Virus record (IMG/VR): IMGVR_UViG_3300017991_005548
Span: 186,001-250,000 of that record
DNA length: 64,000 nt
Strand: one strand, 5' to 3'
Shown here: piece by piece, positions 1 to 64,000 of the stretch
How positions within the stretch are numbered: position 1 is the first letter of the stretch
Layout of the letters: every line of letters begins with the position of its first letter
The notes under the pieces: generated by a model
Database searches by the model: none
Told to the model about the DNA's origin: nothing
The model's input: only the letters and a program-made list of their open reading frames with translations
Position numbers and translations under genes: made by a program

Positions 1-524
1 TTTGAATATTTACTGAGGATTCTCATGCCCTCTTCCGTTTCAACTGATTGCCCATAAACAGTAACTGTTATTCTGGACTCTTCTGATAATCCACCTTGAA
101 GGTAAATCCATTCATTCGAAATACTGACAGGTTCAACAGTAATTGCTACAGCATCTGTTGGAATAACTTCTCTATCCCCAAAAAGAACATTCTCTTCATA
201 AAGAGGATCATGACCTATTGTCTTCTGTATAAAAGCTCCATCAGAAACCAACCAATTATCGATAACATCAGTTGTTAACGTAATCGTTGTCGTATCAACA
301 ATCTCTTTAATAACCGCATACTCAAATCTTTGATAATGAGGAGATGTTTCGTCATTGTAACCATAGTCAATAAGAACTATCTCTTGATTAGGATGGAAGT
401 GAAAAGAGTTCTCTACACTAAGAGTAGTATCGCCAGTTGTCGCATCTGTTGTTAACTTAGTTTTGGCGATCAATTCTTCTTTGATCAAATCAATTATAGC
501 ATCAACTACTCCAGTAATTTCCAT
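1..524 (-). CDS. Probable virion neck/tail-completion-type protein, 3' end runs off the window
   Basis: Not in the ORF track. ATG at 524 overlaps the upstream stop (TAATG). Reads MEITGVVDAIIDLIKEEL...RILSKYS open to position 1. Follows the head-tail adaptor-like gene. Confidence 0.55.
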   Translation of the reverse strand, partial: MEITGVVDAIIDLIKEELIAKTKLTTDATTGDTTLSVENSFHFHPNQEIVLIDYGYNDETSPHYQRFEYAVIKEIVDTTTITLTTDVIDNWLVSDGAFIQKTIGHDPLYEENVLFGDREVIPTDAVAITVEPVSISNEWIYLQGGLSEESRITVTVYGQSVETEEGMRILSKYS

Positions 525-739
525 TATCCAGAATATCCCGTTTTTATATCGCGATACCAATCGCCAAGTCGCAATTCCATATCACCACTTTTCTCTTTTT
601 CAATCTCTTCCATGTTTTTTCTAAGTCTAGACATTGGTTTCAAACGCCCCTGATCCAATGTATCAAAAGATCCATTGACACAAGATTTGTAAATTTCCAT
701 TTTTCTAGCATATCTAGCGAATCTGTTCTTTATCCTCAT
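524..739 (-). CDS. Hypothetical protein, 71 aa
   Basis: Translationally coupled to both neighbours. Confidence 0.55.
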   Translation of the reverse strand: MRIKNRFARYARKMEIYKSCVNGSFDTLDQGRLKPMSRLRKNMEEIEKEKSGDMELRLGDWYRDIKTGYSG

Positions 740-1434
740 GGAGACTCCCTTCCAAATTGAATATCATCAGTAGGTGTTTTGTAAGAATCAAATAAACTAT
801 GTCTTGCGAATCTCTTGCCAACATGTTCTTGACCCATCAAGATCACATTTCCAGTAATAATACTGTCCATAGAAAACATAGCAAGCTTTCTTTGCTCTGT
901 TCCGTACTGAGAGACATCTGGAGACTGTTCTGCGGCAAATAGGCGGTCATACGCATACGATACGGCCAATCTAGCTGTAACCAAAGGAATAGGATCTGGA
1001 TATTCCAATATGCTGATTAAACTATCAGCGTCATAACTGGAAGTAACTGAGTTCAGAATCAATTGATCTAAATTAGGAATTGATTCAATAACCGCTTCTT
1101 CATAATCACATTCACTTTGAAGTCTAACTAACTGACCTTTGGCGAATGGCCCAGTATCATGAACTGAAACTTTTACATTTGTTCCAGAAGAAACATTATT
1201 GAGGATCTCTGTTTCATGGATTTTGATTCGCCTCAATGGACATACATATATTGGGCGAAGTCTTGCGTCAACTTCCTGTTGGGCAAACTTAATGAATTCG
1301 CAAATCTGATCTGGAGTAAATTTACTCCTATTTGTATTATCACATTTGCCAGGAACAGGAGTTCCTATGTTTCTGTCGCCAACTGTAACATTCTCAGGTA
1401 GTAATGTGATGGCATTTTGAACTGTACAATACAT
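736..1434 (-). CDS. Head-tail adaptor-like protein (DUF1320/Mu gp36-like with an insertion)
   Basis: N-terminal MYCT, FAQQEVDARLRPIYVCPL and C-terminal IPLVTARLAVSYAYDRLF pattern; position in the structural module. Confidence 0.55.
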   Translation of the reverse strand: MYCTVQNAITLLPENVTVGDRNIGTPVPGKCDNTNRSKFTPDQICEFIKFAQQEVDARLRPIYVCPLRRIKIHETEILNNVSSGTNVKVSVHDTGPFAKGQLVRLQSECDYEEAVIESIPNLDQLILNSVTSSYDADSLISILEYPDPIPLVTARLAVSYAYDRLFAAEQSPDVSQYGTEQRKLAMFSMDSIITGNVILMGQEHVGKRFARHSLFDSYKTPTDDIQFGRESP

Positions 1435-1444
1435 ACTTCACTCC

Positions 1445-1488
1445 AAAAAAAAGCACTCTTGTTATTTATTTCAATAACAGGAGTGCTT
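1445..1488 (-). terminator. Rho-independent terminator ending the actin operon; loop is GAAATA
   Basis: 16-bp stem AAGCACTCCTGTTATT/AATAACAAGAGTGCTT with 1 mismatch, followed by a T run. Confidence 0.8.
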
Positions 1489-1514
1489 TTCCCTATGGAG
1501 CTAGGTCTATAGTT

Positions 1515-1730
1515 TTATAGATCGTACAGATAATCCCCGATATTTATGAACTCAAAAGCTACATCATTTACTCTGTTCACTTTATCGGTTGTTTCTGAAT
1601 TCCTTTCACTACATTCACAAATTCCATCATACCAAGGAAAAGTACATTGCGTACATAATCCATTCGCTTTTGCCCAAGCGATATGATCTTTAAGATACTT
1701 TCGTTTCTCTTTCCGTTCTTGTTTAGTCAT
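1515..1730 (-). CDS. Small Cys-rich (zinc-binding) protein
   Basis: CTQC and GICEC motifs; coupled to the actin-like gene. Confidence 0.6.
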   Translation of the reverse strand: MTKQERKEKRKYLKDHIAWAKANGLCTQCTFPWYDGICECSERNSETTDKVNRVNDVAFEFINIGDYLYDL

Positions 1731-2818
1731 TATTTGTTTTTCTTTTGGAAATCTGCTTGCGCTCTAATGCAAGAACCCTGAGAAACAGAATAAAATGGAC
1801 TTTTGGAATGCCTTACTTGCCAGACATCAAATGGAAACTCAGAATCGTCCAAGCATTCCTTAAACATCTTACAATATCCCTTAGGCATCGAAGTCCCCCC
1901 AGAAATTACAATTTCAATTTCACCATCAATCTCTGCGTCTTTGGACCTAAATTCCTGAGACATATGATGGATAATACGATTGATTGTCTCTTGGTAGTAA
2001 ATTCTTAAAGCCGCGAGAACTCTATCACTCATATCAAATGATCCAAGATCAAGTTTCTTTTCTTTTTGCTTCAGAACTTTACTTGGAGCTACTCCTGTTA
2101 CTTTTGACGCTTGTTCGTCAATATAATCTCCACTCTTCGTAATTGAGAATGTGTTTAGACTCATTCCTTTCAAGCAAAGAGCAACATTTGTCATTCCACC
2201 TCCGCAACTAATTGCAACGCCAGTCAAAGGCATTTCACCGTCATCAGTTTTAGCAATAGGAGCGCAGTCATAGGCAACGGCCATACCTTCATTTACAGGT
2301 TTGGCATCATATCCCATTTGATCAAAGAAACTTTTAAGAACCATTTCGTGGAATCTGTTGTCCATATCTCGATCAAGAGGATTGGCAGGAACTGAGAACC
2401 TAAGTGGTTCGTTATCTACAATTGGTTCTCCAACAACAGCTTTGATAATGTAGAACAACAACTCAGAGGATTCTTTAAGATTTGGATTAAGAATACCATC
2501 TTTCATTGGTCGAACAACTTCACCTTTACCAATTGCATTTACAAGTCTCAAAGCGTCTTCGCCAACGATATAATATTTCTTTCCGACTTTTACATAAAGA
2601 TAGTCACTTCTATCCAAAAGATCGACAGCTTCTTCTGAAACGTCCAGTGGATAAAGCATATCTCTATGGAATCTGTTGACAAAAGTTCCATCTTCGGTTT
2701 GTCTTGCTACAACGATGTTGCTTGTTCCAACATCAACACCTACTCCAGGCTTGTACTTCTTTTTACCAGCCTTTTTCTCAACGGGAGTCTCATCTACATC
2801 AAGTATATCATCGCTCAT
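1730..2818 (-). CDS. Actin-superfamily ATPase (MreB/ParM-like)
   Basis: Phosphate-1 VGVDVGTSNIVV, connect VNEGMAV, phosphate-2 ISCGGGMTNV, adenosine ISGGTSMPKG. Confidence 0.85.
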   Translation of the reverse strand: MSDDILDVDETPVEKKAGKKKYKPGVGVDVGTSNIVVARQTEDGTFVNRFHRDMLYPLDVSEEAVDLLDRSDYLYVKVGKKYYIVGEDALRLVNAIGKGEVVRPMKDGILNPNLKESSELLFYIIKAVVGEPIVDNEPLRFSVPANPLDRDMDNRFHEMVLKSFFDQMGYDAKPVNEGMAVAYDCAPIAKTDDGEMPLTGVAISCGGGMTNVALCLKGMSLNTFSITKSGDYIDEQASKVTGVAPSKVLKQKEKKLDLGSFDMSDRVLAALRIYYQETINRIIHHMSQEFRSKDAEIDGEIEIVISGGTSMPKGYCKMFKECLDDSEFPFDVWQVRHSKSPFYSVSQGSCIRAQADFQKKNK

Positions 2819-2820
2819 TT

Positions 2821-3210
2821 TTAGTCCTCCAGATCAGTTAGTAAATCGATTGTATTGTTAGTCTGATCATTATCTTTCTTTGTTTCTTTGACTCCACCCA
2901 AATCATCAAAGTTAGATGATTTATCACCTCTTTGTATCGTCATTGTTTTTGCCAATTGGTCCATTGAGGAAGTGTCATCAAATTCATCTTCTTCTTTGGA
3001 AGAATCCTTATATATTATACCAGAATTCTTGGGTAAATCTATACCTTGGGACACTTTATTTGCTATTAAATTAGCCAAAGCTTCGAGGTCAACATTATTG
3101 CCCTGTTGATCTTCTTTTGGCAGTTCCGCTGGTTTAGACCTTTTTCTATAATCAGCCATTAGAATATCTTTGTTTGTGGTAGTGGGGATTGTTTCTGTTT
3201 TTTCTGCCAA
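2821..3210 (-). CDS. Hypothetical acidic protein, 129 aa (TTG start)
   Basis: Fills the operon directly upstream of the actin-like gene. Confidence 0.6.
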   Translation of the reverse strand: MAEKTETIPTTTNKDILMADYRKRSKPAELPKEDQQGNNVDLEALANLIANKVSQGIDLPKNSGIIYKDSSKEEDEFDDTSSMDQLAKTMTIQRGDKSSNFDDLGGVKETKKDNDQTNNTIDLLTDLED

Positions 3211-3362
3211 CCACCAAAATCAAAAATATTTAGGTGATTGCATTTCTTGTTTCTACACTGGAACGAAAGTGTTTTTTGTTTAAAATCAAATTCTAGGCAA
3301 AGGTCATCATCTTTTTGCATAAAAAGATTTGTACAAGCTTCGCATCTACAAGCAATTTGCAT
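3159..3362 (-). CDS. Small zinc-finger protein
   Basis: MQIACRCEAC...CRNKKCNH; AAGGAG Shine-Dalgarno and TGTATAAT upstream favour the ATG at 3362. Confidence 0.65.
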   Translation of the reverse strand: MQIACRCEACTNLFMQKDDDLCLEFDFKQKTLSFQCRNKKCNHLNIFDFGGWQKKQKQSPLPQTKIF

Positions 3363-3395
3363 AAGGCATCTCCTTTTGGAGATATTATACAAATT

Positions 3396-6300
3396 TTACC
3401 AAGCCCCTTCGATACCAACATTCTCTTCTTCAGATGGTGTTTGATTTTCAGATGGTGTTTGATTTTCAGATGGTGTTTGATTTTCAGATGGTGTTTGATT
3501 TTGAGGGGGAGGTTGCTGTTGTTGTGGGTTCCAATAGTGATCATTAAGATATTTTTCAACAATATTGACCGATCTTTCTAATGTTTCAATCGATCCTTGA
3601 TTAAATGTAGAAGGATCTTTGCCCAAATAACTCTTTAACACATTCATATGAGATTTAAAATTCCCACTTTCCCCTGCTGAAATCTTTTTTAAGTTAAAAA
3701 TATGTCGATTTCCCTGAGCTTGATTTCCCTGAGCTTGGGTCAATGTTTTTAATAAAGCAACATATTCTTTTAAATCGTTAAATGATTCTTGAGTTACTTC
3801 ATTTATACGATTTGGATCTCCCAATATATCAACAACTTGTTGGGCAGATTGTCTTCGTGCAATTAGCTCATTATTTCCAGCCATTTGATTAGATCGTTGC
3901 TGTTGTTGTTGTTTAAATTCATTTAATTTAGCAATCACACCATTTCTGAAGTAATCTAGATTATTCTGGAATTCCTGAGAATTTACATCACCAAATATGT
4001 TGAGATTTTCTTGTACGATAGCATCCCCAAGAGTAAAATCGTTAGTCATATAATCTATCGCATCATCTGCACTATAACGTGGCATTACTTTTATATCTGT
4101 CGTAAACTCATTAAAAGATCTCATTATTAAATGATCTAAATTCTCGTCAATTATTCGTATAGGTGGCTGTTCTTCAGCAGTCTGCTCTTCAGCAGTCTGC
4201 TCTTCAGCAGTTTCTGCACCTTCTGTCACAACAGTAGCTCCATTATTGATCGCGGTAAAATATGAAAATAGCTTCTGAATTTCATTAAGGTCAAGATTCT
4301 GATAGCTACCCATTTTCTTAATAAGATTCTGCAACTCTGTAGTCAATTCTACTGTCTGACCGTTTTCAGCGGCCTCAACAATTCTTCTAATGGCACTGGC
4401 CGTTTGTTGGTTTGTTAATTTTTCACTGAGTTTATTTAAATAAGAAAGGACATAGCTTGCCTGCTGTTGATCAACACTCATCGTTGGGTTCTCTTCCAAC
4501 GTTTCAAGTAGTCTTGTACAATTTGCTTGTTGAGCTAGGGTAACATTTTCTGAAAGAACTTCAGCAGGAATACCACTTTCTTCTGGTTCAGTCTCAGATT
4601 CTGGTTCAGGTTCTGTCTCAACTGACTCAGGAATAGTATCTAAGAATCTCAAAATAGCATCTGCTTGAGACTTGGTGATCTTTGTAAATTCCCCTCTTAT
4701 GAAATCATCTAACCCTGCTACAGTTGAATCAGGAGTGTCTACTGGAGTTGTGCCAGTTGATCCAGATTCTTCTCCTCCCTCAGGAGCGGTAGGAGCAGTA
4801 GGAGTTGTGCCAGTAGATTCATTTCCTCCTGTTCCAGGAGTTGTGCCAGTAATCTCAGGAGCCGCAATTTTCTCTAACATTTCATTTGAAGACGCAACAT
4901 TAGGCATTATTCTTGTACCAGTAGGAGTAGATATTTGTTCAGGAGCCGCAGTGCCTCCAGGCAATGCGACTGGCATATCTGCTCCATCAACAGGTTCCGC
5001 TATAGGTATCGGATTATCAATAGTGTGTTTGATTTGTCCAAGGATCTTCTTGCAAAGCTCAATATTGGCCGCATTCATTCCTGTAACATTTGCACGATTG
5101 TTTTCCAAATCTGTCAATGCCGCTCTTATAGATGTTTCATCTGAACCGATTAGTTGTGCGATGTAATTCATGGTATTCTGGTCAGATCCAGACTCTTCTT
5201 CAACTTCTTCAGTACCTTCGGTTTCTTCAGCGCCTTCAGCACCTTCGGTTTCTTCTCTTTCCCCGCCAAATGTTTCCGCAAAATTCTCTCCCATCAATTC
5301 TTTGGTAAAATTGGTATTGAGAATCTTCTGAGCACTTGCTAACATAGCGTCTGCTTGTTGTTTTAGCTCTTGGATCTTTAATTCATATTCTTCGCCACCA
5401 TCTCTTCCATGCCATTCTCCTTCAAGGATACCTGCATCTCTAACATATCTACCAAAGAAATCAACAAGATTTTCCCAAGATCGTTTCAACCAATCAAGGT
5501 CTTCTGTGAATTGTTGATCAACATCCTCTTTATGCCATTGTTCGCCCTTCTGTTCACCTGGATCAACCAGTTGATAACCTTCTGGGACACCCTGCTTCCC
5601 TGTCAAGTTATCCCATGCCCCTCTAAGACGATCTCCGAGGCCCTGTGCGGTTCGAACGAACACTCTCGACTCTTGATTCAACTTAGCATGTCTAAGCAGA
5701 ATATTAATCTCCTTAGCGTCATAATAGGCTTGAGGATTGTTGTCTCTTAGATTCTTAGCATATGAAATGAGTTTCTCAGGTAAAAGTCCATAACCTTCAA
5801 GATTGGAAGAAAGACGAATTATGTCTTTTATATAAGCACTAGAAGGGACGAGGCTCTGCATGCCACCCATATTGGCCATGTATGCTTCAGCACTATTTAA
5901 TGTTTGCTCATAAATTACCCGAGCGGCATCGGCATTCTGATTCAACTGTTGAGCATTATTTTGAATTTCTTCTGTCTGAGTCATCAAAGTATTAACAATA
6001 TTTTGGAAGATTACTCTGTGCTGTTCTGTCATCATCTGAGCTTGAGGATATCTTTTCATGAAATCTGTTAATGTTTGGTCAACATTCAATGAGAAATCAT
6101 TCAAGCCTGTTTGCATTTCTTCCAATGCGTTATAAATATCTGTATTTTCTTGAATTGCCGCATCAATTTCACTAGATGGATCTGGCAAATTGGGCTGTTG
6201 AGCTATTTTTTTAATTTTCATATTTTTGTTCGCCTTCTTCCACTTTAAATTCTTGTATCTTGGCGGCAACTTGGTTTTAGCCTTATATCTTGCCTTAAAC

Positions 6301-6542
6301 TCTTCGTCTTTAACGCCATAATGGTCAATCAATTCCATAATCCGTCCAATCTCTGCACAAAGTAATTGAACTTCTCTTGGATTTGTATAAACCTTTGTTA
6401 ACTCTTCAGATGAAGGAAGTTGTCTAATTCTCTCATTAATGGTATCAAGTGCGTCCGTTTCAACAAAAGCCAATCCAGACATCTTCAGTCCATGAATAAT
6501 GGACATCATATCTTGTAAATCGATGTTTTGAATTGGCTCCAT
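3396..6542 (-). CDS. Large low-complexity/coiled-coil protein, 1048 aa, probable internal virion protein
   Basis: Long ORF with E/T/P/Q-rich tracts; internal MKIKKIAQQ and EKIAA motifs. Confidence 0.75.
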   Translation of the reverse strand: MEPIQNIDLQDMMSIIHGLKMSGLAFVETDALDTINERIRQLPSSEELTKVYTNPREVQLLCAEIGRIMELIDHYGVKDEEFKARYKAKTKLPPRYKNLKWKKANKNMKIKKIAQQPNLPDPSSEIDAAIQENTDIYNALEEMQTGLNDFSLNVDQTLTDFMKRYPQAQMMTEQHRVIFQNIVNTLMTQTEEIQNNAQQLNQNADAARVIYEQTLNSAEAYMANMGGMQSLVPSSAYIKDIIRLSSNLEGYGLLPEKLISYAKNLRDNNPQAYYDAKEINILLRHAKLNQESRVFVRTAQGLGDRLRGAWDNLTGKQGVPEGYQLVDPGEQKGEQWHKEDVDQQFTEDLDWLKRSWENLVDFFGRYVRDAGILEGEWHGRDGGEEYELKIQELKQQADAMLASAQKILNTNFTKELMGENFAETFGGEREETEGAEGAEETEGTEEVEEESGSDQNTMNYIAQLIGSDETSIRAALTDLENNRANVTGMNAANIELCKKILGQIKHTIDNPIPIAEPVDGADMPVALPGGTAAPEQISTPTGTRIMPNVASSNEMLEKIAAPEITGTTPGTGGNESTGTTPTAPTAPEGGEESGSTGTTPVDTPDSTVAGLDDFIRGEFTKITKSQADAILRFLDTIPESVETEPEPESETEPEESGIPAEVLSENVTLAQQANCTRLLETLEENPTMSVDQQQASYVLSYLNKLSEKLTNQQTASAIRRIVEAAENGQTVELTTELQNLIKKMGSYQNLDLNEIQKLFSYFTAINNGATVVTEGAETAEEQTAEEQTAEEQPPIRIIDENLDHLIMRSFNEFTTDIKVMPRYSADDAIDYMTNDFTLGDAIVQENLNIFGDVNSQEFQNNLDYFRNGVIAKLNEFKQQQQQRSNQMAGNNELIARRQSAQQVVDILGDPNRINEVTQESFNDLKEYVALLKTLTQAQGNQAQGNRHIFNLKKISAGESGNFKSHMNVLKSYLGKDPSTFNQGSIETLERSVNIVEKYLNDHYWNPQQQQPPPQNQTPSENQTPSENQTPSENQTPSEEENVGIEGAW
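3429..3502. repeat. 18-bp coding tandem repeat x4 (NQTPSE)
   Basis: TTCAGATGGTGTTTGATT repeated four times in frame. Confidence 0.95.
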
Positions 6543-6555
6543 CTCAATTCTCCTT

Positions 6556-6957
6556 TTATGGAAGTCTTGGGATCGAAGGAACGTTTACCATGCGAATTTT
6601 GCCAACTGAAGCGGCTTGAGGTCTGTCACTTACAATCTCTTCAATTGGTTCTTCATCTAACTCTTCGTCGTCTTCCACAACTTCGTCTTCAATAGCTTCT
6701 AACTGTCTTTTGGACTTAATACCGTCTGCGGCCATTGCCAAAAGGACTTCTGCCATTTCATCAAGTTTGTCATAGAATACTTCTAGTTGTTGTTTTCTAT
6801 CAGCCAAATCCTGAGCATCGATACAAGTCTGAACTTTGTCTTGGAAATCTCCCAACTCTTTCATAAGAGTCAAGACAGCGCTAGTACCCGCACCTTTTTT
6901 CTTCTTGCTTTCAGATCCAGCGATTGTGATAATATTACTGTTCATATTATTCTCCAT
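6556..6957 (-). CDS. Hypothetical protein, 133 aa
   Basis: ORF downstream of an AGG-N19-GAA motif. Confidence 0.7.
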   Translation of the reverse strand: MENNMNSNIITIAGSESKKKKGAGTSAVLTLMKELGDFQDKVQTCIDAQDLADRKQQLEVFYDKLDEMAEVLLAMAADGIKSKRQLEAIEDEVVEDDEELDEEPIEEIVSDRPQAASVGKIRMVNVPSIPRLP

Positions 6958-7004
6958 ACTAAATAATCATTTAGATTTTTTCTCAAAAATGCAAAGCCAT
7001 CCCT

Positions 7005-7154
7005 TCAAATTTCGATGAACTCTCCACAATTCTGACAGATTATAACGACATAACTGTCTTCGTCATCAGAGACTTCGTCATCAGAGACTTCCTCTCTAAC
7101 AACTTCTCTTCCACAATATGGGCATCCGTCTTTTACCCAGTTATCATCTTCCAT
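7005..7154 (-). CDS. 49-aa zinc-ribbon protein (not in the ORF track)
   Basis: MEDDNWVKDGCPYCGRE...ICQNCGEFIEI; ATG overlaps the upstream stop. Confidence 0.65.
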   Translation of the reverse strand: MEDDNWVKDGCPYCGREVVREEVSDDEVSDDEDSYVVIICQNCGEFIEI

Positions 7155-8653
7155 TAGTTACCACTCTTATAGAGGTATCTAAACCACCTACTCCTACCTC
7201 CAGGTAATGTGTATTCAGGAGTAACTGCAATAGCAATCCCTGGCAATCTCTTGGACTTCACATTCTCTGCAAACTTCTCCCAAGTATCTTTATAATCAGC
7301 ATAAAGATCTTTGAAAGTTTGTTGAGCCGCTCTGGCGGCTTCTTCAGAGTTAATGTTGTCTGGACCACCAAAAATCAACATAACTTCTTGGAAATTCAAT
7401 CCAAAAACGAGTCGTCTTAATGCAAGTATAGCCGCCCACAACAAGATTCCAGCATCCCACTCTAATGGAGCTTGCTCTAAATTAGCATAATTCTGACTAG
7501 CAGGAGGAACGCTGTTCATCATCTGCAATCCAAATTTAAGGAACGACAATAGTTCTTCCTCACTAAAATATGCCATACTGTAGCAAACGTTAATATAGTC
7601 CTCTGGGGCCATTAGACGATCAAGATAAATCTTCCCTTTATAGTCAGCATGCCAACCATCATCCACAATTCTCGTATTATTCAAACGAACAATTGGTCTA
7701 GGATCTTGATTCCAGTTACGATTCATATTGTAAATACCAAAATCAAAGATGGTTGAGAACTTACTTGTCTTTTTGGTTACATCTGTAAAATTAATCGATT
7801 GAGAACCACATCCTTCAACTAAAGTCAGTTTGCCAGAAGATTGTGGGTCTCCTGTTCCTACAGTTGTTAGGATACTCGTTGGGACATAAGTTTGATCAGA
7901 ATCATGATGAAGTCCCTGAGATGTTGAGGATGAAGTTGTTGTTGAGCTTGAGTCTAAACTAGAAGAACTACTAGATGTACTTGTGCTACTAGAACCGCTG
8001 GAATTACTTTGAGAGTTTGAGCTACTGGAATCGATGCTTGAAGAACTACTAGAGTCAGTTGACGAAGAAGATTCATTATATAAATCCTGGTGAACGGTAT
8101 ACTTTTGTCCATTGTGGAAGTATATATCTCCAGCCTGAGCATGATAGTTATTGCCATCCAACTCAAAATAATAGAAATGCTTTCTTCTTTTTTGCTGATT
8201 CTCTTGACGGATTCTTCTGCCTTGTTCCCAATAAACAGGAATGTGTTGGGCTTCATATATGAAGTCATTGTTCAGATCTAATAACAACTGCCTAGCTCTG
8301 TTTGATGTCTTAATCGAAAGCCCTTTGCTTAAAAAGTTGATATAAGAATTCAAAGAGAAAACACTAAATACATTTGTAATTTCTTGTACGCTGTCGTTCC
8401 CACTCCATTGAAAAGTCCATTTGTCATAATACTCTCCTAATGGGAGGTTTGCAGGAACATACCAGTCTACATAGTAAATACCTGTTGCCTCTAATTGAGC
8501 AGAAGCAACATCAAGTACTGTAACACCATCAGTGTCGATAATTTCTACCATTGGTTGCCCAGATGGGTTGGCCAAAAGCCCATCGCTAATAAAGCGGGTA
8601 TGCAACCTGACAATCTCATTCTGTAGTGCATTAGTTCTTGACTGAACGGACAT
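7154..8653 (-). CDS. Probable virion structural (neck/adaptor-like) protein with a Ser-rich linker
   Basis: Ig-like-looking N-terminus (GIYYVDWYVP), ~50-aa Ser/Thr tract, helical C-terminal domain. Confidence 0.6.
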   Translation of the reverse strand: MSVQSRTNALQNEIVRLHTRFISDGLLANPSGQPMVEIIDTDGVTVLDVASAQLEATGIYYVDWYVPANLPLGEYYDKWTFQWSGNDSVQEITNVFSVFSLNSYINFLSKGLSIKTSNRARQLLLDLNNDFIYEAQHIPVYWEQGRRIRQENQQKRRKHFYYFELDGNNYHAQAGDIYFHNGQKYTVHQDLYNESSSSTDSSSSSSIDSSSSNSQSNSSGSSSTSTSSSSSSLDSSSTTTSSSTSQGLHHDSDQTYVPTSILTTVGTGDPQSSGKLTLVEGCGSQSINFTDVTKKTSKFSTIFDFGIYNMNRNWNQDPRPIVRLNNTRIVDDGWHADYKGKIYLDRLMAPEDYINVCYSMAYFSEEELLSFLKFGLQMMNSVPPASQNYANLEQAPLEWDAGILLWAAILALRRLVFGLNFQEVMLIFGGPDNINSEEAARAAQQTFKDLYADYKDTWEKFAENVKSKRLPGIAIAVTPEYTLPGGRSRWFRYLYKSGN

Positions 8654-8655
8654 AC

Positions 8656-9666
8656 TTAGTCTTCCTTATCGTTTAACTTTTTTCTTTCTTGGTTTTTGAC
8701 TTTTTTGACACAACGCTCATATTTTTCAGGATCTTTGTCCTTATCGACTGTAGTGTGGCAAACTGCCCAAGGATTGTACTCAAAACTTTCAGCTTCTTCA
8801 GTTGACTTTTTCTTGGCGGTACAAACACTACATTGTCCAGCATCGCTCTCTTTCTTCTTTTTGCCTTTTCTTTTTCTTTTGGCGACATGTTGTGGGTCTT
8901 CTTTCTCAAGAAAAATTTGAGAATCGAGCTTACCTGATGGATTCTTGCCATGAGGTTGGTTCATGATCTTCCCAGGTTTACAAATTTTGATAATCCTGCC
9001 CTTACCACTCGCCAATGGGTAGTCTTCTACTCTTGGTGGAACATAAGATGCAAACTTATCTCTTATTGTTTTGAGTTTTTCAAGTAGGTTGGTGTATTTT
9101 TTGTCATACTCTTCCCAATGTTGGACGAACTTATCATCAACACCTCTCATCTCTTCCATTTCCTCATCAAGTCCTTCAGTCTCCTCACCAATACTTCTTT
9201 CAAGAAGTTTAATGAATTGATTCATGTCAACAAGTTTACTTGAGAAAAGGTCATAAAGATCTTTGTCGAATTTGTCCCCCATACTACTTTGAGAATGCCA
9301 AAGTCGATGATTATCTAGGAACAGAGCTTCTTCAAGAGGCTTCCCACTCAAAAGCTTGTAATAAATTCTTCTTGCAAGATAATCAGAACTTTCTGGTGCT
9401 TCATGAGAGAAGCCATTGAAGTATTCAGATTCTTGGGCTGTTTCAACAAATAACTTAATCAATTTGGTCATTTCTTCGTAAGACACAAACCTTTCCTGAC
9501 TATTAACCCAATTCTTGATAGTTCCTTCATCTACATACAAGTCACATTTTGGGCAATATCTCCCCTTCTCGTAACCATCACCCTCAGGGGTTTTCTTTTT
9601 AACCCAATAGGATTTATGATCAAGTATATTGCATCCAGAATCTTGTGCAGTTCTAATTAGCCTCAT
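8656..9666 (-). CDS. Hypothetical leader-bearing protein (MRLIRTAQ)
   Basis: CPKC and CSVC motifs, C-terminal NPWAVC...YERCV. Confidence 0.75.
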   Translation of the reverse strand: MRLIRTAQDSGCNILDHKSYWVKKKTPEGDGYEKGRYCPKCDLYVDEGTIKNWVNSQERFVSYEEMTKLIKLFVETAQESEYFNGFSHEAPESSDYLARRIYYKLLSGKPLEEALFLDNHRLWHSQSSMGDKFDKDLYDLFSSKLVDMNQFIKLLERSIGEETEGLDEEMEEMRGVDDKFVQHWEEYDKKYTNLLEKLKTIRDKFASYVPPRVEDYPLASGKGRIIKICKPGKIMNQPHGKNPSGKLDSQIFLEKEDPQHVAKRKRKGKKKKESDAGQCSVCTAKKKSTEEAESFEYNPWAVCHTTVDKDKDPEKYERCVKKVKNQERKKLNDKED

Positions 9667-9677
9667 TCCTGCACCTC

Positions 9678-10421
9678 TTAAGATAGAATTTCTTGATAAT
9701 CAACTGAGTAGTTGACAGTTAGCCCAGCCGTGTTGGTTTCAATCTTTATCGCTTCGTCCAAAGAAAGAAGGTGAGGGTCACTATTGTAATGAGACAAATC
9801 AGTATTGGCAGTTTCATCAATTATTGCCGTTTCTGCATCCAAGCCAGGAACCGCAGTATCACTTGTGATTGATGCGGCGAAGCTTGTGTTCTCATTAAGT
9901 CCGAAAAGATGTCCAGCTATACTATACTGATCTGGCAAAGTTCCGTGCTCGTTAAACTCCAAATATTTAATTGTTCCTGAGCTAGGGGTAACTGTATATT
10001 CCCCAGTTGCGGCATCATATGCTACTGTAAAAGTCAAGCCCAATGCACTAAATGCTGAATTAGCATCCATTTGAGTTTCGAGTTCAGTTGCAAGTTCAGT
10101 ACCTGTGTAGAATCCAGTGTCTAATGTGATCTTCTGAGGTAACGTTTGAGGTGTCTGGAACCAAAGAAAATCATTTAAGTTTTCAAGAACGCTCCTGCCA
10201 CCAATAATACTTGCAGAATAATCTTTTGCGTTAGCATTGCTGAAGGCAAACTTAATGCCAACCACTTTCCAGTCGAGATTAGGAGAAAGTACTGTATCAA
10301 TAGCTGAAGCAGTAATATCAGCAACACCTTTGAGACTTTTTACGGTATCTTTCTTAGTTATCGCATCGACAGGAGTTGGCAAAGCTCTGAACACTCTATT
10401 AGGATAATATTTTATGGCCAT
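9678..10421 (-). CDS. Probable virion structural protein, 247 aa
   Basis: Ala/Thr/Ser beta-rich composition; first gene after an AGG-N19-GAA motif. Confidence 0.65.
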   Translation of the reverse strand: MAIKYYPNRVFRALPTPVDAITKKDTVKSLKGVADITASAIDTVLSPNLDWKVVGIKFAFSNANAKDYSASIIGGRSVLENLNDFLWFQTPQTLPQKITLDTGFYTGTELATELETQMDANSAFSALGLTFTVAYDAATGEYTVTPSSGTIKYLEFNEHGTLPDQYSIAGHLFGLNENTSFAASITSDTAVPGLDAETAIIDETANTDLSHYNSDPHLLSLDEAIKIETNTAGLTVNYSVDYQEILS

Positions 10422-10502
10422 TATATACTCCTTAGGTTAAATGAAAATAATGTTCGGTATATATTTCAAGAGATCACCCCCTTTACCCTTCTAGATATTA
10501 TA

Positions 10503-10538
10503 AAAGAAAACCCCTCCTACGAATGCAGGAGGGGTTCC
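10503..10538 (-). terminator. Rho-independent terminator
   Basis: AACCCCTCCT/AGGAGGGGTT stem followed by TTCTTTT. Confidence 0.8.
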
Positions 10539-10542
10539 TATC

Positions 10543-10875
10543 TTACGCCAGTGGAAATCCTTTAAAGTATTGCTCACCTTGTTCTTTGGTCATCGGATAG
10601 AAGGCTACAGCAGTCCAGCCGAATTCTTCGGGATAGTAAGTGTCATAGAAGAAGCGCATTTTTACGCCATCTTCTTTGGCTTTCTCAACAATGAATTCGG
10701 CTCTTCTTTTCTTAGCCTGAACCATGACCAAAGTCTGATCATAATTCACCCATTGTCCCATCCCTTCGTCCTATCCGTAGTCAAAGGTCAGCTTAGCCAA
10801 AGCATGAGCACCTTGGACTTTTCGCTGATCTCGACTAAGTTCAGATTTCGTCAATACAAAAACACACGTATCCAT
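10543..10875 (-). CDS. Pth2-like peptidyl-tRNA hydrolase with an in-frame TAG at 10771-10773
   Basis: GGAGG SD then MDTCVFVLTKSELSRDQRKVQGAHALAKLTFDYG*DEGMGQWVNYDQTLVMVQ...WTAVAFYP. QxxHA, WxN-xTL and TAVAxxP motifs lie on both sides of the stop. Confidence 0.7.
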
Positions 10876-10876
10876 C

Positions 10877-11254
10877 TTAGTCCTCCAATCCAGGAATGGT
10901 TAAATTGTAGTCAGACAGGATCTTCTTAAGCTCTCGAACGGCGAAAGAGTTTTCCCATCGTTCTCCACTAAAATCCGTAAGGAATTCCTGGTCAGACTCA
11001 TAAGAGCCAGTATGGGGGCGATTATGGCGAAGACGATTGTGGATGATATGACAAACAGTGATCCATCCACTACCAGCATAACGATGCTTTTCAAAACCTT
11101 TTTTGAAATCTTCGCGTTGTTCTTTGGAGGATTCGTACTTACCATCGTTCTCAGTAATGTATCCAACGATACAACCTTTGAGATAATCGATAGCTTTTCT
11201 TTGGGCGAGTTCTTCTTCGGACAGGATTGGTTGTTCTTTAACTTCAGTAGTCAT
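10877..11254 (-). CDS. Hypothetical protein, 125 aa
   Basis: AAGGAG SD; lies between the tRNA and the Pth2-like gene. Confidence 0.75.
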   Translation of the reverse strand: MTTEVKEQPILSEEELAQRKAIDYLKGCIVGYITENDGKYESSKEQREDFKKGFEKHRYAGSGWITVCHIIHNRLRHNRPHTGSYESDQEFLTDFSGERWENSFAVRELKKILSDYNLTIPGLED

Positions 11255-11394
11255 TTTTAGTTCTCCTTAATTTGATTTGACTATCTTTCATTACTTCTTT
11301 TGAACGAAAACGATAACCAACTCAAGGAGGACCTCGAATTACCTACGTGAAACCTTTAATTGTAAGAACCTATGTCATACCTTATCCTTTTTTT

Positions 11395-11469
11395 TGGTGC
11401 CCCTGCTGGGACTCGAACCCAGATTAGCAAGGTTAGAGCTTGCCGCTTTTGCCTTTAAGCTACAGAAGC
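11395..11469 (-). tRNA. Amber suppressor tRNA, anticodon CUA
   Basis: GCTTCTG TA GCTT AAAGGCAA AAGC G GCAAG CT-CTA-AC CTTGC TAAT CTGGG TTCGAGT CCCAG CAGGGGC A CCA: full cloverleaf with encoded CCA. Confidence 0.92.
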
Positions 11470-11529
11470 ATCTTCTACAGCCTATTATAACTCATGATTA
11501 CTTGTTGTCAAACTACTTTAAGAGATTTT

Positions 11530-12738
11530 TTAGAATCTTCTCCTAGAGTGTCTGGAAGCAACTGTTTTGGCTCCTTTAGAGTTCCTTCTGGATTGAGTTG
11601 GAACCTGCCTGTCGCCTTCTCTAATCGCAAATTCTTCACTGGCATGAATGTCAGATGCATACTGAGTTTCCCCCGATCCATGAAAAGATCTTCTAGTGTT
11701 GCCAGACAAAGTATTAATACTTCCTCCACTGGCAGTTGCTGGTCTGGAATTTCCTCCAGCCATCCTTAACATACGCATCTCTTCAGAATCTCCAGCCAAG
11801 TCAGTCGCTTCAAGATCAAGCATGGTTGCATTTGTAACGCCTCTTTCCCCACTTACTGTCGTCCCGTGAGTATAAATGTCATCTTCAGCTTCATATCTTG
11901 AATCATAAATCTCTAAACCAGGAACATACACTTCGTTCATATCTCCCGCGTTCTTAAGTAAATGATTCGCTTCATTTGGAGAAATGATACGGATTAATTT
12001 TTGCTTGAACAAATGCCAAAGATCTCGACTACTGGCAAGCTTTCTAGCTGAAACTGTTCCAAGATTCTTAGGCATATTTAATGGAAGATCTAACCCAATA
12101 TCGTTAATGGTTAAAGAAGCACAGTTCTCATTAACAACATAAGCATCCATTCCAATGGATTCCTCCATTGCCTTTCTCTCCATTAGCATTGCCTTCTCTT
12201 TCTTTACATTAATAGGGTCATCAGCGAAGATTTCAACTTGAATGTCTGATCTTTTATCCTTTGAATCTTTCACTGCTGATATCAACTCTTGATACGTCTT
12301 GATATAAGATAAGAAACTTGGATCTTGTGTTTGTTCAAACTGTCTGGGAACTTCCAACTCATCAGGAGTATAATAAGACCTATTGTTTTGACCTGGCTCT
12401 GGGGGCTGAGTCGCCGCTAATCTGTCAACAGGAGTCCTCTGTTGGTTCGAAATAGCTCCAACACCTGCCGTTTGCTGTTGATTATTGGAAAATATGTGAG
12501 AAACCGATGCATTCATCCCACCCTGGTCAATTGATGTCGGGGTGATCATAATACTAGTTTCCTTACTCATTAAATCATCAGCATTAATCTGATTATTACT
12601 ATGGTCTGAGAGGATTAATGTCCCTTCTCCCTTACCAGAATTAATTGAGTCAGCAGTTAAGACAATACTTCCGCCGTTTTGTAAGATGTTTCTCATCTTT
12701 TTACTCAAACTTATTTTACACTTTAAAGCAATTTGCAT
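11530..12738 (-). CDS. Hypothetical protein, 402 aa
   Basis: Long ORF, no recognised motif. Confidence 0.75.
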   Translation of the reverse strand: MQIALKCKISLSKKMRNILQNGGSIVLTADSINSGKGEGTLILSDHSNNQINADDLMSKETSIMITPTSIDQGGMNASVSHIFSNNQQQTAGVGAISNQQRTPVDRLAATQPPEPGQNNRSYYTPDELEVPRQFEQTQDPSFLSYIKTYQELISAVKDSKDKRSDIQVEIFADDPINVKKEKAMLMERKAMEESIGMDAYVVNENCASLTINDIGLDLPLNMPKNLGTVSARKLASSRDLWHLFKQKLIRIISPNEANHLLKNAGDMNEVYVPGLEIYDSRYEAEDDIYTHGTTVSGERGVTNATMLDLEATDLAGDSEEMRMLRMAGGNSRPATASGGSINTLSGNTRRSFHGSGETQYASDIHASEEFAIREGDRQVPTQSRRNSKGAKTVASRHSRRRF

Positions 12739-12749
12739 AATTTTTCTCC

Positions 12750-14225
12750 TTAAGCTCCATTTAACTCCATGATTCTTTTATAGACATTATCTATGGCCTG
12801 ATCCCAGGTGTAGAACTCTTCTAAATCTGACCTTAAATTATCAGCTTTGTCCAAAGAATCCTCGTAGTTTTCAAACACATATCTCATATGTGCTTTAGTT
12901 TCTTCAATCGCATTCCTTCCAAAATTTGGGAAGGTTTGGTCTTCATAAAAACGGCAGTGTTTTGCTAGTTTTCTCAGATGACCATTTGTTTCTGCTGTTA
13001 CAAGACCGTCTGGTGCAACCATATATGCATTGCTGTCGTTTAAGAAATCTGAATGACCAGAACAATCGCTTGCAATTACGGGCATTCCACTTGCTCCAGC
13101 TTCTGCATATGGAAGTCCAAATCCCTCACCGCGAGAGATTAAAACAAAGGCATCAGCAGAACCATAGATATTGGGCATATACCTTTCTGGAATCTCGTTA
13201 TCATACAAAGCGATATGAGGCAACTCATCATCACTTTTATTTATAGATTCTCTAATTCCTGCGAAATCTTTCTGGATCTGGTTTTGATCATTAAAAGCTT
13301 CTGCTCTGGATACAAGAAGTAATGTGACATTGTCATCTGCCGAAAATTCTTCCATAAATGCTTTTAGAAGTATGTCGTAACCTTTTCTATATCCCCATTT
13401 GAATACACTTAGAAAGACAAAATCATTTAACTCCTGATTGAAATCGAAATCTTTTCTGTCAGGAGTGTATCTATCCACATCAACTCCTAAAGGCATAACC
13501 AAAACTGGGGGATGAACCCCATTTTGCTTAAACATTTCTTGAGCGAATCTAGTTGGAACCCATATCTCATCAAAGAGATTAAGCTTCCCAACATAATCTG
13601 GATGCAGAGAACCAGAAGTTTCCATCATTGTGTAAAGAATTCTCCTTCCACCATGGAACATATTCAAAGGTATCGTAGCTCCAAATATTTTTGGGGCATT
13701 GTCAGCAATGGCTGTTCTACTCATTCTTCGAATTTGCTTCTCAGTTTCTTCATTCACATGAACATCTGACTCCTGAATATCAAGCTTAACTCTTAATCCT
13801 CTATTAGCAAGTCCAAATGCAAAGGCTCTATTCATTCGACTAAACCCTGCATAACTGGTGAAATGCCCGTACCAATGAACACTTGGGTTATTACTCAGGT
13901 CATAATTTATGTTGTAGGACTCTTGCACTTTTACCTCCCGTATAGGAATTTTTTTGGGCTTTATCTCTCTACTCTCTTTAACTGTGGGTTTATGACCTTT
14001 TAAAGCATCATATTCTTCAATTAAAGACACTGTTCCATTTGACCCATCCGATTCAATAACTACTGTTTGAAATTCTTGAGGGCCATCTGGATGCTTCCAA
14101 CACTCAACAAAATCTGGCAGTTCAATATCTGGATCGTCATTTTCAGTATTTAGAATCTTCATCTCTGGCTTTGGCACTATGACTCTTTCACATGCCAATT
14201 CATATGCCGACTTAATTTTTGACAT
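12750..14225 (-). CDS. GT-B glycosyltransferase, family 4-like
   Basis: SRGEGFGLPYAEAGASGMPVIASD and KWGYRKGYDILLKAF motifs. Start uncertain (14225 or 14240); the ORF-track start at 14411 overlaps the divergent gene. Confidence 0.85.
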   Translation of the reverse strand: MSKIKSAYELACERVIVPKPEMKILNTENDDPDIELPDFVECWKHPDGPQEFQTVVIESDGSNGTVSLIEEYDALKGHKPTVKESREIKPKKIPIREVKVQESYNINYDLSNNPSVHWYGHFTSYAGFSRMNRAFAFGLANRGLRVKLDIQESDVHVNEETEKQIRRMSRTAIADNAPKIFGATIPLNMFHGGRRILYTMMETSGSLHPDYVGKLNLFDEIWVPTRFAQEMFKQNGVHPPVLVMPLGVDVDRYTPDRKDFDFNQELNDFVFLSVFKWGYRKGYDILLKAFMEEFSADDNVTLLLVSRAEAFNDQNQIQKDFAGIRESINKSDDELPHIALYDNEIPERYMPNIYGSADAFVLISRGEGFGLPYAEAGASGMPVIASDCSGHSDFLNDSNAYMVAPDGLVTAETNGHLRKLAKHCRFYEDQTFPNFGRNAIEETKAHMRYVFENYEDSLDKADNLRSDLEEFYTWDQAIDNVYKRIMELNGA

Positions 14226-14304
14226 AAGTAGAATTTGCATACCCTTTTGTGCATTATACATATTTTCAGGGTATAATTTAGTAAACCGCATAGGAGAACA
14301 GACA

Positions 14305-14628
14305 ATGAAAAGATGGGAAGCTGTAGGTAAAAATGATAGTGAGATCAATGAAGATGACATCAATTGGGAGTTGGTAAAAAACAGAGTCAAGTCTCTCCAA
14401 TTAAACAACAATGGTCAAATCATCCGTTTGCCTGACAATATGGAATATATACAAGGGAAGACTGCCAGTGCCAATCTTATGGGTGGAAAAGTTCAGATTG
14501 AATCTAGGTATGTTGGCATAAAAGTTGGAAATAATATAGTTAAGATACGAGTGGATGAAAAAACCAACGATATTTCCATAGAGGTAGAAGATGACCCCAA
14601 TTACATACCTAATCCAAAACAGGACTAG
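14305..14628 (+). CDS. Hypothetical protein, 107 aa
   Basis: GGAG SD before MKRWEAVGK; divergent TATAAT promoter at about 14273. Confidence 0.7.
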   Translation: MKRWEAVGKNDSEINEDDINWELVKNRVKSLQLNNNGQIIRLPDNMEYIQGKTASANLMGGKVQIESRYVGIKVGNNIVKIRVDEKTNDISIEVEDDPNYIPNPKQD

Positions 14629-15016
14629 AATTCCCATCAATACTTTGGATGCAAAGTCCTTAACATTTGGTATGGTGGCTCCAAACGAAACGGCCCAAAC
14701 CAATATCGTACAGCTTTATGTACCAGATGCCGCCGCAATTACCAATATTCGACTTGCATTAATCGATACTGGAGGTATAATGTTTGGATCTACTACTTTT
14801 GGAGTAGATAACAGATCGTTTATCGACAATAATGTAGTACCCGAATCATTTTTTCAAGGTGTTAGCGACAAAAGCGTAAATTCGCCTTACAATATATCAG
14901 TAGCAAACCTAAATAGATTAGCCAGTGAGTACATATATCTGAATGTGGATATCCCAATTGGTCAAACTTTTATCGCTGGAACAATAAGATATCAATGGCT
15001 TTTTGACTATGCATAG
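14591..15016 (+). CDS. Hypothetical beta-rich protein, 141 aa
   Basis: GAGGT SD; operon with the CCA enzyme. Confidence 0.65.
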   Translation: MTPITYLIQNRTRIPINTLDAKSLTFGMVAPNETAQTNIVQLYVPDAAAITNIRLALIDTGGIMFGSTTFGVDNRSFIDNNVVPESFFQGVSDKSVNSPYNISVANLNRLASEYIYLNVDIPIGQTFIAGTIRYQWLFDYA

Positions 15017-15023
15017 GGGTAAT

Positions 15024-17030
15024 ATGAGAGTACAAATACAACCAACAAAAGACGAACAAGAGCTTTTTGAACTATTAAGGAATACAGTTAAGAAAGTGGC
15101 CCCTGGAACTTCATTAAGAGTTGCAGGCGGGTGGGTTCGTGACAATCTTCTAGGGAAGAAGTCAAATGACATTGATTTCATGGTTGACAACATGTCTGGA
15201 GAGCAAATTGCTCGATTAATCACAAATGAGCTTGGTCTAAGTGGACCCCATGTTGTTCAAGCAAACCCAGATGCCTCCAAACATTTGGAAACCGCTGGAG
15301 CAGAAATCCCCATATCAAATGGCAAGGTGTTTGATCTTGATTTTGCCATCGCAAGACAAGAAATTTACCATGATGACTCAAGAATTCCTGAGATCAAACC
15401 AGCGACTCCAGAAGAAGACGCTTTCAGAAGGGATTTGACCATTAATTCTATGTTCTACAATATTATGACTGGAGAACTGGAAGATTTCACTGGAAGAGGA
15501 ATGGAAGATCTTAAGAGTAGAACAATTAAAACTCCTGAAGACCCACTGAAAACATTCAAAGATGACCCTTTAAGAATTTTCAGAACTATTCGTTTCGCTT
15601 CAAGGTACAATGGTAATATTGACCCAGAAACACTTTCTGCTATGAATAATCCAGAATTACATAGCGAAATTAGAGAAAAAGTGTCAAAAGAGAGGATTCA
15701 AGAGGAACTCTTCAAAACAATGAAGGGACCAAATCCTCTGATGGCCATCAATTTGCTGAAAGAAACTGGCATATTCAGAGACATCATAGAAGATGCTGTC
15801 AAAGGTAGTAAATTTGAAGGAAAAATCGCTCCACTTGACATGGAGCAGAACAATCCTCATCATGAGCTAACGGTTTGGGGTCACACCCTAAAAGTTGTCG
15901 AAAATCTGTTGATGTACTATCCAGACACAGATCCTGAGAAACGTGCTATCATGATCCTAACAGCGGTTATGCATGATTTAGGGAAGCTTTATTACGACAT
16001 TCATGTCGATAAGGGGGATCAAACTTCTTACTATGGACATGCAGACGCTAGTGGTGAAATTGCTGAGATGATTATGCGTTACTTGAAGTTTAATAACAAA
16101 ATGATTGATCAAGTCTCCAAGATGTCAAAGCATCATATGAGAGTTCACTTGGTTGAAAATGACAAAAACTTAAGTGGCGAAGGAAAACGTTTGGCATTTT
16201 TCAGAAAATTTATTAGAAAGATGCTGGCTGAAGGTATCGATGCGATGGACATAATGAATCTTTCTATTGCTGATGCTTATAGCAAAGGTCACAAAATTGT
16301 TGATCCTTCAGTAGTTAAAAACTATCAACTTTTAAAAACTCAACTTGAGCAGGCTTTGGCTTCAATAAGTGTTGACCAAAATCAAAAGAAAGTTGTCCCA
16401 GTGTTGAATGGACGAGAAATTATGACTATTCTAAACATTAATCCTGGGTGCATGGTTGGTGATGCGACTAGATTTGTTTATGAGTTAATGGATGAGAATC
16501 CTAAAATCACCAAAGATGAGGCCGCAGAAAGATTAGTTGAAGAGTTCGCACACAAAATTGACAACGAAGAAAAAATTAGGCAAGCTTCTGCATGTCCAAA
16601 GCATCTTCTGTTTAGCAAGATTGATGAAATAAAAGAAGCGATTAATGATGAGAATTGTGACAGAGCAATTACAATTATGACCACTCTCAAGAAAGAGAAT
16701 GAAGATGACGAAAGTGTATATGCAGAAATTGCGAACCGTATGCTTGATGTCTTGCTTATAGACCGTTCGAAAAGGAACTTTGAACTTCTAGGTTATGTAT
16801 TTGACAAAGCAATAGATAACTTCTTTGATGTAGAAGTTTGCATACCTGTTCTTGGAATCTTGTTACTCTTAAAGACAGGTACAAAAGAAGAGCATATAGA
16901 AACATTATGTGAAAGAATGAAGAACATGGCGAATGATAAATTACAAGTCATGTTAAAGAAATTACCTGATGATGCTTATCATAAGAAATTCATAAAAAGG
17001 TTAAAGAATGGAAGATGTAACTGCAAATGA
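15024..17030 (+). CDS. cca: Class II tRNA nucleotidyltransferase (CCA-adding/poly(A) polymerase family) with HD domain
   Basis: VAGGWVRD..DIDF, EDAFRRDLTINS, DDPLRIFRTIRF, SKERIQEEL, then HHELTVWGHT and MHDLGK. Confidence 0.88.
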   Translation: MRVQIQPTKDEQELFELLRNTVKKVAPGTSLRVAGGWVRDNLLGKKSNDIDFMVDNMSGEQIARLITNELGLSGPHVVQANPDASKHLETAGAEIPISNGKVFDLDFAIARQEIYHDDSRIPEIKPATPEEDAFRRDLTINSMFYNIMTGELEDFTGRGMEDLKSRTIKTPEDPLKTFKDDPLRIFRTIRFASRYNGNIDPETLSAMNNPELHSEIREKVSKERIQEELFKTMKGPNPLMAINLLKETGIFRDIIEDAVKGSKFEGKIAPLDMEQNNPHHELTVWGHTLKVVENLLMYYPDTDPEKRAIMILTAVMHDLGKLYYDIHVDKGDQTSYYGHADASGEIAEMIMRYLKFNNKMIDQVSKMSKHHMRVHLVENDKNLSGEGKRLAFFRKFIRKMLAEGIDAMDIMNLSIADAYSKGHKIVDPSVVKNYQLLKTQLEQALASISVDQNQKKVVPVLNGREIMTILNINPGCMVGDATRFVYELMDENPKITKDEAAERLVEEFAHKIDNEEKIRQASACPKHLLFSKIDEIKEAINDENCDRAITIMTTLKKENEDDESVYAEIANRMLDVLLIDRSKRNFELLGYVFDKAIDNFFDVEVCIPVLGILLLLKTGTKEEHIETLCERMKNMANDKLQVMLKKLPDDAYHKKFIKRLKNGRCNCK

Positions 17031-17616
17031 AGTCGCTTCATACGTTGAGGCATTAAATGTAGCCAATATGGATGGCGAGATAAAGAAACCAGAAGTGCTT
17101 GGAGTTTTGCAATCTCTTCCATCCCCAAATCACATCAAAAGATACTTATCAAATGAAGAAGCAAGAGTCTTGTTTGAAAGCATCCGATGGATTTGGAAAG
17201 AAACAAGTGGTAAAGATATTAGTGAGACATTTAATTTCGAGCCTGCTCCAGAATCATTGCTAGGAAATTACTGGATGCTAAGGAATGGTCTGATCTTTCA
17301 TGGTATCAACCATTATGGCATCATTAAAAGAAATATGACGCTCTTTTCTAACGTCCTGAAGTTAGAGCCGTTTGTACTGCATCAGAAGCTTGCAGGCATA
17401 CCACAAGACCTAATTAAGTACGTTATAGACAATGGGGGGATGAGAATCTTCGTTACGGCTGACAAAAGAGCATATTTCCAAATGAATGATCAGGTTTATG
17501 CCAATTGGGGTAGGGCCAAAGTTAAAGGACTGGACTTCGGAAACAAAGTGGTCAAACTTGTTGACCCCACTACCCGATTTGACGGTTGGAACTCTGGAAT
17601 TACCTTAAAACTCTAG
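17008..17616 (+). CDS. Hypothetical protein, 202 aa
   Basis: Coupled to cca; convergent stop overlaps the next gene (CTAG). Confidence 0.7.
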   Translation: MEDVTANEVASYVEALNVANMDGEIKKPEVLGVLQSLPSPNHIKRYLSNEEARVLFESIRWIWKETSGKDISETFNFEPAPESLLGNYWMLRNGLIFHGINHYGIIKRNMTLFSNVLKLEPFVLHQKLAGIPQDLIKYVIDNGGMRIFVTADKRAYFQMNDQVYANWGRAKVKGLDFGNKVVKLVDPTTRFDGWNSGITLKL

Positions 17617-19370
17617 TTCATAAAGAACGGGTCATCATCATCGTCGTCGTCATCAAATTCTACAGGTGGCAGATCTTCCTCAGGATGTTTTCTCTTAGGT
17701 GGCAATGGTTCGTCTTTCGTTGAAGGGCCAAACAATGATGCAAGTTCTGCTTCAAAATCTACATCATCCCATATCAACTCATCAAGATCTTCTTCTGCAC
17801 CAGGAGAAAGTGGGTCTGATGGATCAACTTCTGCACCATCGATAGCATCTCCAGTACCTTCATCAATGTCACCAGCATCTTTGTCTTCTTCATCTGTTTC
17901 GGTTTCCCAGAAACCAGTTTCATCCAACTGATCTTTGAATCGATTCAGAATTTCTTTCGCTTCTTCTTGATCACTAATAATATAACTTGATGCTTCGAAA
18001 AGCTCTTGTACTGGTCCAGCACCCATATATCCAACCAATCCTAATCCAACGATATCTTCTGGTTTACATTGCATGAATCTTCTGAAGTTCTCAGGACCAA
18101 TCTGCATTTGCATTTGCTCATTTACCAATTCATCTGATTCTTTTAGAATGGCAATCGCCTCTTCCATCTCCAAAGGACGTTGTCCTCTGCTTGCTCTAGA
18201 CTCATTGTCCAATTGGTGATCAGTTGCTTTTGAGAAAATACCCTTGGTAAGTTCCTGACAAATAATAATAAAGTTCATACCTTGAGCTACAGTGTTACCT
18301 TCATCATCATTATGACTCCAACCAGTTCCTTTTTGGCCTAACTGATCAGCCATCATCCTAACCATCTCTGGATCGATGTAATAAAAATGCTGACACATCA
18401 AATTAGAGAACTTTTCATAAAGTCCTAAGAGTTGAGGATTAATGTCATTGATCGCACCTTGGACTTCTTCCATCTCAGTTACATCAAATAATTCATTAAG
18501 TCCTGCGCCTTGAGCCAATGAATTCATGATGATGCGTTTGTTAATTTCACCTTCAAGTTCTGGAGTTATTTCAATATCTACTTCTGGGAAGTCTTCTTCA
18601 CCTGAAGGACCCATCTCTTCCATATATTTGATTTCTAACTCATCCCTATCAACATTCCATTTACGAGAGATAACGTCTTTTGCGAGGTCCATCAACTGCT
18701 CTTCATTTCCTTGTTCCAAAGCTTGGATTTCTCTAAGGAGTCCAAGAATCTGCATCATAACTTGTTGAATGTTAGTGTTTACAGGGATATCCTTCTCTTC
18801 TGCAATATTCGTAATATATTCATAGTTTGCGCGAGCTAGTTCATCACCATAATGAGAAAGCACTGGATTTTGAGAAAGGATATTGTTTTGAGGAATATCT
18901 TGCCAGAAATTTCTTACACCTCTTTGTACTGAGGCATCGTAATCAGCGGCGGCGACCTTCTGTTCAAGAAGACGGATTTCGTAACCACTTATCTTTTTTT
19001 TTAACTCCGAAGTAATGGTCGGCAAGTTATCAGGGGATACTTGTGCGGCCAATGGAAGATCTTCTTCTGGTTCTTCAGCTTTAGGTTTTGGTTGTACGAT
19101 AGGTTTAGGATTACGTGGTCTTCTTTTCCCAGGTTTTCCAGGCTTAGTCTTTTCTCCTGGTGTAGTTCTGGGTTTGGTTGTTGGAGCGGCTGGAGCAGGT
19201 CCTGATCTTTCGGTTGATGGAGCAGGTTCAGCTTCTCTTACCATATCTTCTGCTTGAACAACTAAATTGCCATCTTCGTCTAGCCATCCAGCTTTTTTAC
19301 CAAATTCTTCCCAATCTTTTTGAGACAATTTAACGGTCTTTTTGCCATTGGCGTTTTTTATAATTTTCAT
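17613..19370 (-). CDS. Leader-bearing protein, 585 aa (MKIIKNAN), Pro/Lys-rich linker, acidic tail
   Basis: Long ORF after an AGG-N19-GAA motif. Confidence 0.8.
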   Translation of the reverse strand: MKIIKNANGKKTVKLSQKDWEEFGKKAGWLDEDGNLVVQAEDMVREAEPAPSTERSGPAPAAPTTKPRTTPGEKTKPGKPGKRRPRNPKPIVQPKPKAEEPEEDLPLAAQVSPDNLPTITSELKKKISGYEIRLLEQKVAAADYDASVQRGVRNFWQDIPQNNILSQNPVLSHYGDELARANYEYITNIAEEKDIPVNTNIQQVMMQILGLLREIQALEQGNEEQLMDLAKDVISRKWNVDRDELEIKYMEEMGPSGEEDFPEVDIEITPELEGEINKRIIMNSLAQGAGLNELFDVTEMEEVQGAINDINPQLLGLYEKFSNLMCQHFYYIDPEMVRMMADQLGQKGTGWSHNDDEGNTVAQGMNFIIICQELTKGIFSKATDHQLDNESRASRGQRPLEMEEAIAILKESDELVNEQMQMQIGPENFRRFMQCKPEDIVGLGLVGYMGAGPVQELFEASSYIISDQEEAKEILNRFKDQLDETGFWETETDEEDKDAGDIDEGTGDAIDGAEVDPSDPLSPGAEEDLDELIWDDVDFEAELASLFGPSTKDEPLPPKRKHPEEDLPPVEFDDDDDDDDPFFMN

Positions 19371-19432
19371 AATATCAATATCCTCTAAAAACTAATTGAT
19401 GTTTAATTCCAATTAAGGTAGTAATAATCCTT

Positions 19433-20383
19433 TTATGGATTTACTTCTAGCCCCATTCTTGCATATTCTTCTAGATTTATCGCTGGATTTGAGGCTTTGA
19501 CTTTTACAAAAGTCGAATGGTCACATTCTTTCCACAAATCTTCTCTATCCTCTCCCCCTTCAAAGATTATCATATCATAATCTATGTGTGCGGGAGTCAT
19601 CCACTCTCCATTATGCCAAATCTGGAAATCCACATCTGCATCTCTATATTGGTTCAACTTGTTGATATGGACTTCTGCATAAAGGAAATCTGGTGGTTTT
19701 TCAATTTTTAATGTATATTTATTATAGCCTGCTGGGACTATCCAAGGGTTTTGGAAAACAAAATACAAATCTTTTGAAACTTTTAACAAATCACCTCTTT
19801 GTTGAACCCAATTCCCCTTTTCATACCAATTCTTATTTTGAGAGAATGAAACAATTCCCCTTCTAACAACATTTTGCTTATCCTTATATGTCCCATAATA
19901 TCCTGATTTAGCAATGGGACTGTAAAAAGTCAGATGACTTCCATCGGCCTCCACTTGTCTTCGAGCGTTATTAAAGGCTCTAACTTCTTCATCTTCCTCT
20001 TCTTCAATAGGATCAGCTTCTTGAGGAGCGTTCGGATCAGCTTCTTGAGGAGCGTTCGGATCAGCTTCTTGAGGAGCGTTCGGATCTATCCCTGCCAGAA
20101 GTTGAGCATTTCGTTCTCTCTCCAATAATTCAAAAAGATCATCTGGTTCATCTATGTCTGGAATTTTCATTTTTCCATCTTTCAACGCATCGTCTATTTG
20201 TTCTGGAGTTAGAGGTTTTTTATAACCTTTTATCTTCCCTTGTTTATCAAGTACTGGTTGCCTTTCTTCTTGCGTCCAGCCTATTTCTTTTAGCCTATTC
20301 TGATATTCTTTACATTCTATATAGTCTGCTCTTTGAGCCTCTTTAAGAAAAGAATAAAATTCAAATTGCTTGTACCAACTCAT
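19433..20383 (-). CDS. Hypothetical protein, 316 aa (MSWYKQ...KEAQ)
   Basis: GGAG SD; internal tandem repeat. Confidence 0.75.
   Translation of the reverse strand: MSWYKQFEFYSFLKEAQRADYIECKEYQNRLKEIGWTQEERQPVLDKQGKIKGYKKPLTPEQIDDALKDGKMKIPDIDEPDDLFELLERERNAQLLAGIDPNAPQEADPNAPQEADPNAPQEADPIEEEEDEEVRAFNNARRQVEADGSHLTFYSPIAKSGYYGTYKDKQNVVRRGIVSFSQNKNWYEKGNWVQQRGDLLKVSKDLYFVFQNPWIVPAGYNKYTLKIEKPPDFLYAEVHINKLNQYRDADVDFQIWHNGEWMTPAHIDYDMIIFEGGEDREDLWKECDHSTFVKVKASNPAINLEEYARMGLEVNP
20010..20086. repeat. 24-bp coding tandem repeat x3 (DPNAPQEA)
   Basis: GGATCAGCTTCTTGAGGAGCGTTC repeated three times. Confidence 0.95.
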
Positions 20384-20399
20384 AGAATCTCCTAAAAAC

Positions 20400-20807
20400 T
20401 TATAACATCATTAAATCACTAAAATCTGTATCTTCTCTTTCAGGTGGGTTACAAAGTTCCTCAAGCTGTTCTACAGAAAGGCTTGGCTTAATATTGTCAA
20501 GTCCTCTGAACTCAACAACTTGATCGGTCCCCTTGTTTTTAAGAACTATGGCGTAAAGATCTCCACTAATGAAGTAAACGGATATATCATTTCTAGCAAG
20601 ATATTCTCTGGCATAAGATTCTGACTGGACACTCCAACCACCTTCTTGACCCAGTTCCATTAGTCTTTTTACACCTGTAACATCTTCTTTCGTAAAATTG
20701 AAGTTTCTGTTTGCAGTTTTTAGCCAACCAGATTTCTGACCCATGACCAACCACTCTTTTTTAGACATTTGAACTGTTGTCTTTCCAGCTTTTCTAACTA
20801 GTTTCAT
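20400..20807 (-). CDS. Leader-bearing protein, 135 aa (MKLVRKAG...WLKTAN)
   Basis: Extended leader shared with 17613-19370 and 24815-25213. Confidence 0.75.
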   Translation of the reverse strand: MKLVRKAGKTTVQMSKKEWLVMGQKSGWLKTANRNFNFTKEDVTGVKRLMELGQEGGWSVQSESYAREYLARNDISVYFISGDLYAIVLKNKGTDQVVEFRGLDNIKPSLSVEQLEELCNPPEREDTDFSDLMML

Positions 20808-20810
20808 TAT

Positions 20811-21092
20811 TTACTCCTCAACATTAGCAACATCTTTTTCAGATGGTGCTTGGCCATGTTCCAGATGCATTTTCATTGCATCACGTAGCTTGAATTTATC
20901 TGTATATCTAACAGTAATTACTCCACCTGGATAAATGAGGTCCCAGCAGATTTCACCATCACAATCTTTATTCCTAATCATCCCTCCAGCATCACGCCAT
21001 CTGTCGATTAGTTCTTCCATTTCTCTTCTAAAAACAAAGACATCATTCTCTCTTTGTAAAAATGGCATCGCTATTTTAATAATCTTCATCAA
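20811..21092 (-). CDS. Leader-bearing protein, 93 aa (MMKIIKIA)
   Basis: First gene after an AGG-N19-GAA motif. Confidence 0.7.
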   Translation of the reverse strand: MMKIIKIAMPFLQRENDVFVFRREMEELIDRWRDAGGMIRNKDCDGEICWDLIYPGGVITVRYTDKFKLRDAMKMHLEHGQAPSEKDVANVEE

Positions 21093-21160
21093 ATATCCCC
21101 AAATGAATTGCTTATTCTAATTTATTCTTCAATATCAACCATCTAACCTTCATTAACACA

Positions 21161-21186
21161 AAAAAAGCCCCTTGATTTCAAGGGGC
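21161..21186 (-). terminator. Rho-independent terminator
   Basis: GCCCCTTGA/TCAAGGGGC stem plus T run. Confidence 0.8.
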
Positions 21187-21266
21187 AGAAATAATGCTCT
21201 GTCATTCAGGGAAGCAAAAATAATGCCTTATTCCCAAACAGCATCCATAAGTTCATATATTTATTT

Positions 21267-21842
21267 TTATTTATTCTCGCAGACATCTATTAACTCATAG
21301 ATTAAATCTTTTTGATCATCTGTGAATTTCCATCGGACATTAACATTTTTGTCTGCCCAGTCTTTTGCGCTATTACCTTTCTCTTGCCCCATACTGACCC
21401 AATCAGCCACCATTTCAGCTATGTCAATGTCCCCCATCTTAGTGCCATCAATCATTTTTTCGGGTGGTTTGTCTCTATCATTTCTGTTGATGAGATCGAC
21501 CGTTTCAGATGAATGAAACTCTGGATGATGCCTATTACTTTTTACATGATGCTCAGTAGCTTTATTCATCTTTTCATCCATCCCATCTGGCGGTTCCCAG
21601 TCTACACCATCATCTTTGCATTTATAACTCCATGTTACATAAAGATATGGTTCATACTCTGGATCTTCAAATTTACTATCGTCATGATGACTGGCCTGTT
21701 CGATAAGGTCTTCGAATTTGTCATCGTAGTCAGCAATCTTTTTGCAGTATTTCTGAACTCGCTTGATATGTTCTCTAGTTCTTTTTTCAAAGAACTCTTC
21801 TATTTCTTTCTTCTCACTTTTCGCTGTCCTGATTAATTTCAT
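21267..21842 (-). CDS. HD-like metal-binding protein (DUF5662-like) with MKLIRTAK leader
   Basis: REHIKRV, HHDDSKF, HHVKSNRHHPE, EMVADW; GGAGG SD. Confidence 0.7.
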   Translation of the reverse strand: MKLIRTAKSEKKEIEEFFEKRTREHIKRVQKYCKKIADYDDKFEDLIEQASHHDDSKFEDPEYEPYLYVTWSYKCKDDGVDWEPPDGMDEKMNKATEHHVKSNRHHPEFHSSETVDLINRNDRDKPPEKMIDGTKMGDIDIAEMVADWVSMGQEKGNSAKDWADKNVNVRWKFTDDQKDLIYELIDVCENK

Positions 21843-21864
21843 TGTAATACCTCCATGATTATTA

Positions 21865-21897
21865 TACAAAAAACCCCTTGTAGAGACAAGGGGTTTA
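21865..21897 (-). terminator. Rho-independent terminator with TGTATAAT immediately downstream
   Basis: AAACCCCTTGT/ACAAGGGGTTT stem. Confidence 0.75.
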
Positions 21898-21913
21898 GAT
21901 GTACACAGAAAGC

Positions 21914-22228
21914 TTATTTTTCTGGTTTGGGTTGTGGAGGTTGGGGTCTGCCTTTTCCATGGCCTCTCATGCCTTTTCCAGGGCCATTACCATGTCTTCC
22001 CCTCATGCCTTCACGATGACGCTTCATCCTTTCTTTCATCATAGCAGTTAACTCTGAACGATCTAACTTACCATCTTTGTCAACGTCAAAGTTTTCCATG
22101 ACTCTGTCCAATACCTTTTCCAAACACTTCTCTGGACTTGGACGTTCAGGGCGTTCGGGTCTCTCGGTTTCTTGGGCTGAAAGAGTGCAGGCAAAAACTA
22201 GGGCGAGTAATACGATTAATGCTTTCAT
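21914..22228 (-). CDS. Secreted EF-hand protein, 104 aa
   Basis: Signal peptide MKALIVLLALVFACTLSA-QE; EF-hand loop DVDKDGKLDRSE; AAAGGAG SD. Confidence 0.75.
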   Translation of the reverse strand: MKALIVLLALVFACTLSAQETERPERPERPSPEKCLEKVLDRVMENFDVDKDGKLDRSELTAMMKERMKRHREGMRGRHGNGPGKGMRGHGKGRPQPPQPKPEK

Positions 22229-22354
22229 AATAAGATCTCCTTTATTAAGCAATGAATTTGTTAACGCAAGTGCTGTGCCAAATGTTTTATTGGGTAAATG
22301 GTCACTATAGTGCGCAAATATTAGAATTTTGGTAAAAATAGTGCGCAAAATATG

Positions 22355-22684
22355 CTATCTAAACTCATTTCCCCATTTGTCGAGGTTTTCGTATGGTATT
22401 GTAAACAAATAATCTTCAACTTTGCTTGAACGTGTCCCAAAAGAGACATCATAATATATCCCATCACATTTGACTAAAGCGTGGTTAACTCCATCCTTTC
22501 TACAAACAACAACATCTGCTTTGTATCCCGCTTCTCTTAATGCTTTGCAATACCTTCCACACAGATTACTGCAATCATTGGCATTGGGAATCTTCTTTTC
22601 TTTATTAAGTGACCAGAAAATATCTGGTAATGGTATTTTTTGAAAATTTAGTAATTTGTATAAGAACGATTTGAACCATTTCAT
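22355..22684 (-). CDS. Small transglutaminase/papain-fold protein
   Basis: NDCSN...NHAL...YYD Cys-His-Asp pattern. Confidence 0.55.
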   Translation of the reverse strand: MKWFKSFLYKLLNFQKIPLPDIFWSLNKEKKIPNANDCSNLCGRYCKALREAGYKADVVVCRKDGVNHALVKCDGIYYDVSFGTRSSKVEDYLFTIPYENLDKWGNEFR

Positions 22685-22690
22685 GATCAC

Positions 22691-23107
22691 TTAACATTCG
22701 TATGATGTCCTCTTTTCATACTCTGGGCTTCTAGAATAGCTCGTTATAAATACATCAGGGTAATTAGCACCGAATTGATCTGCCGTAATGTCAATTATTA
22801 CCTTATTGTTTAATTCAACCCAGCAATGGTAACTCTTCATACAGTTCCCGCAAACTTTTTTGGCATCGAACCCTCTTTTATTAAGTTCTGCGCACAATTC
22901 TTCGCTCATCATTTCACAGAATGGAGGAGATAGGAATTTTCCCCCGCTAAGAATTTCGTCTAACCGTTCTCTTTTTTCATCATCGTTGTCATAATCTTCA
23001 TTAACTTCTTCAAGTAGCTCTGAAACATATTCATCCATCATTCTTTCTCTGATCTCTGAAGCGATCTCAAAAATAATCCCCATTCTTGCTACTTTAATGA
23101 TTTTCAT
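22691..23107 (-). CDS. Leader-bearing (MKIIKVAR) transglutaminase/papain-fold protein
   Basis: FCEMMS...YHCWVE...IDITADQF. Confidence 0.6.
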   Translation of the reverse strand: MKIIKVARMGIIFEIASEIRERMMDEYVSELLEEVNEDYDNDDEKRERLDEILSGGKFLSPPFCEMMSEELCAELNKRGFDAKKVCGNCMKSYHCWVELNNKVIIDITADQFGANYPDVFITSYSRSPEYEKRTSYEC

Positions 23108-23108
23108 A

Positions 23109-23390
23109 TTAACCAAGAGTATCTTGAACTCTGTCCTCTCGTAACCAAAATTCTCCACTTCCACCAACAGGTTTCAATTTATATTGTGTCCTGCCGAACA
23201 TTTTACGTTTACTAAGAACTTCAACAGGAAAGAAAACAGAAGTTGACCCTCTTCCAATTTCATAAAACTGAGCATATTTTATTTGTCCAACTTCGCTCTC
23301 ATCCAGTTCCATCTCTTCTGGCACTTTTCTTTCTGGCTCTTCCTTCTGTGGCATAGGAGGAATTACTTGAGCCGCCTTCATTATTTTCAT
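23109..23390 (-). CDS. Leader-bearing protein, 93 aa (MKIMKAAQ)
   Basis: Coupled ORF. Confidence 0.7.
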   Translation of the reverse strand: MKIMKAAQVIPPMPQKEEPERKVPEEMELDESEVGQIKYAQFYEIGRGSTSVFFPVEVLSKRKMFGRTQYKLKPVGGSGEFWLREDRVQDTLG

Positions 23391-23815
23391 TATCCATCTC
23401 CTTTTATTATCTCGAATCCATTATCTAACCAACCTGCAACTGGAACTCCTTCAACAGGAGAGATGCCCATGCCAAATTTCAAAGAGACGACATCATATCC
23501 AAGCATTCTCAAAAGAACCAAAGCTTGACTGGAAGTATGACCAACATAACAAACAAGAAGAATCTTTTTGTCTTTAGGTAATTTATCCAGGTTCTCTTTT
23601 TCTAATAAATCTAGCCAGAAAATGTTCTCTGCTCCTTCGATATGCCCTTCAGCAAAGTCTTCGGGCTTTCTTATGTCTAAGATGAAGAAGTTATCCAAGC
23701 CTTTTTCCTTCAACTCAACAGGAGTGATGTAGTTCCAAGTATCGTCTGTTTTGTCAATGAACTCTTTCAGCTTTTCCGTGAAAGTTAGATCGCATGATAT
23801 TTTTATGAGCTTCAT
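23390..23815 (-). CDS. Rhodanese-domain protein with MKLIKIS leader
   Basis: ILDIRKPEDFAEGHIEGAENI and active-site loop CYVGHTS. Confidence 0.85.
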   Translation of the reverse strand: MKLIKISCDLTFTEKLKEFIDKTDDTWNYITPVELKEKGLDNFFILDIRKPEDFAEGHIEGAENIFWLDLLEKENLDKLPKDKKILLVCYVGHTSSQALVLLRMLGYDVVSLKFGMGISPVEGVPVAGWLDNGFEIIKGDG

Positions 23816-23880
23816 TCACCCTTCCTTAATTCATAAGTATAGTCTTATTATACTTCTAAATAAGGTGTTAGTATCCCTAC

Positions 23881-23965
23881 ACAAAAATACCCCCTGAGGC
23901 GAACCTAAGCAAGTCCATCGCAAGCGATATACTCGCTTTGAGACGAATCCCAAGGGGCAAATACT
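23881..23965 (-). repeat. Repeated terminator-like element, chimeric copy
   Basis: Left half matches 25867-25890, right half matches 24757-24779, with an inserted mini-hairpin. Confidence 0.75.
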
Positions 23966-23968
23966 AAG

Positions 23969-24322
23969 TTACCTGTTGGGTTTTATGACTATTACATCAA
24001 AAACTCCACTATTTTGATCATTAGCTTCATCTAATGAATCTATGTCAGGGGACATTCGCTCTACGGAATCTATGTGTCGCTCATCAGGTGTTATTTCCTC
24101 TAAGGAATCGACATACTGCTCATCAAACTCTTCTAAACTATCTGTAACTTTCATGACAACTTGGCGATTTTCTATTTCATCCCAAATGTCACTAAGATCG
24201 TTATGACTTTCTACGAAACCTAAGCTTCCAACTCTCATTTGGGTATTAGTATCAGTATTGTGTATGTAAATTACCCCAGTTTCATAAACCCTCAGTTCAC
24301 AATTCCTAATGATTATTTCCAC
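23969..24322 (-). CDS. Hypothetical protein, 117 aa (GTG start)
   Basis: AGGAG SD. Confidence 0.65.
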   Translation of the reverse strand: MEIIIRNCELRVYETGVIYIHNTDTNTQMRVGSLGFVESHNDLSDIWDEIENRQVVMKVTDSLEEFDEQYVDSLEEITPDERHIDSVERMSPDIDSLDEANDQNSGVFDVIVIKPNR

Positions 24323-24352
24323 TTTTGGCTCCTAGTTTATTACAGTAATCCT

Positions 24353-24604
24353 TTATTCACCTTCTCTGTACCTTCTTCTTTCCAAACATCTATTGTAATT
24401 GTCTCGATAATTTAACTCTATGTCAGGATTTGGCAACAATCTAAGATTGACACTAATCTGGGTTATAATATCCTCTATGCTATCCCCAATTAGTACTTGC
24501 TTACCTTGTTCAACATTGCACGCAATATAATCTTCCACCAAATTTTCCTCTATCTCGCCAAGAACCTGAAATCCATTAAAAATAGTTACTAGCGTCTTCT
24601 TCAT
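24353..24604 (-). CDS. Hypothetical protein, 83 aa
   Basis: GAGGT SD; TGTATAAT upstream. Confidence 0.65.
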   Translation of the reverse strand: MKKTLVTIFNGFQVLGEIEENLVEDYIACNVEQGKQVLIGDSIEDIITQISVNLRLLPNPDIELNYRDNYNRCLERRRYREGE

Positions 24605-24740
24605 GATTTAACCTCTTTATGCTACTTACCATAAGGACATTATACAGATAACCTTGATTCATTTTTCTCTTGTAAAAAGCAACATTTTTCCACCTGGACT
24701 CTTACTATCAGAGATTCTGGTTTTCAAGCAAAATCGACAA

Positions 24741-24796
24741 AAAAAATGCCCCTTGGGACGAATCCCAAGGGGCAAATATCTTTTACGAAATATCTA
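24741..24796 (-). terminator. Repeated terminator element
   Basis: TGCCCCTTGGGA-CGAA-TCCCAAGGGGCA on the + strand (UUCG loop on the - strand) plus T run. Confidence 0.8.
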
Positions 24797-24814
24797 CAGA
24801 GTAGGTGTAAATAA

Positions 24815-25213
24815 TTAGCTGTCTTGAATTCCTTCTCTTGCTTTTTGGAGTTTGTCCATTAGCATTTGGTGTTCTTCAGGAGTAGGTTCCTCTGGAACTA
24901 TGTCTTCCATTTCGTCATGCTCAAACAAATCCCAAAGCCCTTGCCTTTTTAATTGCTCTTCTATTATAGCCGCACGGAATTTATTGCATTTACCTTCGAA
25001 ATAATCATCTACTTCAGCCAAATCAAGTGGTTGGTTTATAGCATCTTGGAAAATTTTTCTGAACCTGGCTAATACAGCTTCTGTACCTCCATCCCAATCT
25101 CCTTCCAAATCGTTTGCTTTTTTCATCCACCCAGCCTTCTTCCCCATATCAGTCCACTCTTTGCGAGTCATCTTAATCCTAGTTTTTCCACCAGCAGTTT
25201 TAACTATTTTCAT
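24815..25213 (-). CDS. Leader-bearing protein, 132 aa (MKIVKTAG...WMKKAN)
   Basis: GGAG SD; AGG-N18-GAA motif upstream. Confidence 0.75.
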   Translation of the reverse strand: MKIVKTAGGKTRIKMTRKEWTDMGKKAGWMKKANDLEGDWDGGTEAVLARFRKIFQDAINQPLDLAEVDDYFEGKCNKFRAAIIEEQLKRQGLWDLFEHDEMEDIVPEEPTPEEHQMLMDKLQKAREGIQDS

Positions 25214-25292
25214 TTTAATCTCTCCATTAAGGTCTTAATTCTAATTTATTCAAAATCTTTTCTTTTGATCCTTTAATCAGCAGTAATTGTTA

Positions 25293-25820
25293 TTAAGCCT
25301 TTGCCCAAGCCAAGCCTACCCCATTTACACCTAAAGCATTTTTACATGCTTCTATCGTTGTACCTTTAGTTATTACATTATCAACAAAATAAACATTCTT
25401 GTTGTCTAAATCCATAACGTCTGCATCATCTCTGACAATCATATTGTGCTCTTCAACCGTGTAATTAGGAAGATTTTGCTTTCTCCTTTGATGAGATGGT
25501 TCTATACTAGAAGACCGACCCAATGGATCATATATCTCAGATCCAGTTATTTTAGCAATTGCCTCGCATAAAAGCATGTTTGACCCCCTATCCCCTGATG
25601 ATGATGGAACTGGTACTAAGAGGCTATTAGATGCAACATATTTCGCCATAGTATCAGCCGCTATCTTAATGGCATCTGAATTTTTGTTCTTTATTTCGTA
25701 AGATATCTTTCTAACAAAAGCTTCTTGCTGTGATAGTTCTCTTCTTCTAGGAGAAATATATTGATAAATGGCTATATTTTTGCCATCATTTAAAAATTGA
25801 GCTTTTTTATACCAGTTCAT
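25293..25820 (-). CDS. ComF-like phosphoribosyltransferase with MNWYKKAQ leader
   Basis: LVPVPSS and PRPP-binding VYFVDNVITKGTTIEAC. Confidence 0.75.
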   Translation of the reverse strand: MNWYKKAQFLNDGKNIAIYQYISPRRRELSQQEAFVRKISYEIKNKNSDAIKIAADTMAKYVASNSLLVPVPSSSGDRGSNMLLCEAIAKITGSEIYDPLGRSSSIEPSHQRRKQNLPNYTVEEHNMIVRDDADVMDLDNKNVYFVDNVITKGTTIEACKNALGVNGVGLAWAKA

Positions 25821-25860
25821 AACAATATTAATTCAAAAATCTGTTCTTCTGACCCTTTGT

Positions 25861-25921
25861 AAACACAAAAATATCCCCTGAGGCGAACCTCAGGGGATAA
25901 ATACTTTCTACGAGATATCTA
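25861..25921 (-). terminator. Repeated terminator element after the major capsid gene
   Basis: TATCCCCTGAGG-CGAA-CCTCAGGGGATA on the + strand. Confidence 0.85.
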
Positions 25922-25930
25922 AGCTTTCGC

Positions 25931-26794
25931 TTAGCTACCAGCGGTAACTGTGACCTTGGCTACTGCGTAGGTATTGATGATTACAATACCAACTTCCTCA
26001 TAAATTACCCAACCGAGGCGGAGCTTCTTTGGATCGTCTGCTGGGAGGACGGTGATATCCTGACGAATCGGGAATGCACCAACGTACTCAGCAGGAGCGA
26101 GCAAGAAGACGGTATCGGTAGGCATCTTTGAAGATACGTGAATATCAGCAGTAAAGAGATGTCCGAACAAACCAGTTGTAAGAACTTCTTTCTGTGTTGC
26201 TTCATCATAGACAGTCTTACCAAATCCACGAATGTCAGCGTAACGAAGAGCATGCATAACAAGCTTACCTACTGTGAGGTCGTGCTGTTCGATGGTTGCG
26301 AAAGCTTGGTTCAAGGCGTTAAGGGTAAGAGCACCACCAGTTGAAACAACGGTATGTGCGGCATCAATTGCGGCGGCGATAGCGTTGAAGATGTTAAGAT
26401 CTTCTTCCTTCTGAATCGCTTCTTTAGCTTTGATCTGAGCACGGTCTACAATGTAGAATCTACGAGCTTTAATCTCACTCAAGCGAATAGTAGGATTGGT
26501 TGCAATCTCGAACGTAGGAACGAGAATTTCTTCACCTTCGGTAATACCATCAGGTACAGCGCCACGACGAGGAATAACCTGGGCGGTCTGGCGAACGTCT
26601 TTCTCGTAACGTGCATAAGCGCCCTGAGGAAGCTCATCCACCATGAGAAGTTTACGTCCAACTGCTTGATATTCCAATGCTCTACGAATTGGCTCGACCA
26701 TGGCCTGAGCCAATGCTACTCTACCTTCAGGTGTCTCAAGCGCCTGAGCGATAAGAGCTTCTCTTTCTGCATTAACAGATCTTTTATTAATCAT
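25931..26794 (-). CDS. Major capsid protein, HK97 fold, 287 aa
   Basis: E-loop/P-domain pattern (GRKLLMVDELPQG, VPTFEIATNP, GWVIYEEVG); strong GGAG SD; downstream of protease and decoration genes. Confidence 0.85.
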   Translation of the reverse strand: MINKRSVNAEREALIAQALETPEGRVALAQAMVEPIRRALEYQAVGRKLLMVDELPQGAYARYEKDVRQTAQVIPRRGAVPDGITEGEEILVPTFEIATNPTIRLSEIKARRFYIVDRAQIKAKEAIQKEEDLNIFNAIAAAIDAAHTVVSTGGALTLNALNQAFATIEQHDLTVGKLVMHALRYADIRGFGKTVYDEATQKEVLTTGLFGHLFTADIHVSSKMPTDTVFLLAPAEYVGAFPIRQDITVLPADDPKKLRLGWVIYEEVGIVIINTYAVAKVTVTAGS

Positions 26795-26864
26795 TTTGTT
26801 TCTCTCCTAATTAGTTGTTCTATAGGGGGTAATAGCCTATAAAATAAACCTTTTTTACTATACC

Positions 26865-27386
26865 TTATACAAGAAGCTTGTATTCGATATAAGTGTTAGA
26901 GTTATCGCCAGCAAGGGCCTGATCGCCATTGATGTCGATGCCAGGTACGCCACTTGGGTATGAGCCAGCGGCACGAGTCAAACGAGCAACAGGAGTTCCA
27001 GTGGTCAAACCACCTTCATCTGTAGTGTCGAGTACACCAAGGGCATTACCATAAAGCAATGCGCCAGGATTGGCGGATGATACGTTTGAAGCGAACTGGT
27101 CGGTTGCAAACTCACCACCTGAGTGATAGACAGTCATTTTACCTGAAGCTTTGGTTTCGTCAAAATAATCGGAAACCCTGTTCTGCCATCCTGCTGAGAT
27201 GCCAGGCATTGCTGAAGCGCTAGTTGACTTGGTGTCACCAGCTACACCGTAAACGGCGGCGTTGGTGCTTGCAAGTACTACTTCGCCAGATGTATTAAGA
27301 GAGACAAGCTGTCCTTCTTTAATAGTTTCGCCAGAGGCGACATCCTGTTCAGCGGCTACTACATGAAATTTTTCTACAAGAGCCAT
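26865..27386 (-). CDS. Capsid decoration/cement-like protein
   Basis: Small G/A/T-rich beta protein immediately upstream of the MCP. Confidence 0.65.
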   Translation of the reverse strand: MALVEKFHVVAAEQDVASGETIKEGQLVSLNTSGEVVLASTNAAVYGVAGDTKSTSASAMPGISAGWQNRVSDYFDETKASGKMTVYHSGGEFATDQFASNVSSANPGALLYGNALGVLDTTDEGGLTTGTPVARLTRAAGSYPSGVPGIDINGDQALAGDNSNTYIEYKLLV

Positions 27387-27675
27387 TTTTTGTTTCTCCT
27401 TTTAGAGTTAATTTTTTGTCAATTTTCATTGACGGTTTTTTAACCAATTTGGTAAACGAAAACCAGCTTAACGCTACGATCTTTCTTCATTGATTTACTG
27501 AAAAAGTTGCCGTCATCTTATTAATCAAAACTGCAAACATTGAATTACTTACCAACTTGTTATATCCCTTTGTTCTATATTAATAAGGTGATTTCCTGCT
27601 TACTATACAAAAAAACCACGAAATATTGCTGATAAAAGCCATATTTCGTGGTTTTGGCACAAAAATGATTGTTGT

Positions 27676-27909
27676 TTATTCTTTTAGAGACTTTCTTCTT
27701 TGCAATTCTTTTTTCATAGCATCTCTGGTTTTATCTAACTCTTCTAAGTCATATCCCCAATCGATACCATAATTTTCCTGTTCAATAATTTGATTATCAT
27801 AATAAAGCCAAGCCAACTCATTTTCTAATTCTTCTGTTGGAATTTCTTCTATTGGTTCTTTAGATATAATGTATTTATGTTCTTTGTTAGACACTCTTAT
27901 TAATTTCAT
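27676..27909 (-). CDS. Leader-bearing protein, 77 aa (MKLIRVSN)
   Basis: Coupled ORF. Confidence 0.65.
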   Translation of the reverse strand: MKLIRVSNKEHKYIISKEPIEEIPTEELENELAWLYYDNQIIEQENYGIDWGYDLEELDKTRDAMKKELQRRKSLKE

Positions 27910-28157
27910 AATTTCCCCAATATTTCATCTAATCTTGTTGAAATCTCGACATCTGATAATTGTCTGAATGGAGCCTTAAATACAGTCCCAGACGGCAATG
28001 TAACCTGCACCTTGTCTCCACCTCCCAACACCTCTCTAAACTCATGATAAGTTAATCTATTGGGCTTGGCTCTTAATCCCTTGACATATACGACATTGTT
28101 GTTTGAGTCTACCCAAACAATCGATGGAATTTTAGAAGATATCTTGATTATTTTCAT
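27906..28157 (-). CDS. Leader-bearing protein, 83 aa (MKIIKISS)
   Basis: First gene after an AGG-N19-GAA motif. Confidence 0.65.
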   Translation of the reverse strand: MKIIKISSKIPSIVWVDSNNNVVYVKGLRAKPNRLTYHEFREVLGGGDKVQVTLPSGTVFKAPFRQLSDVEISTRLDEILGKL

Positions 28158-28200
28158 AACAATTAATTCACTAATATAAAAAGAACTTCCTTTAAGAATA

Positions 28201-28250
28201 CAAAAAAAAGCCGCTCCGGTTTGCTTGCGAACAAGCAGAAGAGCGGCTTT
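28201..28250 (-). terminator. Terminator with a nested UUCG hairpin
   Basis: AAGCCGCTC...GAGCGGCTT enclosing TGCTTG-TTCG-CAAGCA, then T run. Confidence 0.75.
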
Positions 28251-28265
28251 TAGAGTTAACCGAAC

Positions 28266-31200
28266 TTAACGTTGGTCGTTGTCAATCAAGTTGTCATTTA
28301 ACAACTTGGAACCAATCGTAAACGCTCCAGCGATTTTGTCCTGGAAGCTAGGCTCCTGGGCAGGCTGTGATTGAATTACGATAGCTGGAAGACCAGTTCC
28401 AGCAGTTTTAACTTGCTGTTCAGTAGAAGCAGTTTTAACGGCCTTAACTGGGAACATAGTTTCCGCAACTGAAGCAATTTTATCAACTTCAAACTGAGCT
28501 AATGCAGTAACAACATTATCAAATGTGCTCTTATCAGAAGCAATTCTGTTGTTAGCGGCTAACCATGAAGCAGTACGAAGAGCTTCCTCTTTACGTGCTT
28601 CCTTGATTCTAGCAAGTTGTTCTTCTCTTTTCTGTTGTACCTGTTTGAGATACTTATCATTGATGCCAGGCATATCTGACTGAGTTTCCTTCTCAACGCC
28701 CATATAAGCGTTATCGATAGGTACATCAGGCTTAGGTGCGTTAACGTCGATGTTATCTGGTCCTTCCTGTCCCATAGTAGCTTTTGCTCTAGGAACGTCT
28801 GGATTTGCCATCTTTACATCGATGTTGTCAGCGCCTTCATGACCCAAAGAAGCATCGGCTCTAGGAACTCCAGCTTCAACATCACCCTCAACGGTGTCAA
28901 CTTCTTTCATCTTTTTCGCTAATGCAAGCTGTCTCTGAGCCTCTTTGAGGTTTTTCTCAGCTTCAGCAATTACAGTACCTTTAATCTCATTATTGATTGC
29001 AGGCATATCTGATTGAGTAGCTTTCTCAATTCCCATGTAGGAACTATCAACAGCTACGTCTGGCAGACCAGCAGGTGGATTAATGTTATCTGCGCCTTCA
29101 TGGCCCATGGTAGCATTAGATCTAGGAACCTGAGGTTTGGCCATAGGAACGTCAATATTATCTGCTCCTTCATTCATCATAGTTGCCTTACTACGAGGTA
29201 CTCCAGCTTCAACGTCTTTCTCAATAGTTTTGATGAGCTTAGGCTTACCTGCCAACTTAATGTTGGACTCAGCGCCAGAGCGTCTTACTCTTGAGGAATT
29301 CATTGCCAAAGCCTCTGCAAGTGCGTCGGTATCAAATGTTTCCATATCTTCTCCTTCTGGAACTTCTTCAGCTTCAAATGCAACGTCCTCTGCGATGTCC
29401 TCTTCCAAGGCTTCATCACCAGTATTTTCAACAACTTCGAGGTTGTCTCCAGTGATGGTTACAGATTCAACTGCGACTTCTTCTGGTTCTTCAATAATCT
29501 CATCAACCTCTACATCGACTGAGTCGAGTGGTTCGAGATCATCTCCGATTTCAACTTCTTCCAAGATAGCCTGAGCTTTCTTGGCTAAGTTTTCTTCTTT
29601 CTGAATGAACAATTCGTTCATTGTAGCGAGATCGTATTGGCTAAGTGCAATCTTTCCTTCTTTTGCTTCATCAGCAAAAGCTTGGACGTAAATGTTATCA
29701 GATTCTTCTTTAGCGAACTTCTTCTTAATGCAGTTGCAAATTGAAGTTGCTTGAACAACATCATGTCCTTTGCTCTTTTGATCTTCAATACATTCATCCA
29801 TTGGATCTACTTGCATTAAAGTGTCAGCCAATTTTTTCATTTGACGGACTTTGGTAAAACCAAGTCTCTTCAGTTCTTTGCATACGCATTCAGCCAATGG
29901 CTTATCTTTGCAAGGACCGAATCTAGCTACAGTGTTTCCACCATAAGTTCTAGCAATTCTTTCAACGCAGTTAGCAGTTGGGAACGTATCGGCGTTAGCC
30001 TGAGCAGTCTTCAACATTCCAACAACCTTAAGCTTAGAAGCGAACTTCCTTGCTTCTTCTTTGCATTCTGGGCAACTATTGTCAGGAGAAAGATCCCATT
30101 CAACTCTTAACAAGCCGTTTGAAGGATTCTTACTACTAACAATGAGGTTCTTCTCGAAAGAAGTTCCGCATTGTCCGCATTCGCATTTGGTGCGACCATC
30201 GCCGCTTGCGATGACATCACATTTCTTATTTCCGCAAGCTGGGCAGACATCGCCATGGGCCTCTCTGTTAGCGGCAATACGAACAATAGAATCTTTATCA
30301 ATTCTAGTTTGAGCGGCAACTGGAAGTGCTGGCATTTCTTCAGGCTCTTCAGGGCCTTCAACGTCTTCCATACCTTCTTCGCCAACGCTTTTGGTAGGTT
30401 TGATGATTCTAAATTCAATTTCTTTCTTAATGAGAGCTTCGTATTCGGCTCCGCAATTCTGGCAGTTACCGATAATTCCACCGTCATCTTCTTTAGTTAC
30501 ATCAACATCAGATGAACCACACTCTGGGCAAATGCTCCAAGGAGCTTGCTTTTCGCCAACAGTTGGGATCTCATCCTCTAACTCATCCTCATTACCAGTG
30601 GTGAGAGCTTGAAGAGCAGGATCTTCTCCCATTGGAGGAGCGTCAAGACCTTCCTCAGGAGCGCCTGGAGCGGCGACTTCGCCTGCGGCCCCTGGCATTC
30701 CGCCACCCATTGGTGACTGAGCAGTTCTTTTCATCTTCTTATTATTATAGGCAACCTGATTAAGGTTTTCCATTTCAATATCAGCGTCAAGTCCGTCCTC
30801 AATGCCTTCTCCTACGAGATCGCCTTCAGGAACGATTTCTTCTTCAATTGGTGCTACTTCTTCGCCAATCGGAATTTCAACTGACTCTTCGCCAGCATCA
30901 GTCTGGACAGCGATTTGAATGGTATTACCATCAATAGTAACATTAGTGATAGAAGCAAGCTTCATATTTTCAGTTGCTAAAGCGCCTTTAGCAAACTTAA
31001 CGATATCTTTCTTGAAAGTGGCAGAAGTCTTTTGAGAACCAAGTTCTTCGAAATCGGTTTCAATTACGATGTCTGCTCCATCAAGTTTTTCAGGATTAAG
31101 AATTTCTTCCTGAGCCTGGACTCGCTTTCTTGATTCCAAAGAAGCTAGAATTTCTTCTCTTTCAGCATCTCTTTTAGCCTTTTCGTTTTTAACGACAGCT

Positions 31201-33836
31201 TTGGTTGATGCTTCTTTAGTTTCTTTCTTCTCTTCTTTTTCTTCGCATTCTTCATCCTCTTCGTCACACTCTTCTTCTCCAGCGACAGCTTGCTTCAGAG
31301 CATTTCTAAGTTCGTCCTTAACGTTAACTTTTGCTACTGTAGAGGCTTCAGCAAGTTTTTCATCAACTTTCTTACTGATACTCTGTTCACCAAGTTCGCC
31401 ATCTGAGAGAACATCAACAGCATCAATAATAGTATCTGGATTAATAGTGTCATCAGATGCAATTACTCTCAACTTGTTAACAAGACAGTGTTCGACTTCA
31501 GTTGGGGAAGCAGTTGCAACTTTTACGTTTTTGGCGTTCCAATAGGATGATCGCTTCGAAAAAGAAGCAGATTCAGAAGATTGAGGTTCTTCTAACAAAG
31601 ATCCTGCTAATCTTACACGTTCCTTAGTGGTTGCAACGCAGTTGTTCGCAATTTCTTGCAATTCTTGTGGGGTTGCTCCAGTTTCAAGGGAAACCTCTGC
31701 AAACGCTTCAACGACAGCATCCATGTGTTCCTTAGCGGACTTAAATAGAGATGCATCTCTGTTGGCCTGACGTGCCCATGCAGGATCGACATTGTCTAAC
31801 TGCTTCTGGGTGATTACTTCAGGCTCATTGTTGGTACGATAGCCTTCACTATCCAATTGTTTTTGGGTGACAGTATGTTTGTCCTCATCCTTACGGGGAG
31901 ATACACCATTACTATCATTATCCAATTGTTTTTGGGTAATGACTTCAGGTTCGTCATCCTGTCTGGGGTTCAGCTTCAACTCGCTGTCATCCAACTGTTT
32001 CTCAGTGATAACTTCTTTTTCACCTTTTCTTGGACTCGCGTTATCATTGCTGTCCAGTTGTTTTTGTGTGATGACCTGCTGTTCTTCCCCAGTGCGACCG
32101 TGATACAACTCGGATCTGTGATCTTCGAGTTGTTTCTGAGTGATCACTTCTGGAGTTGCAAGAACGGTATTGGCACCAGCCTCTTTAGTTTCTTTACTCA
32201 TTCTTTCTACTCCTTCTCTTGGATTTGTTTTGGCGAATAAATCTAAAAATTGATGAGCCGCTACTTTTGGCGACTCACTGATTAAATTCTTATCTTGATC
32301 TGACAGATCGTCATAGGTCCAAATTTGCATTCTGTCAGAGTTAGTGTCCTCCGCGACGATGATAAATGAATCGTCTCTATTTTTCACTGCGAGTTTTAAA
32401 TTACCAATTTGCATTGATGGTACTTCTTTTATATACTCAAAAAAGCTTTGTTTTTCCTGCCACGAGTCAGATAAAACTTGCATAGCTTTTTCACGTTGTT
32501 TTTCTTTACTAGCTACGGTTCGTCTTTTTCCCATAGATTTAACTCCCGTTTTATTCATTTTATCGCACAGACTCGCGGCCTTTTGCAAAACAGAAGCTCC
32601 GAACTCATAATGATCTACGGCCTCATCTGCGACTCTCCTAATTAAATGTGAACTCTGGGCGGCTGGACGCATAGGTGCGGTAATAGGCATCTGCGGTGTA
32701 TTTACTGGAGGTTGCCCTGGCGCTCCAGTTGTCGTTCCAACTTCCATCGCTTGTTCTGAAGCAACTGGCATTGGTGCGGCATCTCTTGGAGCCGTTTCCA
32801 ATCCCCCTCCTGGTGTTGGTGGTACTTCCCCTGTTGGAGGCATACCTTCTTCTGGAGCGTTACCCTCGGTTCCAGGAACCTGAGATTCAACACTTCCATA
32901 TCCAGCCCCTACTAATTCATCTGACCAAGTTTGTAGACTAGCAATAATATCTACTAAATCACTTGCAAATTCAACTTCAACTTGTTGTCGGTTCTTAATC
33001 AAGTTAACAGCAATGTTCTCTAATGTTTCAAGAACCTGATTAATCTGATCAATTTCTTCCTGACTTGCATTTTTCTCAAGTGCCGCAGTCTTAATCATTC
33101 TAAGGTAATTCTCAACATTGGCAACTCTTGCAAGATAATCATCGTTTGGAATTATACCTTCAATATGGCAACTTGGGCAAGCAGGATCAACAACTCCACT
33201 TAACTCAATAAACTTGATCCCATAATTATGTTCAAATACTGGTTCGTCTTTGAATTCCTTCACTTCGCCAGTTCTAACGTTTCTGGCCCTACCAGTAAAT
33301 TTTCTGCTCTTTCTATTTCTAATATGTTCGCAGTAATCTTCAGTTCTCTCAGCTTTGTTTTCGCAAATACTGCAAGTACTGTATTCAACTGAAGCACCCA
33401 TGGAGACTCCAGTCATATATCCTTGTTCAATACCGCGACAAATATGAGGATAAGCATCTCTATCTACAAAAGCTATTGTATAAACAGCATTATCATCTTC
33501 GTTCCATTCGGCCCAGATGATCTTACCTTTAGCCTTTTCTATATCTTGATTTTCATGATTGGTAAAGAAAGGGACACCTTCGAAACTCTTATAAGCTTTA
33601 AGCAATTCTTCTTTCGAAAATGAATCACCATTACTATTAGGTTCGTCAGCTTTGATTGCTTTAGCCCTGAAAAATAAAGCATTTGGATGCTTTGTAATTT
33701 CTGCTTGAACAATCTTTTCTTTCTCTGAACCAGGCTCTATCAAAACTCTGCCAGAGGCAGTTTTAATCATAACCTCGTCTTCCTTAGAAATTTGCTCTAC
33801 AGGACAAGGTTCGGTTAAAGCAACTTTTATTAACAT
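28266..33836 (-). CDS. Giant prohead protease/scaffold protein, 1856 aa
   Basis: N-terminal assemblin/HK97-type protease (NGDSF, FTNHEN, GVSMG, IELSGVVDPA) with CSIC insert; then repeats, zinc ribbons and acidic tracts; lies between portal and MCP. Confidence 0.8.
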   Translation of the reverse strand: MLIKVALTEPCPVEQISKEDEVMIKTASGRVLIEPGSEKEKIVQAEITKHPNALFFRAKAIKADEPNSNGDSFSKEELLKAYKSFEGVPFFTNHENQDIEKAKGKIIWAEWNEDDNAVYTIAFVDRDAYPHICRGIEQGYMTGVSMGASVEYSTCSICENKAERTEDYCEHIRNRKSRKFTGRARNVRTGEVKEFKDEPVFEHNYGIKFIELSGVVDPACPSCHIEGIIPNDDYLARVANVENYLRMIKTAALEKNASQEEIDQINQVLETLENIAVNLIKNRQQVEVEFASDLVDIIASLQTWSDELVGAGYGSVESQVPGTEGNAPEEGMPPTGEVPPTPGGGLETAPRDAAPMPVASEQAMEVGTTTGAPGQPPVNTPQMPITAPMRPAAQSSHLIRRVADEAVDHYEFGASVLQKAASLCDKMNKTGVKSMGKRRTVASKEKQREKAMQVLSDSWQEKQSFFEYIKEVPSMQIGNLKLAVKNRDDSFIIVAEDTNSDRMQIWTYDDLSDQDKNLISESPKVAAHQFLDLFAKTNPREGVERMSKETKEAGANTVLATPEVITQKQLEDHRSELYHGRTGEEQQVITQKQLDSNDNASPRKGEKEVITEKQLDDSELKLNPRQDDEPEVITQKQLDNDSNGVSPRKDEDKHTVTQKQLDSEGYRTNNEPEVITQKQLDNVDPAWARQANRDASLFKSAKEHMDAVVEAFAEVSLETGATPQELQEIANNCVATTKERVRLAGSLLEEPQSSESASFSKRSSYWNAKNVKVATASPTEVEHCLVNKLRVIASDDTINPDTIIDAVDVLSDGELGEQSISKKVDEKLAEASTVAKVNVKDELRNALKQAVAGEEECDEEDEECEEKEEKKETKEASTKAVVKNEKAKRDAEREEILASLESRKRVQAQEEILNPEKLDGADIVIETDFEELGSQKTSATFKKDIVKFAKGALATENMKLASITNVTIDGNTIQIAVQTDAGEESVEIPIGEEVAPIEEEIVPEGDLVGEGIEDGLDADIEMENLNQVAYNNKKMKRTAQSPMGGGMPGAAGEVAAPGAPEEGLDAPPMGEDPALQALTTGNEDELEDEIPTVGEKQAPWSICPECGSSDVDVTKEDDGGIIGNCQNCGAEYEALIKKEIEFRIIKPTKSVGEEGMEDVEGPEEPEEMPALPVAAQTRIDKDSIVRIAANREAHGDVCPACGNKKCDVIASGDGRTKCECGQCGTSFEKNLIVSSKNPSNGLLRVEWDLSPDNSCPECKEEARKFASKLKVVGMLKTAQANADTFPTANCVERIARTYGGNTVARFGPCKDKPLAECVCKELKRLGFTKVRQMKKLADTLMQVDPMDECIEDQKSKGHDVVQATSICNCIKKKFAKEESDNIYVQAFADEAKEGKIALSQYDLATMNELFIQKEENLAKKAQAILEEVEIGDDLEPLDSVDVEVDEIIEEPEEVAVESVTITGDNLEVVENTGDEALEEDIAEDVAFEAEEVPEGEDMETFDTDALAEALAMNSSRVRRSGAESNIKLAGKPKLIKTIEKDVEAGVPRSKATMMNEGADNIDVPMAKPQVPRSNATMGHEGADNINPPAGLPDVAVDSSYMGIEKATQSDMPAINNEIKGTVIAEAEKNLKEAQRQLALAKKMKEVDTVEGDVEAGVPRADASLGHEGADNIDVKMANPDVPRAKATMGQEGPDNIDVNAPKPDVPIDNAYMGVEKETQSDMPGINDKYLKQVQQKREEQLARIKEARKEEALRTASWLAANNRIASDKSTFDNVVTALAQFEVDKIASVAETMFPVKAVKTASTEQQVKTAGTGLPAIVIQSQPAQEPSFQDKIAGAFTIGSKLLNDNLIDNDQR

Positions 33837-33837
33837 A

Positions 33838-36800
33838 TTATCTTCCTTTTCTAAGATTCTTCGAGAACTTCTTTGCTAACCTTAAGAGTTCTAAAGATTC
33901 ATGTGATTTTCCTTCATTGTCCAATTCTTGGGACAACTTTATGATGTTTTTAAGAGCGTCAGTCGATGCCTGTGGGCCATCATCATCGTCATCATCCACA
34001 TCAAAATCTTCTTGAAGACCATCAAGAAGTCCAGGCAATGCAGGTGTTGCAGGTTGTTTTGCAGGAGGTTGCTCCCTTCTTTCCCCAGGTTGTTCTACGA
34101 CATCGACTTCTCTGTCAATAACAACCTCTGGCAAATCAGGTGTTACTTCTTCAGGACCTTCAGGACCTTCAGGAACAACCTCTTCAGCGCCATCACCAAC
34201 ATCATTTATTTCGAAATCTTCTTGATCCAACAAATCTCCTTCATCAAGTACCTGTTCAAGCTCAAGTGCAACCTGATCCAACATATCTTGATCAACATCA
34301 TGAACTCCTCTCATATAAGCGAGGTCTTCTGTGTTAATTCTAATCATTGCTTCGTCACCATATATCTCTTCGAAATATTTTCTCATGGTTTCATCACTTC
34401 TGATTGTTCTGTATAACTTTCTTTGAGCAGGTGTTCTGGCATAGAATTCATATGCCAATTGATTTGAAGTTACATTGTCTGCTGGAGGTCTCTGGAATAC
34501 CAACGCAATTCTTTGAATATTCTTGTCCCCATTCTCATCCATAGATATCAGTGGAGTCTTGGTCCCTGGATCTGTAAGTCTCGTTCCTTTCTCAACAAAC
34601 TCAAAAGCCATTGTTTCAGTTATTTCTCCAACATCAAGAAATGCATCTAACAAACTATTATGAACTCCAAATTGACTCATTTCTTGTTTATCTTCATCCC
34701 AAACAATACTAACAGCATTGCCAACATCTTCATCGGCACCTTTCTTTGTTCTCTTGCCATCAATTTGTTTTTGTCGTCTATAAACCTTTTCCATTTCATG
34801 AGCATAACTTCTTGCTTTCTTGGCTATGTCTTTTATTTCAGAATCAATTTGAATTTGTTCCCCATTTTCCCCTTCTTCAACATATGGTCTAAATGGCTCC
34901 AATTCTTTTATTTGTAAAGGTACATCTAATTGCCTTGCTCGAATAGCCCTTGTCATCATTGCTCTAACCTGACTTGGGAGAAACTTATTGGCATGTCCAT
35001 TCTCATTAAGGAAGATTCGGCCCCTTTCTACAGAATCTTTATCTATCTGTTCTCTGGTGGTAATATTGTTCTCACCCATGAACTCAGCCAAAGTGTCTAA
35101 AGCATTTTTCTTATCGAAGAATTGCAATACTTTCTCCATAGGAGTTCTAACTGTATTCTCATTAAAGCATCTTGGGAAACCATTGGCATCCAAAAATCGG
35201 ACTACAGTTTCGGCAGTACCTTGACCAACATGAGCAAAGTTATTTGCCTCCATACACTCAGCAACCTTCTTTTTAACAACTCTGTCCAAAACTTTAATCA
35301 TTAATGGCTTTACATTACCCTTATTAAATAATGGAGTATAATTGTTAAACTCATCTTTGTGTTTCTTTCTCTTACCCCTACCACTAGCACTTCCACCTGG
35401 GCCTTTGGGATCTCCACCAGCATTTAAGAAATCAACTACAACTTGCATTGAGTCTTCACTTATCTCTTCTATATTTCTAGAAGCCATAAATTCAGCAATT
35501 TCAGCAATAAGATTCTTCTCATTCTTCACATTTGATTTAATCTGAAGGGCTGAGTTTCTTAAAGCGCTACTAGGTTTAATGAATGCATGAGTCTCACTCA
35601 TTCTTTTGAAGTTCTTTCGCATAACATCAATACTTAATAACTTATCAATGTCTTCTTCTGCCAATTCTCTCTCTTCTTCTGTAGAGTCAGGGTCGCTAAT
35701 AATATCTTTGCGGTTTTTGATTTTTTCTTCAATTATGTTTTCATAGAAAGCAAATATATGAGTGACTAACTTATTAAAGATTCTGTTCCCACTATATCCA
35801 TTAAGAGCGCCATCTTTAGAGAAGTTAAAGTTATCTAGGTTAAGAACTCCACCATTAGTAACCTGTTGTCTTGGATCTGGGTTATCTGCCTGTCGTTGAC
35901 CTTCTTCCCATTCGTTCAGAGCTTCCTGCCTATCTTCAGAAACGCCACCAATTCCAGTTAGGAAATTAACAAATGTTCTAAAATCACTTGTAAAATCAAA
36001 CCCTGCTTGACCTGCTTGAGGGATTCCCCCAAGAAGTCTGTATCGGTATCTCTCTCCACCAGTTATATTTTGATCTTGGAGATAGGATCTCACATAATGT
36101 AAAAGATCTTCATTGTATTGTTTGAACTCTTCCATTCCCATCATGTTAGCCAAAAGTTTCCTTAAACCATTTCTATTTAAGAACATTCTTGTTCCATTTG
36201 GAGAAATGATCATGTTATTCTCAGCGGCTTGATTGTAATTAGCGAAAGAATAGATCTGACAATCAGGATCATTCATATAATTTGCGGGTAAAGTAGAATC
36301 TCTTTTAAGAAGACGATTGTCTACCATAGGACCAACAGCTTTTTTCTGGAAGAATCTTGGACCTTCTGTCTTCTTATCAAGATTATAAATAGTTCTATAG
36401 TTAAAGATGTAGGAATAGTCATCCAATCCGAACTTCTGAATAAGAGGTGATGGACTCTCGGGATTGGTTAAGCTTTCCACTTGTTGTTCCTGAGTAACAT
36501 GATCTTCTCCTAGATCTTGGAACATATCAAGTTTATGAATTTTGAGATTCTTTTCTAATTCTTCATTCTCTCTGTTTGGAGCAGGGACTGGATAGGATCT
36601 ATGGAATGCTTGGAATTTCCCAAATGCGTCTGCGTAATACAAACCTGCTAGGTTAAGAACTTGATCTCCTTGTATCTTTTTCCCTCTAACTTTTGCAAAT
36701 GCGGCATCCTTAGCTTTTCTTTTAGCCACTTCATCGGCGGCTTCCTGATCTTCATGTTTTGGATTTCTACGTTCTTCTTCTTGAATGTTTGGCAATAACA

Positions 36801-37755
36801 TTTGATAGAAGTGATCTTGAACCATCCCTTGAATTTGTCCAGATGACTTTTTGAGAAGTTGTATGATTGTTCCCATAGGGATATCTTCCCCATTTTCTGC
36901 ATGGGGGTACATTCCCATAATACGCAATGCGTCACACAATCTACCGTTATCCTCTGGGGCCATTAAATAAGGCCCAACATAAATAGCATGAAGACCATGA
37001 TGTTTACTAAATCCGACATAAGTCTTAAAAATCTTTCTCATTTCTGCGGCACCAGCAGGATCAACTAATTCATCATCTTGACCCTCTTTCGCATCTCCAT
37101 ATCCATACTTTCTTTTATAGTATGCATATCTCTTCCTCTTCTCATCTTTGATGTCTTGTAATGCGCCTTCGAATGACGGGTTGTCTGCTATAAACTCTTT
37201 CAAGTCATCAGCTTCGTCTAGCATAATCGCTTCATATGGAACCCAAATATAATCGACTCTGTATCTAAGAGCGTCTGCGCCCATAGCTTCTTTAATAATT
37301 ACATCGATATTGAACGATTCTAGTTTCTTTTCTCTCTCTTCTTCCCTCTCTTCCTTTTTCTCTCTCTTGGCTTTCCAATCATTCACTTTCTGAGAAAGTC
37401 CATGGAGTTGTTTTGAGGTATAAGGTTTCAAGCTACTGGGGGTGGGGACTCCCCAAGTTTCTTTAGCATATTTAGCGGCTGAGTCTAAACTGTCGAAATA
37501 TTTTCCACCAGCAGAGTAAGTAGCGGGTAGCTTTCTTACGCCTGCGAAGAATTTAGCTCTAGGAGCGTGTACTTTAGCTGGTCCAATAATACAATAGTAT
37601 CCGTCACCATTTGGGGCTTGCCCTTCAAAACGGAAATAACTGCCTGGACCGACAACATCTTCAAACTGATCTTTGAGAAATTGGGTTTTATCAGTATATT
37701 TCTCGCCCCACTTGATGTTTTTCTCAACGAGTTTTTCTTTGGATTCTTTGCGCAT
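33838..37755 (-). CDS. Hypothetical head-module protein, 1305 aa
   Basis: Long ORF between portal and protease. Confidence 0.8.
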   Translation of the reverse strand: MRKESKEKLVEKNIKWGEKYTDKTQFLKDQFEDVVGPGSYFRFEGQAPNGDGYYCIIGPAKVHAPRAKFFAGVRKLPATYSAGGKYFDSLDSAAKYAKETWGVPTPSSLKPYTSKQLHGLSQKVNDWKAKREKKEEREEEREKKLESFNIDVIIKEAMGADALRYRVDYIWVPYEAIMLDEADDLKEFIADNPSFEGALQDIKDEKRKRYAYYKRKYGYGDAKEGQDDELVDPAGAAEMRKIFKTYVGFSKHHGLHAIYVGPYLMAPEDNGRLCDALRIMGMYPHAENGEDIPMGTIIQLLKKSSGQIQGMVQDHFYQMLLPNIQEEERRNPKHEDQEAADEVAKRKAKDAAFAKVRGKKIQGDQVLNLAGLYYADAFGKFQAFHRSYPVPAPNRENEELEKNLKIHKLDMFQDLGEDHVTQEQQVESLTNPESPSPLIQKFGLDDYSYIFNYRTIYNLDKKTEGPRFFQKKAVGPMVDNRLLKRDSTLPANYMNDPDCQIYSFANYNQAAENNMIISPNGTRMFLNRNGLRKLLANMMGMEEFKQYNEDLLHYVRSYLQDQNITGGERYRYRLLGGIPQAGQAGFDFTSDFRTFVNFLTGIGGVSEDRQEALNEWEEGQRQADNPDPRQQVTNGGVLNLDNFNFSKDGALNGYSGNRIFNKLVTHIFAFYENIIEEKIKNRKDIISDPDSTEEERELAEEDIDKLLSIDVMRKNFKRMSETHAFIKPSSALRNSALQIKSNVKNEKNLIAEIAEFMASRNIEEISEDSMQVVVDFLNAGGDPKGPGGSASGRGKRKKHKDEFNNYTPLFNKGNVKPLMIKVLDRVVKKKVAECMEANNFAHVGQGTAETVVRFLDANGFPRCFNENTVRTPMEKVLQFFDKKNALDTLAEFMGENNITTREQIDKDSVERGRIFLNENGHANKFLPSQVRAMMTRAIRARQLDVPLQIKELEPFRPYVEEGENGEQIQIDSEIKDIAKKARSYAHEMEKVYRRQKQIDGKRTKKGADEDVGNAVSIVWDEDKQEMSQFGVHNSLLDAFLDVGEITETMAFEFVEKGTRLTDPGTKTPLISMDENGDKNIQRIALVFQRPPADNVTSNQLAYEFYARTPAQRKLYRTIRSDETMRKYFEEIYGDEAMIRINTEDLAYMRGVHDVDQDMLDQVALELEQVLDEGDLLDQEDFEINDVGDGAEEVVPEGPEGPEEVTPDLPEVVIDREVDVVEQPGERREQPPAKQPATPALPGLLDGLQEDFDVDDDDDDGPQASTDALKNIIKLSQELDNEGKSHESLELLRLAKKFSKNLRKGR

Positions 37756-37841
37756 TTGGTAATCTCCAACAAAAAAGATCTATTATCATTTTTTCTCTTT
37801 TCTAAAAAAATGACACAGATCCCTTTTTTATGATAAAAATG

Positions 37842-40070
37842 TTACTCTTTTGGTGCTTGATTTTGAATAGCCATTTCCTTTTTCATAATTGTCTGCACAA
37901 TTTTACTCATTGCCTGCTGTGGCTGTTTCTCTATCTCACTATCTTTAAACCTTAAAACAGTCCAGCCCATCTGGGCAAGTTGCCTATCTCTTTCTTGGTC
38001 TTTTTGAATCTGTTTTGGAGAATTGTGAAAAATCTCTCCATCTGCTTCAATAATAAGTCTCAAATGAGGGAGGGCAAAGTCTACAGGATGTTCCATATTT
38101 CCTATCATAATCTTATACTGAGGGATAATAGGATATTTAATAATCCCGTCTTTTTGATGTTGAACCATATGATCCATCAATTCTCTTTCAATTTTTGTAA
38201 AAGCGATTCTCCCCTTCTCATCTCTTACCTGTCCATCTTTCCCTTGCGAATAGGAAGATGGTTTTGCGGTCTCTGAACGCATTTTCTTTTGCTCAGAAAC
38301 TAATTTATCTCTGGTTTTCTTTTTCAAAACCTTTCCGCCAAATTGTGATGGATCAGCAACTTCCGCAGTCAATGGCCCTGTTTTTGCCAATACGGGTTCT
38401 CCACCTGTTGGTGCGGCTGGCGCTCCACCGAGATCTCCTCCTGGCTCAATAGGGGGTTCTCCCCCCATACCTCCCATTCCACCTCCAAGATCCATGCCTC
38501 CTGGCATTCCGCCGAAGCCACCACCCATGTCTCCTCCAGGCTGTTGCCCCATACCTTGTCCAAGGGCCATCATTTGAACGGCATCATAGCGTTTTCTTTC
38601 AATTTCTTGATCTGGGTCAATATCAAATGCTTCAAGAACAGTCTGCGCACTAACAAGACCCTTCTCGTACAATTGAATAATAAATGTTCTGTATTGCTGT
38701 TGATCTCTAAGATGCATGGAGTTCCATTTAATCTTAGGAACCAGATACTCTTCTTCTCCCGTCTCAGGATTTGTATCAATAAACCCTTGTCGTTTAGCTT
38801 CTGGGAGATATAGGAAATCTGTTATCCAATCAGCTATTTGACTTCTAAATGTGTCCAACCTGTGAATCATAGCTTCAATACCAACAGAAGCGCTTGCAAA
38901 TGTTGGACCTTCACCATTAAGAAGAGCATTGTTAATCATCATACCATCAAGGACTTCCTGATTGATGAATTCAAACTCATTACTAAGAGTAAGAACTTTG
39001 CCAGAAGCACCCACCCAGTCAAAATCAAATGCATGGTGTGTGACAATGGTAAGGTTAGGGTCATTAGCAGTTTCGGCAAGCTGTGCTTGTACAGCGGCAA
39101 TATCGGCAGGTCCAGCAGGACGTTCATCACTACCGACTTTAACAATCTTAATAGGAACGATTAGACGTTCTGCAACGATCCACTGAGCTACCATGAGCTT
39201 AGTTTTATATGAAAGTATAGGGAATAATCTACGGACCATTCCGATTCCATAACGAGTATATCCACTTTCACCATATTTCAAGTGAGAAACGTTACGATTA
39301 TCTAATCGGATAGGCTGACCTGACGAAACAAGTGCGATTACATCTGGAGAAAGTTTCTCATATCCAGGTGTTTTTCTCTGGACCATATTGATGAGTTCTT
39401 CATCTGGTTTCAAAGCGATAATCGGGTCAGGATTTAAAGGTGGGGTATAGACATCTACAAAGTCAGGGTTAAGGATGACCATTCTTCTGACCGTTCCTCC
39501 CTCATGATCGCAAATAATATCTCCGACCATTCCAGAGCCTCCACAATGCTCACAATGGATTTCTGCAAATGGGAAGCAATCGCCAAGCAAATGGACTTCA
39601 TGACTTATCAAACGACACCATTTAGTCAGTTCGAGTCTTTTTTTGAATTTATCAAAGTATAACTTAATCTCTCTATCTTTACACTCATGTTCCCAATCAC
39701 TCATTGGAAAATAACTGTAGAAATCAATTGCAGAAGCTACCTTGGGTTCGTTTTCATAGAAGAATCTTGCCCATTGATATTGTTCTATTCTTTTACTTGG
39801 GATCTGCCAGTTGATTGGAGTATGAACTGGGGAGAAAAATTGAGGCTGACCATAAATAGTTCCTGCACTTGCTACGGAACTAAATTTCGCCATACCATTT
39901 CCCCATTGGGTACTGGCACCAGTCGTTGGGGCATAGTTTTGTCTTGGGATAGGTCGATATGATTGGTGCTGTGGAACCTCGCTGGTAGCGAGTTTAGCGG
40001 GATCTCTATTTCTTAATGCTCTAAAAGTCTCTTCTAGATTGGTAGTTTGTAGGTGAACTTGCATGCACAC
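37842..40070 (-). CDS. Portal protein fused to a C-terminal DUF559/Vsr-like endonuclease-fold domain
   Basis: VASAIDFYSYFP, LNPDFVDV, LYEKGLVSAQTVLEAFDID portal-like pattern; G/M/P linker; VDFALPHLRLIIEADGEIFH...RDRQLAQMGWTVLRF. Confidence 0.75.
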   Translation of the reverse strand: MCMQVHLQTTNLEETFRALRNRDPAKLATSEVPQHQSYRPIPRQNYAPTTGASTQWGNGMAKFSSVASAGTIYGQPQFFSPVHTPINWQIPSKRIEQYQWARFFYENEPKVASAIDFYSYFPMSDWEHECKDREIKLYFDKFKKRLELTKWCRLISHEVHLLGDCFPFAEIHCEHCGGSGMVGDIICDHEGGTVRRMVILNPDFVDVYTPPLNPDPIIALKPDEELINMVQRKTPGYEKLSPDVIALVSSGQPIRLDNRNVSHLKYGESGYTRYGIGMVRRLFPILSYKTKLMVAQWIVAERLIVPIKIVKVGSDERPAGPADIAAVQAQLAETANDPNLTIVTHHAFDFDWVGASGKVLTLSNEFEFINQEVLDGMMINNALLNGEGPTFASASVGIEAMIHRLDTFRSQIADWITDFLYLPEAKRQGFIDTNPETGEEEYLVPKIKWNSMHLRDQQQYRTFIIQLYEKGLVSAQTVLEAFDIDPDQEIERKRYDAVQMMALGQGMGQQPGGDMGGGFGGMPGGMDLGGGMGGMGGEPPIEPGGDLGGAPAAPTGGEPVLAKTGPLTAEVADPSQFGGKVLKKKTRDKLVSEQKKMRSETAKPSSYSQGKDGQVRDEKGRIAFTKIERELMDHMVQHQKDGIIKYPIIPQYKIMIGNMEHPVDFALPHLRLIIEADGEIFHNSPKQIQKDQERDRQLAQMGWTVLRFKDSEIEKQPQQAMSKIVQTIMKKEMAIQNQAPKE

Positions 40071-40105
40071 ATTCCTGATTTAGATTTTTTTTATTATACA
40101 AAATC

Positions 40106-41437
40106 TTAGAGTTCATCAATTTCGAATGTGTCTACCTCTTCAACCTCTTGAACATCTTGAACACCCATTTCTTCGCCAACTTCATTTAGACCAATCTCAT
40201 CTGCCGCATCCTGAATTGATTCAACTTCACCATTCTCGTCAAGTGCATCAAGGGCTTCAGTAAGATTTGAAATGTCAGTTTTGATAATGACAGTTTGACC
40301 GACCCCTTTCCCAGAAGCAATATCATAATTGCCTTGTGGAGTATTTGGGTCATCTACAAGAATTGTTCCCTGTAAAAGATTGACAGGAACATTCCCACCA
40401 TCTCCCATTGTTTCAGCCGCAAGGTCACTTAACAATCTGTAGGTTGACCTTGAATTTGCTGTTTTGACAGGTTTAACATCAAATGCATAAGCAATTTGAT
40501 CATGTTTCTTCACCATCGTATCAGCAAACTTTCCGATCTGTGCTACGTTCGTTATTGAAGTGTCGTAATGCTCAGAGATCAAATCCAACATATTCTCATA
40601 TCCGATGCCTGCCGCTTTCATATCCATGTAATCAGTAAAGATGCTATAAACAATATCATCAAACCTATTTACAGGGGTCTTACTAGCTGTTTTAACCAAT
40701 TTATTAAAAGAATTGGCAGTCGTCGTTACTTCAAGATCATAAGTCTCATTGCCTCTGGCCTCTTCCAGTCTTCTTTCAGTTGAATACTGATGAGGTCTTG
40801 GCTTTCTGGTCCTTTCATTCAGACCTAATTCCATTTGGTTTCCGCCATCTCTTGGAGCGTCTGGATTGGCAGGAGTACCAGCAGTAGGGTAAACATGGAA
40901 TCTGTCATTGATATATCCACCAACCCATTGTCCTTCTTCTGTTTTATACTCTCTGTAGAATTTGTCCATGACATACATTCTCCAGATAGCTTCCCCACTA
41001 TAAACACGATCAGGATCAGCGTCAAAAGAAATGGCATCTGGAGCATAATGAGTGAAATCAAAAAACTGATCTCTGTCAACTCTCCAAGGAGTGTCTTCAT
41101 TATAAGCATCTACTGCTCTATTCCATTTATTACGCTCTCCTCGCATCCAACCGTTTCTCTGTCTGCTTTGAGCTTTCTTTTCCATATAAACACCTTTATT
41201 TAATGCCTCTGTTAAATTGTGTTTGGACAAAATTTTATACAATACATTAGACGCATCTTCGTCATCATCATTATAGATCGCTGTACAAGCGTCTTTAATG
41301 TCCAACTCATCCTCAATAAAGTCAATGTCAGTAGTTATCTTCACTACCTTCATTAACTCGTTAAATGCATCTCCTAACGTATCTTTATCTCTAATCCAAT
41401 CATTAAGATCATTTGGATTTTTGAAAAAATTCGCCAC
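40106..41437 (-). CDS. Hypothetical protein, 443 aa (GTG start), with KKAQ/KTAS/KTAN motifs
   Basis: Long ORF adjacent to portal. Confidence 0.75.
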   Translation of the reverse strand: MANFFKNPNDLNDWIRDKDTLGDAFNELMKVVKITTDIDFIEDELDIKDACTAIYNDDDEDASNVLYKILSKHNLTEALNKGVYMEKKAQSRQRNGWMRGERNKWNRAVDAYNEDTPWRVDRDQFFDFTHYAPDAISFDADPDRVYSGEAIWRMYVMDKFYREYKTEEGQWVGGYINDRFHVYPTAGTPANPDAPRDGGNQMELGLNERTRKPRPHQYSTERRLEEARGNETYDLEVTTTANSFNKLVKTASKTPVNRFDDIVYSIFTDYMDMKAAGIGYENMLDLISEHYDTSITNVAQIGKFADTMVKKHDQIAYAFDVKPVKTANSRSTYRLLSDLAAETMGDGGNVPVNLLQGTILVDDPNTPQGNYDIASGKGVGQTVIIKTDISNLTEALDALDENGEVESIQDAADEIGLNEVGEEMGVQDVQEVEEVDTFEIDEL

Positions 41438-41441
41438 AAAA

Positions 41442-42470
41442 TTATCCTAAATGTTTCTTCAACTCTTCAGTGAAGTGGTCACTAACCATTCTAGAAGGAG
41501 CGGCCTTGGTTTCTTCCCAAGTCCTATTTTCAGATTTAGTTTCTCTCTGAATAGAAGCTTTTCTAGTTTCGTTCTGCTGAGCTAAACTCTCACCAGCAGT
41601 TTTCTCAGGAAGATTTTTGAGGTCAGCTTCGCTATAAGCTCCCATGAAGCTACTACTAACTCCAGAGCCAACGTTCCCAACCTCAGTTGGGAAGACAACA
41701 CCTTGAGCCTCAAATCCATCAGCTTGCATTTCAGCGACCTTTTCTTCCTGCCAAGCTTGATGCTCTCTTTCTCTTTTCTTGGATCTTTCAAAATTATCAA
41801 AGACAAGCTTTTCGCCAGGAGTGAATGTTTCACTTTCTTCAAGCCTTTCAATGGCCCCAGGATCGGCAATAGAATTCTGATTAGGAGCAAGGCTAGGTTG
41901 ATTAGCAATTCTGTAATCCTCTCCACCTCTAATAGGACAAATACCTCCAAGCATAGCAACACCTGGAGCATCGCCTAATTTAGCCTCAGGAGCAACCTGT
42001 TGCCAATTTGCTTCTTTCATGTGGTCCATATTTGTTCTTTCATCGATATGGAACGGATCGCCAAGAACTTCTTTCAGAGCTTCTTCCATTGTGGAAGTCT
42101 GAGGTTCTGCACTGGCAGTCTTAACCATTTGTTCAGATGAAGCCGTTCTCTCTACTACGGATGTAGGATCAATTCCAACAATTCGGTCTGTACCAAGTCC
42201 ACATACAGAAGCGAACTCTTTAAGATGACGAACGTCTCTTTCAGACCAAGTTGAGTTATAGTAATAAGGTTGGTTGTTGGACGCACATTTCTCTATTTGT
42301 TCACATTCTTCGAACAAGCACATCTCATCAACCTTAGAAGCGGCTGTGACATTAAGCCTATCAATGCCAGCTTGAAGCAGTCTTTCATTCTCTTCTACTG
42401 CTTCTAAGTATGTTCCTGCGGTAACCCAATCAGGGACGTTATGAACATCTTGTGTTCTATTAATTTTCAT
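41442..42470 (-). CDS. Hypothetical protein, 342 aa, with several KxAS motifs
   Basis: Two AGG-N19-GAA motifs upstream. Confidence 0.75.
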   Translation of the reverse strand: MKINRTQDVHNVPDWVTAGTYLEAVEENERLLQAGIDRLNVTAASKVDEMCLFEECEQIEKCASNNQPYYYNSTWSERDVRHLKEFASVCGLGTDRIVGIDPTSVVERTASSEQMVKTASAEPQTSTMEEALKEVLGDPFHIDERTNMDHMKEANWQQVAPEAKLGDAPGVAMLGGICPIRGGEDYRIANQPSLAPNQNSIADPGAIERLEESETFTPGEKLVFDNFERSKKREREHQAWQEEKVAEMQADGFEAQGVVFPTEVGNVGSGVSSSFMGAYSEADLKNLPEKTAGESLAQQNETRKASIQRETKSENRTWEETKAAPSRMVSDHFTEELKKHLG

Positions 42471-42586
42471 GTTAATATCATCCTGTAATTAATGACTTTT
42501 CGAACTTATTCGTTAAAAATAAACAAAAGTCCTATTCCCATGTCATACTTAGTTCAACAAATATTATACACAAACCTTCATAAAAC

Positions 42587-42616
42587 ACAAAAAAAGACCA
42601 CCCGAAGGGGTGGTCC
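42587..42616 (-). terminator. Rho-independent terminator
   Basis: GACCACCC/GGGTGGTC stem plus T run. Confidence 0.8.
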
Positions 42617-42646
42617 TTAATGGTACATTAGTATGTTAGAAAACGG

Positions 42647-42850
42647 TTACCAGTCGAAGTTTAACAGTACTTCTTCTTCAGGTTCGCATCCTATTGAAGT
42701 TAACCACTCTTCAATAGAACCTCCTATTTCTCCAACTGTTGTCCTAACGGCTGTTCTGTTCAAATCTCCGAGCCAACCGCCAATTTCTTTTCTAACTTCT
42801 TTTGGAGCGTCATTGACATCAACGACTTTCATTATTTGTACAGTACCCAT
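42647..42850 (-). CDS. Hypothetical protein, 67 aa
   Basis: Coupled to the AAA ATPase. Confidence 0.6.
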   Translation of the reverse strand: MGTVQIMKVVDVNDAPKEVRKEIGGWLGDLNRTAVRTTVGEIGGSIEEWLTSIGCEPEEEVLLNFDW

Positions 42851-42852
42851 GA

Positions 42853-44877
42853 TTATTCCTCTTGAAATCCTTTGGTCTCTTTGAGCTTCTCAACATCCGT
42901 GACAGAGTCCTCGAACTCAACCTGGATTTCTTCAGGATCATCCTTGTAATAATCCCTATCGCCAAGTTTAAGCTCTCCAGTCGTTGCTCCCTTGACAGAA
43001 CCTTCGCTGTTCTCAAGAACCTTGACGAATGATTCAGTTGTCCATGGAATACCTCGGTCATCACCGTACTTATTGAAGTAGTAACGATGAGCCGCCATTT
43101 CAATCATAAGCATCTCAACATCACGAACGGTGAACTTCTTAGTCATTGCCAATTCAGACAACTTTTCGAGATCCAGACCGTTGATTGCTCTCTGGAAGTC
43201 TTCTTGATCCTCAAAACCAATAACATCAACGCCTCGATTGTGCATTCTTCTTGCGCAAGTCTCAAATGTTTCCATCATACTTGCGGAATCGAAGTTACCA
43301 ATGTCAATGGCAAGGTCAGTACGACCAGAACGAAGCAGAGGTCCAGTGAAATTCTCAAGATGGTTCGTAGTCAAAACGAGGAAGATATTTCTTTTAACAA
43401 AAAGATTCTCTTCCTGATTGTTCTGAAGCCAGTTCATGAACTCACTCTCAACCTGCTTATGAGCTTCATGCATTCCGCCACCTCGATCATTGGTGGAACC
43501 CATAGCTCTGTCATACTCATCAATTCGAATGATAATATGACTGGTTGAAGCGATTTTATCCAAAGACTTTCTCATCTGTTCGGAACCCTGACCAATCCAC
43601 TTTGAATGACATGCATTGATGTTGAAGTCCCAAACATCAATATCAAGCAATCCAGCCAAGTGAACGGGAAATGCAGACTTACCAACACCGCCCTGACCAT
43701 ACAGAACAATAACATGAGGCATTCTGGTTCGAAGATCCTCAATGCTTTTATCGAGGACAGACATTTGGTCTCTTGCCTCATTAATCTTCTTGGCTGATTT
43801 ATTCTTGCTCTTCTGATGGATCTCTTTCTTCTCGTCAGAAAGAAGATCAACCTCATCAAAATCACGCATCAACTTCTGAACATCATAGGTGAAGTTACTG
43901 TTCTTTGGACAGATATAGTCTTCCCAAGGTCTTCCCTGCAACTGAGTCAAACCAAAGCCATCCTTCATCAGGTTCTTATTGATCTTTGTTCTCAGAAGTC
44001 TCAGGGCTTCTCCCATGTCAATGTAGTCCTGACCGTTTGCATCTGTTGTAATCGCCCTTGGAAGGCAATATCCAAGAACATCACAAGCTTCACTGTAATT
44101 CAGACCAGCGAGTTTGCGGATTGTCTGGTTCATCTGAGATTCGGTGATCGAAAGACGAATGTTCTTTGCGCTGTAGCTCTTGACGTAAACATTGAAAAGG
44201 TGTTTAACCTCAAACTCGTCAACAGTACCAATCTCAACAACATCGACTTTAAAAGGGAACTTGAGTGGGACATTCGAAATCAGAACCAAAACACATCCAA
44301 GACGAACGGTTGGGTTTCTGAATTTATCAAACAGGAACAAAGCTCTGGTGTCTACAACTCCTGGCTCTTCTGGTTTGCAGAAATCAAGGCAGAAATCGAC
44401 ATTACTAATCAACAGAATTTTATCTCTGCACCCACCAGCTTCAGACTTTTTGCGAAGATCCTTTCTGGTTACAAGGCCATTCTCTTTTCTCCTGATCTCA
44501 CCAGTTTGTTCATTGATATCTGGCTCAGGATCTCCATTTGGCCCATTCTTGATTTTGTAAGCGCCATAGATCAACTCATCAAAGAAACGAACACTTGCTC
44601 CTTTCCCAGGTCTACCATGCTGTAACTCAACAGCATCAAATTTGGTTGTTCCATTGAAGAGTTGCTCTACACAGAACGTTTTCTTCAGGATGGACTGAAC
44701 GAGGTAAGGATTTTCATGATTGACAACGAAATTGACGATACCAGTTATAGAGATGGAGCAAGTAGACTTCATCTCTTTAATTACCTTATTAATACCTGGG
44801 CTGTTTTCCAGCAGGTAAGGCATTCCAGTTTTCTTCTGCTTGTTGTCTTCTGTGGCACTTTTCTTGTCTTCGCTCAT
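42853..44877 (-). CDS. AAA+ ATPase, Ycf46-like (degenerate N-terminal plus active C-terminal domain)
   Basis: LYGQGGVGKS, KWIGQGSE, IIRIDEYDRA, LTTNH...LLRSGRTD. Confidence 0.8.
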   Translation of the reverse strand: MSEDKKSATEDNKQKKTGMPYLLENSPGINKVIKEMKSTCSISITGIVNFVVNHENPYLVQSILKKTFCVEQLFNGTTKFDAVELQHGRPGKGASVRFFDELIYGAYKIKNGPNGDPEPDINEQTGEIRRKENGLVTRKDLRKKSEAGGCRDKILLISNVDFCLDFCKPEEPGVVDTRALFLFDKFRNPTVRLGCVLVLISNVPLKFPFKVDVVEIGTVDEFEVKHLFNVYVKSYSAKNIRLSITESQMNQTIRKLAGLNYSEACDVLGYCLPRAITTDANGQDYIDMGEALRLLRTKINKNLMKDGFGLTQLQGRPWEDYICPKNSNFTYDVQKLMRDFDEVDLLSDEKKEIHQKSKNKSAKKINEARDQMSVLDKSIEDLRTRMPHVIVLYGQGGVGKSAFPVHLAGLLDIDVWDFNINACHSKWIGQGSEQMRKSLDKIASTSHIIIRIDEYDRAMGSTNDRGGGMHEAHKQVESEFMNWLQNNQEENLFVKRNIFLVLTTNHLENFTGPLLRSGRTDLAIDIGNFDSASMMETFETCARRMHNRGVDVIGFEDQEDFQRAINGLDLEKLSELAMTKKFTVRDVEMLMIEMAAHRYYFNKYGDDRGIPWTTESFVKVLENSEGSVKGATTGELKLGDRDYYKDDPEEIQVEFEDSVTDVEKLKETKGFQEE

Positions 44878-44947
44878 TGTTTACTCCAGTAATTGATGGT
44901 CGCCTTCTAGGTTTTCAAGTTAAACTAATATTAGTATATCCCCCTAA

Positions 44948-44990
44948 AACAAAAAAGCAAGCCGATAAATGCATATCGACTTGCTTTTTT
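44948..44990 (-). terminator. Rho-independent terminator (possibly bidirectional)
   Basis: AAAAAAGCAAG.CGATA...TATCG.CTTGCTTTTTT. Confidence 0.7.
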
Positions 44991-45012
44991 TCGAGATTCT
45001 TGGGATTACGAC

Positions 45013-45687
45013 TTATTTTTCGTAATCTTTTACCATTAACTTGACAAAGTCTTTGGGGTATCCAAGCTGTCTTGACCAGTAATCGTAGATCTTCTTACGA
45101 TTCTTTGGACTGATCTCAGCAAGCTTTACCCAATCATCAGCGGAAGCTTCAACAACTTCATCTTCTTCGTCTTCGGCTTCTACCACTTCATCTTCTTCGG
45201 AAGCTTCAACAGTTTCTTCGGAAGCTTCAACAGTTTCGTTTTCATCAGTTGCACATTTTTGAGTTGGACACTCTTCGCCACCTTCGATAACTTCTTCCTC
45301 AACTTCCATTTCGAATTCCTCTACAGGAGCATCTTCAGTTTCTCCACCAAGACACTCAACAGCATCTTCAATGGCATCCTGTGCTCTTTCGAGACATTCA
45401 ACTGCGGCATCTTCGCCTTCAGCTACTTCTTCGACTTGACCTTCGAATTCAACACCGTCAGTTTCAACAGCATCAGTCTCTGCAAGCTCATCGCCACCCA
45501 TAGCCATGCCACAACCTTGTGCGGCTTCTTTTTCTTCGTAATTAGCCACTACTTGTTTTGCGGCTTCGAAAAGATCATCTCTATATTGTTCCTGTTCGGA
45601 AACTTCTCCTTCATTATTTGAAGCGGTTTTCACCATAACTTTGGGAAGCCAATCCGTAGAACCTTTTCCAGAAGGCATAATTCTCAT
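45013..45687 (-). CDS. Acidic hypothetical protein, 224 aa (scaffold-like)
   Basis: VKTASN near the N-terminus; E-rich repeats. Confidence 0.75.
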   Translation of the reverse strand: MRIMPSGKGSTDWLPKVMVKTASNNEGEVSEQEQYRDDLFEAAKQVVANYEEKEAAQGCGMAMGGDELAETDAVETDGVEFEGQVEEVAEGEDAAVECLERAQDAIEDAVECLGGETEDAPVEEFEMEVEEEVIEGGEECPTQKCATDENETVEASEETVEASEEDEVVEAEDEEDEVVEASADDWVKLAEISPKNRKKIYDYWSRQLGYPKDFVKLMVKDYEK

Positions 45688-45749
45688 TTTAAACTCTCCT
45701 TATCTATGTTTTGTTGGTTTACACACTTGAAAAAGTATGGAATTCTCTC

Positions 45750-45953
45750 TTATTCTAAATAAGAGTCCTTTTTCCCTACATCTTTCTTGTCATATTTGTC
45801 TTGGCAGGTTTGCCATGCATCTTGAGGACTGTCCCCTTCATCAAGACACTCTTTCTGACAGTCCATCTTTTTCCTTTCTGGACGCATCAATTCTTGAGCA
45901 CCTTCATAAAAGGCTTTCTTTTTTAAATGCCTTTTCAAATTGAAAATAGCCAT
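45750..45953 (-). CDS. Hypothetical protein, 67 aa
   Basis: In operon context. Confidence 0.55.
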   Translation of the reverse strand: MAIFNLKRHLKKKAFYEGAQELMRPERKKMDCQKECLDEGDSPQDAWQTCQDKYDKKDVGKKDSYLE

Positions 45954-45956
45954 AAT

Positions 45957-46871
45957 TCACCTAATAATGTTTTTTAACCTGTCCCACAAATTTTGTGGTT
46001 CTTCTATTGTTTGTTCTTGTTCTGGAGAGGTTTCTCCTTCATCAACTTTTATTTCTAGACTGATTATGTTATCAATCAAGAAGTTCTTTGGCGTTCCCCC
46101 TTCAATACTCCATCCACTTCCATTAATAGTAGGAGAAGCATCATAAGCCGTAAAATATCTTCCGTTAGGTCCAGACTTAATTGGATACCCTTCACCTGGA
46201 ACTGGCATCAATCTTCTTGGTGGTAAAACCCTTCCGCTCAAAGTCCAGTAGACGATATCCATCTCCTGGTTATTTTGTTCTGCATACTTGATCTTAGCTG
46301 TCTGGTTCATGTTGTACTCAACAACTTGATTGGGCTGTGGAGGCTGTTCATACATTTGTTGTTGTTCAGGAGTAACTGGTATTTCTTCCATTGGGGCTTC
46401 TTGAAGAACTTGCTCTTCTTCGGGAGTTAACTCACCCTCTAAATCATTCGGCTCCATCAAAGGATCTTCATTCTCAACATTAACTTGAGCAAATCTTGAA
46501 AGATTCTTGTAAGTAACATTGCTTTTAAGAGTTCTCACCCAATCATCTCCATCAAACATCTGGAAACCAACATCAATATTGTTTTTGGAAAACCACCCTT
46601 TATTAACTTCAACAGCATATTGGCATGGGCTTGAGGAAGTCGTCATTCTTGTACTCATTGGGGCCATGGATTCTATTTGCATAATCTTTCCACTATCATC
46701 AAGAAAAGCAATATCCAATGGAATATAGGTGTTCTGCATCCAAAAACTTTGGGGATGCTTTCTAGGAAAGATGAATATCATTCCATCATTTTCCCCCAGT
46801 GTTTTACGATCCATTAAACCATAAGATCGTTTATGGGGAGTATCCGCTATTTCCAAACTCAAATAAGCCAT
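45957..46871 (-). CDS. DUF192 domain fused to a WYL-like C-terminal domain
   Basis: EIADTPHKRSYGLMDR, FWMQNTYIPLDIAF, AVEVNKG; C-terminal IVYWTLSG...RRLMP...YFTAYD...KNFLIDNIISL. Confidence 0.7.
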   Translation of the reverse strand: MAYLSLEIADTPHKRSYGLMDRKTLGENDGMIFIFPRKHPQSFWMQNTYIPLDIAFLDDSGKIMQIESMAPMSTRMTTSSSPCQYAVEVNKGWFSKNNIDVGFQMFDGDDWVRTLKSNVTYKNLSRFAQVNVENEDPLMEPNDLEGELTPEEEQVLQEAPMEEIPVTPEQQQMYEQPPQPNQVVEYNMNQTAKIKYAEQNNQEMDIVYWTLSGRVLPPRRLMPVPGEGYPIKSGPNGRYFTAYDASPTINGSGWSIEGGTPKNFLIDNIISLEIKVDEGETSPEQEQTIEEPQNLWDRLKNIIR

Positions 46872-47127
46872 ATCTTACCTCTTCATCCCAAGGGATTCCG
46901 CTTTGATCCAAAGCATCGCAAAGCACTTCGGAAATTTCTCTATCCTCACACTCAAATTGGAGAACCTTAGAACCTGCTTTGTTGGTCATTTCAACTCCAC
47001 TAGGAATTTCTAAAGTTGCCAGACCATGAATTAGCATATTGTAATGTCTTCTTGACAATACAGCCCTAATAGCTACTGGTCCGTTTCCTGGTTCGTGTTT
47101 TTTATTCCTGATCAGCATCTTTGACAT
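46831..47127 (-). CDS. Hypothetical protein, 98 aa
   Basis: In operon context. Confidence 0.6.
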   Translation of the reverse strand: MSKMLIRNKKHEPGNGPVAIRAVLSRRHYNMLIHGLATLEIPSGVEMTNKAGSKVLQFECEDREISEVLCDALDQSGIPWDEEVRYGLFEFGNSGYSP

Positions 47128-47572
47128 TAAGATTGTTTGATGTGTTAGAGCAGAATTTTGGAATGCGATATCCTTCCTTCCCTCTCTTATCCATGCTTGC
47201 CATGATTTCTAAATAACTCTTATCCGATTTACCTTTCTCGAACTTATTACCTTCACCAAGGGCCATAACAGTAATAACCTGTCTCCCTCGTTCAGTTATT
47301 CTAACTTCAGAAGAATCACCAGAAACCAACCCATAGGTTTTCAGTCTCATGATATCTCGGTTACTAAGACCCATATCAGAAGAAATCACAAACTTATCAT
47401 CATTGTTCTCTGCTTCGAGCCAAATTCTCATCAAAATCTCTGCGTCTTTATTACTAGCAGTGATTTTCTTTCTTTTCTCATCACTCTTAATGACTTCTTG
47501 TGCAAGAAACGAATAATCAACAAAACGATTGTTTTCTTGTGGATCTTGCATTGGTCTAATAGGTATAGGCAT
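47102..47572 (-). CDS. Hypothetical protein, possible winged helix
   Basis: RLKTYGLV...VRITERGRQVI. Confidence 0.6.
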   Translation of the reverse strand: MPIPIRPMQDPQENNRFVDYSFLAQEVIKSDEKRKKITASNKDAEILMRIWLEAENNDDKFVISSDMGLSNRDIMRLKTYGLVSGDSSEVRITERGRQVITVMALGEGNKFEKGKSDKSYLEIMASMDKRGKEGYRIPKFCSNTSNNLNVKDADQE

Positions 47573-47574
47573 AA

Positions 47575-49959
47575 TTACTCTCCAAAATCCAATATTTTAT
47601 CTAATTCATACTTCTTAAAAAGTTCCTGGGCTTCCTCTTCATTGAGTGACTCTATCTTTGCCTTCGCAAACTGCAAGAAGTCAACAGAATACTTTTCCAA
47701 AAGAACGGGAGCGTATTTTCCAATAGCTTCCTCTAATTCACTATCAATATCAAGACCAAGCTTGATTGACAAATACAACGCTCTCAATATAATGAATGGG
47801 TTGAATGACAATACATCATCTGCATCCATGACCGTTTCGATATAATTATCTCCATTAAAAGGAGTGATGAACGATCCAGTGTAAGGGTTATATCCTCTAG
47901 CATTAATAGTGAAATCCTTGTTGCAAATATCATGCAATACATGGCTGGAAGAATCAAGATCCTGTTTTTTCATCCATCTCTCGATAGTTGGGATCTTTTG
48001 TCCTCCATTGAAACAAATCTTCACGCCTTTGTGATTAAAACAAAAACATCTAGTTGCTGGATCAATCTCAGAGACCTGTTCTCCCAATTCTTCAGCCAAC
48101 AAACTTCCGAATTTATGGCAGTTTTGGGATGAATCACTTGTAAATTCAAGTTCCTCAACTTCTGGAGATCTGTTCCCAAAAGATTTCTCTCTTGCATAAG
48201 AACCGATAGCATAAACATCTTTGATATCGTATTCATGAGCCACACTCTTTGCGGCATCCATAATGCAACTAATAGCATCTTCAAGCGTTGGTCTGCAACC
48301 AACAACCTTTGACATAATCTCTCTTAGTTGTTCATCATTGTTCTGAATAGCATCTTCGACTTTTTCAATTTCTTCACTACCAACTCCCCTATGAATCCAG
48401 CAGGAGTATATCTCTTCTCCATCGGACTCTCCCAAAGAAAACATATCGACTCCAATAGGACTGCGCCCCATTGACTTTTCAATAACTGACAACATATCTT
48501 CACTACAAACAATCCTAGTTGCCTTCATATCGCCCCTAAGAATGATTGATCGTATTTTTCTCAACATATCAACAATATGTCCAAGCCCACCCGAAGCAAA
48601 ACGTTTTGCAGGATGAGTGTTGCTTAAGTCTCTTGTTGAATCAAACCAACTCTCTGGTTTGAACCTTGGCTCGATCCATCTGTAATAAAACCCCTTGATG
48701 TCATATGTTGGGTTATATCTAGGTTGTGACTTTATCCAGTCCTCTTCTTCTGAAAAACATTCATCTCTGTCATCCCAGGCCATGACTCTGTCACCTAACC
48801 CAGGAATAGTTGATCCATCAGAAATTTCGAGATTATTGTACCACCCAAAAACTGTCGCCATCTTTGTCATCTTTGATGCTTGCTTTAAAGGCATCATCAA
48901 TGGTTGTGGTCTAGTATCTTCCAGAAGATCTTCAGTGATTCTATATCCAGTATCGTCTTTGAGCCTGTCTTTGTCAAGCAATTCTTCAAAAATGAGATCA
49001 GGATCTAATTCCCAATCACCTTCAGTAAATTTCCTCAACTGAACTTCATAGATGTCATGTTCTGGAGATAGGTCTGGAGGGAGTGGAGCCTGATACTGTC
49101 TGCCAAGCATTTCTTCGATTGCTCGATTTTGATATTGATGGGCGATCATACCCCAATCTGGTTGGGCCTGGAAATTTGCTCCATGATCACCATATCTTCC
49201 TGACAAATCAGATCCTGAGGGAGGATAGAATGGAAAGTGGCTTTGAGCTTCTTTATACCAATTATTTGAGGCTCCTTGCCTTAAACTTAGTTCACCCTCT
49301 ATGCTGTATTTCTGCTGAATCTCTCTCATGGCAGATTCAAGTAATGCTGTCTCAACTTGAGTTGGACCTGCTTCGTCTTCTGCCCCTTTAGCATGAGTGG
49401 CTTCGTGAGCCATTGTAGCGGCCATGTGAGCTATCATAAGATCTTGTCTTAGCTCTGCATGCATTTCTGGTGGAACGATGTCCTGAAGGTTCCTAAAGGA
49501 TTGCTCCATCTCATTACGAGTGTCTGCTACATTCAGTCCTAGAACTGATCCTCCTTTACTTTCTAGATCAGCATATACTTGCTGGATTTCATTACGGATA
49601 GTTTCTTGGTCTTTCTCTTCTTTAGTGTCATACGCTCGAAGCATTCCATCTTCTTCGACAATTTCATAACCTCTTGATTCAAGTCTTTTTTGAAGTTCTT
49701 GGGTTTTGACTGCCCTATCTAGTGACGGAACATAAACTCCATAAACACCAGCTTTCGCGAAGTTGAACATATAAACAATATTCTGCAAAAGATTTGAGTC
49801 GAATCGATTGACTAAGTCAACTGATTTCTGGGCATCGCCAAATTGGGAAGAGATGTTGGAGATGTTAACACTTGGGCTTCCGATCAAACTACCTTTATAC
49901 TCTGGAGCATCACCAGAGTAATACCCTCCGTAGTCTTGAGATACTTTTATGATTTTCAT
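47575..49959 (-). CDS. Leader-bearing (MKIIKVSQ) zincin-like metallopeptidase fused to a degenerate CCA/PAP-like nucleotidyltransferase
   Basis: AHEATHAKGAEDE; C-terminal YAIGSYARE..ELEF, NKDFTINA, FNPFIILRA. Confidence 0.7.
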   Translation of the reverse strand: MKIIKVSQDYGGYYSGDAPEYKGSLIGSPSVNISNISSQFGDAQKSVDLVNRFDSNLLQNIVYMFNFAKAGVYGVYVPSLDRAVKTQELQKRLESRGYEIVEEDGMLRAYDTKEEKDQETIRNEIQQVYADLESKGGSVLGLNVADTRNEMEQSFRNLQDIVPPEMHAELRQDLMIAHMAATMAHEATHAKGAEDEAGPTQVETALLESAMREIQQKYSIEGELSLRQGASNNWYKEAQSHFPFYPPSGSDLSGRYGDHGANFQAQPDWGMIAHQYQNRAIEEMLGRQYQAPLPPDLSPEHDIYEVQLRKFTEGDWELDPDLIFEELLDKDRLKDDTGYRITEDLLEDTRPQPLMMPLKQASKMTKMATVFGWYNNLEISDGSTIPGLGDRVMAWDDRDECFSEEEDWIKSQPRYNPTYDIKGFYYRWIEPRFKPESWFDSTRDLSNTHPAKRFASGGLGHIVDMLRKIRSIILRGDMKATRIVCSEDMLSVIEKSMGRSPIGVDMFSLGESDGEEIYSCWIHRGVGSEEIEKVEDAIQNNDEQLREIMSKVVGCRPTLEDAISCIMDAAKSVAHEYDIKDVYAIGSYAREKSFGNRSPEVEELEFTSDSSQNCHKFGSLLAEELGEQVSEIDPATRCFCFNHKGVKICFNGGQKIPTIERWMKKQDLDSSSHVLHDICNKDFTINARGYNPYTGSFITPFNGDNYIETVMDADDVLSFNPFIILRALYLSIKLGLDIDSELEEAIGKYAPVLLEKYSVDFLQFAKAKIESLNEEEAQELFKKYELDKILDFGE

Positions 49960-50028
49960 ATTTTAACTCAGGAAAATTGTACAATTGCATTTTTATTCTC
50001 ACTTTTCCGTTGAATGTCCTATTTGGGC

Positions 50029-50057
50029 ACAAAAAAACGGGACTATTTCTAGTCCCG
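50029..50057 (-). terminator. Rho-independent terminator
   Basis: ACGGGACTA/TAGTCCCGT stem plus T run. Confidence 0.8.
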
Positions 50058-50088
50058 TATATTATACATTTTATTGTGGGCCGAAAAC

Positions 50089-50436
50089 TTAGATGCCAAA
50101 ACCTCCTGCATCATAAGGATCAACGGCCATTGGGGAGTCGTCCAGAGGATTGTAGCCGTCCTCTTCCTCTTCTTCGTCATTTTCAAGTGGATTGAAAGTG
50201 ACAGAGGCTTGGCGATGCACCATCTCCCCCTTCTTTGTTAATTCTGGTTCCCCAGAAGATCCGCCAATTTGTTCAGCGATGTACTTCACAATTTTGGCAT
50301 TGATGTTTTCACCGTTTTCATCAATCGCAGTACATGAGACTTGCTCCCCATGGTCCAAGATTGTAACGGTGTACTTTCCTGTCAATTTGTCGATTTTTAC
50401 TTCGACATCGAGATGAGTTCCAAAAAGGTCAGCCAT
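50089..50436 (-). CDS. DUF2997-like protein
   Basis: VEVKIDKLTGKYTVTI..GEQVSC...IGG...ELTK pattern; follows the DUF1257-like gene. Confidence 0.55.
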   Translation of the reverse strand: MADLFGTHLDVEVKIDKLTGKYTVTILDHGEQVSCTAIDENGENINAKIVKYIAEQIGGSSGEPELTKKGEMVHRQASVTFNPLENDEEEEEDGYNPLDDSPMAVDPYDAGGFGI

Positions 50437-50446
50437 TGTTATACTC

Positions 50447-50890
50447 CTAAACCATTCCGTTCAAAATGTCGTCACCATCGATCTTGAACTTGAAGATGAA
50501 GTTATCATCATCTTCTTCCTCGGTGAAGCCCAGTACGTCCAAACGATTGACCATCGTCTTGGCTTTGTACCTTCCGATTTCACCTGGGAGTTCATCTTCG
50601 AACTTCTTCTGGCGCTTTCCAGCGACAGAGCTATGACCACCCAAAGCAACAATCCATTTATTGCCTTCCCGTCTCATACCGAATTCCTCGTAGCAAACTC
50701 CTTTTGCTCCGACTGGAACGCGAATGTGATAGGTTGACTTGGCTTGTTGATAGCCACTTCTCAAAGAAATGTTTCCAGATTCAGAAGTGTCGATTTGACC
50801 TTTCCATTCTGGGACCATGTTTTCGAGAACTCTGGCCATTGTTTGGACATCGCAATTTGCTTGCACTTCACCATAAACATAGTGACTCAT
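50447..50890 (-). CDS. DUF1257 (Ycf35)-like protein
   Basis: MSHY start, EFGMRREGNKW, GFTEEE; GGAG SD before ATG 50890. Confidence 0.6.
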   Translation of the reverse strand: MSHYVYGEVQANCDVQTMARVLENMVPEWKGQIDTSESGNISLRSGYQQAKSTYHIRVPVGAKGVCYEEFGMRREGNKWIVALGGHSSVAGKRQKKFEDELPGEIGRYKAKTMVNRLDVLGFTEEEDDDNFIFKFKIDGDDILNGMV

Positions 50891-50916
50891 TGCTCTTCTC
50901 CTTGGTTGTTTTTGTT

Positions 50917-51978
50917 TTATCTTGCTACTTGAATACCATTCTTTTCGCAAAATTCGATGGCGTATATTGAGAATACTCCAGCACTCAATCCGTAGTTGTC
51001 GTTGTCTCCAACAATTGCAGTTATTACTCCGATAACCTTACCATCATGACGATTGATAATTGGACCGCCACTGTTTCCTGGTAATATTGCGAGATCTAAA
51101 AACATGTATAGAGGTGCTCCATTATGAGAATAGATCTCCCTGTCAAGAGAGCTAACATAACCGAAAGTTGTGTTGTTTTCGAATCCATGAGGACTTCCAA
51201 CTGCAAAAATTTCATCTCCGACATTAACGATTTGATCGAATTCAAAAGGTTTTGCATTGATATCGGCCTTCAGTAAAGCTAGGTCTTTAGCTCCATCAAA
51301 GGCTATAACCTCTGCGTTAACCATCTGATCTCCATCTTTGATCAGTACCCTTATCATATCCTCATATTCAGAGAAGTCAAGCGAGCTTTCAGTATTTTTG
51401 TTGTAATTTTTTACGACATGGGCGCAAGTAAGGAAATAATTAGGGGCTACGCAGAAAGCAGAACCCGTTTCCTCAGTATTCGTGCTGAAGTTCTGTGACT
51501 TTACAACAAACGTCTTTTCAAGAGCCTCATCAACTTGATTTGGTTCTGGTTCAGCTTGCGCTACTCTAGAGATCCATTTGACAAGAACTCCCCTCTCTTC
51601 CATCTTTCTTCGATATTGTTGAGCCGATTCCAAAGATGGGAAAGTTTTATAGCCACCTCTAACCTTTAACTTCCAAACCTCTTTATCACCAGAATTATTA
51701 GTAAGGTTTCTGAAGATGTCTAAATCTCTTTCTCTTCTTTTGTAATCGTCACCCTCATCTTTGTAAGATCCAGGTTGAGATTCTTCGTTCCTTGACCAAT
51801 CTCCCCAATCACCTTGTTGACCTGGGAGTTTATATTGTTTGCCAGTCAATACATCCCATATGGTATGCACATTATTGAAGGGCATAACGGATTTTGGAGT
51901 AGTGGGACTTAAGCCAGAGCCTGGATATAGAATCTCAGGCATTGTTGTGCGATAAGCTTTTTTCTTTTGTTTGCCCAT
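50917..51978 (-). CDS. Trypsin-like (HtrA-type S1) serine protease with N-terminal extension
   Basis: GSAF, LTCAHVV, DLALLK, AVGSPHG, GNSGGPI. Confidence 0.88.
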   Translation of the reverse strand: MGKQKKKAYRTTMPEILYPGSGLSPTTPKSVMPFNNVHTIWDVLTGKQYKLPGQQGDWGDWSRNEESQPGSYKDEGDDYKRRERDLDIFRNLTNNSGDKEVWKLKVRGGYKTFPSLESAQQYRRKMEERGVLVKWISRVAQAEPEPNQVDEALEKTFVVKSQNFSTNTEETGSAFCVAPNYFLTCAHVVKNYNKNTESSLDFSEYEDMIRVLIKDGDQMVNAEVIAFDGAKDLALLKADINAKPFEFDQIVNVGDEIFAVGSPHGFENNTTFGYVSSLDREIYSHNGAPLYMFLDLAILPGNSGGPIINRHDGKVIGVITAIVGDNDNYGLSAGVFSIYAIEFCEKNGIQVAR

Positions 51979-52036
51979 TTTTGATACCTAAATTAAGTGT
52001 ACTCTAACTTATTCAAAAAAAGTACACTTTGAACCT

Positions 52037-52867
52037 TTAGACTTCAATAAAGGCATCTCCAAGTTGATCTTCTTCATCAACTTCATCTGGAATGAAGGCA
52101 TTTTCCACATCTTCATCTACAGGTTCTTCTTCATCGATAAAAGCATCTTCTACATCATCTCCGAAGATTTCATCAACATCTAGGAAATTTGCATCTGGTC
52201 TATCACCGAAAGCATTGTTTTTCATTTCAACCTGGGTTGCCTTGCCATTGCCAGCGCCAATAACAGCGGTTGTTCCCATTCTTTCAGATGGATCTAACAA
52301 AGATTCATCGATGGGTGTTTCTTCCTCAACCTCTTCCCCTGCCTCTTCTGCATCAAGCTTTGCGGCGGCTTTCATGGATGCCTCACAACGAGGCTCATTT
52401 TCATCAATTTCCCCATTCATCTTGTGAACCATCTCTTGAGTCTTAGGCCCTACATCAGTCATTACAACCACTTTCTCTTTTGGTTTTTCTTCCTTTTCAG
52501 CCTTCTTTTCAGTTTTCTTGCTTTTGCTCTTGCCTCTTCTTGACTTAGGCTTCCTTTTGGGCTTCTCTTCTTCAGCCTTTTCTTCAGGCTTTTCTTCAGG
52601 CTTTTCTTGGGGAGGTTCAGTGGTCAGAATCTCTTCTACCTTTTCTGCTTCTTTAGGTTTTTCTTCGATCACTTCCATACGAATCAAACCATAGTTGGCA
52701 ACTTGTCTGAGTTCACTTGCTTGCGCTTCGTTTTCAACTTCGATATTTAAAGCGTAACTACATCCATCACATTTTTTAGGATTGGGGTCATATTTACCCC
52801 TAAGCATCATGCCAATAGTGTTGAAGGAAATTGTAGCTTCTGTCAAACCATATACGTTAACTTTCAT
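52037..52867 (-). CDS. Hypothetical protein, 276 aa, K/E-rich
   Basis: GGAG SD; TGTATAAT upstream. Confidence 0.75.
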   Translation of the reverse strand: MKVNVYGLTEATISFNTIGMMLRGKYDPNPKKCDGCSYALNIEVENEAQASELRQVANYGLIRMEVIEEKPKEAEKVEEILTTEPPQEKPEEKPEEKAEEEKPKRKPKSRRGKSKSKKTEKKAEKEEKPKEKVVVMTDVGPKTQEMVHKMNGEIDENEPRCEASMKAAAKLDAEEAGEEVEEETPIDESLLDPSERMGTTAVIGAGNGKATQVEMKNNAFGDRPDANFLDVDEIFGDDVEDAFIDEEEPVDEDVENAFIPDEVDEEDQLGDAFIEV

Positions 52868-52910
52868 AATAAAACTCCCAATTTAGTCTTGGTGTTGTTT
52901 ATTATACAAA

Positions 52911-54046
52911 TTAACCGAGCAGATCTAACCCTATGTTTTTGTCTTGCATAAAGGTGTTGATGTGTTTAAGGAAAAGAGCTTTCTCTTGTGGAGTAAAAAA
53001 TGCAGATGCAAGTAAACTACTCAACTCATCACTTGTCGCAGGGATATCATCCTCGTCAAACGATCTTTTGAATGAAACAAATGCTCGACTTACTTTCTGG
53101 TCATCTACTTTTTTTTTGTAGCTTCAACGATTTGACGGTTTTTGAAATAATTGGATGCAAAGAGTCTATCTTCCTCATCCATTAGATCTTCTTCGTCTAA
53201 GTCAGTTACTTCAAAATCCTCACCCACTTCGTCAAGACCGATTTGGTAAGTTACAATGCCCTGACTAAGTTTTGAATCATCAAATGAAGCTAATGAAAAT
53301 GGAATTTCGCCATGATGTTTGGACATGAAGTATTCCAAATCGTCAGCGATATCTTCCAAAGTCAAACTACTTGTATCGTTTGTACCAGTTATTTCAAGTT
53401 TACCAACAGCGGTAGGGGTTCCACCTATGTCAATCTCTTCGTAGTAGACTTCTTTAACAGCTTCTAGAACATCATCGTCGTCTCCGAGGTCTTCTATTGG
53501 AAAATCAGGATCGATTTCATTAATTTCAAAGTCCTGTCCATAAGGATCATCTAGGATATCATCCATATTGTCTTCAAGACTACGATCACGTTCCACATAA
53601 TCCCAATCAATATCCATTGACTGAGCTTTCTTCTCGAAAGCTATTTTAAGGCCATCTTCGCTTTTGATTTCCCACCATCTTTGTCGCTTGGGAGTTTCTG
53701 AGGCTGTCTCATACTCCTCTCCTTCGATATTGTAATCGGCCAATCGTTTCTCTTCAAGCTTATTCATATCACCTTCATAAGCTTGAGCATTTCTGTGTTT
53801 AGAACCAAATTCATCTTTGGCTTCATCTAGGTTTTTCTCAATAACAACTTCTGCACTACCAGTTCTGTTGTTTTCAAGAAGCTTTTCCATAACTGAATCT
53901 TTGTCACCTACGTGATGAGGATCTAACTGCTTATCTGTAATTTCCTCTGGAATGTCGCCATGGGATTCTGACAACATGCGATCAGTATGGGCATCTTCAT
54001 CTAATTTTTCATAGACTACAAATTTATATTCAGACATTTTATGCAC
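52911..54046 (-). CDS. Acidic head-module protein, 313 aa, with a predicted -1 frameshift extension of 65 aa
   Basis: ACA AAA AAA AAG TAG at 53105-53119; the -1 frame is open from 53108 to TAA at 52911. Confidence 0.7.
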
Positions 54047-54096
54047 TCTCCTGAAGAATATTTCTTATTTGTTCTTCTTCTATTATAAAAAATCCT

Positions 54097-55932
54097 CTAA
54101 AATCTCATCCTAACAGTTACAGGTTCTGGAAGAGCAGGGTTCAGTCCATCAGTAGCAGAAGAAACAGCCCCTACTAAGCAATCAACTACATCATCTGTCT
54201 TCACATCTGCATTTTTATCTGGCAGAAGAGAAATTCCTCTTGCAATTCTTTTGAATTTTAAGTGTTGCATCTCTGCTAACATATATGAAGCATGTCCATC
54301 ATCATCATAAAGATAAATTTCAGGATTTGGTTGATACTCCATCATCATCTTCATATTTCTATATAATTTCTGTTTAACACTTCTGTTATATTGAATCTTT
54401 TGACAATTTACTCCATGACTCCTCAAAAACTGCAAACTGTGTACAGACTGAAAGTCATCATAAGTAACTCTCAATGGTCTAAAGATTTTGCAAATAGTTA
54501 GAACATCTCTATCAATCTCATGGAATTGTAATCCAATACCTGGAACTGGTTTCCAGATCCATACGCCAGCTAATTCAACCATCCATCTCTTTTCCCCCTG
54601 ATTGTTTCTATATTTCTTAGCGGCAATCAAAACCATACTGAAGTTATTTCCGCCATTGGCTGGATCAACATGAGCATAATAATTGTATCCTGGTGCTGGT
54701 TTGGCATGAGGGCCAAGATCTGCCCTTACACATCTTTCAAGCAATCCTTCCTCAAAATAGTTACCATAAATACCGCCACTAGCCCATTGAGCGCCATACT
54801 CAATAGCAAACATTTCTGGGTTACTCTCTCTATCACCAACCATCTCTTTGTTATAAAAATCAATATCATCATTTACACACCAAGTTGGCAACTGAAACGA
54901 TAAGATAGAATCATCTTCTAATGATCTTCGATACATATCATAGAAAATACCCATCCTATTGTTCGGTGATGATATCATCACTATTCGAGCCGCATTATAT
55001 TTGTAGAATTTAGATAATGATGGCTTTAATCTGTTGAAGAAATAGGTCCCTGTTACCTTACCACTCTCATCATAGAATGCAATCTCGTCAAACAGAATAA
55101 GAATAGCACTATATCCAGCAAGTGAGTCTGGATTACTATGACCACAAAGAAGTAGAATAGATCCCGCAACTTCAATGTCAACTCCCTGACTTTTCTTTTC
55201 TAAGTCAGAGTCAGTATACAAACGAATCTCCGAAGAAATTGATTTAGCGATTCGTCCTTTGAAAAAAGGAGAGTTTCTAATTCTAGCCTGAATCTGTCCA
55301 AACAAACGTCCAGCCTGAGATTGTGACAAGGCAACATTAATAATTGCAATTTCATCATCACTAGGTAGATTATAGTAGCTATGGGGATTACCCTCATTAA
55401 TAACTAGTAACTTGTACGCTTCATACACAGTTATGATTGAAGCCATCAAGGTTTTACTTCCACGTCTACCTAAGACAAGATGCAACATACTAAAATATTC
55501 AGGTCGTCTGTCTTCTGGCTTCTTCCCCTCATTTTCATCATTCCCCTTGGCCTTCTCATCGTGGAACCTGTCCATCTCGATCATTTTTTTGATAACCTCT
55601 TTGATGTTCCTTTCATAAGTAACACCTTCAAGAGTCTCATCTTCTTCATTACCGTAAAGCCACTCCCACTCTTCTTTATTGAGATGAAGGTCTTCATTTC
55701 CTATAGTGTTCTTGTAGAAGCACTTAAGGATAACTCTTTGGGAAGTCCAGAGATCAAGCTGATTCTCTTCTGATGGTAAGTTTAGGTAGTCTGGATGATC
55801 ACAAAACGTTATGATATCGACTATCTCTTTGTAACCCTTGTTCTTTTTCAGAATCGGGTTTTTGGTATTAATCTGAAGTATTGCTTCTTCAAGTGGATTA
55901 ATAGCTTTCTGCTTCTTCTGGCGACTCGACAT
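54097..55932 (-). CDS. terL: Terminase large subunit
   Basis: Walker A GRRGSKT, Walker B ILFDEIAF, MISSP, nuclease HVDPA and DDVVDC. Confidence 0.9.
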   Translation of the reverse strand: MSSRQKKQKAINPLEEAILQINTKNPILKKNKGYKEIVDIITFCDHPDYLNLPSEENQLDLWTSQRVILKCFYKNTIGNEDLHLNKEEWEWLYGNEEDETLEGVTYERNIKEVIKKMIEMDRFHDEKAKGNDENEGKKPEDRRPEYFSMLHLVLGRRGSKTLMASIITVYEAYKLLVINEGNPHSYYNLPSDDEIAIINVALSQSQAGRLFGQIQARIRNSPFFKGRIAKSISSEIRLYTDSDLEKKSQGVDIEVAGSILLLCGHSNPDSLAGYSAILILFDEIAFYDESGKVTGTYFFNRLKPSLSKFYKYNAARIVMISSPNNRMGIFYDMYRRSLEDDSILSFQLPTWCVNDDIDFYNKEMVGDRESNPEMFAIEYGAQWASGGIYGNYFEEGLLERCVRADLGPHAKPAPGYNYYAHVDPANGGNNFSMVLIAAKKYRNNQGEKRWMVELAGVWIWKPVPGIGLQFHEIDRDVLTICKIFRPLRVTYDDFQSVHSLQFLRSHGVNCQKIQYNRSVKQKLYRNMKMMMEYQPNPEIYLYDDDGHASYMLAEMQHLKFKRIARGISLLPDKNADVKTDDVVDCLVGAVSSATDGLNPALPEPVTVRMRF

Positions 55933-56749
55933 AATATTCCTCCAATATATAAACACAACCATTGTCTGATGGACAAAAGGTCAGAATTTTATTTCCAACC
56001 TTATATATTTCAAACAAATGAGTCGCATCTCCTTCAGAGGAAAGCATATGCACAGTATTGTCACTTAAAAAGAAAAGTTTGTTCTTGACATAATATATGT
56101 CTTTTAGGTCTTTGCAGTCATCGATAATTGTGTACGTTGAGTTTTTTCGTATCCCCCTTAAGCAATTGTTACCACTGTCTGCAAAACAGACAGTTTTTCC
56201 CATTATTGCAACTCCAGTTGGTTTAGAAATCCTCGTATTTTTTAAATTTGATATTGAGAATCCAGCCTTACCACAACCTATAAGTGGAAAGGCGTTCTCC
56301 TCATTCATTATAAAGCATCTGTGACAATTTGTAGTGCTCCAGATGACTTGATTTTCTAATGAAGTTACATAAGTCCTTGAGTCGCTTCTTCCAAGGACTT
56401 TTCTTCTAAATTGTTTAGCACTGTTTTTTGAGATCAAATTCTCAAAATCCATCAACTCCAAATCGACTTTGTGAATTCGGCTACCACCTTCTGAAACTAT
56501 ATATAAACAATCATAACTGGAATTATAGCATATCGAACTGAAAGTTGAAAAGTCTGGCTTCTCAGTATATGTGAGTTCATAACGCCAATCAGGATTGCAG
56601 TCGCCATTATTCATCTTTCCTATGCCATCATCATGTAGGAAAAACAGATTATCCCCAACACAACAAAAATCCTTGATCTCGAAGTTGATCTCGAAATTTC
56701 GTTGTTTTCGGGTGGTAAGGTTCTTTTCTGTAAGTTTATAGATCATCAA
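55898..56749 (-). CDS. Beta-propeller (NHL-like) protein
   Basis: KPTGVAI...FADSGNNCLRGI. Confidence 0.6.
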   Translation of the reverse strand: MMIYKLTEKNLTTRKQRNFEINFEIKDFCCVGDNLFFLHDDGIGKMNNGDCNPDWRYELTYTEKPDFSTFSSICYNSSYDCLYIVSEGGSRIHKVDLELMDFENLISKNSAKQFRRKVLGRSDSRTYVTSLENQVIWSTTNCHRCFIMNEENAFPLIGCGKAGFSISNLKNTRISKPTGVAIMGKTVCFADSGNNCLRGIRKNSTYTIIDDCKDLKDIYYVKNKLFFLSDNTVHMLSSEGDATHLFEIYKVGNKILTFCPSDNGCVYILEEYYVESPEEAESY

Positions 56750-58103
56750 TGATTTCGAACTGATCTTCTACCATTCTACAAATGTGATTACCAAAGTTAA
56801 TATCAACTTCCAAATGATCACCAAATGGTATAACTTGGACAACATGTCCTGTTTGTTGATAATAGCTTTCCAAAGTTGGATCAGTGCAAACAACAATTGC
56901 GCCTTTTCCATTTTGGTAGTAATCCTGTTCAGAGTATTTTGATCCTGCTTCTTTCGTCATTGAAGATGGATTAACAAACCAAGCAGGTTTGTCTCCTTTA
57001 AAAGAAACAGTAAAAGTTGATGCCGCCTTAGATTCTTTATCTATTGTTTCGAAAGTAGGGCTTTCATAGGGAAAGTCTTTAGGTATGTCTGGTAAACTAC
57101 GTCCCTCTAAATGTAATACAGATGAATTGTCTCCTACACAGCAATGCCCTATCTTCTCCACAATTGGCTTCCAATATGCTTGATAGAACTCCAGGGAGTG
57201 ATATGGATACATATCCCTGATTTTGCCCCCAGGTCTTATGTCTTGCAAAAACAAATCTTTCCCAATATCTAATGCGATTACAATATCGTCACCATCAAAT
57301 AAATCAATACCATGGGAATGTTTTACCCATACTGCACTTGGATGATTATTTTCAACTGCTGAACAAGCACGTTTGCCATACTCATTCATCAACTCTTGGA
57401 TTGCATCAGCGTCGATGTCTCCCCAAGCATCTTGATAAGAAGTAAGAGATTGGGCTTGCTTTATTAAAGACTTAGATGAGGCCATCGGCATTTCCATTGG
57501 ATCGGCCATTGGCATCCCTCCCATCGGATCGGCCATCGGATCAGCCATTGGATCAGCCATTGGGACATCTTCCTCTTCTTCACTTTCTTTTTTGTCCTTG
57601 GCTAAATCCTCAGAATAATATTTGTGGACAAGTTCCTTTATTTTAGAAATAATTCCGTTCAGTCTTTCTTCGCTTTTTTCTTTATCTTCTTCTTCAGCGA
57701 GTTCATCTTCGTCCATGTTGTCTATCACAAACAAAATTTCACTAACAACAGCTTTTGCTTCGAAGTAATTTACTTTCTTCTGATTCTTATCCTCTTCATC
57801 CATGCCATCCGCCGTATCCACGAGACCATCATAAATTTCTTCATAATGATCTGCTAATCTCGTCTCTGCCGAAACATCTTCTACTAATGGCTTTTGCAAA
57901 TCCTCTATAGCGAATTTTTCTAAAGCGTCAATGTGATAAGAATGTTTCTCCGCAATTTGTTTGGCATCGCTATATGCTTCCCAGGCGTAACGATACAAAG
58001 GTTCTGAGAATTTTGTAAGGTTACTGTGATGGATGGATGAGAATTTGTTTATTGTAAAACAATATCTGTCTTTTATCTTGAAAACTTTAATGTGTTTGTT
58101 CAT
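56736..58103 (-). CDS. Hypothetical protein, 455 aa, with MADP repeats and KxA motifs
   Basis: First gene after an AGG-N19-GAA motif. Confidence 0.75.
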   Translation of the reverse strand: MNKHIKVFKIKDRYCFTINKFSSIHHSNLTKFSEPLYRYAWEAYSDAKQIAEKHSYHIDALEKFAIEDLQKPLVEDVSAETRLADHYEEIYDGLVDTADGMDEEDKNQKKVNYFEAKAVVSEILFVIDNMDEDELAEEEDKEKSEERLNGIISKIKELVHKYYSEDLAKDKKESEEEEDVPMADPMADPMADPMGGMPMADPMEMPMASSKSLIKQAQSLTSYQDAWGDIDADAIQELMNEYGKRACSAVENNHPSAVWVKHSHGIDLFDGDDIVIALDIGKDLFLQDIRPGGKIRDMYPYHSLEFYQAYWKPIVEKIGHCCVGDNSSVLHLEGRSLPDIPKDFPYESPTFETIDKESKAASTFTVSFKGDKPAWFVNPSSMTKEAGSKYSEQDYYQNGKGAIVVCTDPTLESYYQQTGHVVQVIPFGDHLEVDINFGNHICRMVEDQFEIIDDL

Positions 58104-58114
58104 AGCTAAAACCT

Positions 58115-58158
58115 AAAAAAGGCTGTATCGTGTTTATTTCCACAAATACAGCCTTTTT
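58115..58158 (-). terminator. Terminator after RNR; loop is GAAATAAA
   Basis: AAAAAGGCTGTAT-T-TGTG/CACG-ATACAGCCTTTTT stem. Confidence 0.8.
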
Positions 58159-58171
58159 ACCTTTTATATGA

Positions 58172-61100
58172 TTACGAGTCTTTTTCGCTTAGCTTCTCAC
58201 GTATGGATACTCCAAGTGCTCCGCTTTCACAATGACCGCCTGAGCAAGCGTCTCCAGCCCCGCCACCATAATTGTCTAAATTGCCATATTCATCTTCATA
58301 ACATCCTGACCAGTCAACATCAATATATGTTCTAGTCAGATCTAACCACTTCTTCCAGTTCGCGACATCTTTAAGGCAATATGTCATTTTTCTAACATCA
58401 CCTTCAAAATAGCGATCTGCAAATTGTTTTGCCCTTCTGACCCAATCCAATTTTTCTTTGTAGTTTTCTACATTATGGTTAAGCCAAGCTTCAAGTAGTT
58501 TGTCTGGAGAGTCAGGGGACAATCCTTCGTTTTTCCACTTGATCCCATTTGTTTCAAAATCTCTGGAGATCTTATTTCTTAAAGGATCAACATAGATAAT
58601 CTCTCCAATGCCAAGCAAACAATCACAAGCTTCCCAAAGATTGTCTTTAAATACTCTCAATCCGTCAACAATAAGACCGCTGGCGAATAAACTGCCATCC
58701 CCATACTCTCTGACGATCTCTGTGATGGTCATAACTGCCGTAAAAGGCGCTTGAGGGTAATCTTTGTCCCCAGACATAGGTAACATAGAAATTCCCGCAT
58801 AATACCTTCTATTGCGATAAATGTGGTTAGCAACATCATCCCATTCATGTGGCTTGATGTTAATAGTGTTTGATACATTATGTCTTAGCCAAGGATAAAT
58901 AGCCGTATCATGTCTTGTCCCTGACTCAACCCAATTCTGTTGAGTAAGCTTAACATTCTCAAGAAGAGTTATGGCACCGACCTGATTTTTGGTTTTGGCT
59001 CCATCAGGAACTTCGCATAAGAAGGTAATAACAACATCAGTGTTATTATTTGACCATACTGATTCTTCGATAGCATCTGGGTTATGTTTTTCAAAATATT
59101 TCAGCGGAGTCTCAAGTTTGTTTGCTTGAACTCTCCTGAAATATCTTTTGGCATGATGAGGATGAATCCCAGATGCAGTTCCCAAAACACAACTCGTAGA
59201 TCCAGCAGGCTTAACACATGTAGCTCTTGCACATAAATTGATGCCAAGTATTCCTGCAATCTTCTCATTAGTTTTAAGAATAAGTTTAGCACCCTTCCTT
59301 TGTAATGCAGGATCAAAGGCCATATCAGGATTATCTGCCATACCTGTCATAGAAACACCGAGAAGTGCCTCAAGCTTTACGATTTCCTGAGTGATGTTGC
59401 CCAAATAATGAAAGGTATCATACGAAGCTTGAATAGTGCCAATGATTGCCGCCGCTTTACAAGAGTCAAGAAAATCCTCTTCGGTTTTAACCTTCTTTAC
59501 ATTGATCTCACATAAATTGCAAAATTGCCATCCGCTAAGATATTCATTATTGTCCTGAGCGATAACAGCAGAGGCAAATTCTTTGCGGAATTGATCATTC
59601 AAAGGGAGCTTTGGGACCATGCCGATTTCAACACAGTTATGTACATAAACTCCGTTTCCATCGAACGCATGAACAACGGGAACAGTACAATCATATACTT
59701 TTTCAATCCCCTTACTCTCTTTAGAGGCAACTGTAGCTATGAATTTACTCTTATTTGGTTTTCTTTTATATTGACTCAACAAACTATCAAGTTTTTGAAT
59801 TTTATATGGTTCTGAAAACCCGATCCTATTTCTATAAACCCAAATAGATTCATTTGAAATAACAAGTTCATGGGCCGTTTGGCAAAAATAATCTTTTTTA
59901 CCACCTTTTCCGTCAGGCATTGGTTTAAAACCCTCACCTCTACGGTTTTTATAAACTTTAGACACAATACCAAGGCGGAGGAGCATCCTTTGTACAGTTT
60001 TTAAATTGTTAAGAGAGATGCTGTGTAAACGTATTGACATCCCCTTCTTTAAATCGCCCTGGACAGATCCATCTGCATCAAAATACCCCTGAAGGAACCC
60101 TCTATACATATCTGAAGAACTTCCCTCTATTTTACACCCTATCTCCTTTTCACCACGTTTTATTCCGTAGTATTCTGCCATCTTTTTTAACCCAGAAGAA
60201 TATAACCTTAATTTACCGACATTTGACGTTTGTTTTCCTCCTGTCATTTCTTTATATGTATGAAGTCCTGACATTTTTATTCTTTTGATAGCCATCTTCA
60301 TCATATGAGACCTTGACTCTCCCCAATAGTCAAGCAATGCACTATTTTTAGTAAAGGTTCCGTCCCCAAGCAAACTGCCCAACAACCAACCTTTATCAAA
60401 GGTTTCATGAAACCCTTCTCCCTTCCATGTAAGATTTTGGTGATTATGTAAAACTATTTGATCTCCAACGTTTAGGTCTTTCAGTTCAACCCAACCCTCT
60501 GGAGTCATTATCTGGTGATTACTGGTCGCCTCTATGCAAAATCCCTCTTTAGTTTCTAAACCAAAAAGCTCTTTTTCCCCAGTTTCAAACATCCCCTTTT
60601 TTGTAGTAGGATATACTTGACCATCAACTATTGCTCCAAACTGTTTGCCCAAAAGATTTTTTGCTTTCTTCGGGCCATGATCTGTCATAACCCAAGTGTC
60701 ACCACTAACACATGGATTATAAACGATGTCATTACTTTCTGCCCAAACGAAGCCTGGTTCACCAAATTCTTTGTTCAATTCAATGAATTTCATGAACTGC
60801 TCTTTGGAGGTTTCGCTTCGCACTAAAATAACAGAATTATTTGATCTTCCTCTTTGAGGATTCTCTTTGCGCCAAGCGCCAGTTTTGGCTTTTGCCATCT
60901 CTTCGTCTTCAGGAGAGAATAAACAAATAGATGCACTGCGGCGAATTCCACCAGACAAAACAGCATCAGAGGAATGCATCATGATATCATAAGCATCAAT
61001 TGGCCTAAGACAGTCACCAAACTTACAACATCTATTAAGCAGAACATTGATATTATATAGTGATATTTTCAGTCCATCTGGTCCAGGGGCCTTGCTTCCT

Positions 61101-61675
61101 GAGGAAATTGGAGCACCTTCTGGTCGAATTTGGGAAAAATCGAAGATCACTTCATATCCTTGATATTCTGGGAAAGGAACGTCATCTCCAATAAAAAATG
61201 AAGATAACAAAACCCCGACAGAATCGGCCCATCCTTCGATGCTGTCTGGGATTACGAAAGTCTTAGTCCCTTTAGTCGGGTTGGCTATGCCAGGAAGCTT
61301 CGCGACATGGTGGGTTTGAACTGAAAATCCGATTCCACAACCACAAAGTAAAAGGAACATACCTTCTTGAAAAAATCTTGGTCTGTCACAATACGAGACC
61401 GTACAATTGTATAACTTCTCATGCTTGTCTAGAATTGGTTTCCCCCCAAACTGCAATGCCCTTTGAGATCCAAGAACCCTTTTTCTTCGAACCATTCGTT
61501 CTGCGAAATCCATTTCTTCTTTTAATTGCTCACAAATCTCTGGCCCAAGCTTCTTTCGATGCATGTCAAATACTCTAGTGACTTGTTCTTCCCAAGTCTC
61601 TCGTCTTTTCATCTCAGGTAGGTATTTGGCATACTTCGAAAAACGTGTATATTCTTGAAGTGCTCTGACGGACAT
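58172..61675 (-). CDS. nrdJ: Class II (B12-dependent) ribonucleotide reductase with intein
   Basis: GSQRALQFGG, YNCT, GGIRRSA, split active site NP|CVE, TCVKPAGSTS. Confidence 0.88.
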   Translation of the reverse strand: MSVRALQEYTRFSKYAKYLPEMKRRETWEEQVTRVFDMHRKKLGPEICEQLKEEMDFAERMVRRKRVLGSQRALQFGGKPILDKHEKLYNCTVSYCDRPRFFQEGMFLLLCGCGIGFSVQTHHVAKLPGIANPTKGTKTFVIPDSIEGWADSVGVLLSSFFIGDDVPFPEYQGYEVIFDFSQIRPEGAPISSGSKAPGPDGLKISLYNINVLLNRCCKFGDCLRPIDAYDIMMHSSDAVLSGGIRRSASICLFSPEDEEMAKAKTGAWRKENPQRGRSNNSVILVRSETSKEQFMKFIELNKEFGEPGFVWAESNDIVYNPCVSGDTWVMTDHGPKKAKNLLGKQFGAIVDGQVYPTTKKGMFETGEKELFGLETKEGFCIEATSNHQIMTPEGWVELKDLNVGDQIVLHNHQNLTWKGEGFHETFDKGWLLGSLLGDGTFTKNSALLDYWGESRSHMMKMAIKRIKMSGLHTYKEMTGGKQTSNVGKLRLYSSGLKKMAEYYGIKRGEKEIGCKIEGSSSDMYRGFLQGYFDADGSVQGDLKKGMSIRLHSISLNNLKTVQRMLLRLGIVSKVYKNRRGEGFKPMPDGKGGKKDYFCQTAHELVISNESIWVYRNRIGFSEPYKIQKLDSLLSQYKRKPNKSKFIATVASKESKGIEKVYDCTVPVVHAFDGNGVYVHNCVEIGMVPKLPLNDQFRKEFASAVIAQDNNEYLSGWQFCNLCEINVKKVKTEEDFLDSCKAAAIIGTIQASYDTFHYLGNITQEIVKLEALLGVSMTGMADNPDMAFDPALQRKGAKLILKTNEKIAGILGINLCARATCVKPAGSTSCVLGTASGIHPHHAKRYFRRVQANKLETPLKYFEKHNPDAIEESVWSNNNTDVVITFLCEVPDGAKTKNQVGAITLLENVKLTQQNWVESGTRHDTAIYPWLRHNVSNTINIKPHEWDDVANHIYRNRRYYAGISMLPMSGDKDYPQAPFTAVMTITEIVREYGDGSLFASGLIVDGLRVFKDNLWEACDCLLGIGEIIYVDPLRNKISRDFETNGIKWKNEGLSPDSPDKLLEAWLNHNVENYKEKLDWVRRAKQFADRYFEGDVRKMTYCLKDVANWKKWLDLTRTYIDVDWSGCYEDEYGNLDNYGGGAGDACSGGHCESGALGVSIREKLSEKDS
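59636..60712 (-). mobile_element. Intein with LAGLIDADG homing endonuclease, 359 aa
   Basis: Starts CVSGDT, ends VHN before Cys+1; blocks LLGSLLGDG and LQGYFDADGS. Confidence 0.92.
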
Positions 61676-61686
61676 AAAGTGTCTCC

Positions 61687-62907
61687 TTATTTCTCTATTA
61701 AATCTTCTACAAAACTACTGACAACTTCGAACATAAACTGCTTTACATCCCCCCTAAAGTCATCCACATCATCGATTGGTTGATCCAATCGTTTCAATAA
61801 CTCTCTCCCATCTTCAACAATGTCTTCTGTGTCATCAAACGTTTGCAGTTTTATCAGAGCATCTTTGATTTCATCATGCACTTGCAATCTCCAGGGTTCT
61901 TTGCGATAAATATCACTACAATTTAACAATCTCAAGTCATGAACTTGGTTTTTGTCTGAAAAATTTCTGGAGATATGATAGCTATGAGTTGTTGTGATGA
62001 TTTGACTATCCTCAAAACATCTTTTCATAGCCCTGATTAAAGGTAAATGTCTTCCACTTTCAACATGCATTTCTACATTATCTATTAGGATTATAGATGG
62101 GACGTATTCTAAATTCAAAAGAGAAGAAAATGTTTTCATGATTTTCCTCTCTCCATCGCTACATTCTTTATAGTGAATTGTTTCATTGGGTTTGTGTACG
62201 TAGAACCCGAACACATACTCTTTTTTAATTCTGGAGTTTCCGACAGAGAATTCCGTTTCTTCTTCTTCTATCTCAAATCCAGTTACAGCTTCAAACAATT
62301 CTTTGAAGATCACCCATTTACCTCTGTCCAATTGGAACTTTCTTAGCTCCTGATCAAATCGAGTGAAGTAACATAATCTCATTACGAGATTTCTGATTTT
62401 TTCAGGGTGTCCTTTCTTAAATCCCTCCTTAGTGAGTATAACTTCATAATCTCCCAAAGATGTCCCCAGAGTTGCCCTAATGCAGAAGTCGGCATCCCCA
62501 TAAACACCTGACTTATCCCCTCCTTCCACATGACGAACAGCCTTACCAAGTATGGATTTTAGACGAACTTCATCATATTGTTCGTAATTAGTAAAAAGGG
62601 AGTAAATAATTTCAAGGGTTGTTGACTTTCCACAGCCATTGGGTCCGATAAAACAGGCAAAATTGCTGGTTTCATCTTTATAAGTAAAGTCTATTAAGAA
62701 GTCATGGAAGATTTTATAGTCTCTTATGTAGAGACGCTTCACTTTGACGTAAGGAAAATCTTTCTCTGAGAAATTGGGCATAGCAGAAATGAGCTTCTGA
62801 AGGTCATCAGTGACATTTGTCTCATTGGTTACCTGATCTTCGGCACAATCAAACTCAGTTTTGTTCTCTATGAAAAAATCTTTACCTTTTGTCGTCACTT
62901 CGTCCAT
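61687..62907 (-). CDS. ABC-type ATPase (AAA_15/AAA_21-like)
   Basis: GPNGCGKST, signature CSDGERK, LIDNVEMH, TTHS. Confidence 0.8.
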   Translation of the reverse strand: MDEVTTKGKDFFIENKTEFDCAEDQVTNETNVTDDLQKLISAMPNFSEKDFPYVKVKRLYIRDYKIFHDFLIDFTYKDETSNFACFIGPNGCGKSTTLEIIYSLFTNYEQYDEVRLKSILGKAVRHVEGGDKSGVYGDADFCIRATLGTSLGDYEVILTKEGFKKGHPEKIRNLVMRLCYFTRFDQELRKFQLDRGKWVIFKELFEAVTGFEIEEEETEFSVGNSRIKKEYVFGFYVHKPNETIHYKECSDGERKIMKTFSSLLNLEYVPSIILIDNVEMHVESGRHLPLIRAMKRCFEDSQIITTTHSYHISRNFSDKNQVHDLRLLNCSDIYRKEPWRLQVHDEIKDALIKLQTFDDTEDIVEDGRELLKRLDQPIDDVDDFRGDVKQFMFEVVSSFVEDLIEK

Positions 62908-63070
62908 ACTTGCCTCCGCATAACTTCTTTGTTACTGTTCTATCAATAATCATTCGTCGTTTTTCATATTCAGTTTCAGGTTCAGGTGCAGGTTTATTTT
63001 CTGTATTTACTCTTGCACCATCTGGCACATGGACATAGAATCCACCCAATTCATATTTTTCATCATTCAT
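62882..63070 (-). CDS. Hypothetical protein, 62 aa
   Basis: In operon context. Confidence 0.5.
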   Translation of the reverse strand: MNDEKYELGGFYVHVPDGARVNTENKPAPEPETEYEKRRMIIDRTVTKKLCGGKYGRSDDKR

Positions 63071-63074
63071 TCTA

Positions 63075-63545
63075 TTACCAATCCAAAGATCTGAGTTCTT
63101 CAGTAAGTATTCTGGGCAGTAGACTTATGTGAAATTTAAATTTTGCAACATTTCCGAGAACTGTTACACCAAACTTTCTATGAGTTTTTGACGATATCGC
63201 CTCAATATAATCTTGTGCTTCTAATTTAGAGGTTAACTCTACAAATTGGCTGATATTCTCTCTTACCAAGAACTCTCCCAAGAAGTCGATCATGAAAGTG
63301 GAGAAGAACTCTTTCTCATATTTGATGTAGGTTTCTCTATCAAACCCCATATCATCCATGAATACTGAGAAAGTGATATCTTCGGTATCAATCGCTTCTT
63401 CATTTTCATTTTGAGACTGGACAAAAGAAAGAGATCTGATTTGAGGCTTCGTTTTTATAAAGCGCTCAATCATTTCTCGACAATGAAAACACTTGCCTCC
63501 ATTCGAGTCTTGAAACAACTTATTGTTTGTTTGCTCTTTATTCAC
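63075..63545 (-). CDS. Hypothetical protein, 156 aa
   Basis: In operon context. Confidence 0.65.
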   Translation of the reverse strand: MNKEQTNNKLFQDSNGGKCFHCREMIERFIKTKPQIRSLSFVQSQNENEEAIDTEDITFSVFMDDMGFDRETYIKYEKEFFSTFMIDFLGEFLVRENISQFVELTSKLEAQDYIEAISSKTHRKFGVTVLGNVAKFKFHISLLPRILTEELRSLDW

Positions 63546-63612
63546 TTAATCTTGCCCTTGTTAGATTATGGTTATAAGCCTTTGATATTATAACCTGAGA
63601 CGACCCAAAATC

Positions 63613-64000
63613 CTAGAACTTTATTGTCATTTTTAGGCCGACCTTTAAATTTTTCTTAAGTTTATCTCCGATTTCTTGGATATCGTCGTTCATATAGTCT
63701 GGACCTTCGCCTTCTTTGAAAGGTGTAAGTCCAATATCTGGTCTGACATGTTTCTTTATAAAATTACCTATTCTTCCCAATCTCGTCTTGGGTCTTTTGT
63801 CGAATTCTGTCTCTTGAACTGGCTCAACACTCTCTAAAATTTCTTTCTTTTCTTCGTCTGTAAGTCTAAATATCTCGGTTTTAGTTGGCGGTTTTGAGTC
63901 TTCCGTTTCGACTATTTCCACCTTATCCTCTGAAGTTCCAAAAAGAGAGTTCAAATCGTCTTGGACATCTTCCAGTTTTTCCGTCTCTTTTTGTTTTTGA
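63613..64000 (-). CDS. Hypothetical protein, 5' end beyond the window
   Basis: Frame stays open upstream of the listed TTG (QKQKETEKLEDVQDDLNS) to the window edge. Confidence 0.65.
   Translation of the reverse strand, partial: QKQKETEKLEDVQDDLNSLFGTSEDKVEIVETEDSKPPTKTEIFRLTDEEKKEILESVEPVQETEFDKRPKTRLGRIGNFIKKHVRPDIGLTPFKEGEGPDYMNDDIQEIGDKLKKNLKVGLKMTIKF

Follow-up and report, generated by a model that had tools for sequence, protein, structure and literature searches.

Does an amber codon inside a phage gene for a peptidyl-tRNA hydrolase-like (PTH2-like) protein, encoded together with an amber suppressor tRNA, represent damage, a tolerated defect or a means of control? The locus lies in a stretch of DNA of 64,000 nucleotides, analysed in full and called the window here, which has a GC content of 39% and is part of a 524,692-bp metagenomic contig from a huge phage. 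A preliminary description of the window, made without database searches, had proposed that full-length PTH2 is produced only when the suppressor is active. Comparison of the locus with its relatives indicates that the TAG has most likely been selected as a translational switch and did not arise by error.

Organization of the locus

The unit, as read from its sequence, consists of a consensus sigma-70 promoter followed by tRNA-CUA, ORF-X, PTH2 and a terminator (Table 1). The PTH2 frame begins at an ATG (10875-10873) located one base past the TAA of ORF-X (10879-10877), with a GGAGG 7 nt upstream, and continues for 110 codons to a TAA at 10545-10543 with a single TAG inside (10773-10771). The 3' end of the tRNA is 520 nt upstream of this ATG on the same strand. 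All coordinates given for the frame in the preliminary description hold, and the CUA tRNA it placed about 520 nt upstream is found there by ARAGORN at 11469-11395 (-). The single base between the ORF-X stop and the PTH2 start suggests that translation of the two genes is coupled.

Table 1. Features of the tRNA-CUA/PTH2 unit and the neighboring CCA-adding enzyme gene, in window positions
Feature	Position	Strand	Evidence or remark
Sigma-70-type promoter, TTGACA-16 nt-TATAAT, 12/12	11484..11511	-	Ends 15 nt upstream of the tRNA
tRNA, anticodon CUA (amber suppressor)	11395..11469	-	ARAGORN; Rfam tRNA 62 bits, E 1e-12
Weak terminator-like hairpin, 10 pairs, 3 G-C	11318..11341	-	Pattern match; between tRNA and ORF-X
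ORF-X, 125 aa, free of in-frame stops	10877..11254	-	Conserved protein of unknown function
PTH2-like gene, N part, 34 codons	10774..10875	-	Includes strand 1, helix 1 and the invariant Q/H pair of QGAHA
In-frame TAG, codon 35	10771..10773	-	Helix 1/helix 2 loop (position from orthologue model)
PTH2-like gene, C part, 75 codons and TAA stop	10543..10770	-	Pfam PTH2 profile positions 42-114 of 115, E 0.012
Intrinsic-terminator-like hairpin, 14 pairs, 7 G-C, T run	10507..10538	-	Directly after PTH2; closes the unit
tRNA nucleotidyltransferase (CCA-adding enzyme)	15003..17030	+	PHROG 2244, E 8e-54; about 4 kb from the module

Perfect matches to TTGACA-16-TATAAT occur twice in the 64 kb, compared with 0.02 expected. 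Counterparts of the promoter are present upstream of the tRNA in relatives, with 12/12 matching positions in L005 and L017 and 11/12 in L031, and terminator-like hairpins also follow PTH2 in L005 and L031. A shared transcription unit, as previously claimed, is supported by the conserved promoter before the tRNA and the conserved terminator after PTH2. The claim is qualified by the weak hairpin after the tRNA, a possible attenuator or processing site at which many transcripts could end. The earlier picture of a partnership between tRNA and PTH2 stands in that both are conserved, and ORF-X has to be added between them as a third conserved gene. A minus-strand gene for 794 aa contains the second perfect promoter match of the window (47766-47793, +), in antisense orientation.

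The type of promoter points to a bacterium as host. A DNA search of GenBank phages with window positions 9000-13000 returned zero matches, and a scan of bacterial and archaeal genomes for the TAG-bearing subfamily found nothing and hence gave no clue from a host or prophage. The genes flanking the module vary by lineage, yet all of them are RNA- or tRNA-handling genes. A histidine phosphatase directly precedes the tRNA in L005, L017 and L021, while PhoH occupies this position in L016 and L030-L032. An RNA ligase is located near the module in L013 and possibly in L024 (by eye, from sequence only), and L005 encodes a 2',5' RNA ligase.

The read-through product

Searched alone, the C-terminal piece of the window protein (75 aa) scores 16.3 bits against the Pfam PTH2 profile, which is under the cut-off, as expected of two thirds of a domain. 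The missing first third of the match corresponds to the N-terminal piece (34 aa, with QGAHA). The orthologue P0003, whose identity to the window protein is 65% and whose gene carries the same TAG, shown as Q in the database, was scored against Pfam PF01981 in place of the window's fused product and reaches 27.4 bits (curated cut-off 23). A full scan of 1.8 billion representative proteins yielded 129 relatives of P0003, and PF01981 is matched by all 31 of the 31 relatives that were aligned (best E 1.4e-13). The family profile aligns end to end with Methanocaldococcus jannaschii Pth2 (2zv3; E 1.9e-11), and with other Pth2 structures too. By these profile matches the read-through product is a member of the PTH2 family, in agreement with the original assignment.

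An AlphaFold model of P0003, built from 31 sequences, has a pLDDT of 97 and a pTM of 0.88. When this model is compared with the PDB using Foldseek, each of the top 15 matches is a Pth2 or Pth2-like chain (E 4e-8 to 5e-5); TM scores are 0.76-0.84 for most of them and 0.78-0.84 for the Pth2 enzymes. Codon 35 is located in the loop between a helix at residues 15-33, which has the invariant Q and H, and a helix at residues 37-46. The preliminary description had placed QGAHA upstream of the TAG and the rest of the fold downstream, and this arrangement is recovered, with QGAHA in the N-terminal piece and an orthologue model that spans the TAG. As modeled, the Pth2 fold extends across the TAG and neither piece is predicted to be able to fold alone.

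Across the family, Q21, H24, W42 and the T-A motif show little or no variation. Opposite the Asp of the 2zv3 D-A-G segment the alignment places an acidic residue, which is D in the window protein. The phage family has a shorter version of the archaeal Gly-Lys-Gly-Lys loop, and the substrate may therefore differ from that of classical Pth2.

Conservation of the in-frame TAG

The window sequence, including the TAG, recurs in four more contigs, two of them from IMG/VR and two other metagenome contigs, which makes five counting the window's own. Assembler contigs of three public runs have zero differences from it at the PTH2 site. The agreement among these contigs speaks against the sequencing error that had been considered at the outset; as the comparison covers assembler contigs, rare variants at the TAG may still exist.

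Among relatives, the TAG is found at one alignment column in 12 distinct lineages (the window; P0003, comprising L001-L004 and L017; L005-L007; L018; L019; L020; L021; L011; L024; L025; L026; and L027). These include close and fairly distant orthologues, whose identity to the window protein is as low as 27-41% for the N part and 19-40% for the C part. Within the closest clade the N part is as conserved as the C part (62-74% identity). Synonymous sites across the 12 lineages are saturated: each degenerate invariant residue is encoded by at least two codons, both invariant Gln columns mix CAA and CAG, and the only invariant codons are TAG and TGG. Since the Gln columns mix their codons while the TAG never varies, the TAG is not drifting among synonyms. 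A stop retained at one position through 12 lineages of this divergence is neither an error nor a recent pseudogenisation.

In a thirteenth lineage, L013, the helix 1/helix 2 loop is enlarged and contains a TAG a few residues from this column, which looks like a separate gain. The TAG lineages are more than one amino-acid change per site apart. A tree of the 110-residue protein contains a well-supported clade of seven TAG lineages and poorly resolved deep nodes, and it fits either a single ancient gain of the TAG with losses or several gains. In other relatives the column is occupied by D, S, N, H, G, E, K, W or L. The W of P0008 was considered as a TGA read as Trp and rejected, as the codon is a true TGG.

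Automatic annotation obscures this gene. For the window, gene callers list only the 72-aa C-terminal ORF, and public databases store the gene either as a shortened ORF of 59-72 aa or as a full-length protein with Q at the TAG column. All five of the five database proteins with this Q that were tested have TAG in their DNA. The internal ATG after the TAG is not conserved, being replaced by GTC, ATA or ATT in relatives, and no conserved in-frame start after the TAG was found among the relatives aligned.

A variant of the L005 lineage (L008:1-1520) has the N part of PTH2 replaced by foreign DNA with an IS605-family OrfB/TnpB gene (477-1352). The similarity to L005 returns precisely at GGA-TAG, immediately past a TTAC of the intact gene, and the other end of the element lies outside the contig. 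TTAC is of the target type used by IS200/IS605 elements.

The suppressor tRNA and its linkage to PTH2

ARAGORN detects no tRNA gene in the 64-kb window other than tRNA-CUA. Its CCA is encoded, its variable loop has 5 nt, and it aligns end to end with the general tRNA model, so the 'Pyl' label assigned by ARAGORN reflects the CUA anticodon only. In the characteristic shape of tRNA-Pyl, a single base separates the acceptor stem from the D stem, the D loop is small, the anticodon stem has 6 bp and the variable loop 3 nt. A tRNA-Pyl identity was rejected for the window tRNA, in which two bases (UA) follow the acceptor stem, the anticodon stem has 5 bp, the variable loop has 5 nt and the T loop is standard. 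The tRNA-CUA genes of the relatives are not Pyl-shaped either. Its A73 and short variable arm gave no clear match to a tRNA identity set.

A tRNA-CUA gene is located upstream of PTH2 on the same strand in 11 of the 11 lineages with at least about 900 nt of upstream sequence (the window, L005-L007, L017, L021, L024, L013, L012, L016/L030, L029, L025 and L031/L032). The tRNA thus accompanies every TAG-bearing relative with enough upstream sequence; at the other TAG-bearing loci this sequence is too short to judge its presence. In L025 the tRNA ends 14 nt before the PTH2 gene. Across 10 lineages, in which mean tRNA identity is 59%, the cloverleaf is held by compensatory changes in 17 of 19 pairs and the CUA anticodon is invariant. 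By this covariation the tRNA is judged to be functional.

At the TAG column, four lineages (L012, L016/L030, L029 and L031/L032) encode N, S or L by a sense codon, and they keep tRNA-CUA beside PTH2. A sense codon in close relatives would have pointed to error or recent decay; the close and fairly distant relatives listed above keep the TAG. Because the four lineages keep the tRNA without the TAG, the partnership of suppressor and PTH2 is older or broader than the gate, the gate is dispensable, and the suppressor must have another role.

The tRNA-CUA genes of L016 (4225-4311) and L030 (4739-4824) have a 13-nt insertion in the variable region that is absent from the close lineage L031 (4754-4826). 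The insertion gives the look of a long arm and causes ARAGORN to misread the L030 anticodon as tct, while the loop is identical to that of L016. In L011, a tRNA-like gene (463-537) lies 40 nt downstream of the TAG-bearing PTH2. ARAGORN assigns it a four-base anticodon (tatg) in an 8-nt loop, the Rfam tRNA score is 34 bits, just above threshold, and the gene may be quadruplet-decoding or degenerate.

ORF-X

The ORF located between tRNA-CUA and PTH2 is conserved across nine aligned lineages and contains a His/Arg-rich motif, H-I-x-H-N-R-L-R-H-x-R-P-H-T-G-S. Its 44 homologues include none with a Pfam domain and none that is annotated. On long contigs, distant homologues again have tRNA-CUA before them and PTH2 after them. 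The AlphaFold model of ORF-X (pLDDT 89.5) is an all-alpha helical bundle for which no usable structure matches were found in the PDB (Foldseek and profile search), BFVD (Foldseek) or the Atlas. A search against PHROG gave one borderline match (E 0.01) to a family of unknown function. The motif, used as a degenerate DNA pattern against IMG/VR, returned this phage alone.

Genetic code of the surrounding genome

ORFs of at least 100 aa called with code 11 cover 93% of the window. Its gene products include a portal protein, a large terminase, a ribonucleotide reductase, a glycosyltransferase, the CCA-adding enzyme and a 1856-aa protein with a head-protease domain. TAA is the stop in 46 of 55 minus-strand gene calls, and TAG is the terminal stop of eight genes of at least 100 aa, terminase included. 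Phages that use code 15 encode a TAG suppressor tRNA, as this phage does. They also have many genes that need TAG as sense and a low coding density under code 11, and neither of these hallmarks is observed within the 64-kb window. When all frames joined by reading TAG as sense were listed, the PTH2-like gene was the sole TAG-bridged gene among about 60, and under code 11 the portal, terminase, protease and ribonucleotide reductase genes have no interrupting stop. Four other candidates for an in-frame TAG (21917-22690, 55901-56956, 17005-17928 and 14080-14808) were rejected, each being a normal stop with a spacer, a further gene or an antisense frame behind it. In a rough listing of about 60 kb of flanking sequence from relatives, no additional TAG-interrupted gene stood out.

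Several genes of the window have other unusual features. The large terminase gene (54097-55962, -) ends in a TAG and the next five in-frame stops are also TAG (down to 53767), so that its first in-frame TAA or TGA comes only 111 codons past its own TAG; an active suppressor could lengthen the protein by at least 27 residues. At 21914-22690 (-), a gene for 111 aa with a terminal TAG is in frame with the next gene, which encodes a signal peptide and a Pro/Gly/Lys-rich tail, across a 45-codon stop-free spacer with a non-coding look by eye, and suppression would fuse the two. The glycosyltransferase that adjoins the module (12750-14411, -; 553 aa) is without an intein in the window, as compared with L005:1-2299, where it has an intein and a LAGLIDADG endonuclease (Pfam Intein_splicing, Hint_2 and LAGLIDADG_3). 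The C-terminal part of the 742-aa portal protein (37845-40070, -), about 100 residues (630-734), matches PHROGs of HNH endonucleases and of unknown function, an unusual fusion. The family match of the 1167-aa ribonucleotide reductase (58175-61675, -) is split into two stretches, which may represent an intein or a large insertion.

Proposed mechanism and alternatives

We consider the locus to be, probably but with real room for doubt, a conserved phage module with an amber-gated PTH2 whose amount follows the ratio of suppressor to RF1, in which the TAG has been selected as a gate or sensor. The process would begin with transcription of the whole unit by the host sigma-70 polymerase. The tRNA would then be cut out of the transcript and charged by a host synthetase, while ORF-X could be made at once. 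At PTH2, host RF1 would stop translation at codon 35 and release a useless 34-residue peptide, until charged tRNA-CUA outcompetes RF1 at the UAG and the full 110-residue PTH2 fold is produced. The level of enzyme would then track the ratio of active suppressor to RF1 and so report suppressor activity. Selection would hold the codon as TAG, and the dependence itself would be the selected property, a gate or sensor and not a tolerated defect. The residue inserted should not matter because this column of a surface loop tolerates many residues, and such tolerance agrees with selection on the gate that the codon provides and not on the amino acid that it specifies.

The same suppressor would also read the natural UAG stops of host and phage genes and send ribosomes past gene ends, which would increase stalling and peptidyl-tRNA drop-off. 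Hydrolase made in proportion could then recycle the tRNAs. This coupling of suppression to peptidyl-tRNA recycling, put forward in the preliminary description as well, is a reasonable reading and the physiological logic that we prefer; it is inferred, as are co-transcription, processing and charging of the tRNA, readthrough, the activity and substrate of the enzyme and the benefit to the phage. More tentatively, and with the balance tipping against it, the unit may be a self-contained module for the control of suppression. In such a module tRNA-CUA would alter the reading of UAG under a strong early promoter, the gated PTH2 would be the sensor and effector that buffers damage or sets the suppression level, and ORF-X would be a new translation factor, such as one that antagonizes RF1 or assists in charging or delivering the suppressor. 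If true, large standard-code phages would possess a compact natural circuit that controls the readthrough of stop codons and is distinct from whole-genome recoding.

Other explanations account for parts of these data. The nearest in kind is a homeostat, in which the PTH2-like enzyme hydrolyses aminoacyl- or peptidyl-tRNA(CUA), so that more suppression leads to more enzyme and in turn to less suppression, at a set level of readthrough. This model fits the anatomy as well as the recycling logic does and would explain the linkage of tRNA-CUA and PTH2 where the TAG is absent (L012, L016 and L029-L032), which suggests a direct tie between enzyme and tRNA. The lysine-bearing loop also differs from that of classical Pth2, and with eight TAG-terminated genes of at least 100 aa, terminase among them, unlimited suppression should be costly. 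It is nevertheless unlikely, as cultured phages carry related PTH2 genes with no tRNA-CUA nearby and, to our knowledge, classical Pth2 enzymes do not act on unblocked aminoacyl-tRNA. Less probable again is genome-wide reassignment of TAG in the style of code 15, as in Lak, crAss-like and other recoded phages, which would make the TAG of PTH2 nothing special. The encoded suppressor and the strong preference for TAA fit a proposed path to recoding (10.1101/2021.08.26.457843), and with 64 of about 525 kb in view, other TAG-containing genes may lie in the remaining 460 kb or so. The coverage already reached under code 11, the lack of a second TAG-bridged gene in the window or of an obvious one in the flanks of relatives, and a TAG that never alternates with Gln codons all count against reassignment. 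So do the head and packaging genes, the usual focus of recoding, which are uninterrupted and include a terminase that ends in TAG.

The two remaining explanations deny the TAG any value. It could be an accident that was made harmless by the adjoining suppressor and persists by descent without a regulatory role, a reading that we hold to be about as doubtful as reassignment. The variability of the loop column, a tree compatible with a single origin and the four lineages that manage without the TAG are all in its favor. However, suppression is never complete and a neutral TAG should vanish fast, yet this one is kept across lineages with saturated synonymous sites that are separated by more than one amino-acid change per site, and the TAG of L013, at another site of the same loop, was apparently gained separately. 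Finally, the gene could be broken or split, or the TAG a sequencing error, so that only the 72-aa C-terminal ORF, or nothing, is made. This reading has the output of automatic callers behind it and is very hard to credit. The sequence recurs unchanged in the contigs described above, the TAG is common to 12 lineages, and the N-terminal 34 codons are as conserved as the remainder. In addition, the internal ATG is not conserved, and the helix with the catalytic motif lies upstream of the TAG in a modeled fold that requires both parts. The preferred reading therefore remains that of an amber-gated PTH2 selected for its dependence on the suppressor.

Comparison with known systems

Jumbo phages are known to carry PTH2 genes, which have been assigned to tRNA repair and ribosome rescue (Iyer et al., 2021; PMC7824862). 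The PTH2 proteins of the jumbo or large phages Pectobacterium phage PcCB7V and Cronobacter phages CR3, CR8 and CR9 belong to the same family and are about 33% identical. The genes of cultured Vequintavirinae adjoin a CCA-adding enzyme gene, the same pairing as in the window, whereas PTH2 genes of cultured phages are uninterrupted and longer (about 150-166 aa) than the window gene with its 110 codons and TAG. ARAGORN found no tRNA-CUA within 2.5 kb of the cultured-phage genes, and no link between them and suppression was found described in the literature searched. That literature, searched in full text, describes neither an amber-interrupted PTH2 nor an operon of tRNA-CUA and PTH2, and a survey of huge phages mentions neither suppressors nor peptidyl-tRNA hydrolases.

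Compared with the archaeal and eukaryotic Pth2 enzymes (2zv3, 3erj, 1wn2, 1xty and human PTRH2/Bit1, 1q7s), the phage family has the same fold (TM 0.78-0.84) and shares the Q-x-x-H-A helix and the T-A-x-A-x-x-P strand. It differs in having only 14-23% identity to them and E/D-P-D in place of D-A-G-x-T.

A stop codon inside a gene for translation or decoding is known from prfB (RF2), which contains an in-frame UGA with a +1 frameshift and senses its own product, and from selenophosphate synthetase genes, which contain their own Sec UGA. As in these genes, the stop in PTH2 would make output report the activity at that codon. Unlike in prfB, the frame is kept and the component sensed would be a tRNA, presumably co-transcribed, and not the gated protein. 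A programmed frameshift of the prfB type was considered for PTH2 and rejected, since homology continues in the same frame directly past the TAG.

Another precedent comes from recoded phages, in which a suppressor tRNA ties the expression of genes with in-frame stops to phage translation factors and stop codons have been proposed as post-transcriptional regulators (Borges/Peters et al., 10.1101/2021.08.26.457843). The 'code change module' of these phages, consisting of tRNA, aminoacyl-tRNA synthetase and release factor, is itself in standard code, and many structural and lysis genes are recoded (10.1101/2021.08.26.457843); the word hydrolase is absent from that paper. Here, too, a phage suppressor tRNA would make expression of an in-frame-stop gene phage-dependent. 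In contrast to recoded phages, the region is in standard code, and the one gated gene, which codes for an enzyme of translation quality control, belongs to the same operon as the tRNA. Neither a synthetase nor a release factor gene accompanies the suppressor in this operon, which consists of tRNA, ORF-X and PTH2 only.

Suppressor tRNAs and PTH2 genes of phages are known separately. The principle of a stop codon that acts as a regulator through a phage suppressor is thus known, and what appears to be new is its single-gene, self-contained and deeply conserved form, within a stretch of genome that is otherwise in standard code, and the link to peptidyl-tRNA hydrolysis. The earlier proposal for in-frame stops rests on genome-wide patterns, which are hard to test. 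The locus described here would be the smallest form of the principle, in which a single tRNA, a single gated codon and a single enzyme occupy about 1 kb downstream of a consensus promoter. It makes direct tests possible of how a phage regulates, monitors or bears the cost of reading through stop codons in a host that uses the standard code. It also suggests that suppressor tRNAs and the hydrolysis of peptidyl-tRNA are functionally connected, and presents ORF-X as a candidate new player in decoding.

What the first reader, a model, noticed from the sequence alone, without database searches (positions are those of the whole stretch)
17613..25213. Extended ~30-aa mobile leader module on three proteins
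Seen: GKKTVKLSQKDWEEFGKKAGWL (19370), GKTTVQMSKKEWLVMGQKSGWLKTAN (20807) and GKTRIKMTRKEWTDMGKKAGWMKKAN (25213) follow the short leader. Two end in a KxA-N site before unrelated bodies. This looks like a shuffled folded targeting domain.
Basis: seen in the sequence. Interest (0 to 1): 0.6.

Follow-up and report, generated by a model that had tools for sequence, protein, structure and literature searches.

The report
Shuffled N-terminal mini-domain of megaphage proteins
Three otherwise unrelated proteins of a phage-G-like megaphage start with the same ~33-residue basic mini-domain, which also heads thousands of other unrelated metagenomic proteins. It ends in the K-x-A motif that recurs in the phage's head-protease polyprotein, so it is most likely a removable tag for proteins loaded into the capsid.

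Summary
The ORFs at 17613-19370, 20400-20807 and 24815-25213 (all on the minus strand) share only their first 30-34 residues. There are exactly three copies in the 296-kb record.

The module is a real, undescribed domain.
- A 14-sequence profile finds 2,092 protein clusters among 1.84 billion representatives, almost always at residues 1-34.
- 139 bodies among the top hits fall into 123 unrelated groups.
- AlphaFold2 gives a confident beta-hairpin plus helix for residues 1-30.
- Pfam, NCBIfam, PHROGs, PDB fold searches and the literature give nothing.

The window is the head region of a megaphage whose capsid protein is 55% identical to that of Bacillus phage G. It contains portal, an 1856-aa protease polyprotein, decoration protein and capsid protein.

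The new result concerns K-x-A, which closes both the short leader (MKIIKxA) and the module (GW-Φ-K-x-A).
- K-x-A is by far the most positionally conserved spaced pair in the protease polyprotein: 16 sites, next best 8.
- It flanks the protease domain.
- About 10% of neighbouring ORFs have its Ala at residue 6 or 7.

Best reading, inferred and not shown: a basic pro-domain in the style of a capsid-targeting sequence, bounded by prohead-protease sites, on a hypervariable set of small acidic proteins.

The parts
24815..25213 (-). Gene p132 (132 aa). The module is residues 1-33, at 25115-25213: MKIVKTAGGKTRIKMTRKEWTDMGKKAGWMKKA|N. The body is acidic.
   Evidence: A strong terminator follows at 24747-24774.
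20400..20807 (-). Gene p135 (135 aa). The module is residues 1-32, at 20712-20807, and ends GWLKTA|N. The body is unrelated to the other two and acidic.
17613..19370 (-). Gene p585 (585 aa). The module is residues 1-30, at 19281-19370, with tail GWLDEDG and no K-x-A. A Pro/Lys-rich linker and a very acidic body follow. Orthologues at 39-42% identity keep the module.
28266..33836 (-). 1856-aa polyprotein. A head-maturation protease domain lies near the N-terminus, with invariant NH and SMG motifs. It has 31 K-x-A motifs against 14.8 expected. In the aligned relatives, sites are positionally conserved at Ala 6, 27, 257, 553, 774, 829, 949, 952, 1266, 1278, 1337, 1375 and 1529. A further conserved site lies near the C-terminus at Ala 1803.
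   Evidence: phrog_18299, E 1.1e-18. NF045541, E 4e-5..
25931..26794 (-). Major capsid protein, 55% identical to Bacillus phage G gp27. Its own terminator lies at 25872-25899.
   Evidence: phrog_2522, E 1.8e-72..
26865..27386 (-). 173-aa protein in the position of phage G gp26, the capsid decoration protein. It is conserved next to the capsid gene in relatives.
   Evidence: The assignment rests on position and conservation; no family hit was found.
37842..40070 (-). Portal protein with a C-terminal DUF559/REase-like endonuclease domain (residues about 660-730). A K-L-A site lies near the N-terminus (…PAKLA|TS).
25293..25820 (-). 175-aa ComF/phosphoribosyltransferase-like protein with the leader variant MNWYKKAQ. 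It lies in the same terminator-bounded unit as p132.
19433..20383 (-). 316-aa protein with the N-terminus MSWYKQ, which resembles the MxWYK leader variants but has no K-x-A. It lies between p135 and p585.
20811..28157 (-). Run of small genes carrying only the 7-residue leader M-K-Φ-Φ-[KR]-x-[AST]. The genes are 20811-21089, 21267-21842 (DUF5662), 22691-23107, 23109-23390, 23390-23815 (rhodanese), 27676-27909 and 27906-28157. Further copies lie at 40106-41353 and 47575-49959.
   Evidence: 12 of 13 such ORFs of the record lie in a 33-gene stretch, binomial p 4.5e-11.

Best explanation
The module is a small, basic, independently folding N-terminal domain of about 33 residues. Strand 1 is the short leader MKΦΦKxA. 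A turn (SGK), strand 2 (xTΦKΦS) and a helix (xxEWxxΦGKKAGW) follow.

It ends in an unstructured tail, Φ-K-x-A. I read K-x-A as the recognition and cleavage motif of this clade's prohead protease.

I propose the module works like the capsid-targeting sequences of T4 internal proteins. It marks a hypervariable set of mostly small, acidic accessory proteins for incorporation into the assembling head. It is then clipped off, or degraded at its three K-x-A motifs, by the protease of the 1856-aa protease-scaffold polyprotein. The mature bodies are left in the capsid to travel with the DNA.

Shown here:
- the module, its predicted fold, its spread and the diversity of its bodies
- the head-gene context
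- the enrichment, positional conservation and N-terminal fixation of K-x-A

Inferred: that K-x-A is cleaved, that the proteins are packaged, and which partner the hairpin-helix binds.
For: 1. The module is confined to residues 1-34 of three unrelated proteins. Protein-level selection is evident from the DNA alignment.

2. 2,092 clusters carry it, nearly always at residues 1-34 of proteins 33-585 aa long. 123 body groups occur among 139 bodies.

3. The AlphaFold2 model is confident for residues 1-30. Confidence falls over the tail, yet K at +2 and A at +4 after GW remain conserved, in 113 and 99 of 164 instances. Conservation stops right after the Ala.

4. The three genes lie 0.7-8.3 kb downstream of the capsid gene, in the portal / protease-polyprotein / decoration / capsid cluster.

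5. In 14 homologues of the polyprotein, K-x-A ranks first of all 400 spaced residue pairs. It has 16 sites conserved in at least 7 of 14 sequences, against 8 for the runner-up. Observed over expected is 1.94. Sites lie at the N-terminus, directly after the protease domain, and about 50 residues from the C-terminus.

6. The four most K-x-A-enriched proteins of the whole record are the polyprotein and three genes just upstream of the portal.

7. Site context matches the module tail W-[MLI]-K-x-A-[QNGAES]. P5 is hydrophobic, P3 is K, P1 is A and P1' is S/Q/A/G.

8. Among 965 ORFs around the capsid gene of relatives, the Ala of K-x-A falls at residue 7 in 72 and at residue 6 in 25. Other positions have about 5-10.

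9. Phage G's protease gp19 has 8 K-x-A against 2.5 expected, flanking its domain. Phage G gp13 and gp38 start MKRLI.K.A.

10. The module is basic (mean +6.6). Bodies are acidic in 80% of cases and have no membrane segments.
Against: - No experiment or proteome shows cleavage at K-x-A or packaging of any module protein.
- Module genes also occur far from head genes. Examples are a tandem array of four in a non-structural fragment (G011), two copies about 220 kb from the capsid gene in the overlapping 476-kb contig, and scattered copies in G010.
- Some proteins carry internal or repeated modules.
- About a quarter to a third of modules lack the K-x-A tail, p585 and its orthologues among them.
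- Relatives with capsid proteins 68-73% identical, and phage G itself, lack the extended module although they keep K-x-A-rich protease polyproteins.
- K-x-A could be a docking motif rather than a cleavage motif.
Confidence: 0.45

Rival explanations
1. The module is a cytoplasmic binding domain that anchors diverse accessory proteins to a common conserved target during infection. The target could be nucleic acid or a conserved host or phage hub protein. The module has nothing to do with capsids, and its K-x-A tail is simply part of the binding surface.
For: - The module is very basic (+6.6) with conserved Lys and Trp.
- Its sequence stays 45-65% identical across distant contigs while everything around it changes.
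- Copies occur in non-structural regions and as tandem arrays or internal repeats.
- Some modules lack the K-x-A tail.
Against: - There is no similarity to any known nucleic-acid-binding family or fold.
- It does not explain why the tail and the leader share the motif that dominates the protease polyprotein.
- It does not explain why that motif sits at residue 7 of about 10% of head-region ORFs.
- It does not explain the clustering of leader ORFs in the head region.
Confidence: 0.27
2. The module is a homo-oligomerisation tag. The hairpins would pair to form a small sheet, as in swapped-hairpin or ribbon-helix-helix dimers, giving avidity or assembly to small variable proteins.
For: - A 30-residue hairpin-helix unit is marginal as a monomer.
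- Both residues 3 and 4 of strand 1 are hydrophobic.
- 27 of the 150 top hits carry 2-3 copies.
Against:
- No family or fold match to AbrB/SpoVT or ribbon-helix-helix domains was found.
- The short form lacks strand 1 altogether.
Confidence: 0.1
3. It is a leader peptide of ribosomally made, post-translationally modified peptides: a conserved leader, a hypervariable core and a cleavage site.
For: - A conserved leader sits on hypervariable, often small and sometimes Cys-rich bodies; 13 of 117 have at least two CxxC.
- Conservation has a sharp boundary at K-x-A.
Against: - Bodies reach 551 aa and include an AAA ATPase and other folded domains.
- The leader itself is predicted to be a folded domain.
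- Neither the family scans of the window's genes nor the Pfam annotations of the L100/L101 loci turned up a maturase or transporter gene next to a module gene. L084 was inspected only as ORF translations.
- The short leader sits on the head protease itself.
Confidence: 0.03
4. It is chance similarity or plain paralogy, an artefact of Lys-rich N-termini favoured for translation initiation.
For: AAA-rich starts (MK…) are common in AT-rich genomes.
Against: - E-values are 1e-7 to 3e-11 pairwise and about 1e-21 by HMM.
- W20, G24, G28 and W29 are invariant in the 14-sequence alignment.
- There are 2,092 hits at E <= 1e-3 in 1.84e9 proteins.
- The bodies are unrelated.
Confidence: 0.01

Closest known systems
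Capsid targeting sequences (CTS) of phage T4 internal proteins (IPI, IPII, IPIII, Alt), cleaved by the gp21 prohead protease. From established knowledge; reviewed in PMC9026906 and PMC5694885 (listed, not read here).
   Same: - A short N-terminal element is shared by otherwise unrelated, fast-evolving proteins.
- It ends in the motif that also recurs in the head scaffold and protease proteins.
- The scaffold carries many such sites.
   Different: - There is no sequence similarity. T4 uses about 10 residues ending in (L/I)-x-E; here it is M-x-Φ-Φ-K-x-A.
- Here the leader is extended into a folded 30-residue hairpin-helix with a second site.
- The module can be internal or repeated.
- Packaging and cleavage are not demonstrated.
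Propeptides of head and ejection proteins in giant phages phiKZ, 201phi2-1 and SPN3US, removed by a gp21-like protease at S/A/G-x-E (PMC5694885, PMC7411985 and PMC10052503; seen by title and abstract only).
   Same: - A jumbo phage head is loaded with many proteins that a prohead protease matures at a simple three-residue motif.
- That motif can be recognised bioinformatically.
   Different: - The motif is different (K-x-A) and the phage lineage is different (phage-G-like).
- Those propeptides are not one conserved, shuffled domain.
Herpesvirus assemblin-scaffold precursor, cleaved at (V/L/I)-x-A|S release and maturation sites (from memory).
   Same: - A protease is fused to a long scaffold-like region.
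- Candidate sites with Ala at P1 and Ser preferred at P1' lie right after the protease domain and near the C-terminus.
   Different: - Here Lys is fixed at P3 and there are many more sites.
- This is bacterial-virus lineage.
- The cleavage is only inferred.
Shared N-terminal propeptides of capsid and scaffold proteins of staphylococcal phage 80alpha, with 13-14 residues removed by the prohead protease (from memory).
   Same: A conserved short N-terminal peptide on several head proteins is removed at a common site.
   Different: - In 80alpha only two proteins carry it.
- It is not a folded domain and does not sit on hypervariable cargo.

Membership tests
T4-type capsid targeting sequence / internal proteins | A shared N-terminal element on otherwise unrelated proteins | tested here: met
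T4-type capsid targeting sequence / internal proteins | The element ends at the prohead protease's cleavage motif, which also recurs in scaffold and protease proteins | tested here: inconclusive
   K-x-A is shared with, enriched in and positionally conserved in the protease polyprotein. The cleavage itself is not shown.
T4-type capsid targeting sequence / internal proteins | Sequence relationship to the T4 CTS (about 10 residues ending L/I-x-E) and a gp21-family protease | tested here: not met
   The motif here is M-x-Φ-Φ-K-x-A. The protease matches phrog_18299 and NF045541, an HK97-type prohead protease fusion. The T4 sequence is recalled from memory.
T4-type capsid targeting sequence / internal proteins | The proteins are found processed inside virions and are injected | not testable with these tools
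   This needs virion proteomics of a cultured or enriched module-bearing phage.
Any curated protein family (Pfam-A, NCBIfam, PHROGs) | A profile match over the module | tested here: not met
   No hit over the module at E <= 0.1 for the three proteins or for typical hits.
AbrB/SpoVT swapped-hairpin or ribbon-helix-helix DNA-binding domains | A family profile or fold match, plus the complete fold (four strands, or a strand with two helices) | tested here: not met
   No Pfam hit. The model is a hairpin plus one helix only. Foldseek E > 4 and best VIA Z 2.1.
RiPP leader peptide | A short precursor with neighbouring maturase or transporter genes | tested here: not met
   Bodies reach 551 aa and include enzymes. 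No maturase or transporter family was found among the window's scanned genes or in the Pfam annotations of loci L100/L101. L084 was inspected only as ORF translations.
Phage-G-like megaphages (Donellivirus relatives) | A capsid protein, decoration-capsid gene order and prohead protease homologous to phage G | tested here: met
   The capsid protein is 55% identical to gp27. The protease profile hits phage G gp19 at E 2.3e-51.

The most novel reading that the evidence does not exclude
Phage-G-like megaphages use a dedicated, folded, protease-delimited 33-residue loading domain, an elaboration of a 7-residue M-x-Φ-Φ-K-x-A capsid-targeting leader. With it they pack a huge, rapidly shuffled repertoire of small acidic effector proteins into the head, for co-injection with the DNA. 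The repertoire runs to thousands of clusters and more than a hundred unrelated bodies. K-x-A would be the previously unknown cleavage code of their prohead protease.
Probability: 0.35. Interest if true: 0.85.

Novelty: new variant of a known kind. Interest (0 to 1): 0.68.

Why it matters
If the reading is right, three things follow.

1. It gives a simple sequence code, an N-terminal M-x-Φ-Φ-K-x-A leader or the hairpin-helix module ending in Φ-K-x-A. With it, the packaged and injected protein arsenal of uncultured megaphages could be read straight from metagenomes.

2. It gives the cleavage specificity of a large family of prohead proteases.

3. It gives a compact natural tag that might load foreign proteins into very large capsids.

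Even if the capsid link is wrong, the module is a widespread domain (2,092 clusters at 50% identity) that no family database or paper I could find describes. It is a clean example of domain shuffling in phage accessory genes.

Tried and rejected
**Complex prediction.** The protease domain (polyprotein residues 42-237) was folded with the module (residues 1-44). The result was no verdict (score 0.05, mark 0.32), so it is neither support nor evidence against.

**Fold searches.** Searching with the module model gave no meaningful match. Foldseek against PDB gave E > 4, and the wide VIA-align search gave a best Z of 2.1.

**ESM Atlas look-alikes.** Only unnamed clusters below the trust level were returned.

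**Literature.**
- Strings GKKAGW, KTASGK, WYKKAQ and IGKKAG: no paper.
- Searches on capsid targeting in huge or jumbo phages found nothing describing this module.
- The phage G multi-omics paper (PMC12484599) never uses the term 'N-terminal', and none of the 12 passages shown (of 44 hits) concerns such a leader.
- The phage G cryo-EM and proteomics paper is not in the library.

**Sequence searches.**
- tblastn of a typical module against 50,697 GenBank phages: no match, although the low-complexity filter may have interfered.
- Scan of 185,579 prokaryote genomes: no relative.
- Word-index search with p132: only itself.

**Conserved neighbour.** A search for a neighbour gene that could be the partner found only the capsid, protease and decoration genes recurring. 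The sampling is biased to close relatives.

**An apparent counter-example.** G011 looked like a module-bearing phage without this capsid protein or protease. I rejected it as a counter-example because it is a non-structural fragment of a related megaphage.

**Transcript-level explanation.** No shared sigma-70-type promoter was found; 30 sites were found against 31 expected.

**Protease domain against PDB sequences.** No match.


Full report
**1. Observation**

- 17613-19370 (585 aa)
- 20400-20807 (135 aa)
- 24815-25213 (132 aa)

BLASTP finds similarity only in residues 1-30/34, at 47-56% identity and E from 1e-7 to 3e-11. Nothing significant aligns in the bodies.

An HMM of the three modules recovers only these three from the six-frame translation of the whole record (E about 1e-21, next hit E > 1). 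The DNA of the three modules differs at many synonymous positions, and the upstream regions do not align. Selection therefore acts on the peptide.

**2. Genomic setting**

The three genes lie just downstream of the major capsid gene, 25931-26794 (phrog_2522, E 1.8e-72). Upstream on the same strand are:
- a 173-aa protein in the position of phage G's decoration protein
- two small ORFs
- an 1856-aa protein with a head-maturation protease domain near its N-terminus (phrog_18299, E 1.1e-18)
- a 1305-aa protein of unknown function
- the portal

The capsid protein is 55% identical to gp27 of Bacillus phage G. A profile of the protease domain hits phage G gp19 at E 2.3e-51.

An IMG/VR contig of 476 kb overlaps this record and extends it, so the genome is at least about 508 kb. 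This is a phage-G-like megaphage.

Strong intrinsic terminators follow the capsid gene and p132.

**3. The module is a widespread, shuffled domain**

Eleven more copies turned up near the capsid gene of related IMG/VR contigs. A 14-sequence profile was then searched against 1.84 billion representative proteins.
- 2,092 proteins matched at E <= 1e-3, and 153 at E <= 1e-10.
- The match almost always covered residues 1-34 of proteins 33-585 aa long.

The consensus is MKΦΦKTASGKxTIKMSKxEWxxIGKKAGWΦKxA.

After masking the module, 139 bodies among the 150 best hits fall into 123 BLAST groups. Pfam recognises only scattered domains in them: one AAA ATPase, TMEM65, PGDYG and a Lar-like zinc ribbon.

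Properties of module and bodies:
- The module is strongly basic, with mean net charge +6.6.
- Bodies are short (median 84 aa) and acidic in 80% of cases.
- None has a membrane-like segment.

There are three variations on the basic pattern.
- A short form (MKIKLSKSQWEEMGKKAGW…) lacks the first strand.
- 27 of the 150 best hits have two or three copies. Some are genuinely internal, with no Met before them.
- p585 has orthologues at 39-42% identity that keep the module.

The module is absent from all of the following:
- Pfam, NCBIfam and PHROGs
- 185,579 prokaryote genomes
- GenBank phages
- phage G
- five complete relatives whose capsid proteins are 68-73% identical

I found no paper that describes it.

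**4. Structure**

AlphaFold2 was run on a 127-sequence alignment of residues 1-44.
- Residues 1-30 have pLDDT 91-95.
- They form a beta-hairpin (residues 2-5 and 11-14) and a helix (17-27).
- Confidence falls to about 60 over the tail, W-Φ-K-x-A.

The short leader MKΦΦKxA is therefore strand 1 of the mini-domain. Fold searches gave nothing meaningful, as expected for 30 residues.

**5. The K-x-A motif links the module to the head protease**

After the invariant GW, position +2 is Lys in 113 of 164 instances and +4 is Ala in 99 (Ser in 21). Conservation then stops. The leader carries the same Φ-Φ-K-x-A.

I aligned 14 homologues of the protease polyprotein and counted how often each of the 400 spaced residue pairs (a-x-b) is positionally conserved.
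- K-x-A has 16 sites conserved in at least 7 of 14 sequences.
- The runners-up are GxE with 8 and ExQ with 5.
- K-x-A occurs at 1.94 times expectation, whereas AxK, KxS and ExA are at 0.7-1.0.

The conserved sites fall at telling places:
- the extreme N-terminus (MLIKVA; MIKTA|S)
- directly after the protease domain (LEKNA|SQEE)
- several points along the long C-terminal region
- about 50 residues from the C-terminus (VKTA|S)

The site context matches the module tail W-[MLI]-K-x-A-[QNGAES]. P5 is hydrophobic, P3 is Lys, P1 is Ala and P1' is Ser, then Gln, Ala or Gly.

Other observations point the same way.
- Across the whole record, the four proteins most enriched in K-x-A are the polyprotein and three genes just upstream of the portal.
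- Among 965 non-redundant ORFs around the capsid gene of 80 relatives, the Ala of K-x-A falls at residue 7 in 72 and at residue 6 in 25. Other positions have roughly 5-10.
- In this record, 12 of 13 ORFs with the leader lie in one 33-gene stretch of the head region (binomial p 4.5e-11).
- MNWYKKAQ, MKIYRLAQ, MRIFKLSA and MSWYKTAS are variants of the same leader. The DUF5662 orthologue carries MSWYKTAS in one relative and MKLIRTAKS here.
- Phage G lacks the extended module, but its protease gp19 has 8 K-x-A against 2.5 expected, flanking the domain. Its gp13 and gp38 start MKRLI.K.A.

**6. Interpretation**

The most economical reading is that K-x-A is the cleavage motif of this clade's prohead protease. 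It could at least be a docking motif.

On this reading the 1856-aa protein is a protease-scaffold fusion that is cut into pieces. T4 gp22 is degraded at its many L/I-x-E sites in the same way, and herpesvirus assemblin precursors are cut at x-A|S sites.

The 7-residue leader would be the counterpart of the T4 capsid targeting sequence. The module would be an elaborated, folded version with a second site at its end. A third K-x-A lies inside GKKAG.

The cargo would be a hypervariable set of small acidic proteins, loaded into the head and released from a basic pro-domain.

None of the cleavage, packaging or binding steps is shown. My confidence that the module is a head-associated pro- or targeting domain is about 0.45.

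**7. What speaks against it, and rivals**

- Module genes also lie far from head genes. There are two copies about 220 kb from the capsid gene in the overlapping contig, scattered copies in G010, and a tandem array of four in G011.
- G011 proved to be a non-structural fragment of a related megaphage. It shares a syntenic block at 45-67% identity with this record. Its lack of capsid and protease genes is therefore uninformative.
- Internal repeats occur, and tails without K-x-A occur.

A cytoplasmic binding domain for nucleic acid or a conserved hub protein is the main rival (0.27). An oligomerisation tag (0.10), a RiPP-type leader (0.03) and chance (0.01) follow.

The only complex prediction, protease domain with module, returned no verdict and is not used as evidence.

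**8. Novelty**

As a sequence family, the module is undescribed in every resource I could query. As a mechanism, it would be a new variant of the known capsid-targeting and propeptide principle. Its distinguishing features would be a new motif (K-x-A), a folded tag and an unusually large shuffled cargo set.

The read-mapping tools were not used.

Noticed in passing
window 20811-28157, 40106-41353 and 47575-49959; also 8656-9666: A 7-residue N-terminal leader, M-[KR]-Φ-Φ-[KR]-x-[AST], heads 13 ORFs of the record, 12 of them in the head region. MRLIRTAQ at 8656-9666 is a near variant. In relatives, about 10% of ORFs near the capsid gene have K-x-A with its Ala at residue 6 or 7.
   Followed up: yes
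window 25293-25820 and 19433-20383; genome 55002-55310 and 275511-275990: N-termini MNWYKKAQ, MSWYKQ, MYWYK and MNWYKE. MNWYKKAQ-type starts recur in relatives and appear to be variants of the same leader. The 175-aa protein is ComF/phosphoribosyltransferase-like.
   Followed up: partly
window 28266-33836 (-): The 1856-aa protein has an N-terminal HK97-type prohead protease domain with invariant Cys clusters, suggesting a zinc site. Its long C-terminal region carries 31 K-x-A motifs. It is probably a protease-scaffold fusion.
   Followed up: partly
window 37842-40070 (-): The portal protein carries a C-terminal DUF559 / MTES_1575 restriction-endonuclease-like domain (residues about 660-730, E 5.6e-13). 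This is an unusual fusion.
   Followed up: no
window 40106-44877 (-): Three genes just upstream of the portal (443 aa, 342 aa and a 674-aa AAA ATPase) are, after the polyprotein, the most K-x-A-enriched proteins of the record.
   Followed up: partly
window 21914-22348 (-): A small protein has an internal start followed by a signal-peptide-like stretch (MKALIVLLALVFACTLSAQ). It also has an EF-hand-like DVDKDGKLDRSEL loop and a basic Gly/Pro-rich tail.
   Followed up: no
window 24747-24774, 25872-25899, 21167-21186 and 21871-21896: Four strong minus-strand intrinsic terminators (stems of 8-12 bp plus a T run) cut the region downstream of the capsid gene into small units. One unit is the ComF-like gene plus p132.
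   Followed up: partly
window 25234-25251 and 21110-21127 (-): The motif GAATAAATTAGAAT(W)AAG lies 20-40 nt upstream of the starts of p132 and of the 93-aa leader ORF. There are 3 matches at up to 3 mismatches against 0.5 expected. It may be a phage promoter element.
   Followed up: partly
window 15003-17030 (+): A tRNA nucleotidyltransferase (CCA-adding enzyme) gene lies in a short plus-strand island (14591-17616) within an otherwise minus-strand region.
   Followed up: no
whole record G000 versus IMGVR_UViG_3300018080_008436: The 296-kb record is a fragment. It overlaps a 476-kb IMG/VR contig that extends 212 kb upstream and holds two more module genes. Protein look-ups report a 524,692-bp contig. 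CheckV-style completeness values for related fragments (for example 87% for G011) appear unreliable.
   Followed up: partly
L084 5175-13138 (G011): A tandem array of four module genes with unrelated bodies sits beside an IS200/IS605-type TnpB-like ORF (390 aa) and an MKIYKIAQ-leader ORF.
   Followed up: partly
L102 (Bacillus phage G 25.5-33.3 kb): The region downstream of phage G's capsid gene holds several small paralogous proteins with a C-P-I-C zinc-ribbon motif. This echoes the CxxC-rich bodies of some module proteins.
   Followed up: no

What the first reader, a model, noticed from the sequence alone, without database searches (positions are those of the whole stretch)
28266..33836. Recurrent (K/R)-x-A-(S/Q/A/N/G) motif at domain junctions: predicted maturation-protease cleavage code
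Seen: the protease/scaffold has many copies (IKTASG, IKTAAL, EKNASQ, QKAASL, TKEAGA, RQANR, MKLASI, KRTAQS, RIAAN, LKTAQA, KKAQA, KEAQR, RTASW, VKTAST, VKTAGT). It also occurs in 41442-42470 (KCAS, RTAS, KTAS), 40106-41437 (KKAQ, KTAS, KTAN), 45013-45687 (KTAS), 56736-58103 (KQAQ, KEAG) and 3396-6542 (KIAQ, KIAA). It sits exactly between domains in the trypsin protein (SRVAQ) and the DUF192 fusion (SRFAQ). Established: phage prohead proteases share the herpesvirus assemblin fold, and assemblins cut after Ala in (V/L)-x-A/S-type sites. Inference: this protease cuts after (K/R)-x-A, removing leaders and processing polyproteins.
Basis: partly seen in the sequence, partly recalled or inferred. Interest (0 to 1): 0.8.

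Follow-up and report, generated by a model that had tools for sequence, protein, structure and literature searches.

The report
Predicted capsid-protease cleavage motif and leader
A huge phage related to Bacillus phage G carries a short, strongly selected motif (hydrophobic-Lys/Arg-x-Ala) scattered through its giant protease-scaffold protein, in neighbouring head proteins and as a 7-residue tag at the start of about a dozen unrelated small proteins; it is most likely the cutting and recognition site of the phage's own capsid-maturation protease, so which proteins are processed, and perhaps packaged, could be read from the genome.

Summary
[KR]-x-A-[SQANG] occurs 28 times in the 1856-aa ORF against 6.8 expected, and 103 against 42.5 over the window. 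K-x-A is the top i/i+2 residue pair in an unbiased scan. T4 shows no such bias (ratio 1.02), while its known L/I-x-E motif gives a similar signal in its scaffold.

The enrichment recurs in 60 of 61 orthologues. About ten sites are positionally conserved in otherwise variable sequence. Two bracket the protease fold at A27 and at A251/A257. Others lie 20-55 aa from the C-terminus, as with herpesvirus R- and M-sites.

The N-terminal domain has the T4 gp21/assemblin fold, with H94, S145 and H171 conserved. The extended motif has hydrophobic residues at P5/P4.

New here: 12-13 of 67 ORFs start with M-K-[IL]-[IV]-[KR]-x-[AS] or MNWYKKA, against about 0.01 expected. They use varied synonymous codons and have unrelated bodies, which recalls the T4 capsid-targeting sequence.

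Cultivated phage G and Gordonia phage Stormageddon share the synteny and the motif.

Cleavage itself is untested, and "at domain junctions" holds for only some sites. Verdict: a new variant of a known kind, a prohead-protease code with K/R-x-A specificity plus a mini-leader. Interest is moderate to high.

The parts
28266..33836 (-). 1856-aa protease-scaffold polyprotein carrying 28 [KR]-x-A-[SQANG] sites
   Evidence: ORF; phrog_18299 head maturation protease on aa 63-220; 28 vs 6.75 expected; lies between portal and MCP, as in phage G and Gordonia phage Stormageddon
33756..33836 (-). N-terminal 27 aa predicted propeptide: leader-like MLIKVA, then VMIKTA27|S28
   Evidence: pLDDT<50 for aa 1-28; the A27 site is present in 54/61 orthologues, with P3 K/R 95% and P1 A 96%
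33147..33752 (-). Assemblin/T4 gp21-fold serine protease domain (aa 29-230) with H94, S145, H171 and a conserved Cys cluster (C155, C158, C169, C220, C223)
   Evidence: AF2 core pLDDT 85-96; Foldseek top hits T4 gp21 5jbl, then HSV-2 and HCMV proteases; invariant and near-invariant residues
33063..33098 (-). Predicted release (R-like) sites MIKTA251|A and EKNA257|S just after the protease fold
   Evidence: low-confidence break at aa 242-256 between helices; K255 >=90% conserved; site present in 46/61 orthologues; equivalent sites in phage G gp19 (aa 248, 274) and Stormageddon gp13 (aa 217, 230)
31779..32150 (-). Seven (E)VITQKQL(D) repeats in the scaffold part (aa 563-686); not part of the motif but part of the same protein
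   Evidence: the repeat consensus is conserved over orthologues
31512..31523 (-). Conserved site KVA774|T
   Evidence: 54/61 orthologues; loop between helices in the AF2 model
30717..30728 (-). Best-conserved site RTA1039|Q
   Evidence: 60/61 orthologues, with P1 A 98% and P1' Q 98%; lies in a long disordered Gly/Pro/Met-rich segment
30000..30011 (-). Conserved site (GML)KTA1278|Q
   Evidence: 50/61 orthologues; at the end of a predicted helix
29247..29258 (-). Conserved site KLA1529|G
   Evidence: 39/61 orthologues; disordered region
28326..28436 (-). C-terminal cluster of sites KTA1803|S, KTA1812|G and KIA1836|G (M-like), 20-55 aa from the end
   Evidence: aa 1798-1829 disordered; Stormageddon gp13 has QKTA|GT about 40 aa from its end
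28269..28325 (-). Conserved C-terminal tail (aa 1838-1856), candidate capsid-protein-binding end that M-like cleavage would release
   Evidence: conservation pattern at the C-terminus; the function is inferred by analogy with herpesvirus scaffold (PMC4498786)
42111..42158 (-). Tandem sites VVERTA|SSEQMVKTA|S in the 342-aa protein 41442-42470
   Evidence: 7 vs 1.09 expected in this protein; vKTA[SQ] conserved in 8/9 orthologues that are only 32-41% identical
40682..40702 (-). Site KLVKTA|S (aa 246-252) in the 443-aa protein 40106-41437
   Evidence: conserved in 9/9 orthologues; K-x-A-Q at aa 87 in 8/9
45619..45639 (-). Site VMVKTA|S (aa 17-23) after a conserved ~17-aa N-terminus in the acidic protein 45013-45687
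   Evidence: conserved in 8/8 orthologues of 27-32% identity
46485..46502 (-). LSRFA|Q between the DUF192 domain (aa 5-104) and the C-terminal domain
   Evidence: Pfam DUF192; [KR]-x-A-Q at this junction in 5/6 orthologues, followed by a variable linker
51556..51573 (-). ISRVA|Q, 20-30 aa upstream of the trypsin-like domain (aa 160-336) of 50917-51978
   Evidence: no orthologues could be fetched
9646..9666 (-). N-terminal leader MRLIRTA of 8656-9666
19350..19370 (-). N-terminal leader MKIIKNA of 17613-19370
20787..20807 (-). N-terminal leader MKLVRKA of 20400-20807
21069..21089 (-). N-terminal leader MKIIKIA of 20811-21089
21822..21842 (-). N-terminal leader MKLIRTA of the DUF5662 protein (true start at the Met with GGAGG upstream)
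   Evidence: 87/120 homologues start with M-x-[WI]-[YI]-[KR]-x-[AS]
23087..23107 (-). N-terminal leader MKIIKVA of 22691-23107
23370..23390 (-). N-terminal leader MKIMKAA of 23109-23390
23795..23815 (-). N-terminal leader MKLIKIS of the rhodanese-like protein 23390-23815
25193..25213 (-). N-terminal leader MKIVKTA of 24815-25213
25800..25820 (-). Variant N-terminal leader MNWYKKA of 25293-25820
   Evidence: the MNWYKKA and MKIYKLA types alternate at the same position within one protein family
27889..27909 (-). N-terminal leader MKLIRVS of 27676-27909
28137..28157 (-). N-terminal leader MKIIKIS of 27906-28157
49939..49959 (-). N-terminal leader MKIIKVS of 47575-49959, which also has an internal NNWYKEA|Q at aa 232-239
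25931..26794 (-). HK97-fold major capsid protein with no full motif
   Evidence: NCBIfam NF042927, E 5.6e-59; Pfam Phage_capsid; in 60 unique orthologues the full motif is 5 vs 67.5 expected while [KR]-x-A alone is 249 vs 234 (the sequences are related, so this is weak evidence)
37842..40070 (-). Portal protein, marking the head module
   Evidence: phrog_16240 portal, E 1.6e-47

Best explanation
ORF 28266-33836 is a protease-scaffold polyprotein of a huge phage of the phage-G lineage. Its N-terminal ~200-aa domain is an assemblin/T4-gp21-fold serine protease (His94-Ser145-His171).

The recurrent motif, refined here to [LIM]-[VI]-[KR]-x-A followed by S/G/Q (P5-P1'), is the recognition site of this protease, and the bond cut is most likely the one after Ala.

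Inferred sequence of events inside the prohead:
- The protease frees itself by cutting at A27 and at A251/A257.
- It detaches the scaffold from the shell by cutting 20-55 aa from the C-terminus.
- It chops the 1600-aa scaffold at some two dozen sites into pieces small enough to leave.
- It trims accessory head proteins: 40106-41437, 41442-42470, 45013-45687, the DUF192 fusion and probably the trypsin-domain protein.

The same motif forms a 7-residue N-terminal leader (MKIIKxA or MNWYKKA) on about a dozen unrelated small proteins. By analogy with the T4 capsid-targeting sequence, this leader probably marks them as substrates, and possibly as cargo of the prohead, and is then removed.

Shown: the motif, its enrichment, its conservation, its placement and the protease fold. 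Inferred: that cutting occurs, where the bond is cut, and that leaders target proteins to the capsid.
For: (1) Enrichment is 4.1-fold in the polyprotein and 5.1-fold in three neighbouring head-module proteins. KxA is the top pair in an unbiased scan.
(2) Controls: T4 gives a ratio of 1.02 for this motif. T4's real gp21 motif [LI]-x-E gives 2.8-fold in scaffold gp22 and 2.7-fold in gp21, the same kind and size of signal.
(3) The enrichment recurs in 60/61 orthologues down to ~40% identity. In the scaffold part, [KR]-x-A is the most conserved i/i+2 pair class over 50 distant orthologues (0.26 vs 0.094; 11/41 sites kept in >=50% of them). Sites at A27, A257, A774, A1039, A1278 and A1529 are islands in variable sequence.
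(4) The sites bracket the protease fold at disordered boundaries. The same arrangement is seen in phage G gp19 and Stormageddon gp13.
(5) Fold: T4 gp21 is the top hit, then herpesvirus proteases. H94 and S145 are invariant and H171 is >=90% conserved. Inteins in orthologues sit next to the Ser motif.
(6) The fixed residues are at P3 and P1, the same spacing as T4 L/I-x-E, SPN3US A-x-E (PMC10052503) and herpesvirus VQA-S / YLQA-T (PMC4498786).
(7) Leaders: 12-13 of 67 ORFs vs 0.006-0.02 expected, encoded with varied synonymous codons. The proteins are unrelated beyond the leader, apart from one trio. Leaders are present in distant relatives, mostly within the head module.
(8) In phage G the head region shows 2.5-fold enrichment and a distant region 1.2-fold. 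Phage G is reported to have no trypsin-like protease (PMC12484599), so the prohead protease is the shared candidate enzyme.
Against: There is no direct evidence of cleavage: no proteomics for this phage, and the phage G virion mass-spectrometry paper (Gonzalez 2020) was not readable here.

Sites are not preferentially in predicted disordered segments (7/19 vs 46.5% of residues), and some, such as A1756, lie in confident helices.

P1' differs between internal sites (S/G/Q) and the leaders of the DUF5662 family (K/E/S).

A 1.8-2.4-fold enrichment also appears in enzymes and other ORFs of the window, so either many proteins are substrates or part of the signal has another cause.

A 7-residue propeptide is shorter than known T4 capsid-targeting sequences (10-20 aa; PMC5694885).
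Confidence: 0.6

Rival explanations
1. The motif is a docking motif only. It would be a short linear peptide that binds a head component (the substrate groove of an inactive protease, the capsid protein or the portal) to recruit scaffold and cargo, without being cut.
For: N-terminal leaders on unrelated proteins behave like a tag. P1' is loosely constrained in leaders. Many internal copies lie in helices.
Against: Docking alone does not explain ~28 copies spread along the scaffold, conserved sites on both flanks of the protease fold and near the C-terminus, or the P3-x-P1 layout shared with known assemblin-fold protease sites. The T4 precedent combines docking and cutting in one sequence. This reading is not exclusive of the main explanation.
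Confidence: 0.15
2. The sites are cut by another protease, either the phage trypsin-like enzyme (50917-51978), cutting after the Lys/Arg, or a host protease, as host Prp cuts staphylococcal phage 80alpha head proteins.
For: A fixed basic residue would suit a trypsin-like S1 pocket. The window encodes a Trypsin_2 domain protein. Short N-terminal leaders on head proteins cut by a host enzyme are known from 80alpha (own knowledge).
Against: The strictly conserved Ala two residues after the basic residue is not a trypsin-type determinant. The motif is shared with phage G, for which a published inventory lists no trypsin-like protease, and with Gordonia phage Stormageddon, whose host is unrelated. 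The component common to all three is the G-type prohead protease.
Confidence: 0.07
3. The N-terminal heptapeptide serves something unrelated to proteolysis, such as translation initiation efficiency, N-terminal stability or a regulatory interaction, and merely resembles the internal motif.
For: MK-rich, A/T-rich starts are common in highly expressed genes. No experimental data link the leaders to the capsid.
Against: Synonymous codons vary. The MNWYKKA variant is not A/T-rich, yet keeps K at position 5 and A at position 7. The same hydrophobic-hydrophobic-K-x-A appears internally at conserved sites and in apparent fusions (NNWYKEAQ at aa 232 of 47575-49959). T4 and a distant phage G region have none.
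Confidence: 0.1
4. The motif is a composition or secondary-structure artefact: helix-favouring K..A patterns in a Lys/Ala/Glu-rich scaffold.
For: Scaffold proteins are helical and low in complexity. Some sites are in helices.
Against: Shuffles preserve composition. KxxA and KxxxA are not enriched, whereas KxA is. T4 proteins give a ratio of 1.02. Positions are conserved while the flanks vary.
Confidence: 0.03

Closest known systems
Herpesvirus assemblin / pUL26 protease-scaffold precursor (R-site and M-site)
   Same: An N-terminal Ser-His-His protease of the same fold is fused to a scaffold. Self-release occurs at a site just after the protease domain, and a second site near the scaffold C-terminus frees it from the capsid protein. 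Ala is at P1 and a selective residue at P3 (PrV YLQA-T and VQA-S; PMC4498786). Fold match.
   Different: P3 is Lys/Arg instead of Val/Leu/Gln. There are about 28 sites rather than two to four. The scaffold is about five times longer, with Zn-ribbon-like and repeat modules. No sequence similarity is detectable; the host is a bacterium.
Phage T4 gp21 prohead protease with (L/I)-x-E sites and the capsid-targeting sequence (CTS) of internal proteins
   Same: It is the best structural match (5jbl). The motif has the same P3-x-P1 architecture. The scaffold is enriched in sites about 2.8-fold. Short N-terminal leaders that end in the cleavage motif sit on otherwise unrelated packaged proteins (PMC5694885). 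Small leader-bearing genes lie within the head-gene cluster.
   Different: P1 is Ala, not Glu, and P3 is basic. The leader is 7 aa rather than 10-20. Protease and scaffold are one polypeptide. Targeting by the leader is untested here.
Giant-phage prohead proteases phiKZ gp175 and SPN3US gp245 (A/S/G-x-E)
   Same: These are giant phages in which one protease processes many head and ejection proteins at a simple tripeptide motif, with multiple motif copies in propeptides (PMC10052503).
   Different: The specificity is different. The propeptides there are mostly >100 aa, and the protease is not fused to the scaffold.
Bacillus phage G gp19 and Gordonia phage Stormageddon gp13 ('capsid maturation protease')
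   Same: They are true homologues of the protease domain (33-42% identity). The gene order is the same: portal, large protein, protease(-scaffold), decoration-like protein, HK97-fold capsid protein. The same K/R-x-A enrichment and flanking sites are present. Phage G has MKRLIKK[AS] leaders.
   Different: Phage G's protease is a separate 300-aa protein. No cleavage motif for these proteases was found in the literature that could be searched.
Staphylococcal phage 80alpha scaffold and capsid leaders cut by host Prp
   Same: A short N-terminal leader shared by several head proteins is removed by a site-specific protease (own knowledge).
   Different: There the enzyme is a host cysteine protease and the motif mimics ribosomal protein L27. 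Here the motif also fills the phage's own protease-scaffold and is shared across phages of unrelated hosts.

Membership tests
Assemblin / T4 gp21-fold prohead serine proteases | Characteristic fold | tested here: met
   AF2 model of aa 1-300 (core pLDDT 85-96). Foldseek PDB hits 1-2 are T4 gp21 5jbl (prob 1.00, TM 0.56 on target); hits 3-11 are HSV-2 and HCMV proteases.
Assemblin / T4 gp21-fold prohead serine proteases | Conserved His-Ser-His catalytic residues | tested here: met
   H94 and S145 are invariant and H171 is >=90% conserved in 35 orthologues. That they form a triad in space was not measured.
Assemblin / T4 gp21-fold prohead serine proteases | Match to a curated sequence family (Pfam Peptidase_S77/S78/U35 or equivalent) | tested here: not met
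   No Pfam protease family at E<=0.01 and no PDB sequence hit. There are only the PHROG matches phrog_18299 'head maturation protease' (E 1e-18) and phrog_2774, and a sub-threshold NCBIfam hit. It is a divergent lineage, recognisable by fold and by phage homologues.
Assemblin / T4 gp21-fold prohead serine proteases | Proteolytic activity and self-processing | not testable with these tools
   Needs expression of aa 1-300, wild type and S145A.
Protease-scaffold fusion of a tailed-phage head module | Gene lies between portal and major capsid protein, with homologous modules in characterised phages | tested here: met
   Portal 37842-40070 and MCP 25931-26794. Same order in phage G and Stormageddon.
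Protease-scaffold fusion of a tailed-phage head module | Scaffolding function of the C-terminal 1600 aa | not testable with these tools
   Only indirect evidence: a long, partly helical and disordered, repeat-rich region with a conserved C-terminal tail. In three relatives the protease and the rest are separate ORFs.
Prohead-protease cleavage motif | Motif over-represented in scaffold/core proteins relative to composition, and not in an unrelated phage | tested here: met
Prohead-protease cleavage motif | Sites conserved in position while the surrounding sequence varies | tested here: met
Prohead-protease cleavage motif | Sites in accessible linkers or at domain boundaries | tested here: inconclusive
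   True for the protease flanks, A774, A1039, A1529, A1803/A1812, and the DUF192 and trypsin proteins. Overall only 7/19 are in low-pLDDT segments vs 46.5% of residues.
Prohead-protease cleavage motif | Observed neo-N-termini after the motif in mature virions | not testable with these tools
   No proteomic data were available.
Capsid-targeting-sequence-like leader (T4 CTS type) | Short N-terminal peptide shared by otherwise unrelated proteins and ending in the protease motif | tested here: met
   12-13 ORFs vs ~0.01 expected. Bodies are unrelated except for one trio. The leader ends in [KR]-x-[AS]. It is present in distant relatives.
Capsid-targeting-sequence-like leader (T4 CTS type) | Leader is necessary and sufficient for incorporation into proheads and is removed there | not testable with these tools
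   Needs a leader-reporter fusion during infection by a cultivable relative such as phage G.

The most novel reading that the evidence does not exclude
The heptapeptide M-K-I-I-K-x-A (variants MNWYKKA; MKRLIKKA in phage G) is a genome-readable address label. It would bind the substrate groove of the protease domain that is built into the scaffold polyprotein, so that the protease itself acts as the cargo receptor. Dozens of small proteins and enzymes per genome (rhodanese-like, DUF5662, nucleotidyltransferase-like and others) would thereby be loaded into the capsid, trimmed by seven residues, and injected with the DNA. The full set of injected proteins of phage-G-like huge phages could then be listed from sequence alone.
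Probability: 0.3. Interest if true: 0.8.

Novelty: new variant of a known kind. Interest (0 to 1): 0.6.

Why it matters
Huge phages of 300-550 kb are known almost only from metagenomes, and most of their genes have no assigned function. If this motif is the protease's code, sequence alone would give three things for this widespread clade (170 related capsid-gene loci in IMG/VR):
- the maturation pathway of a very large capsid;
- the boundaries of the mature pieces of a 1856-aa polyprotein;
- a candidate list of processed, and possibly packaged and injected, proteins.

The same motif and leader occur in cultivated Bacillus phage G and in actinophages such as Gordonia phage Stormageddon, so the prediction can be tested directly at the bench.

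It would also add a basic-P3/Ala-P1 specificity to the assemblin-fold proteases. This sits between the herpesvirus type (Ala at P1) and the T4/phiKZ type (Glu at P1).

Tried and rejected
- Single-protein locus searches with 41442-42470 and with the trypsin-domain protein found only the window's own contigs. Orthologues of the former were reached by anchoring on the portal instead. The trypsin-protein site could not be checked for conservation.
- A sequence search of the protease domain against PDB gave nothing meaningful. The fold search was needed.
- The phage G virion mass-spectrometry paper (Gonzalez 2020) is not held. The 2025 phage G paper has no held supplements and used fully tryptic searches. 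Published mature N-termini therefore could not be checked.
- Literature searches for the leader strings and for a K-x-A prohead-protease motif found nothing relevant.
- The idea that sites concentrate in disordered linkers was tested on the AF2 model of aa 660-1856 and is not supported as a general rule.
- A co-variation test using locus L080, the one orthologue without enrichment, was uninformative. That ORF holds an intein and a shorter scaffold, with separate downstream ORFs.
- The idea that some DUF5662 homologues lack the leader, which would make it an add-on, was weakened. One apparent exception has an in-frame upstream MKIYKMA, so its start codon was miscalled.
- A possible promoter motif (GAATAAATTAGAAT) upstream of two leader genes is not significant (5 matches vs 2.4 expected).
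- PHROGs and Pfam give no function for most leader-bearing proteins.
Full report
WHAT THE WINDOW IS

Nearly all genes are on the minus strand. The window is identical to part of IMG/VR contig 3300017991_005548 (296 kb). It is nearly identical to the 476-kb contig 3300018080_008436.

The head module reads, in the direction of transcription:
- AAA ATPase, 42853-44877;
- two unknown proteins, 41442-42470 and 40106-41437;
- portal, 37842-40070 (phrog_16240, E 1.6e-47);
- a 1305-aa unknown protein;
- the 1856-aa ORF 28266-33836;
- two small genes;
- a 173-aa gene in the position of the decoration protein;
- an HK97-fold major capsid protein, 25931-26794 (NCBIfam NF042927, E 5.6e-59; Pfam Phage_capsid).

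Bacillus phage G (portal gp14 ... protease gp19 ... decoration gp26, capsid gp27) and Gordonia phage Stormageddon (portal gp11, gp12, a 1089-aa 'capsid maturation protease' gp13, gp14, capsid gp15) have the same order. Their proteases are the best tblastn matches to the N-terminus of the ORF, at 33-42% identity. A scan with the capsid protein found 170 related loci in IMG/VR, several on contigs of 300-550 kb.

THE PROTEASE

Residues 63-220 match phrog_18299, 'head maturation protease'. No Pfam family and no PDB sequence matches.

An AlphaFold2 model of aa 1-300, built on 35 orthologues, has a confident core at aa 30-230. Residues 1-28 and 242-256 have low confidence. Foldseek ranks T4 gp21 (5jbl) first, followed by the HSV-2 and HCMV proteases.

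H94 and S145 (in GVSMG) are invariant, and H171 is at least 90% conserved. Five invariant cysteines suggest a metal site. In many orthologues a LAGLIDADG intein interrupts the domain next to the serine motif.

IS THE MOTIF REAL?

Composition-preserving shuffles give the following:
- 28 observed vs 6.75 expected for [KR]-x-A-[SQANG] in the ORF;
- 7 vs 1.09 in 41442-42470;
- 103 vs 42.5 over the 67 ORFs;
- 17 vs 2.2 for [KR]-T-A-[SQANG].

Without any prior motif, KxA is the most over-represented i/i+2 pair in the window (139 vs 89.9). AS is the top adjacent pair and RxA is also high. KxxA and KxxxA are not enriched.

In 50 kb of phage T4 the same motif is at expectation (37 vs 36.1). T4's experimentally known gp21 motif [LI]-x-E is 2.8-fold enriched in the scaffold gp22 and 2.7-fold in gp21. 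The signal here therefore has the kind and size that a real prohead-protease motif produces.

CONSERVATION

Sixty-one orthologues of the polyprotein were extracted; their protease domains are 40-100% identical to the window's. Sixty of them show 2- to 5-fold enrichment, and KxA is the top pair in most of those tested individually.

In their alignment, sites recur at fixed columns:
- A27, 54/61;
- A257, 46/61;
- A774, 54/61;
- A1039, 60/61, with P1' Gln in 98%;
- A1278, 50/61;
- A1529, 39/61;
- A1756, 40/61;
- A1836, 25/61.

These are islands in otherwise unconserved sequence. Over the scaffold part and 50 distant orthologues, [KR]-x-A is the best-conserved of all i/i+2 residue-class pairs: mean 0.26 vs 0.094, with 11 of 41 sites kept in at least half of the orthologues, against 6.6% for all pairs.

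Pooling 546 distinct instances at the conserved columns gives the extended motif:
- P5: L/I/M;
- P4: V/I;
- P3: K (87%) or R;
- P2: T/V/I;
- P1: A (93%);
- P1': S/G/Q.

Orthologues of the neighbouring proteins, only 27-60% identical, keep the sites as well:
- vvKTAS near residue 20 of the 45013 family, 8/8;
- vKTA[SQ] at residue 117 of the 41442 family, 8/9;
- K-[TVIL]-A-S at residue 249 of the 40106 family, 9/9;
- [KR]-x-A-Q directly after the DUF192 domain, 5/6.

PLACEMENT

A27|S28 sits at the boundary between the disordered N-terminal 28 residues and the protease fold. A251 and A257 sit in the low-confidence break after the first C-terminal helix. Phage G gp19 has LVKTA|A at aa 43 and KVA|S / KIA|S at aa 248/274. 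Stormageddon gp13 has KQA|A and KSA|S at aa 217/230.

Near the C-terminus there are KTA1803|S, KTA1812|G and KIA1836|G, ahead of a conserved tail. Stormageddon has QKTA|GT about 40 residues from its end.

This mirrors the herpesvirus pUL26 precursor. There an R-site releases the protease, and an M-site removes the C-terminal capsid-binding tail (37 residues in pseudorabies virus); both sites have Ala at P1 (PMC4498786). The fixed P3 and P1 positions are also the layout of T4 L/I-x-E and SPN3US A-x-E (PMC10052503).

The general claim that sites lie 'exactly between domains' does not hold. In the AF2 model of aa 660-1856, 7 of 19 strict sites fall in segments with pLDDT<50, which make up 46.5% of residues. 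A1756, among others, lies in a confident helix. T4's helical scaffold is nevertheless degraded at many sites, so this does not exclude cutting (own knowledge).

Twelve to thirteen of the 67 ORFs begin with M-[KR]-[ILVM]-[ILVM]-[KR]-x-[AS], for example MKIIKNA, MKLIRTA and MKIVKTA. The expectation is 0.006-0.02.

Three of these starts are internal Met codons of the longest ORF; one of these three (21267) has a clear Shine-Dalgarno-like sequence upstream. The residues are encoded by varied synonymous codons, so selection acts on the protein.

Apart from a trio that shares a 28-residue module, the proteins are unrelated beyond the leader. They include a rhodanese-like protein, a DUF5662 protein and a 794-aa protein with a weak nucleotidyltransferase match.

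Among 120 DUF5662 homologues from metagenomes, 87 start with M-x-[WI]-[YI]-[KR]-x-[AS]. The MNWYKKA type and the MKIYKLA type alternate at the same position. One apparently leaderless homologue has an in-frame upstream MKIYKMA.

The window has both types: MNWYKKAQ at 25293-25820, and an internal NNWYKEAQ in 47575-49959.

Distant relatives carry MKI[IL][KR]TA-x-Y leaders on small genes placed just upstream of the protease gene or downstream of the capsid gene. Phage G has MKRLIKK[AS] on gp13, gp17 and gp38. T4 and a distant region of phage G have none.

The polyprotein itself starts with a leader-like sequence in 32/61 orthologues. Capsid-protein N-termini read M-A-hydrophobic-x-K-x-[A/S/G] in many relatives.

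The closest precedent is the T4 capsid-targeting sequence, a 10-20-residue N-terminal peptide that ends in the gp21 motif (PMC5694885).

WHERE THE MOTIF IS ENRICHED AND WHERE IT IS NOT

Within the window:
- polyprotein, 4.1-fold;
- 40106 + 41442 + 45013, 5.1-fold;
- capsid, decoration-like, 1305-aa protein and portal together, 0.56-fold (not significant);
- Pfam-annotated enzymes, 1.8-fold;
- other ORFs, 2.4-fold.

In 60 unique capsid-protein orthologues the full motif occurs 5 times against 67.5 expected, while [KR]-x-A without the P1' condition is at expectation (249 vs 234). This is consistent with avoidance, but it is weak because the sequences are related.

In phage G the head-gene region shows 43 vs 17.3, and a region at 447-497 kb shows 21 vs 17.3.

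WHICH ENZYME?

The window encodes a trypsin-domain protein. The motif, however, is shared with phage G, for which a published inventory lists no trypsin-like protease (PMC12484599), and with an actinophage. The component common to all three is the G-type prohead protease. An invariant Ala two residues after the basic residue is not a trypsin-type determinant.

CONCLUSION

The most likely explanation (about 0.6) is a cleavage and recognition code of the phage's own assemblin-fold protease. The protease would release itself, detach and fragment the scaffold, trim accessory head proteins, and remove a 7-residue leader from a set of small proteins that are probably prohead cargo.

Cutting, the scissile bond and targeting are inferred. 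No description of this motif or leader was found in the searchable literature, but the key phage G proteomics paper could not be read.

It is a new variant of a known kind of system. It can be tested in cultivable phage G.

Noticed in passing
L059:2302-4401 and L080:369-2768 (and about 25 other orthologues in L016-L064): Many orthologues of the polyprotein carry a ~390-aa LAGLIDADG/Hint intein inserted in the protease domain, right after the catalytic Ser motif. The window's copy has none.
   Followed up: partly
window 58172-61675 (-): A B12-dependent (class II) ribonucleotide reductase is interrupted by an intein with a LAGLIDADG domain (aa ~360-680).
   Followed up: no
window 37887-38096 (-), portal aa 659-728: The portal ORF ends in a DUF559 / REase_MTES_1575 endonuclease-like domain (Pfam E 5.6e-13). 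This is either an unusual fusion or a mobile endonuclease gene read through from the portal.
   Followed up: no
window 31779-32150 (-); also 53105-54046 (-) aa ~34-42: Seven copies of (E)VITQKQL(D) lie in the scaffold and are conserved across the clade as iTEkQL. A single EEITDKQLD occurs near the N-terminus of another protein. This is a second short linear motif of unknown role, possibly capsid-protein binding.
   Followed up: partly
window 28707-29219 (-): Five degenerate repeats of GVPR-x-x-A-T-M-G-x-E-G-A-D-N-I-D-V lie in the C-terminal third of the scaffold. The region is predicted disordered, and the repeats are conserved as P-x-VP...MG-x-E.
   Followed up: no
window ~31354 (aa ~828 of the polyprotein); L001:5400-5660: The near-identical 476-kb contig has an indel in the acidic Glu/Cys run that splits the polyprotein ORF into 833-aa and 957-aa pieces. 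It is either an assembly error or a real variant in a low-complexity stretch.
   Followed up: partly
window 33147-33752 (-): Five invariant cysteines (C155, C158, C169, C220, C223) in the protease domain suggest a structural metal site. T4 gp21 is not known to have one (own knowledge).
   Followed up: no
window 17613-19370, 20400-20807, 24815-25213 (-): Three proteins share, after the leader, a 28-aa module G-K-x-x-[VI]-x-[LM]-[ST]-x-K-[ED]-W-x-x-x-G-K-K-A-G-W. The module also occurs in an unrelated metagenomic phage contig (L100:3085-4485).
   Followed up: partly
window 1730-2818 (-): An actin-like protein of the Volactin family (Pfam PF25216, E 3e-63) is encoded in this huge phage.
   Followed up: no
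window 21114-21127 and 25238-25251 (-): The exact 14-mer GAATAAATTAGAAT occurs upstream of two leader-bearing genes, and a 2-mismatch copy lies upstream of the trypsin-domain gene. It may be a promoter element, but it is not statistically significant.
   Followed up: partly
P0038 (homologue of window 21267-21842): A DUF5662 homologue with 63% identity is deposited as a protein of a 'Candidatus Paceibacterota' metagenome-assembled genome. This may be a mis-binned phage contig or a hint about the host.
   Followed up: no
L051, L053, L073 (about 1.7-9.2 kb): In three relatives the protease (470-632 aa) and the scaffold (1662-1796 aa) are separate adjacent ORFs. The break falls in the Pro/Gly-rich linker that corresponds to aa ~300-400 of the window protein.
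   Followed up: partly
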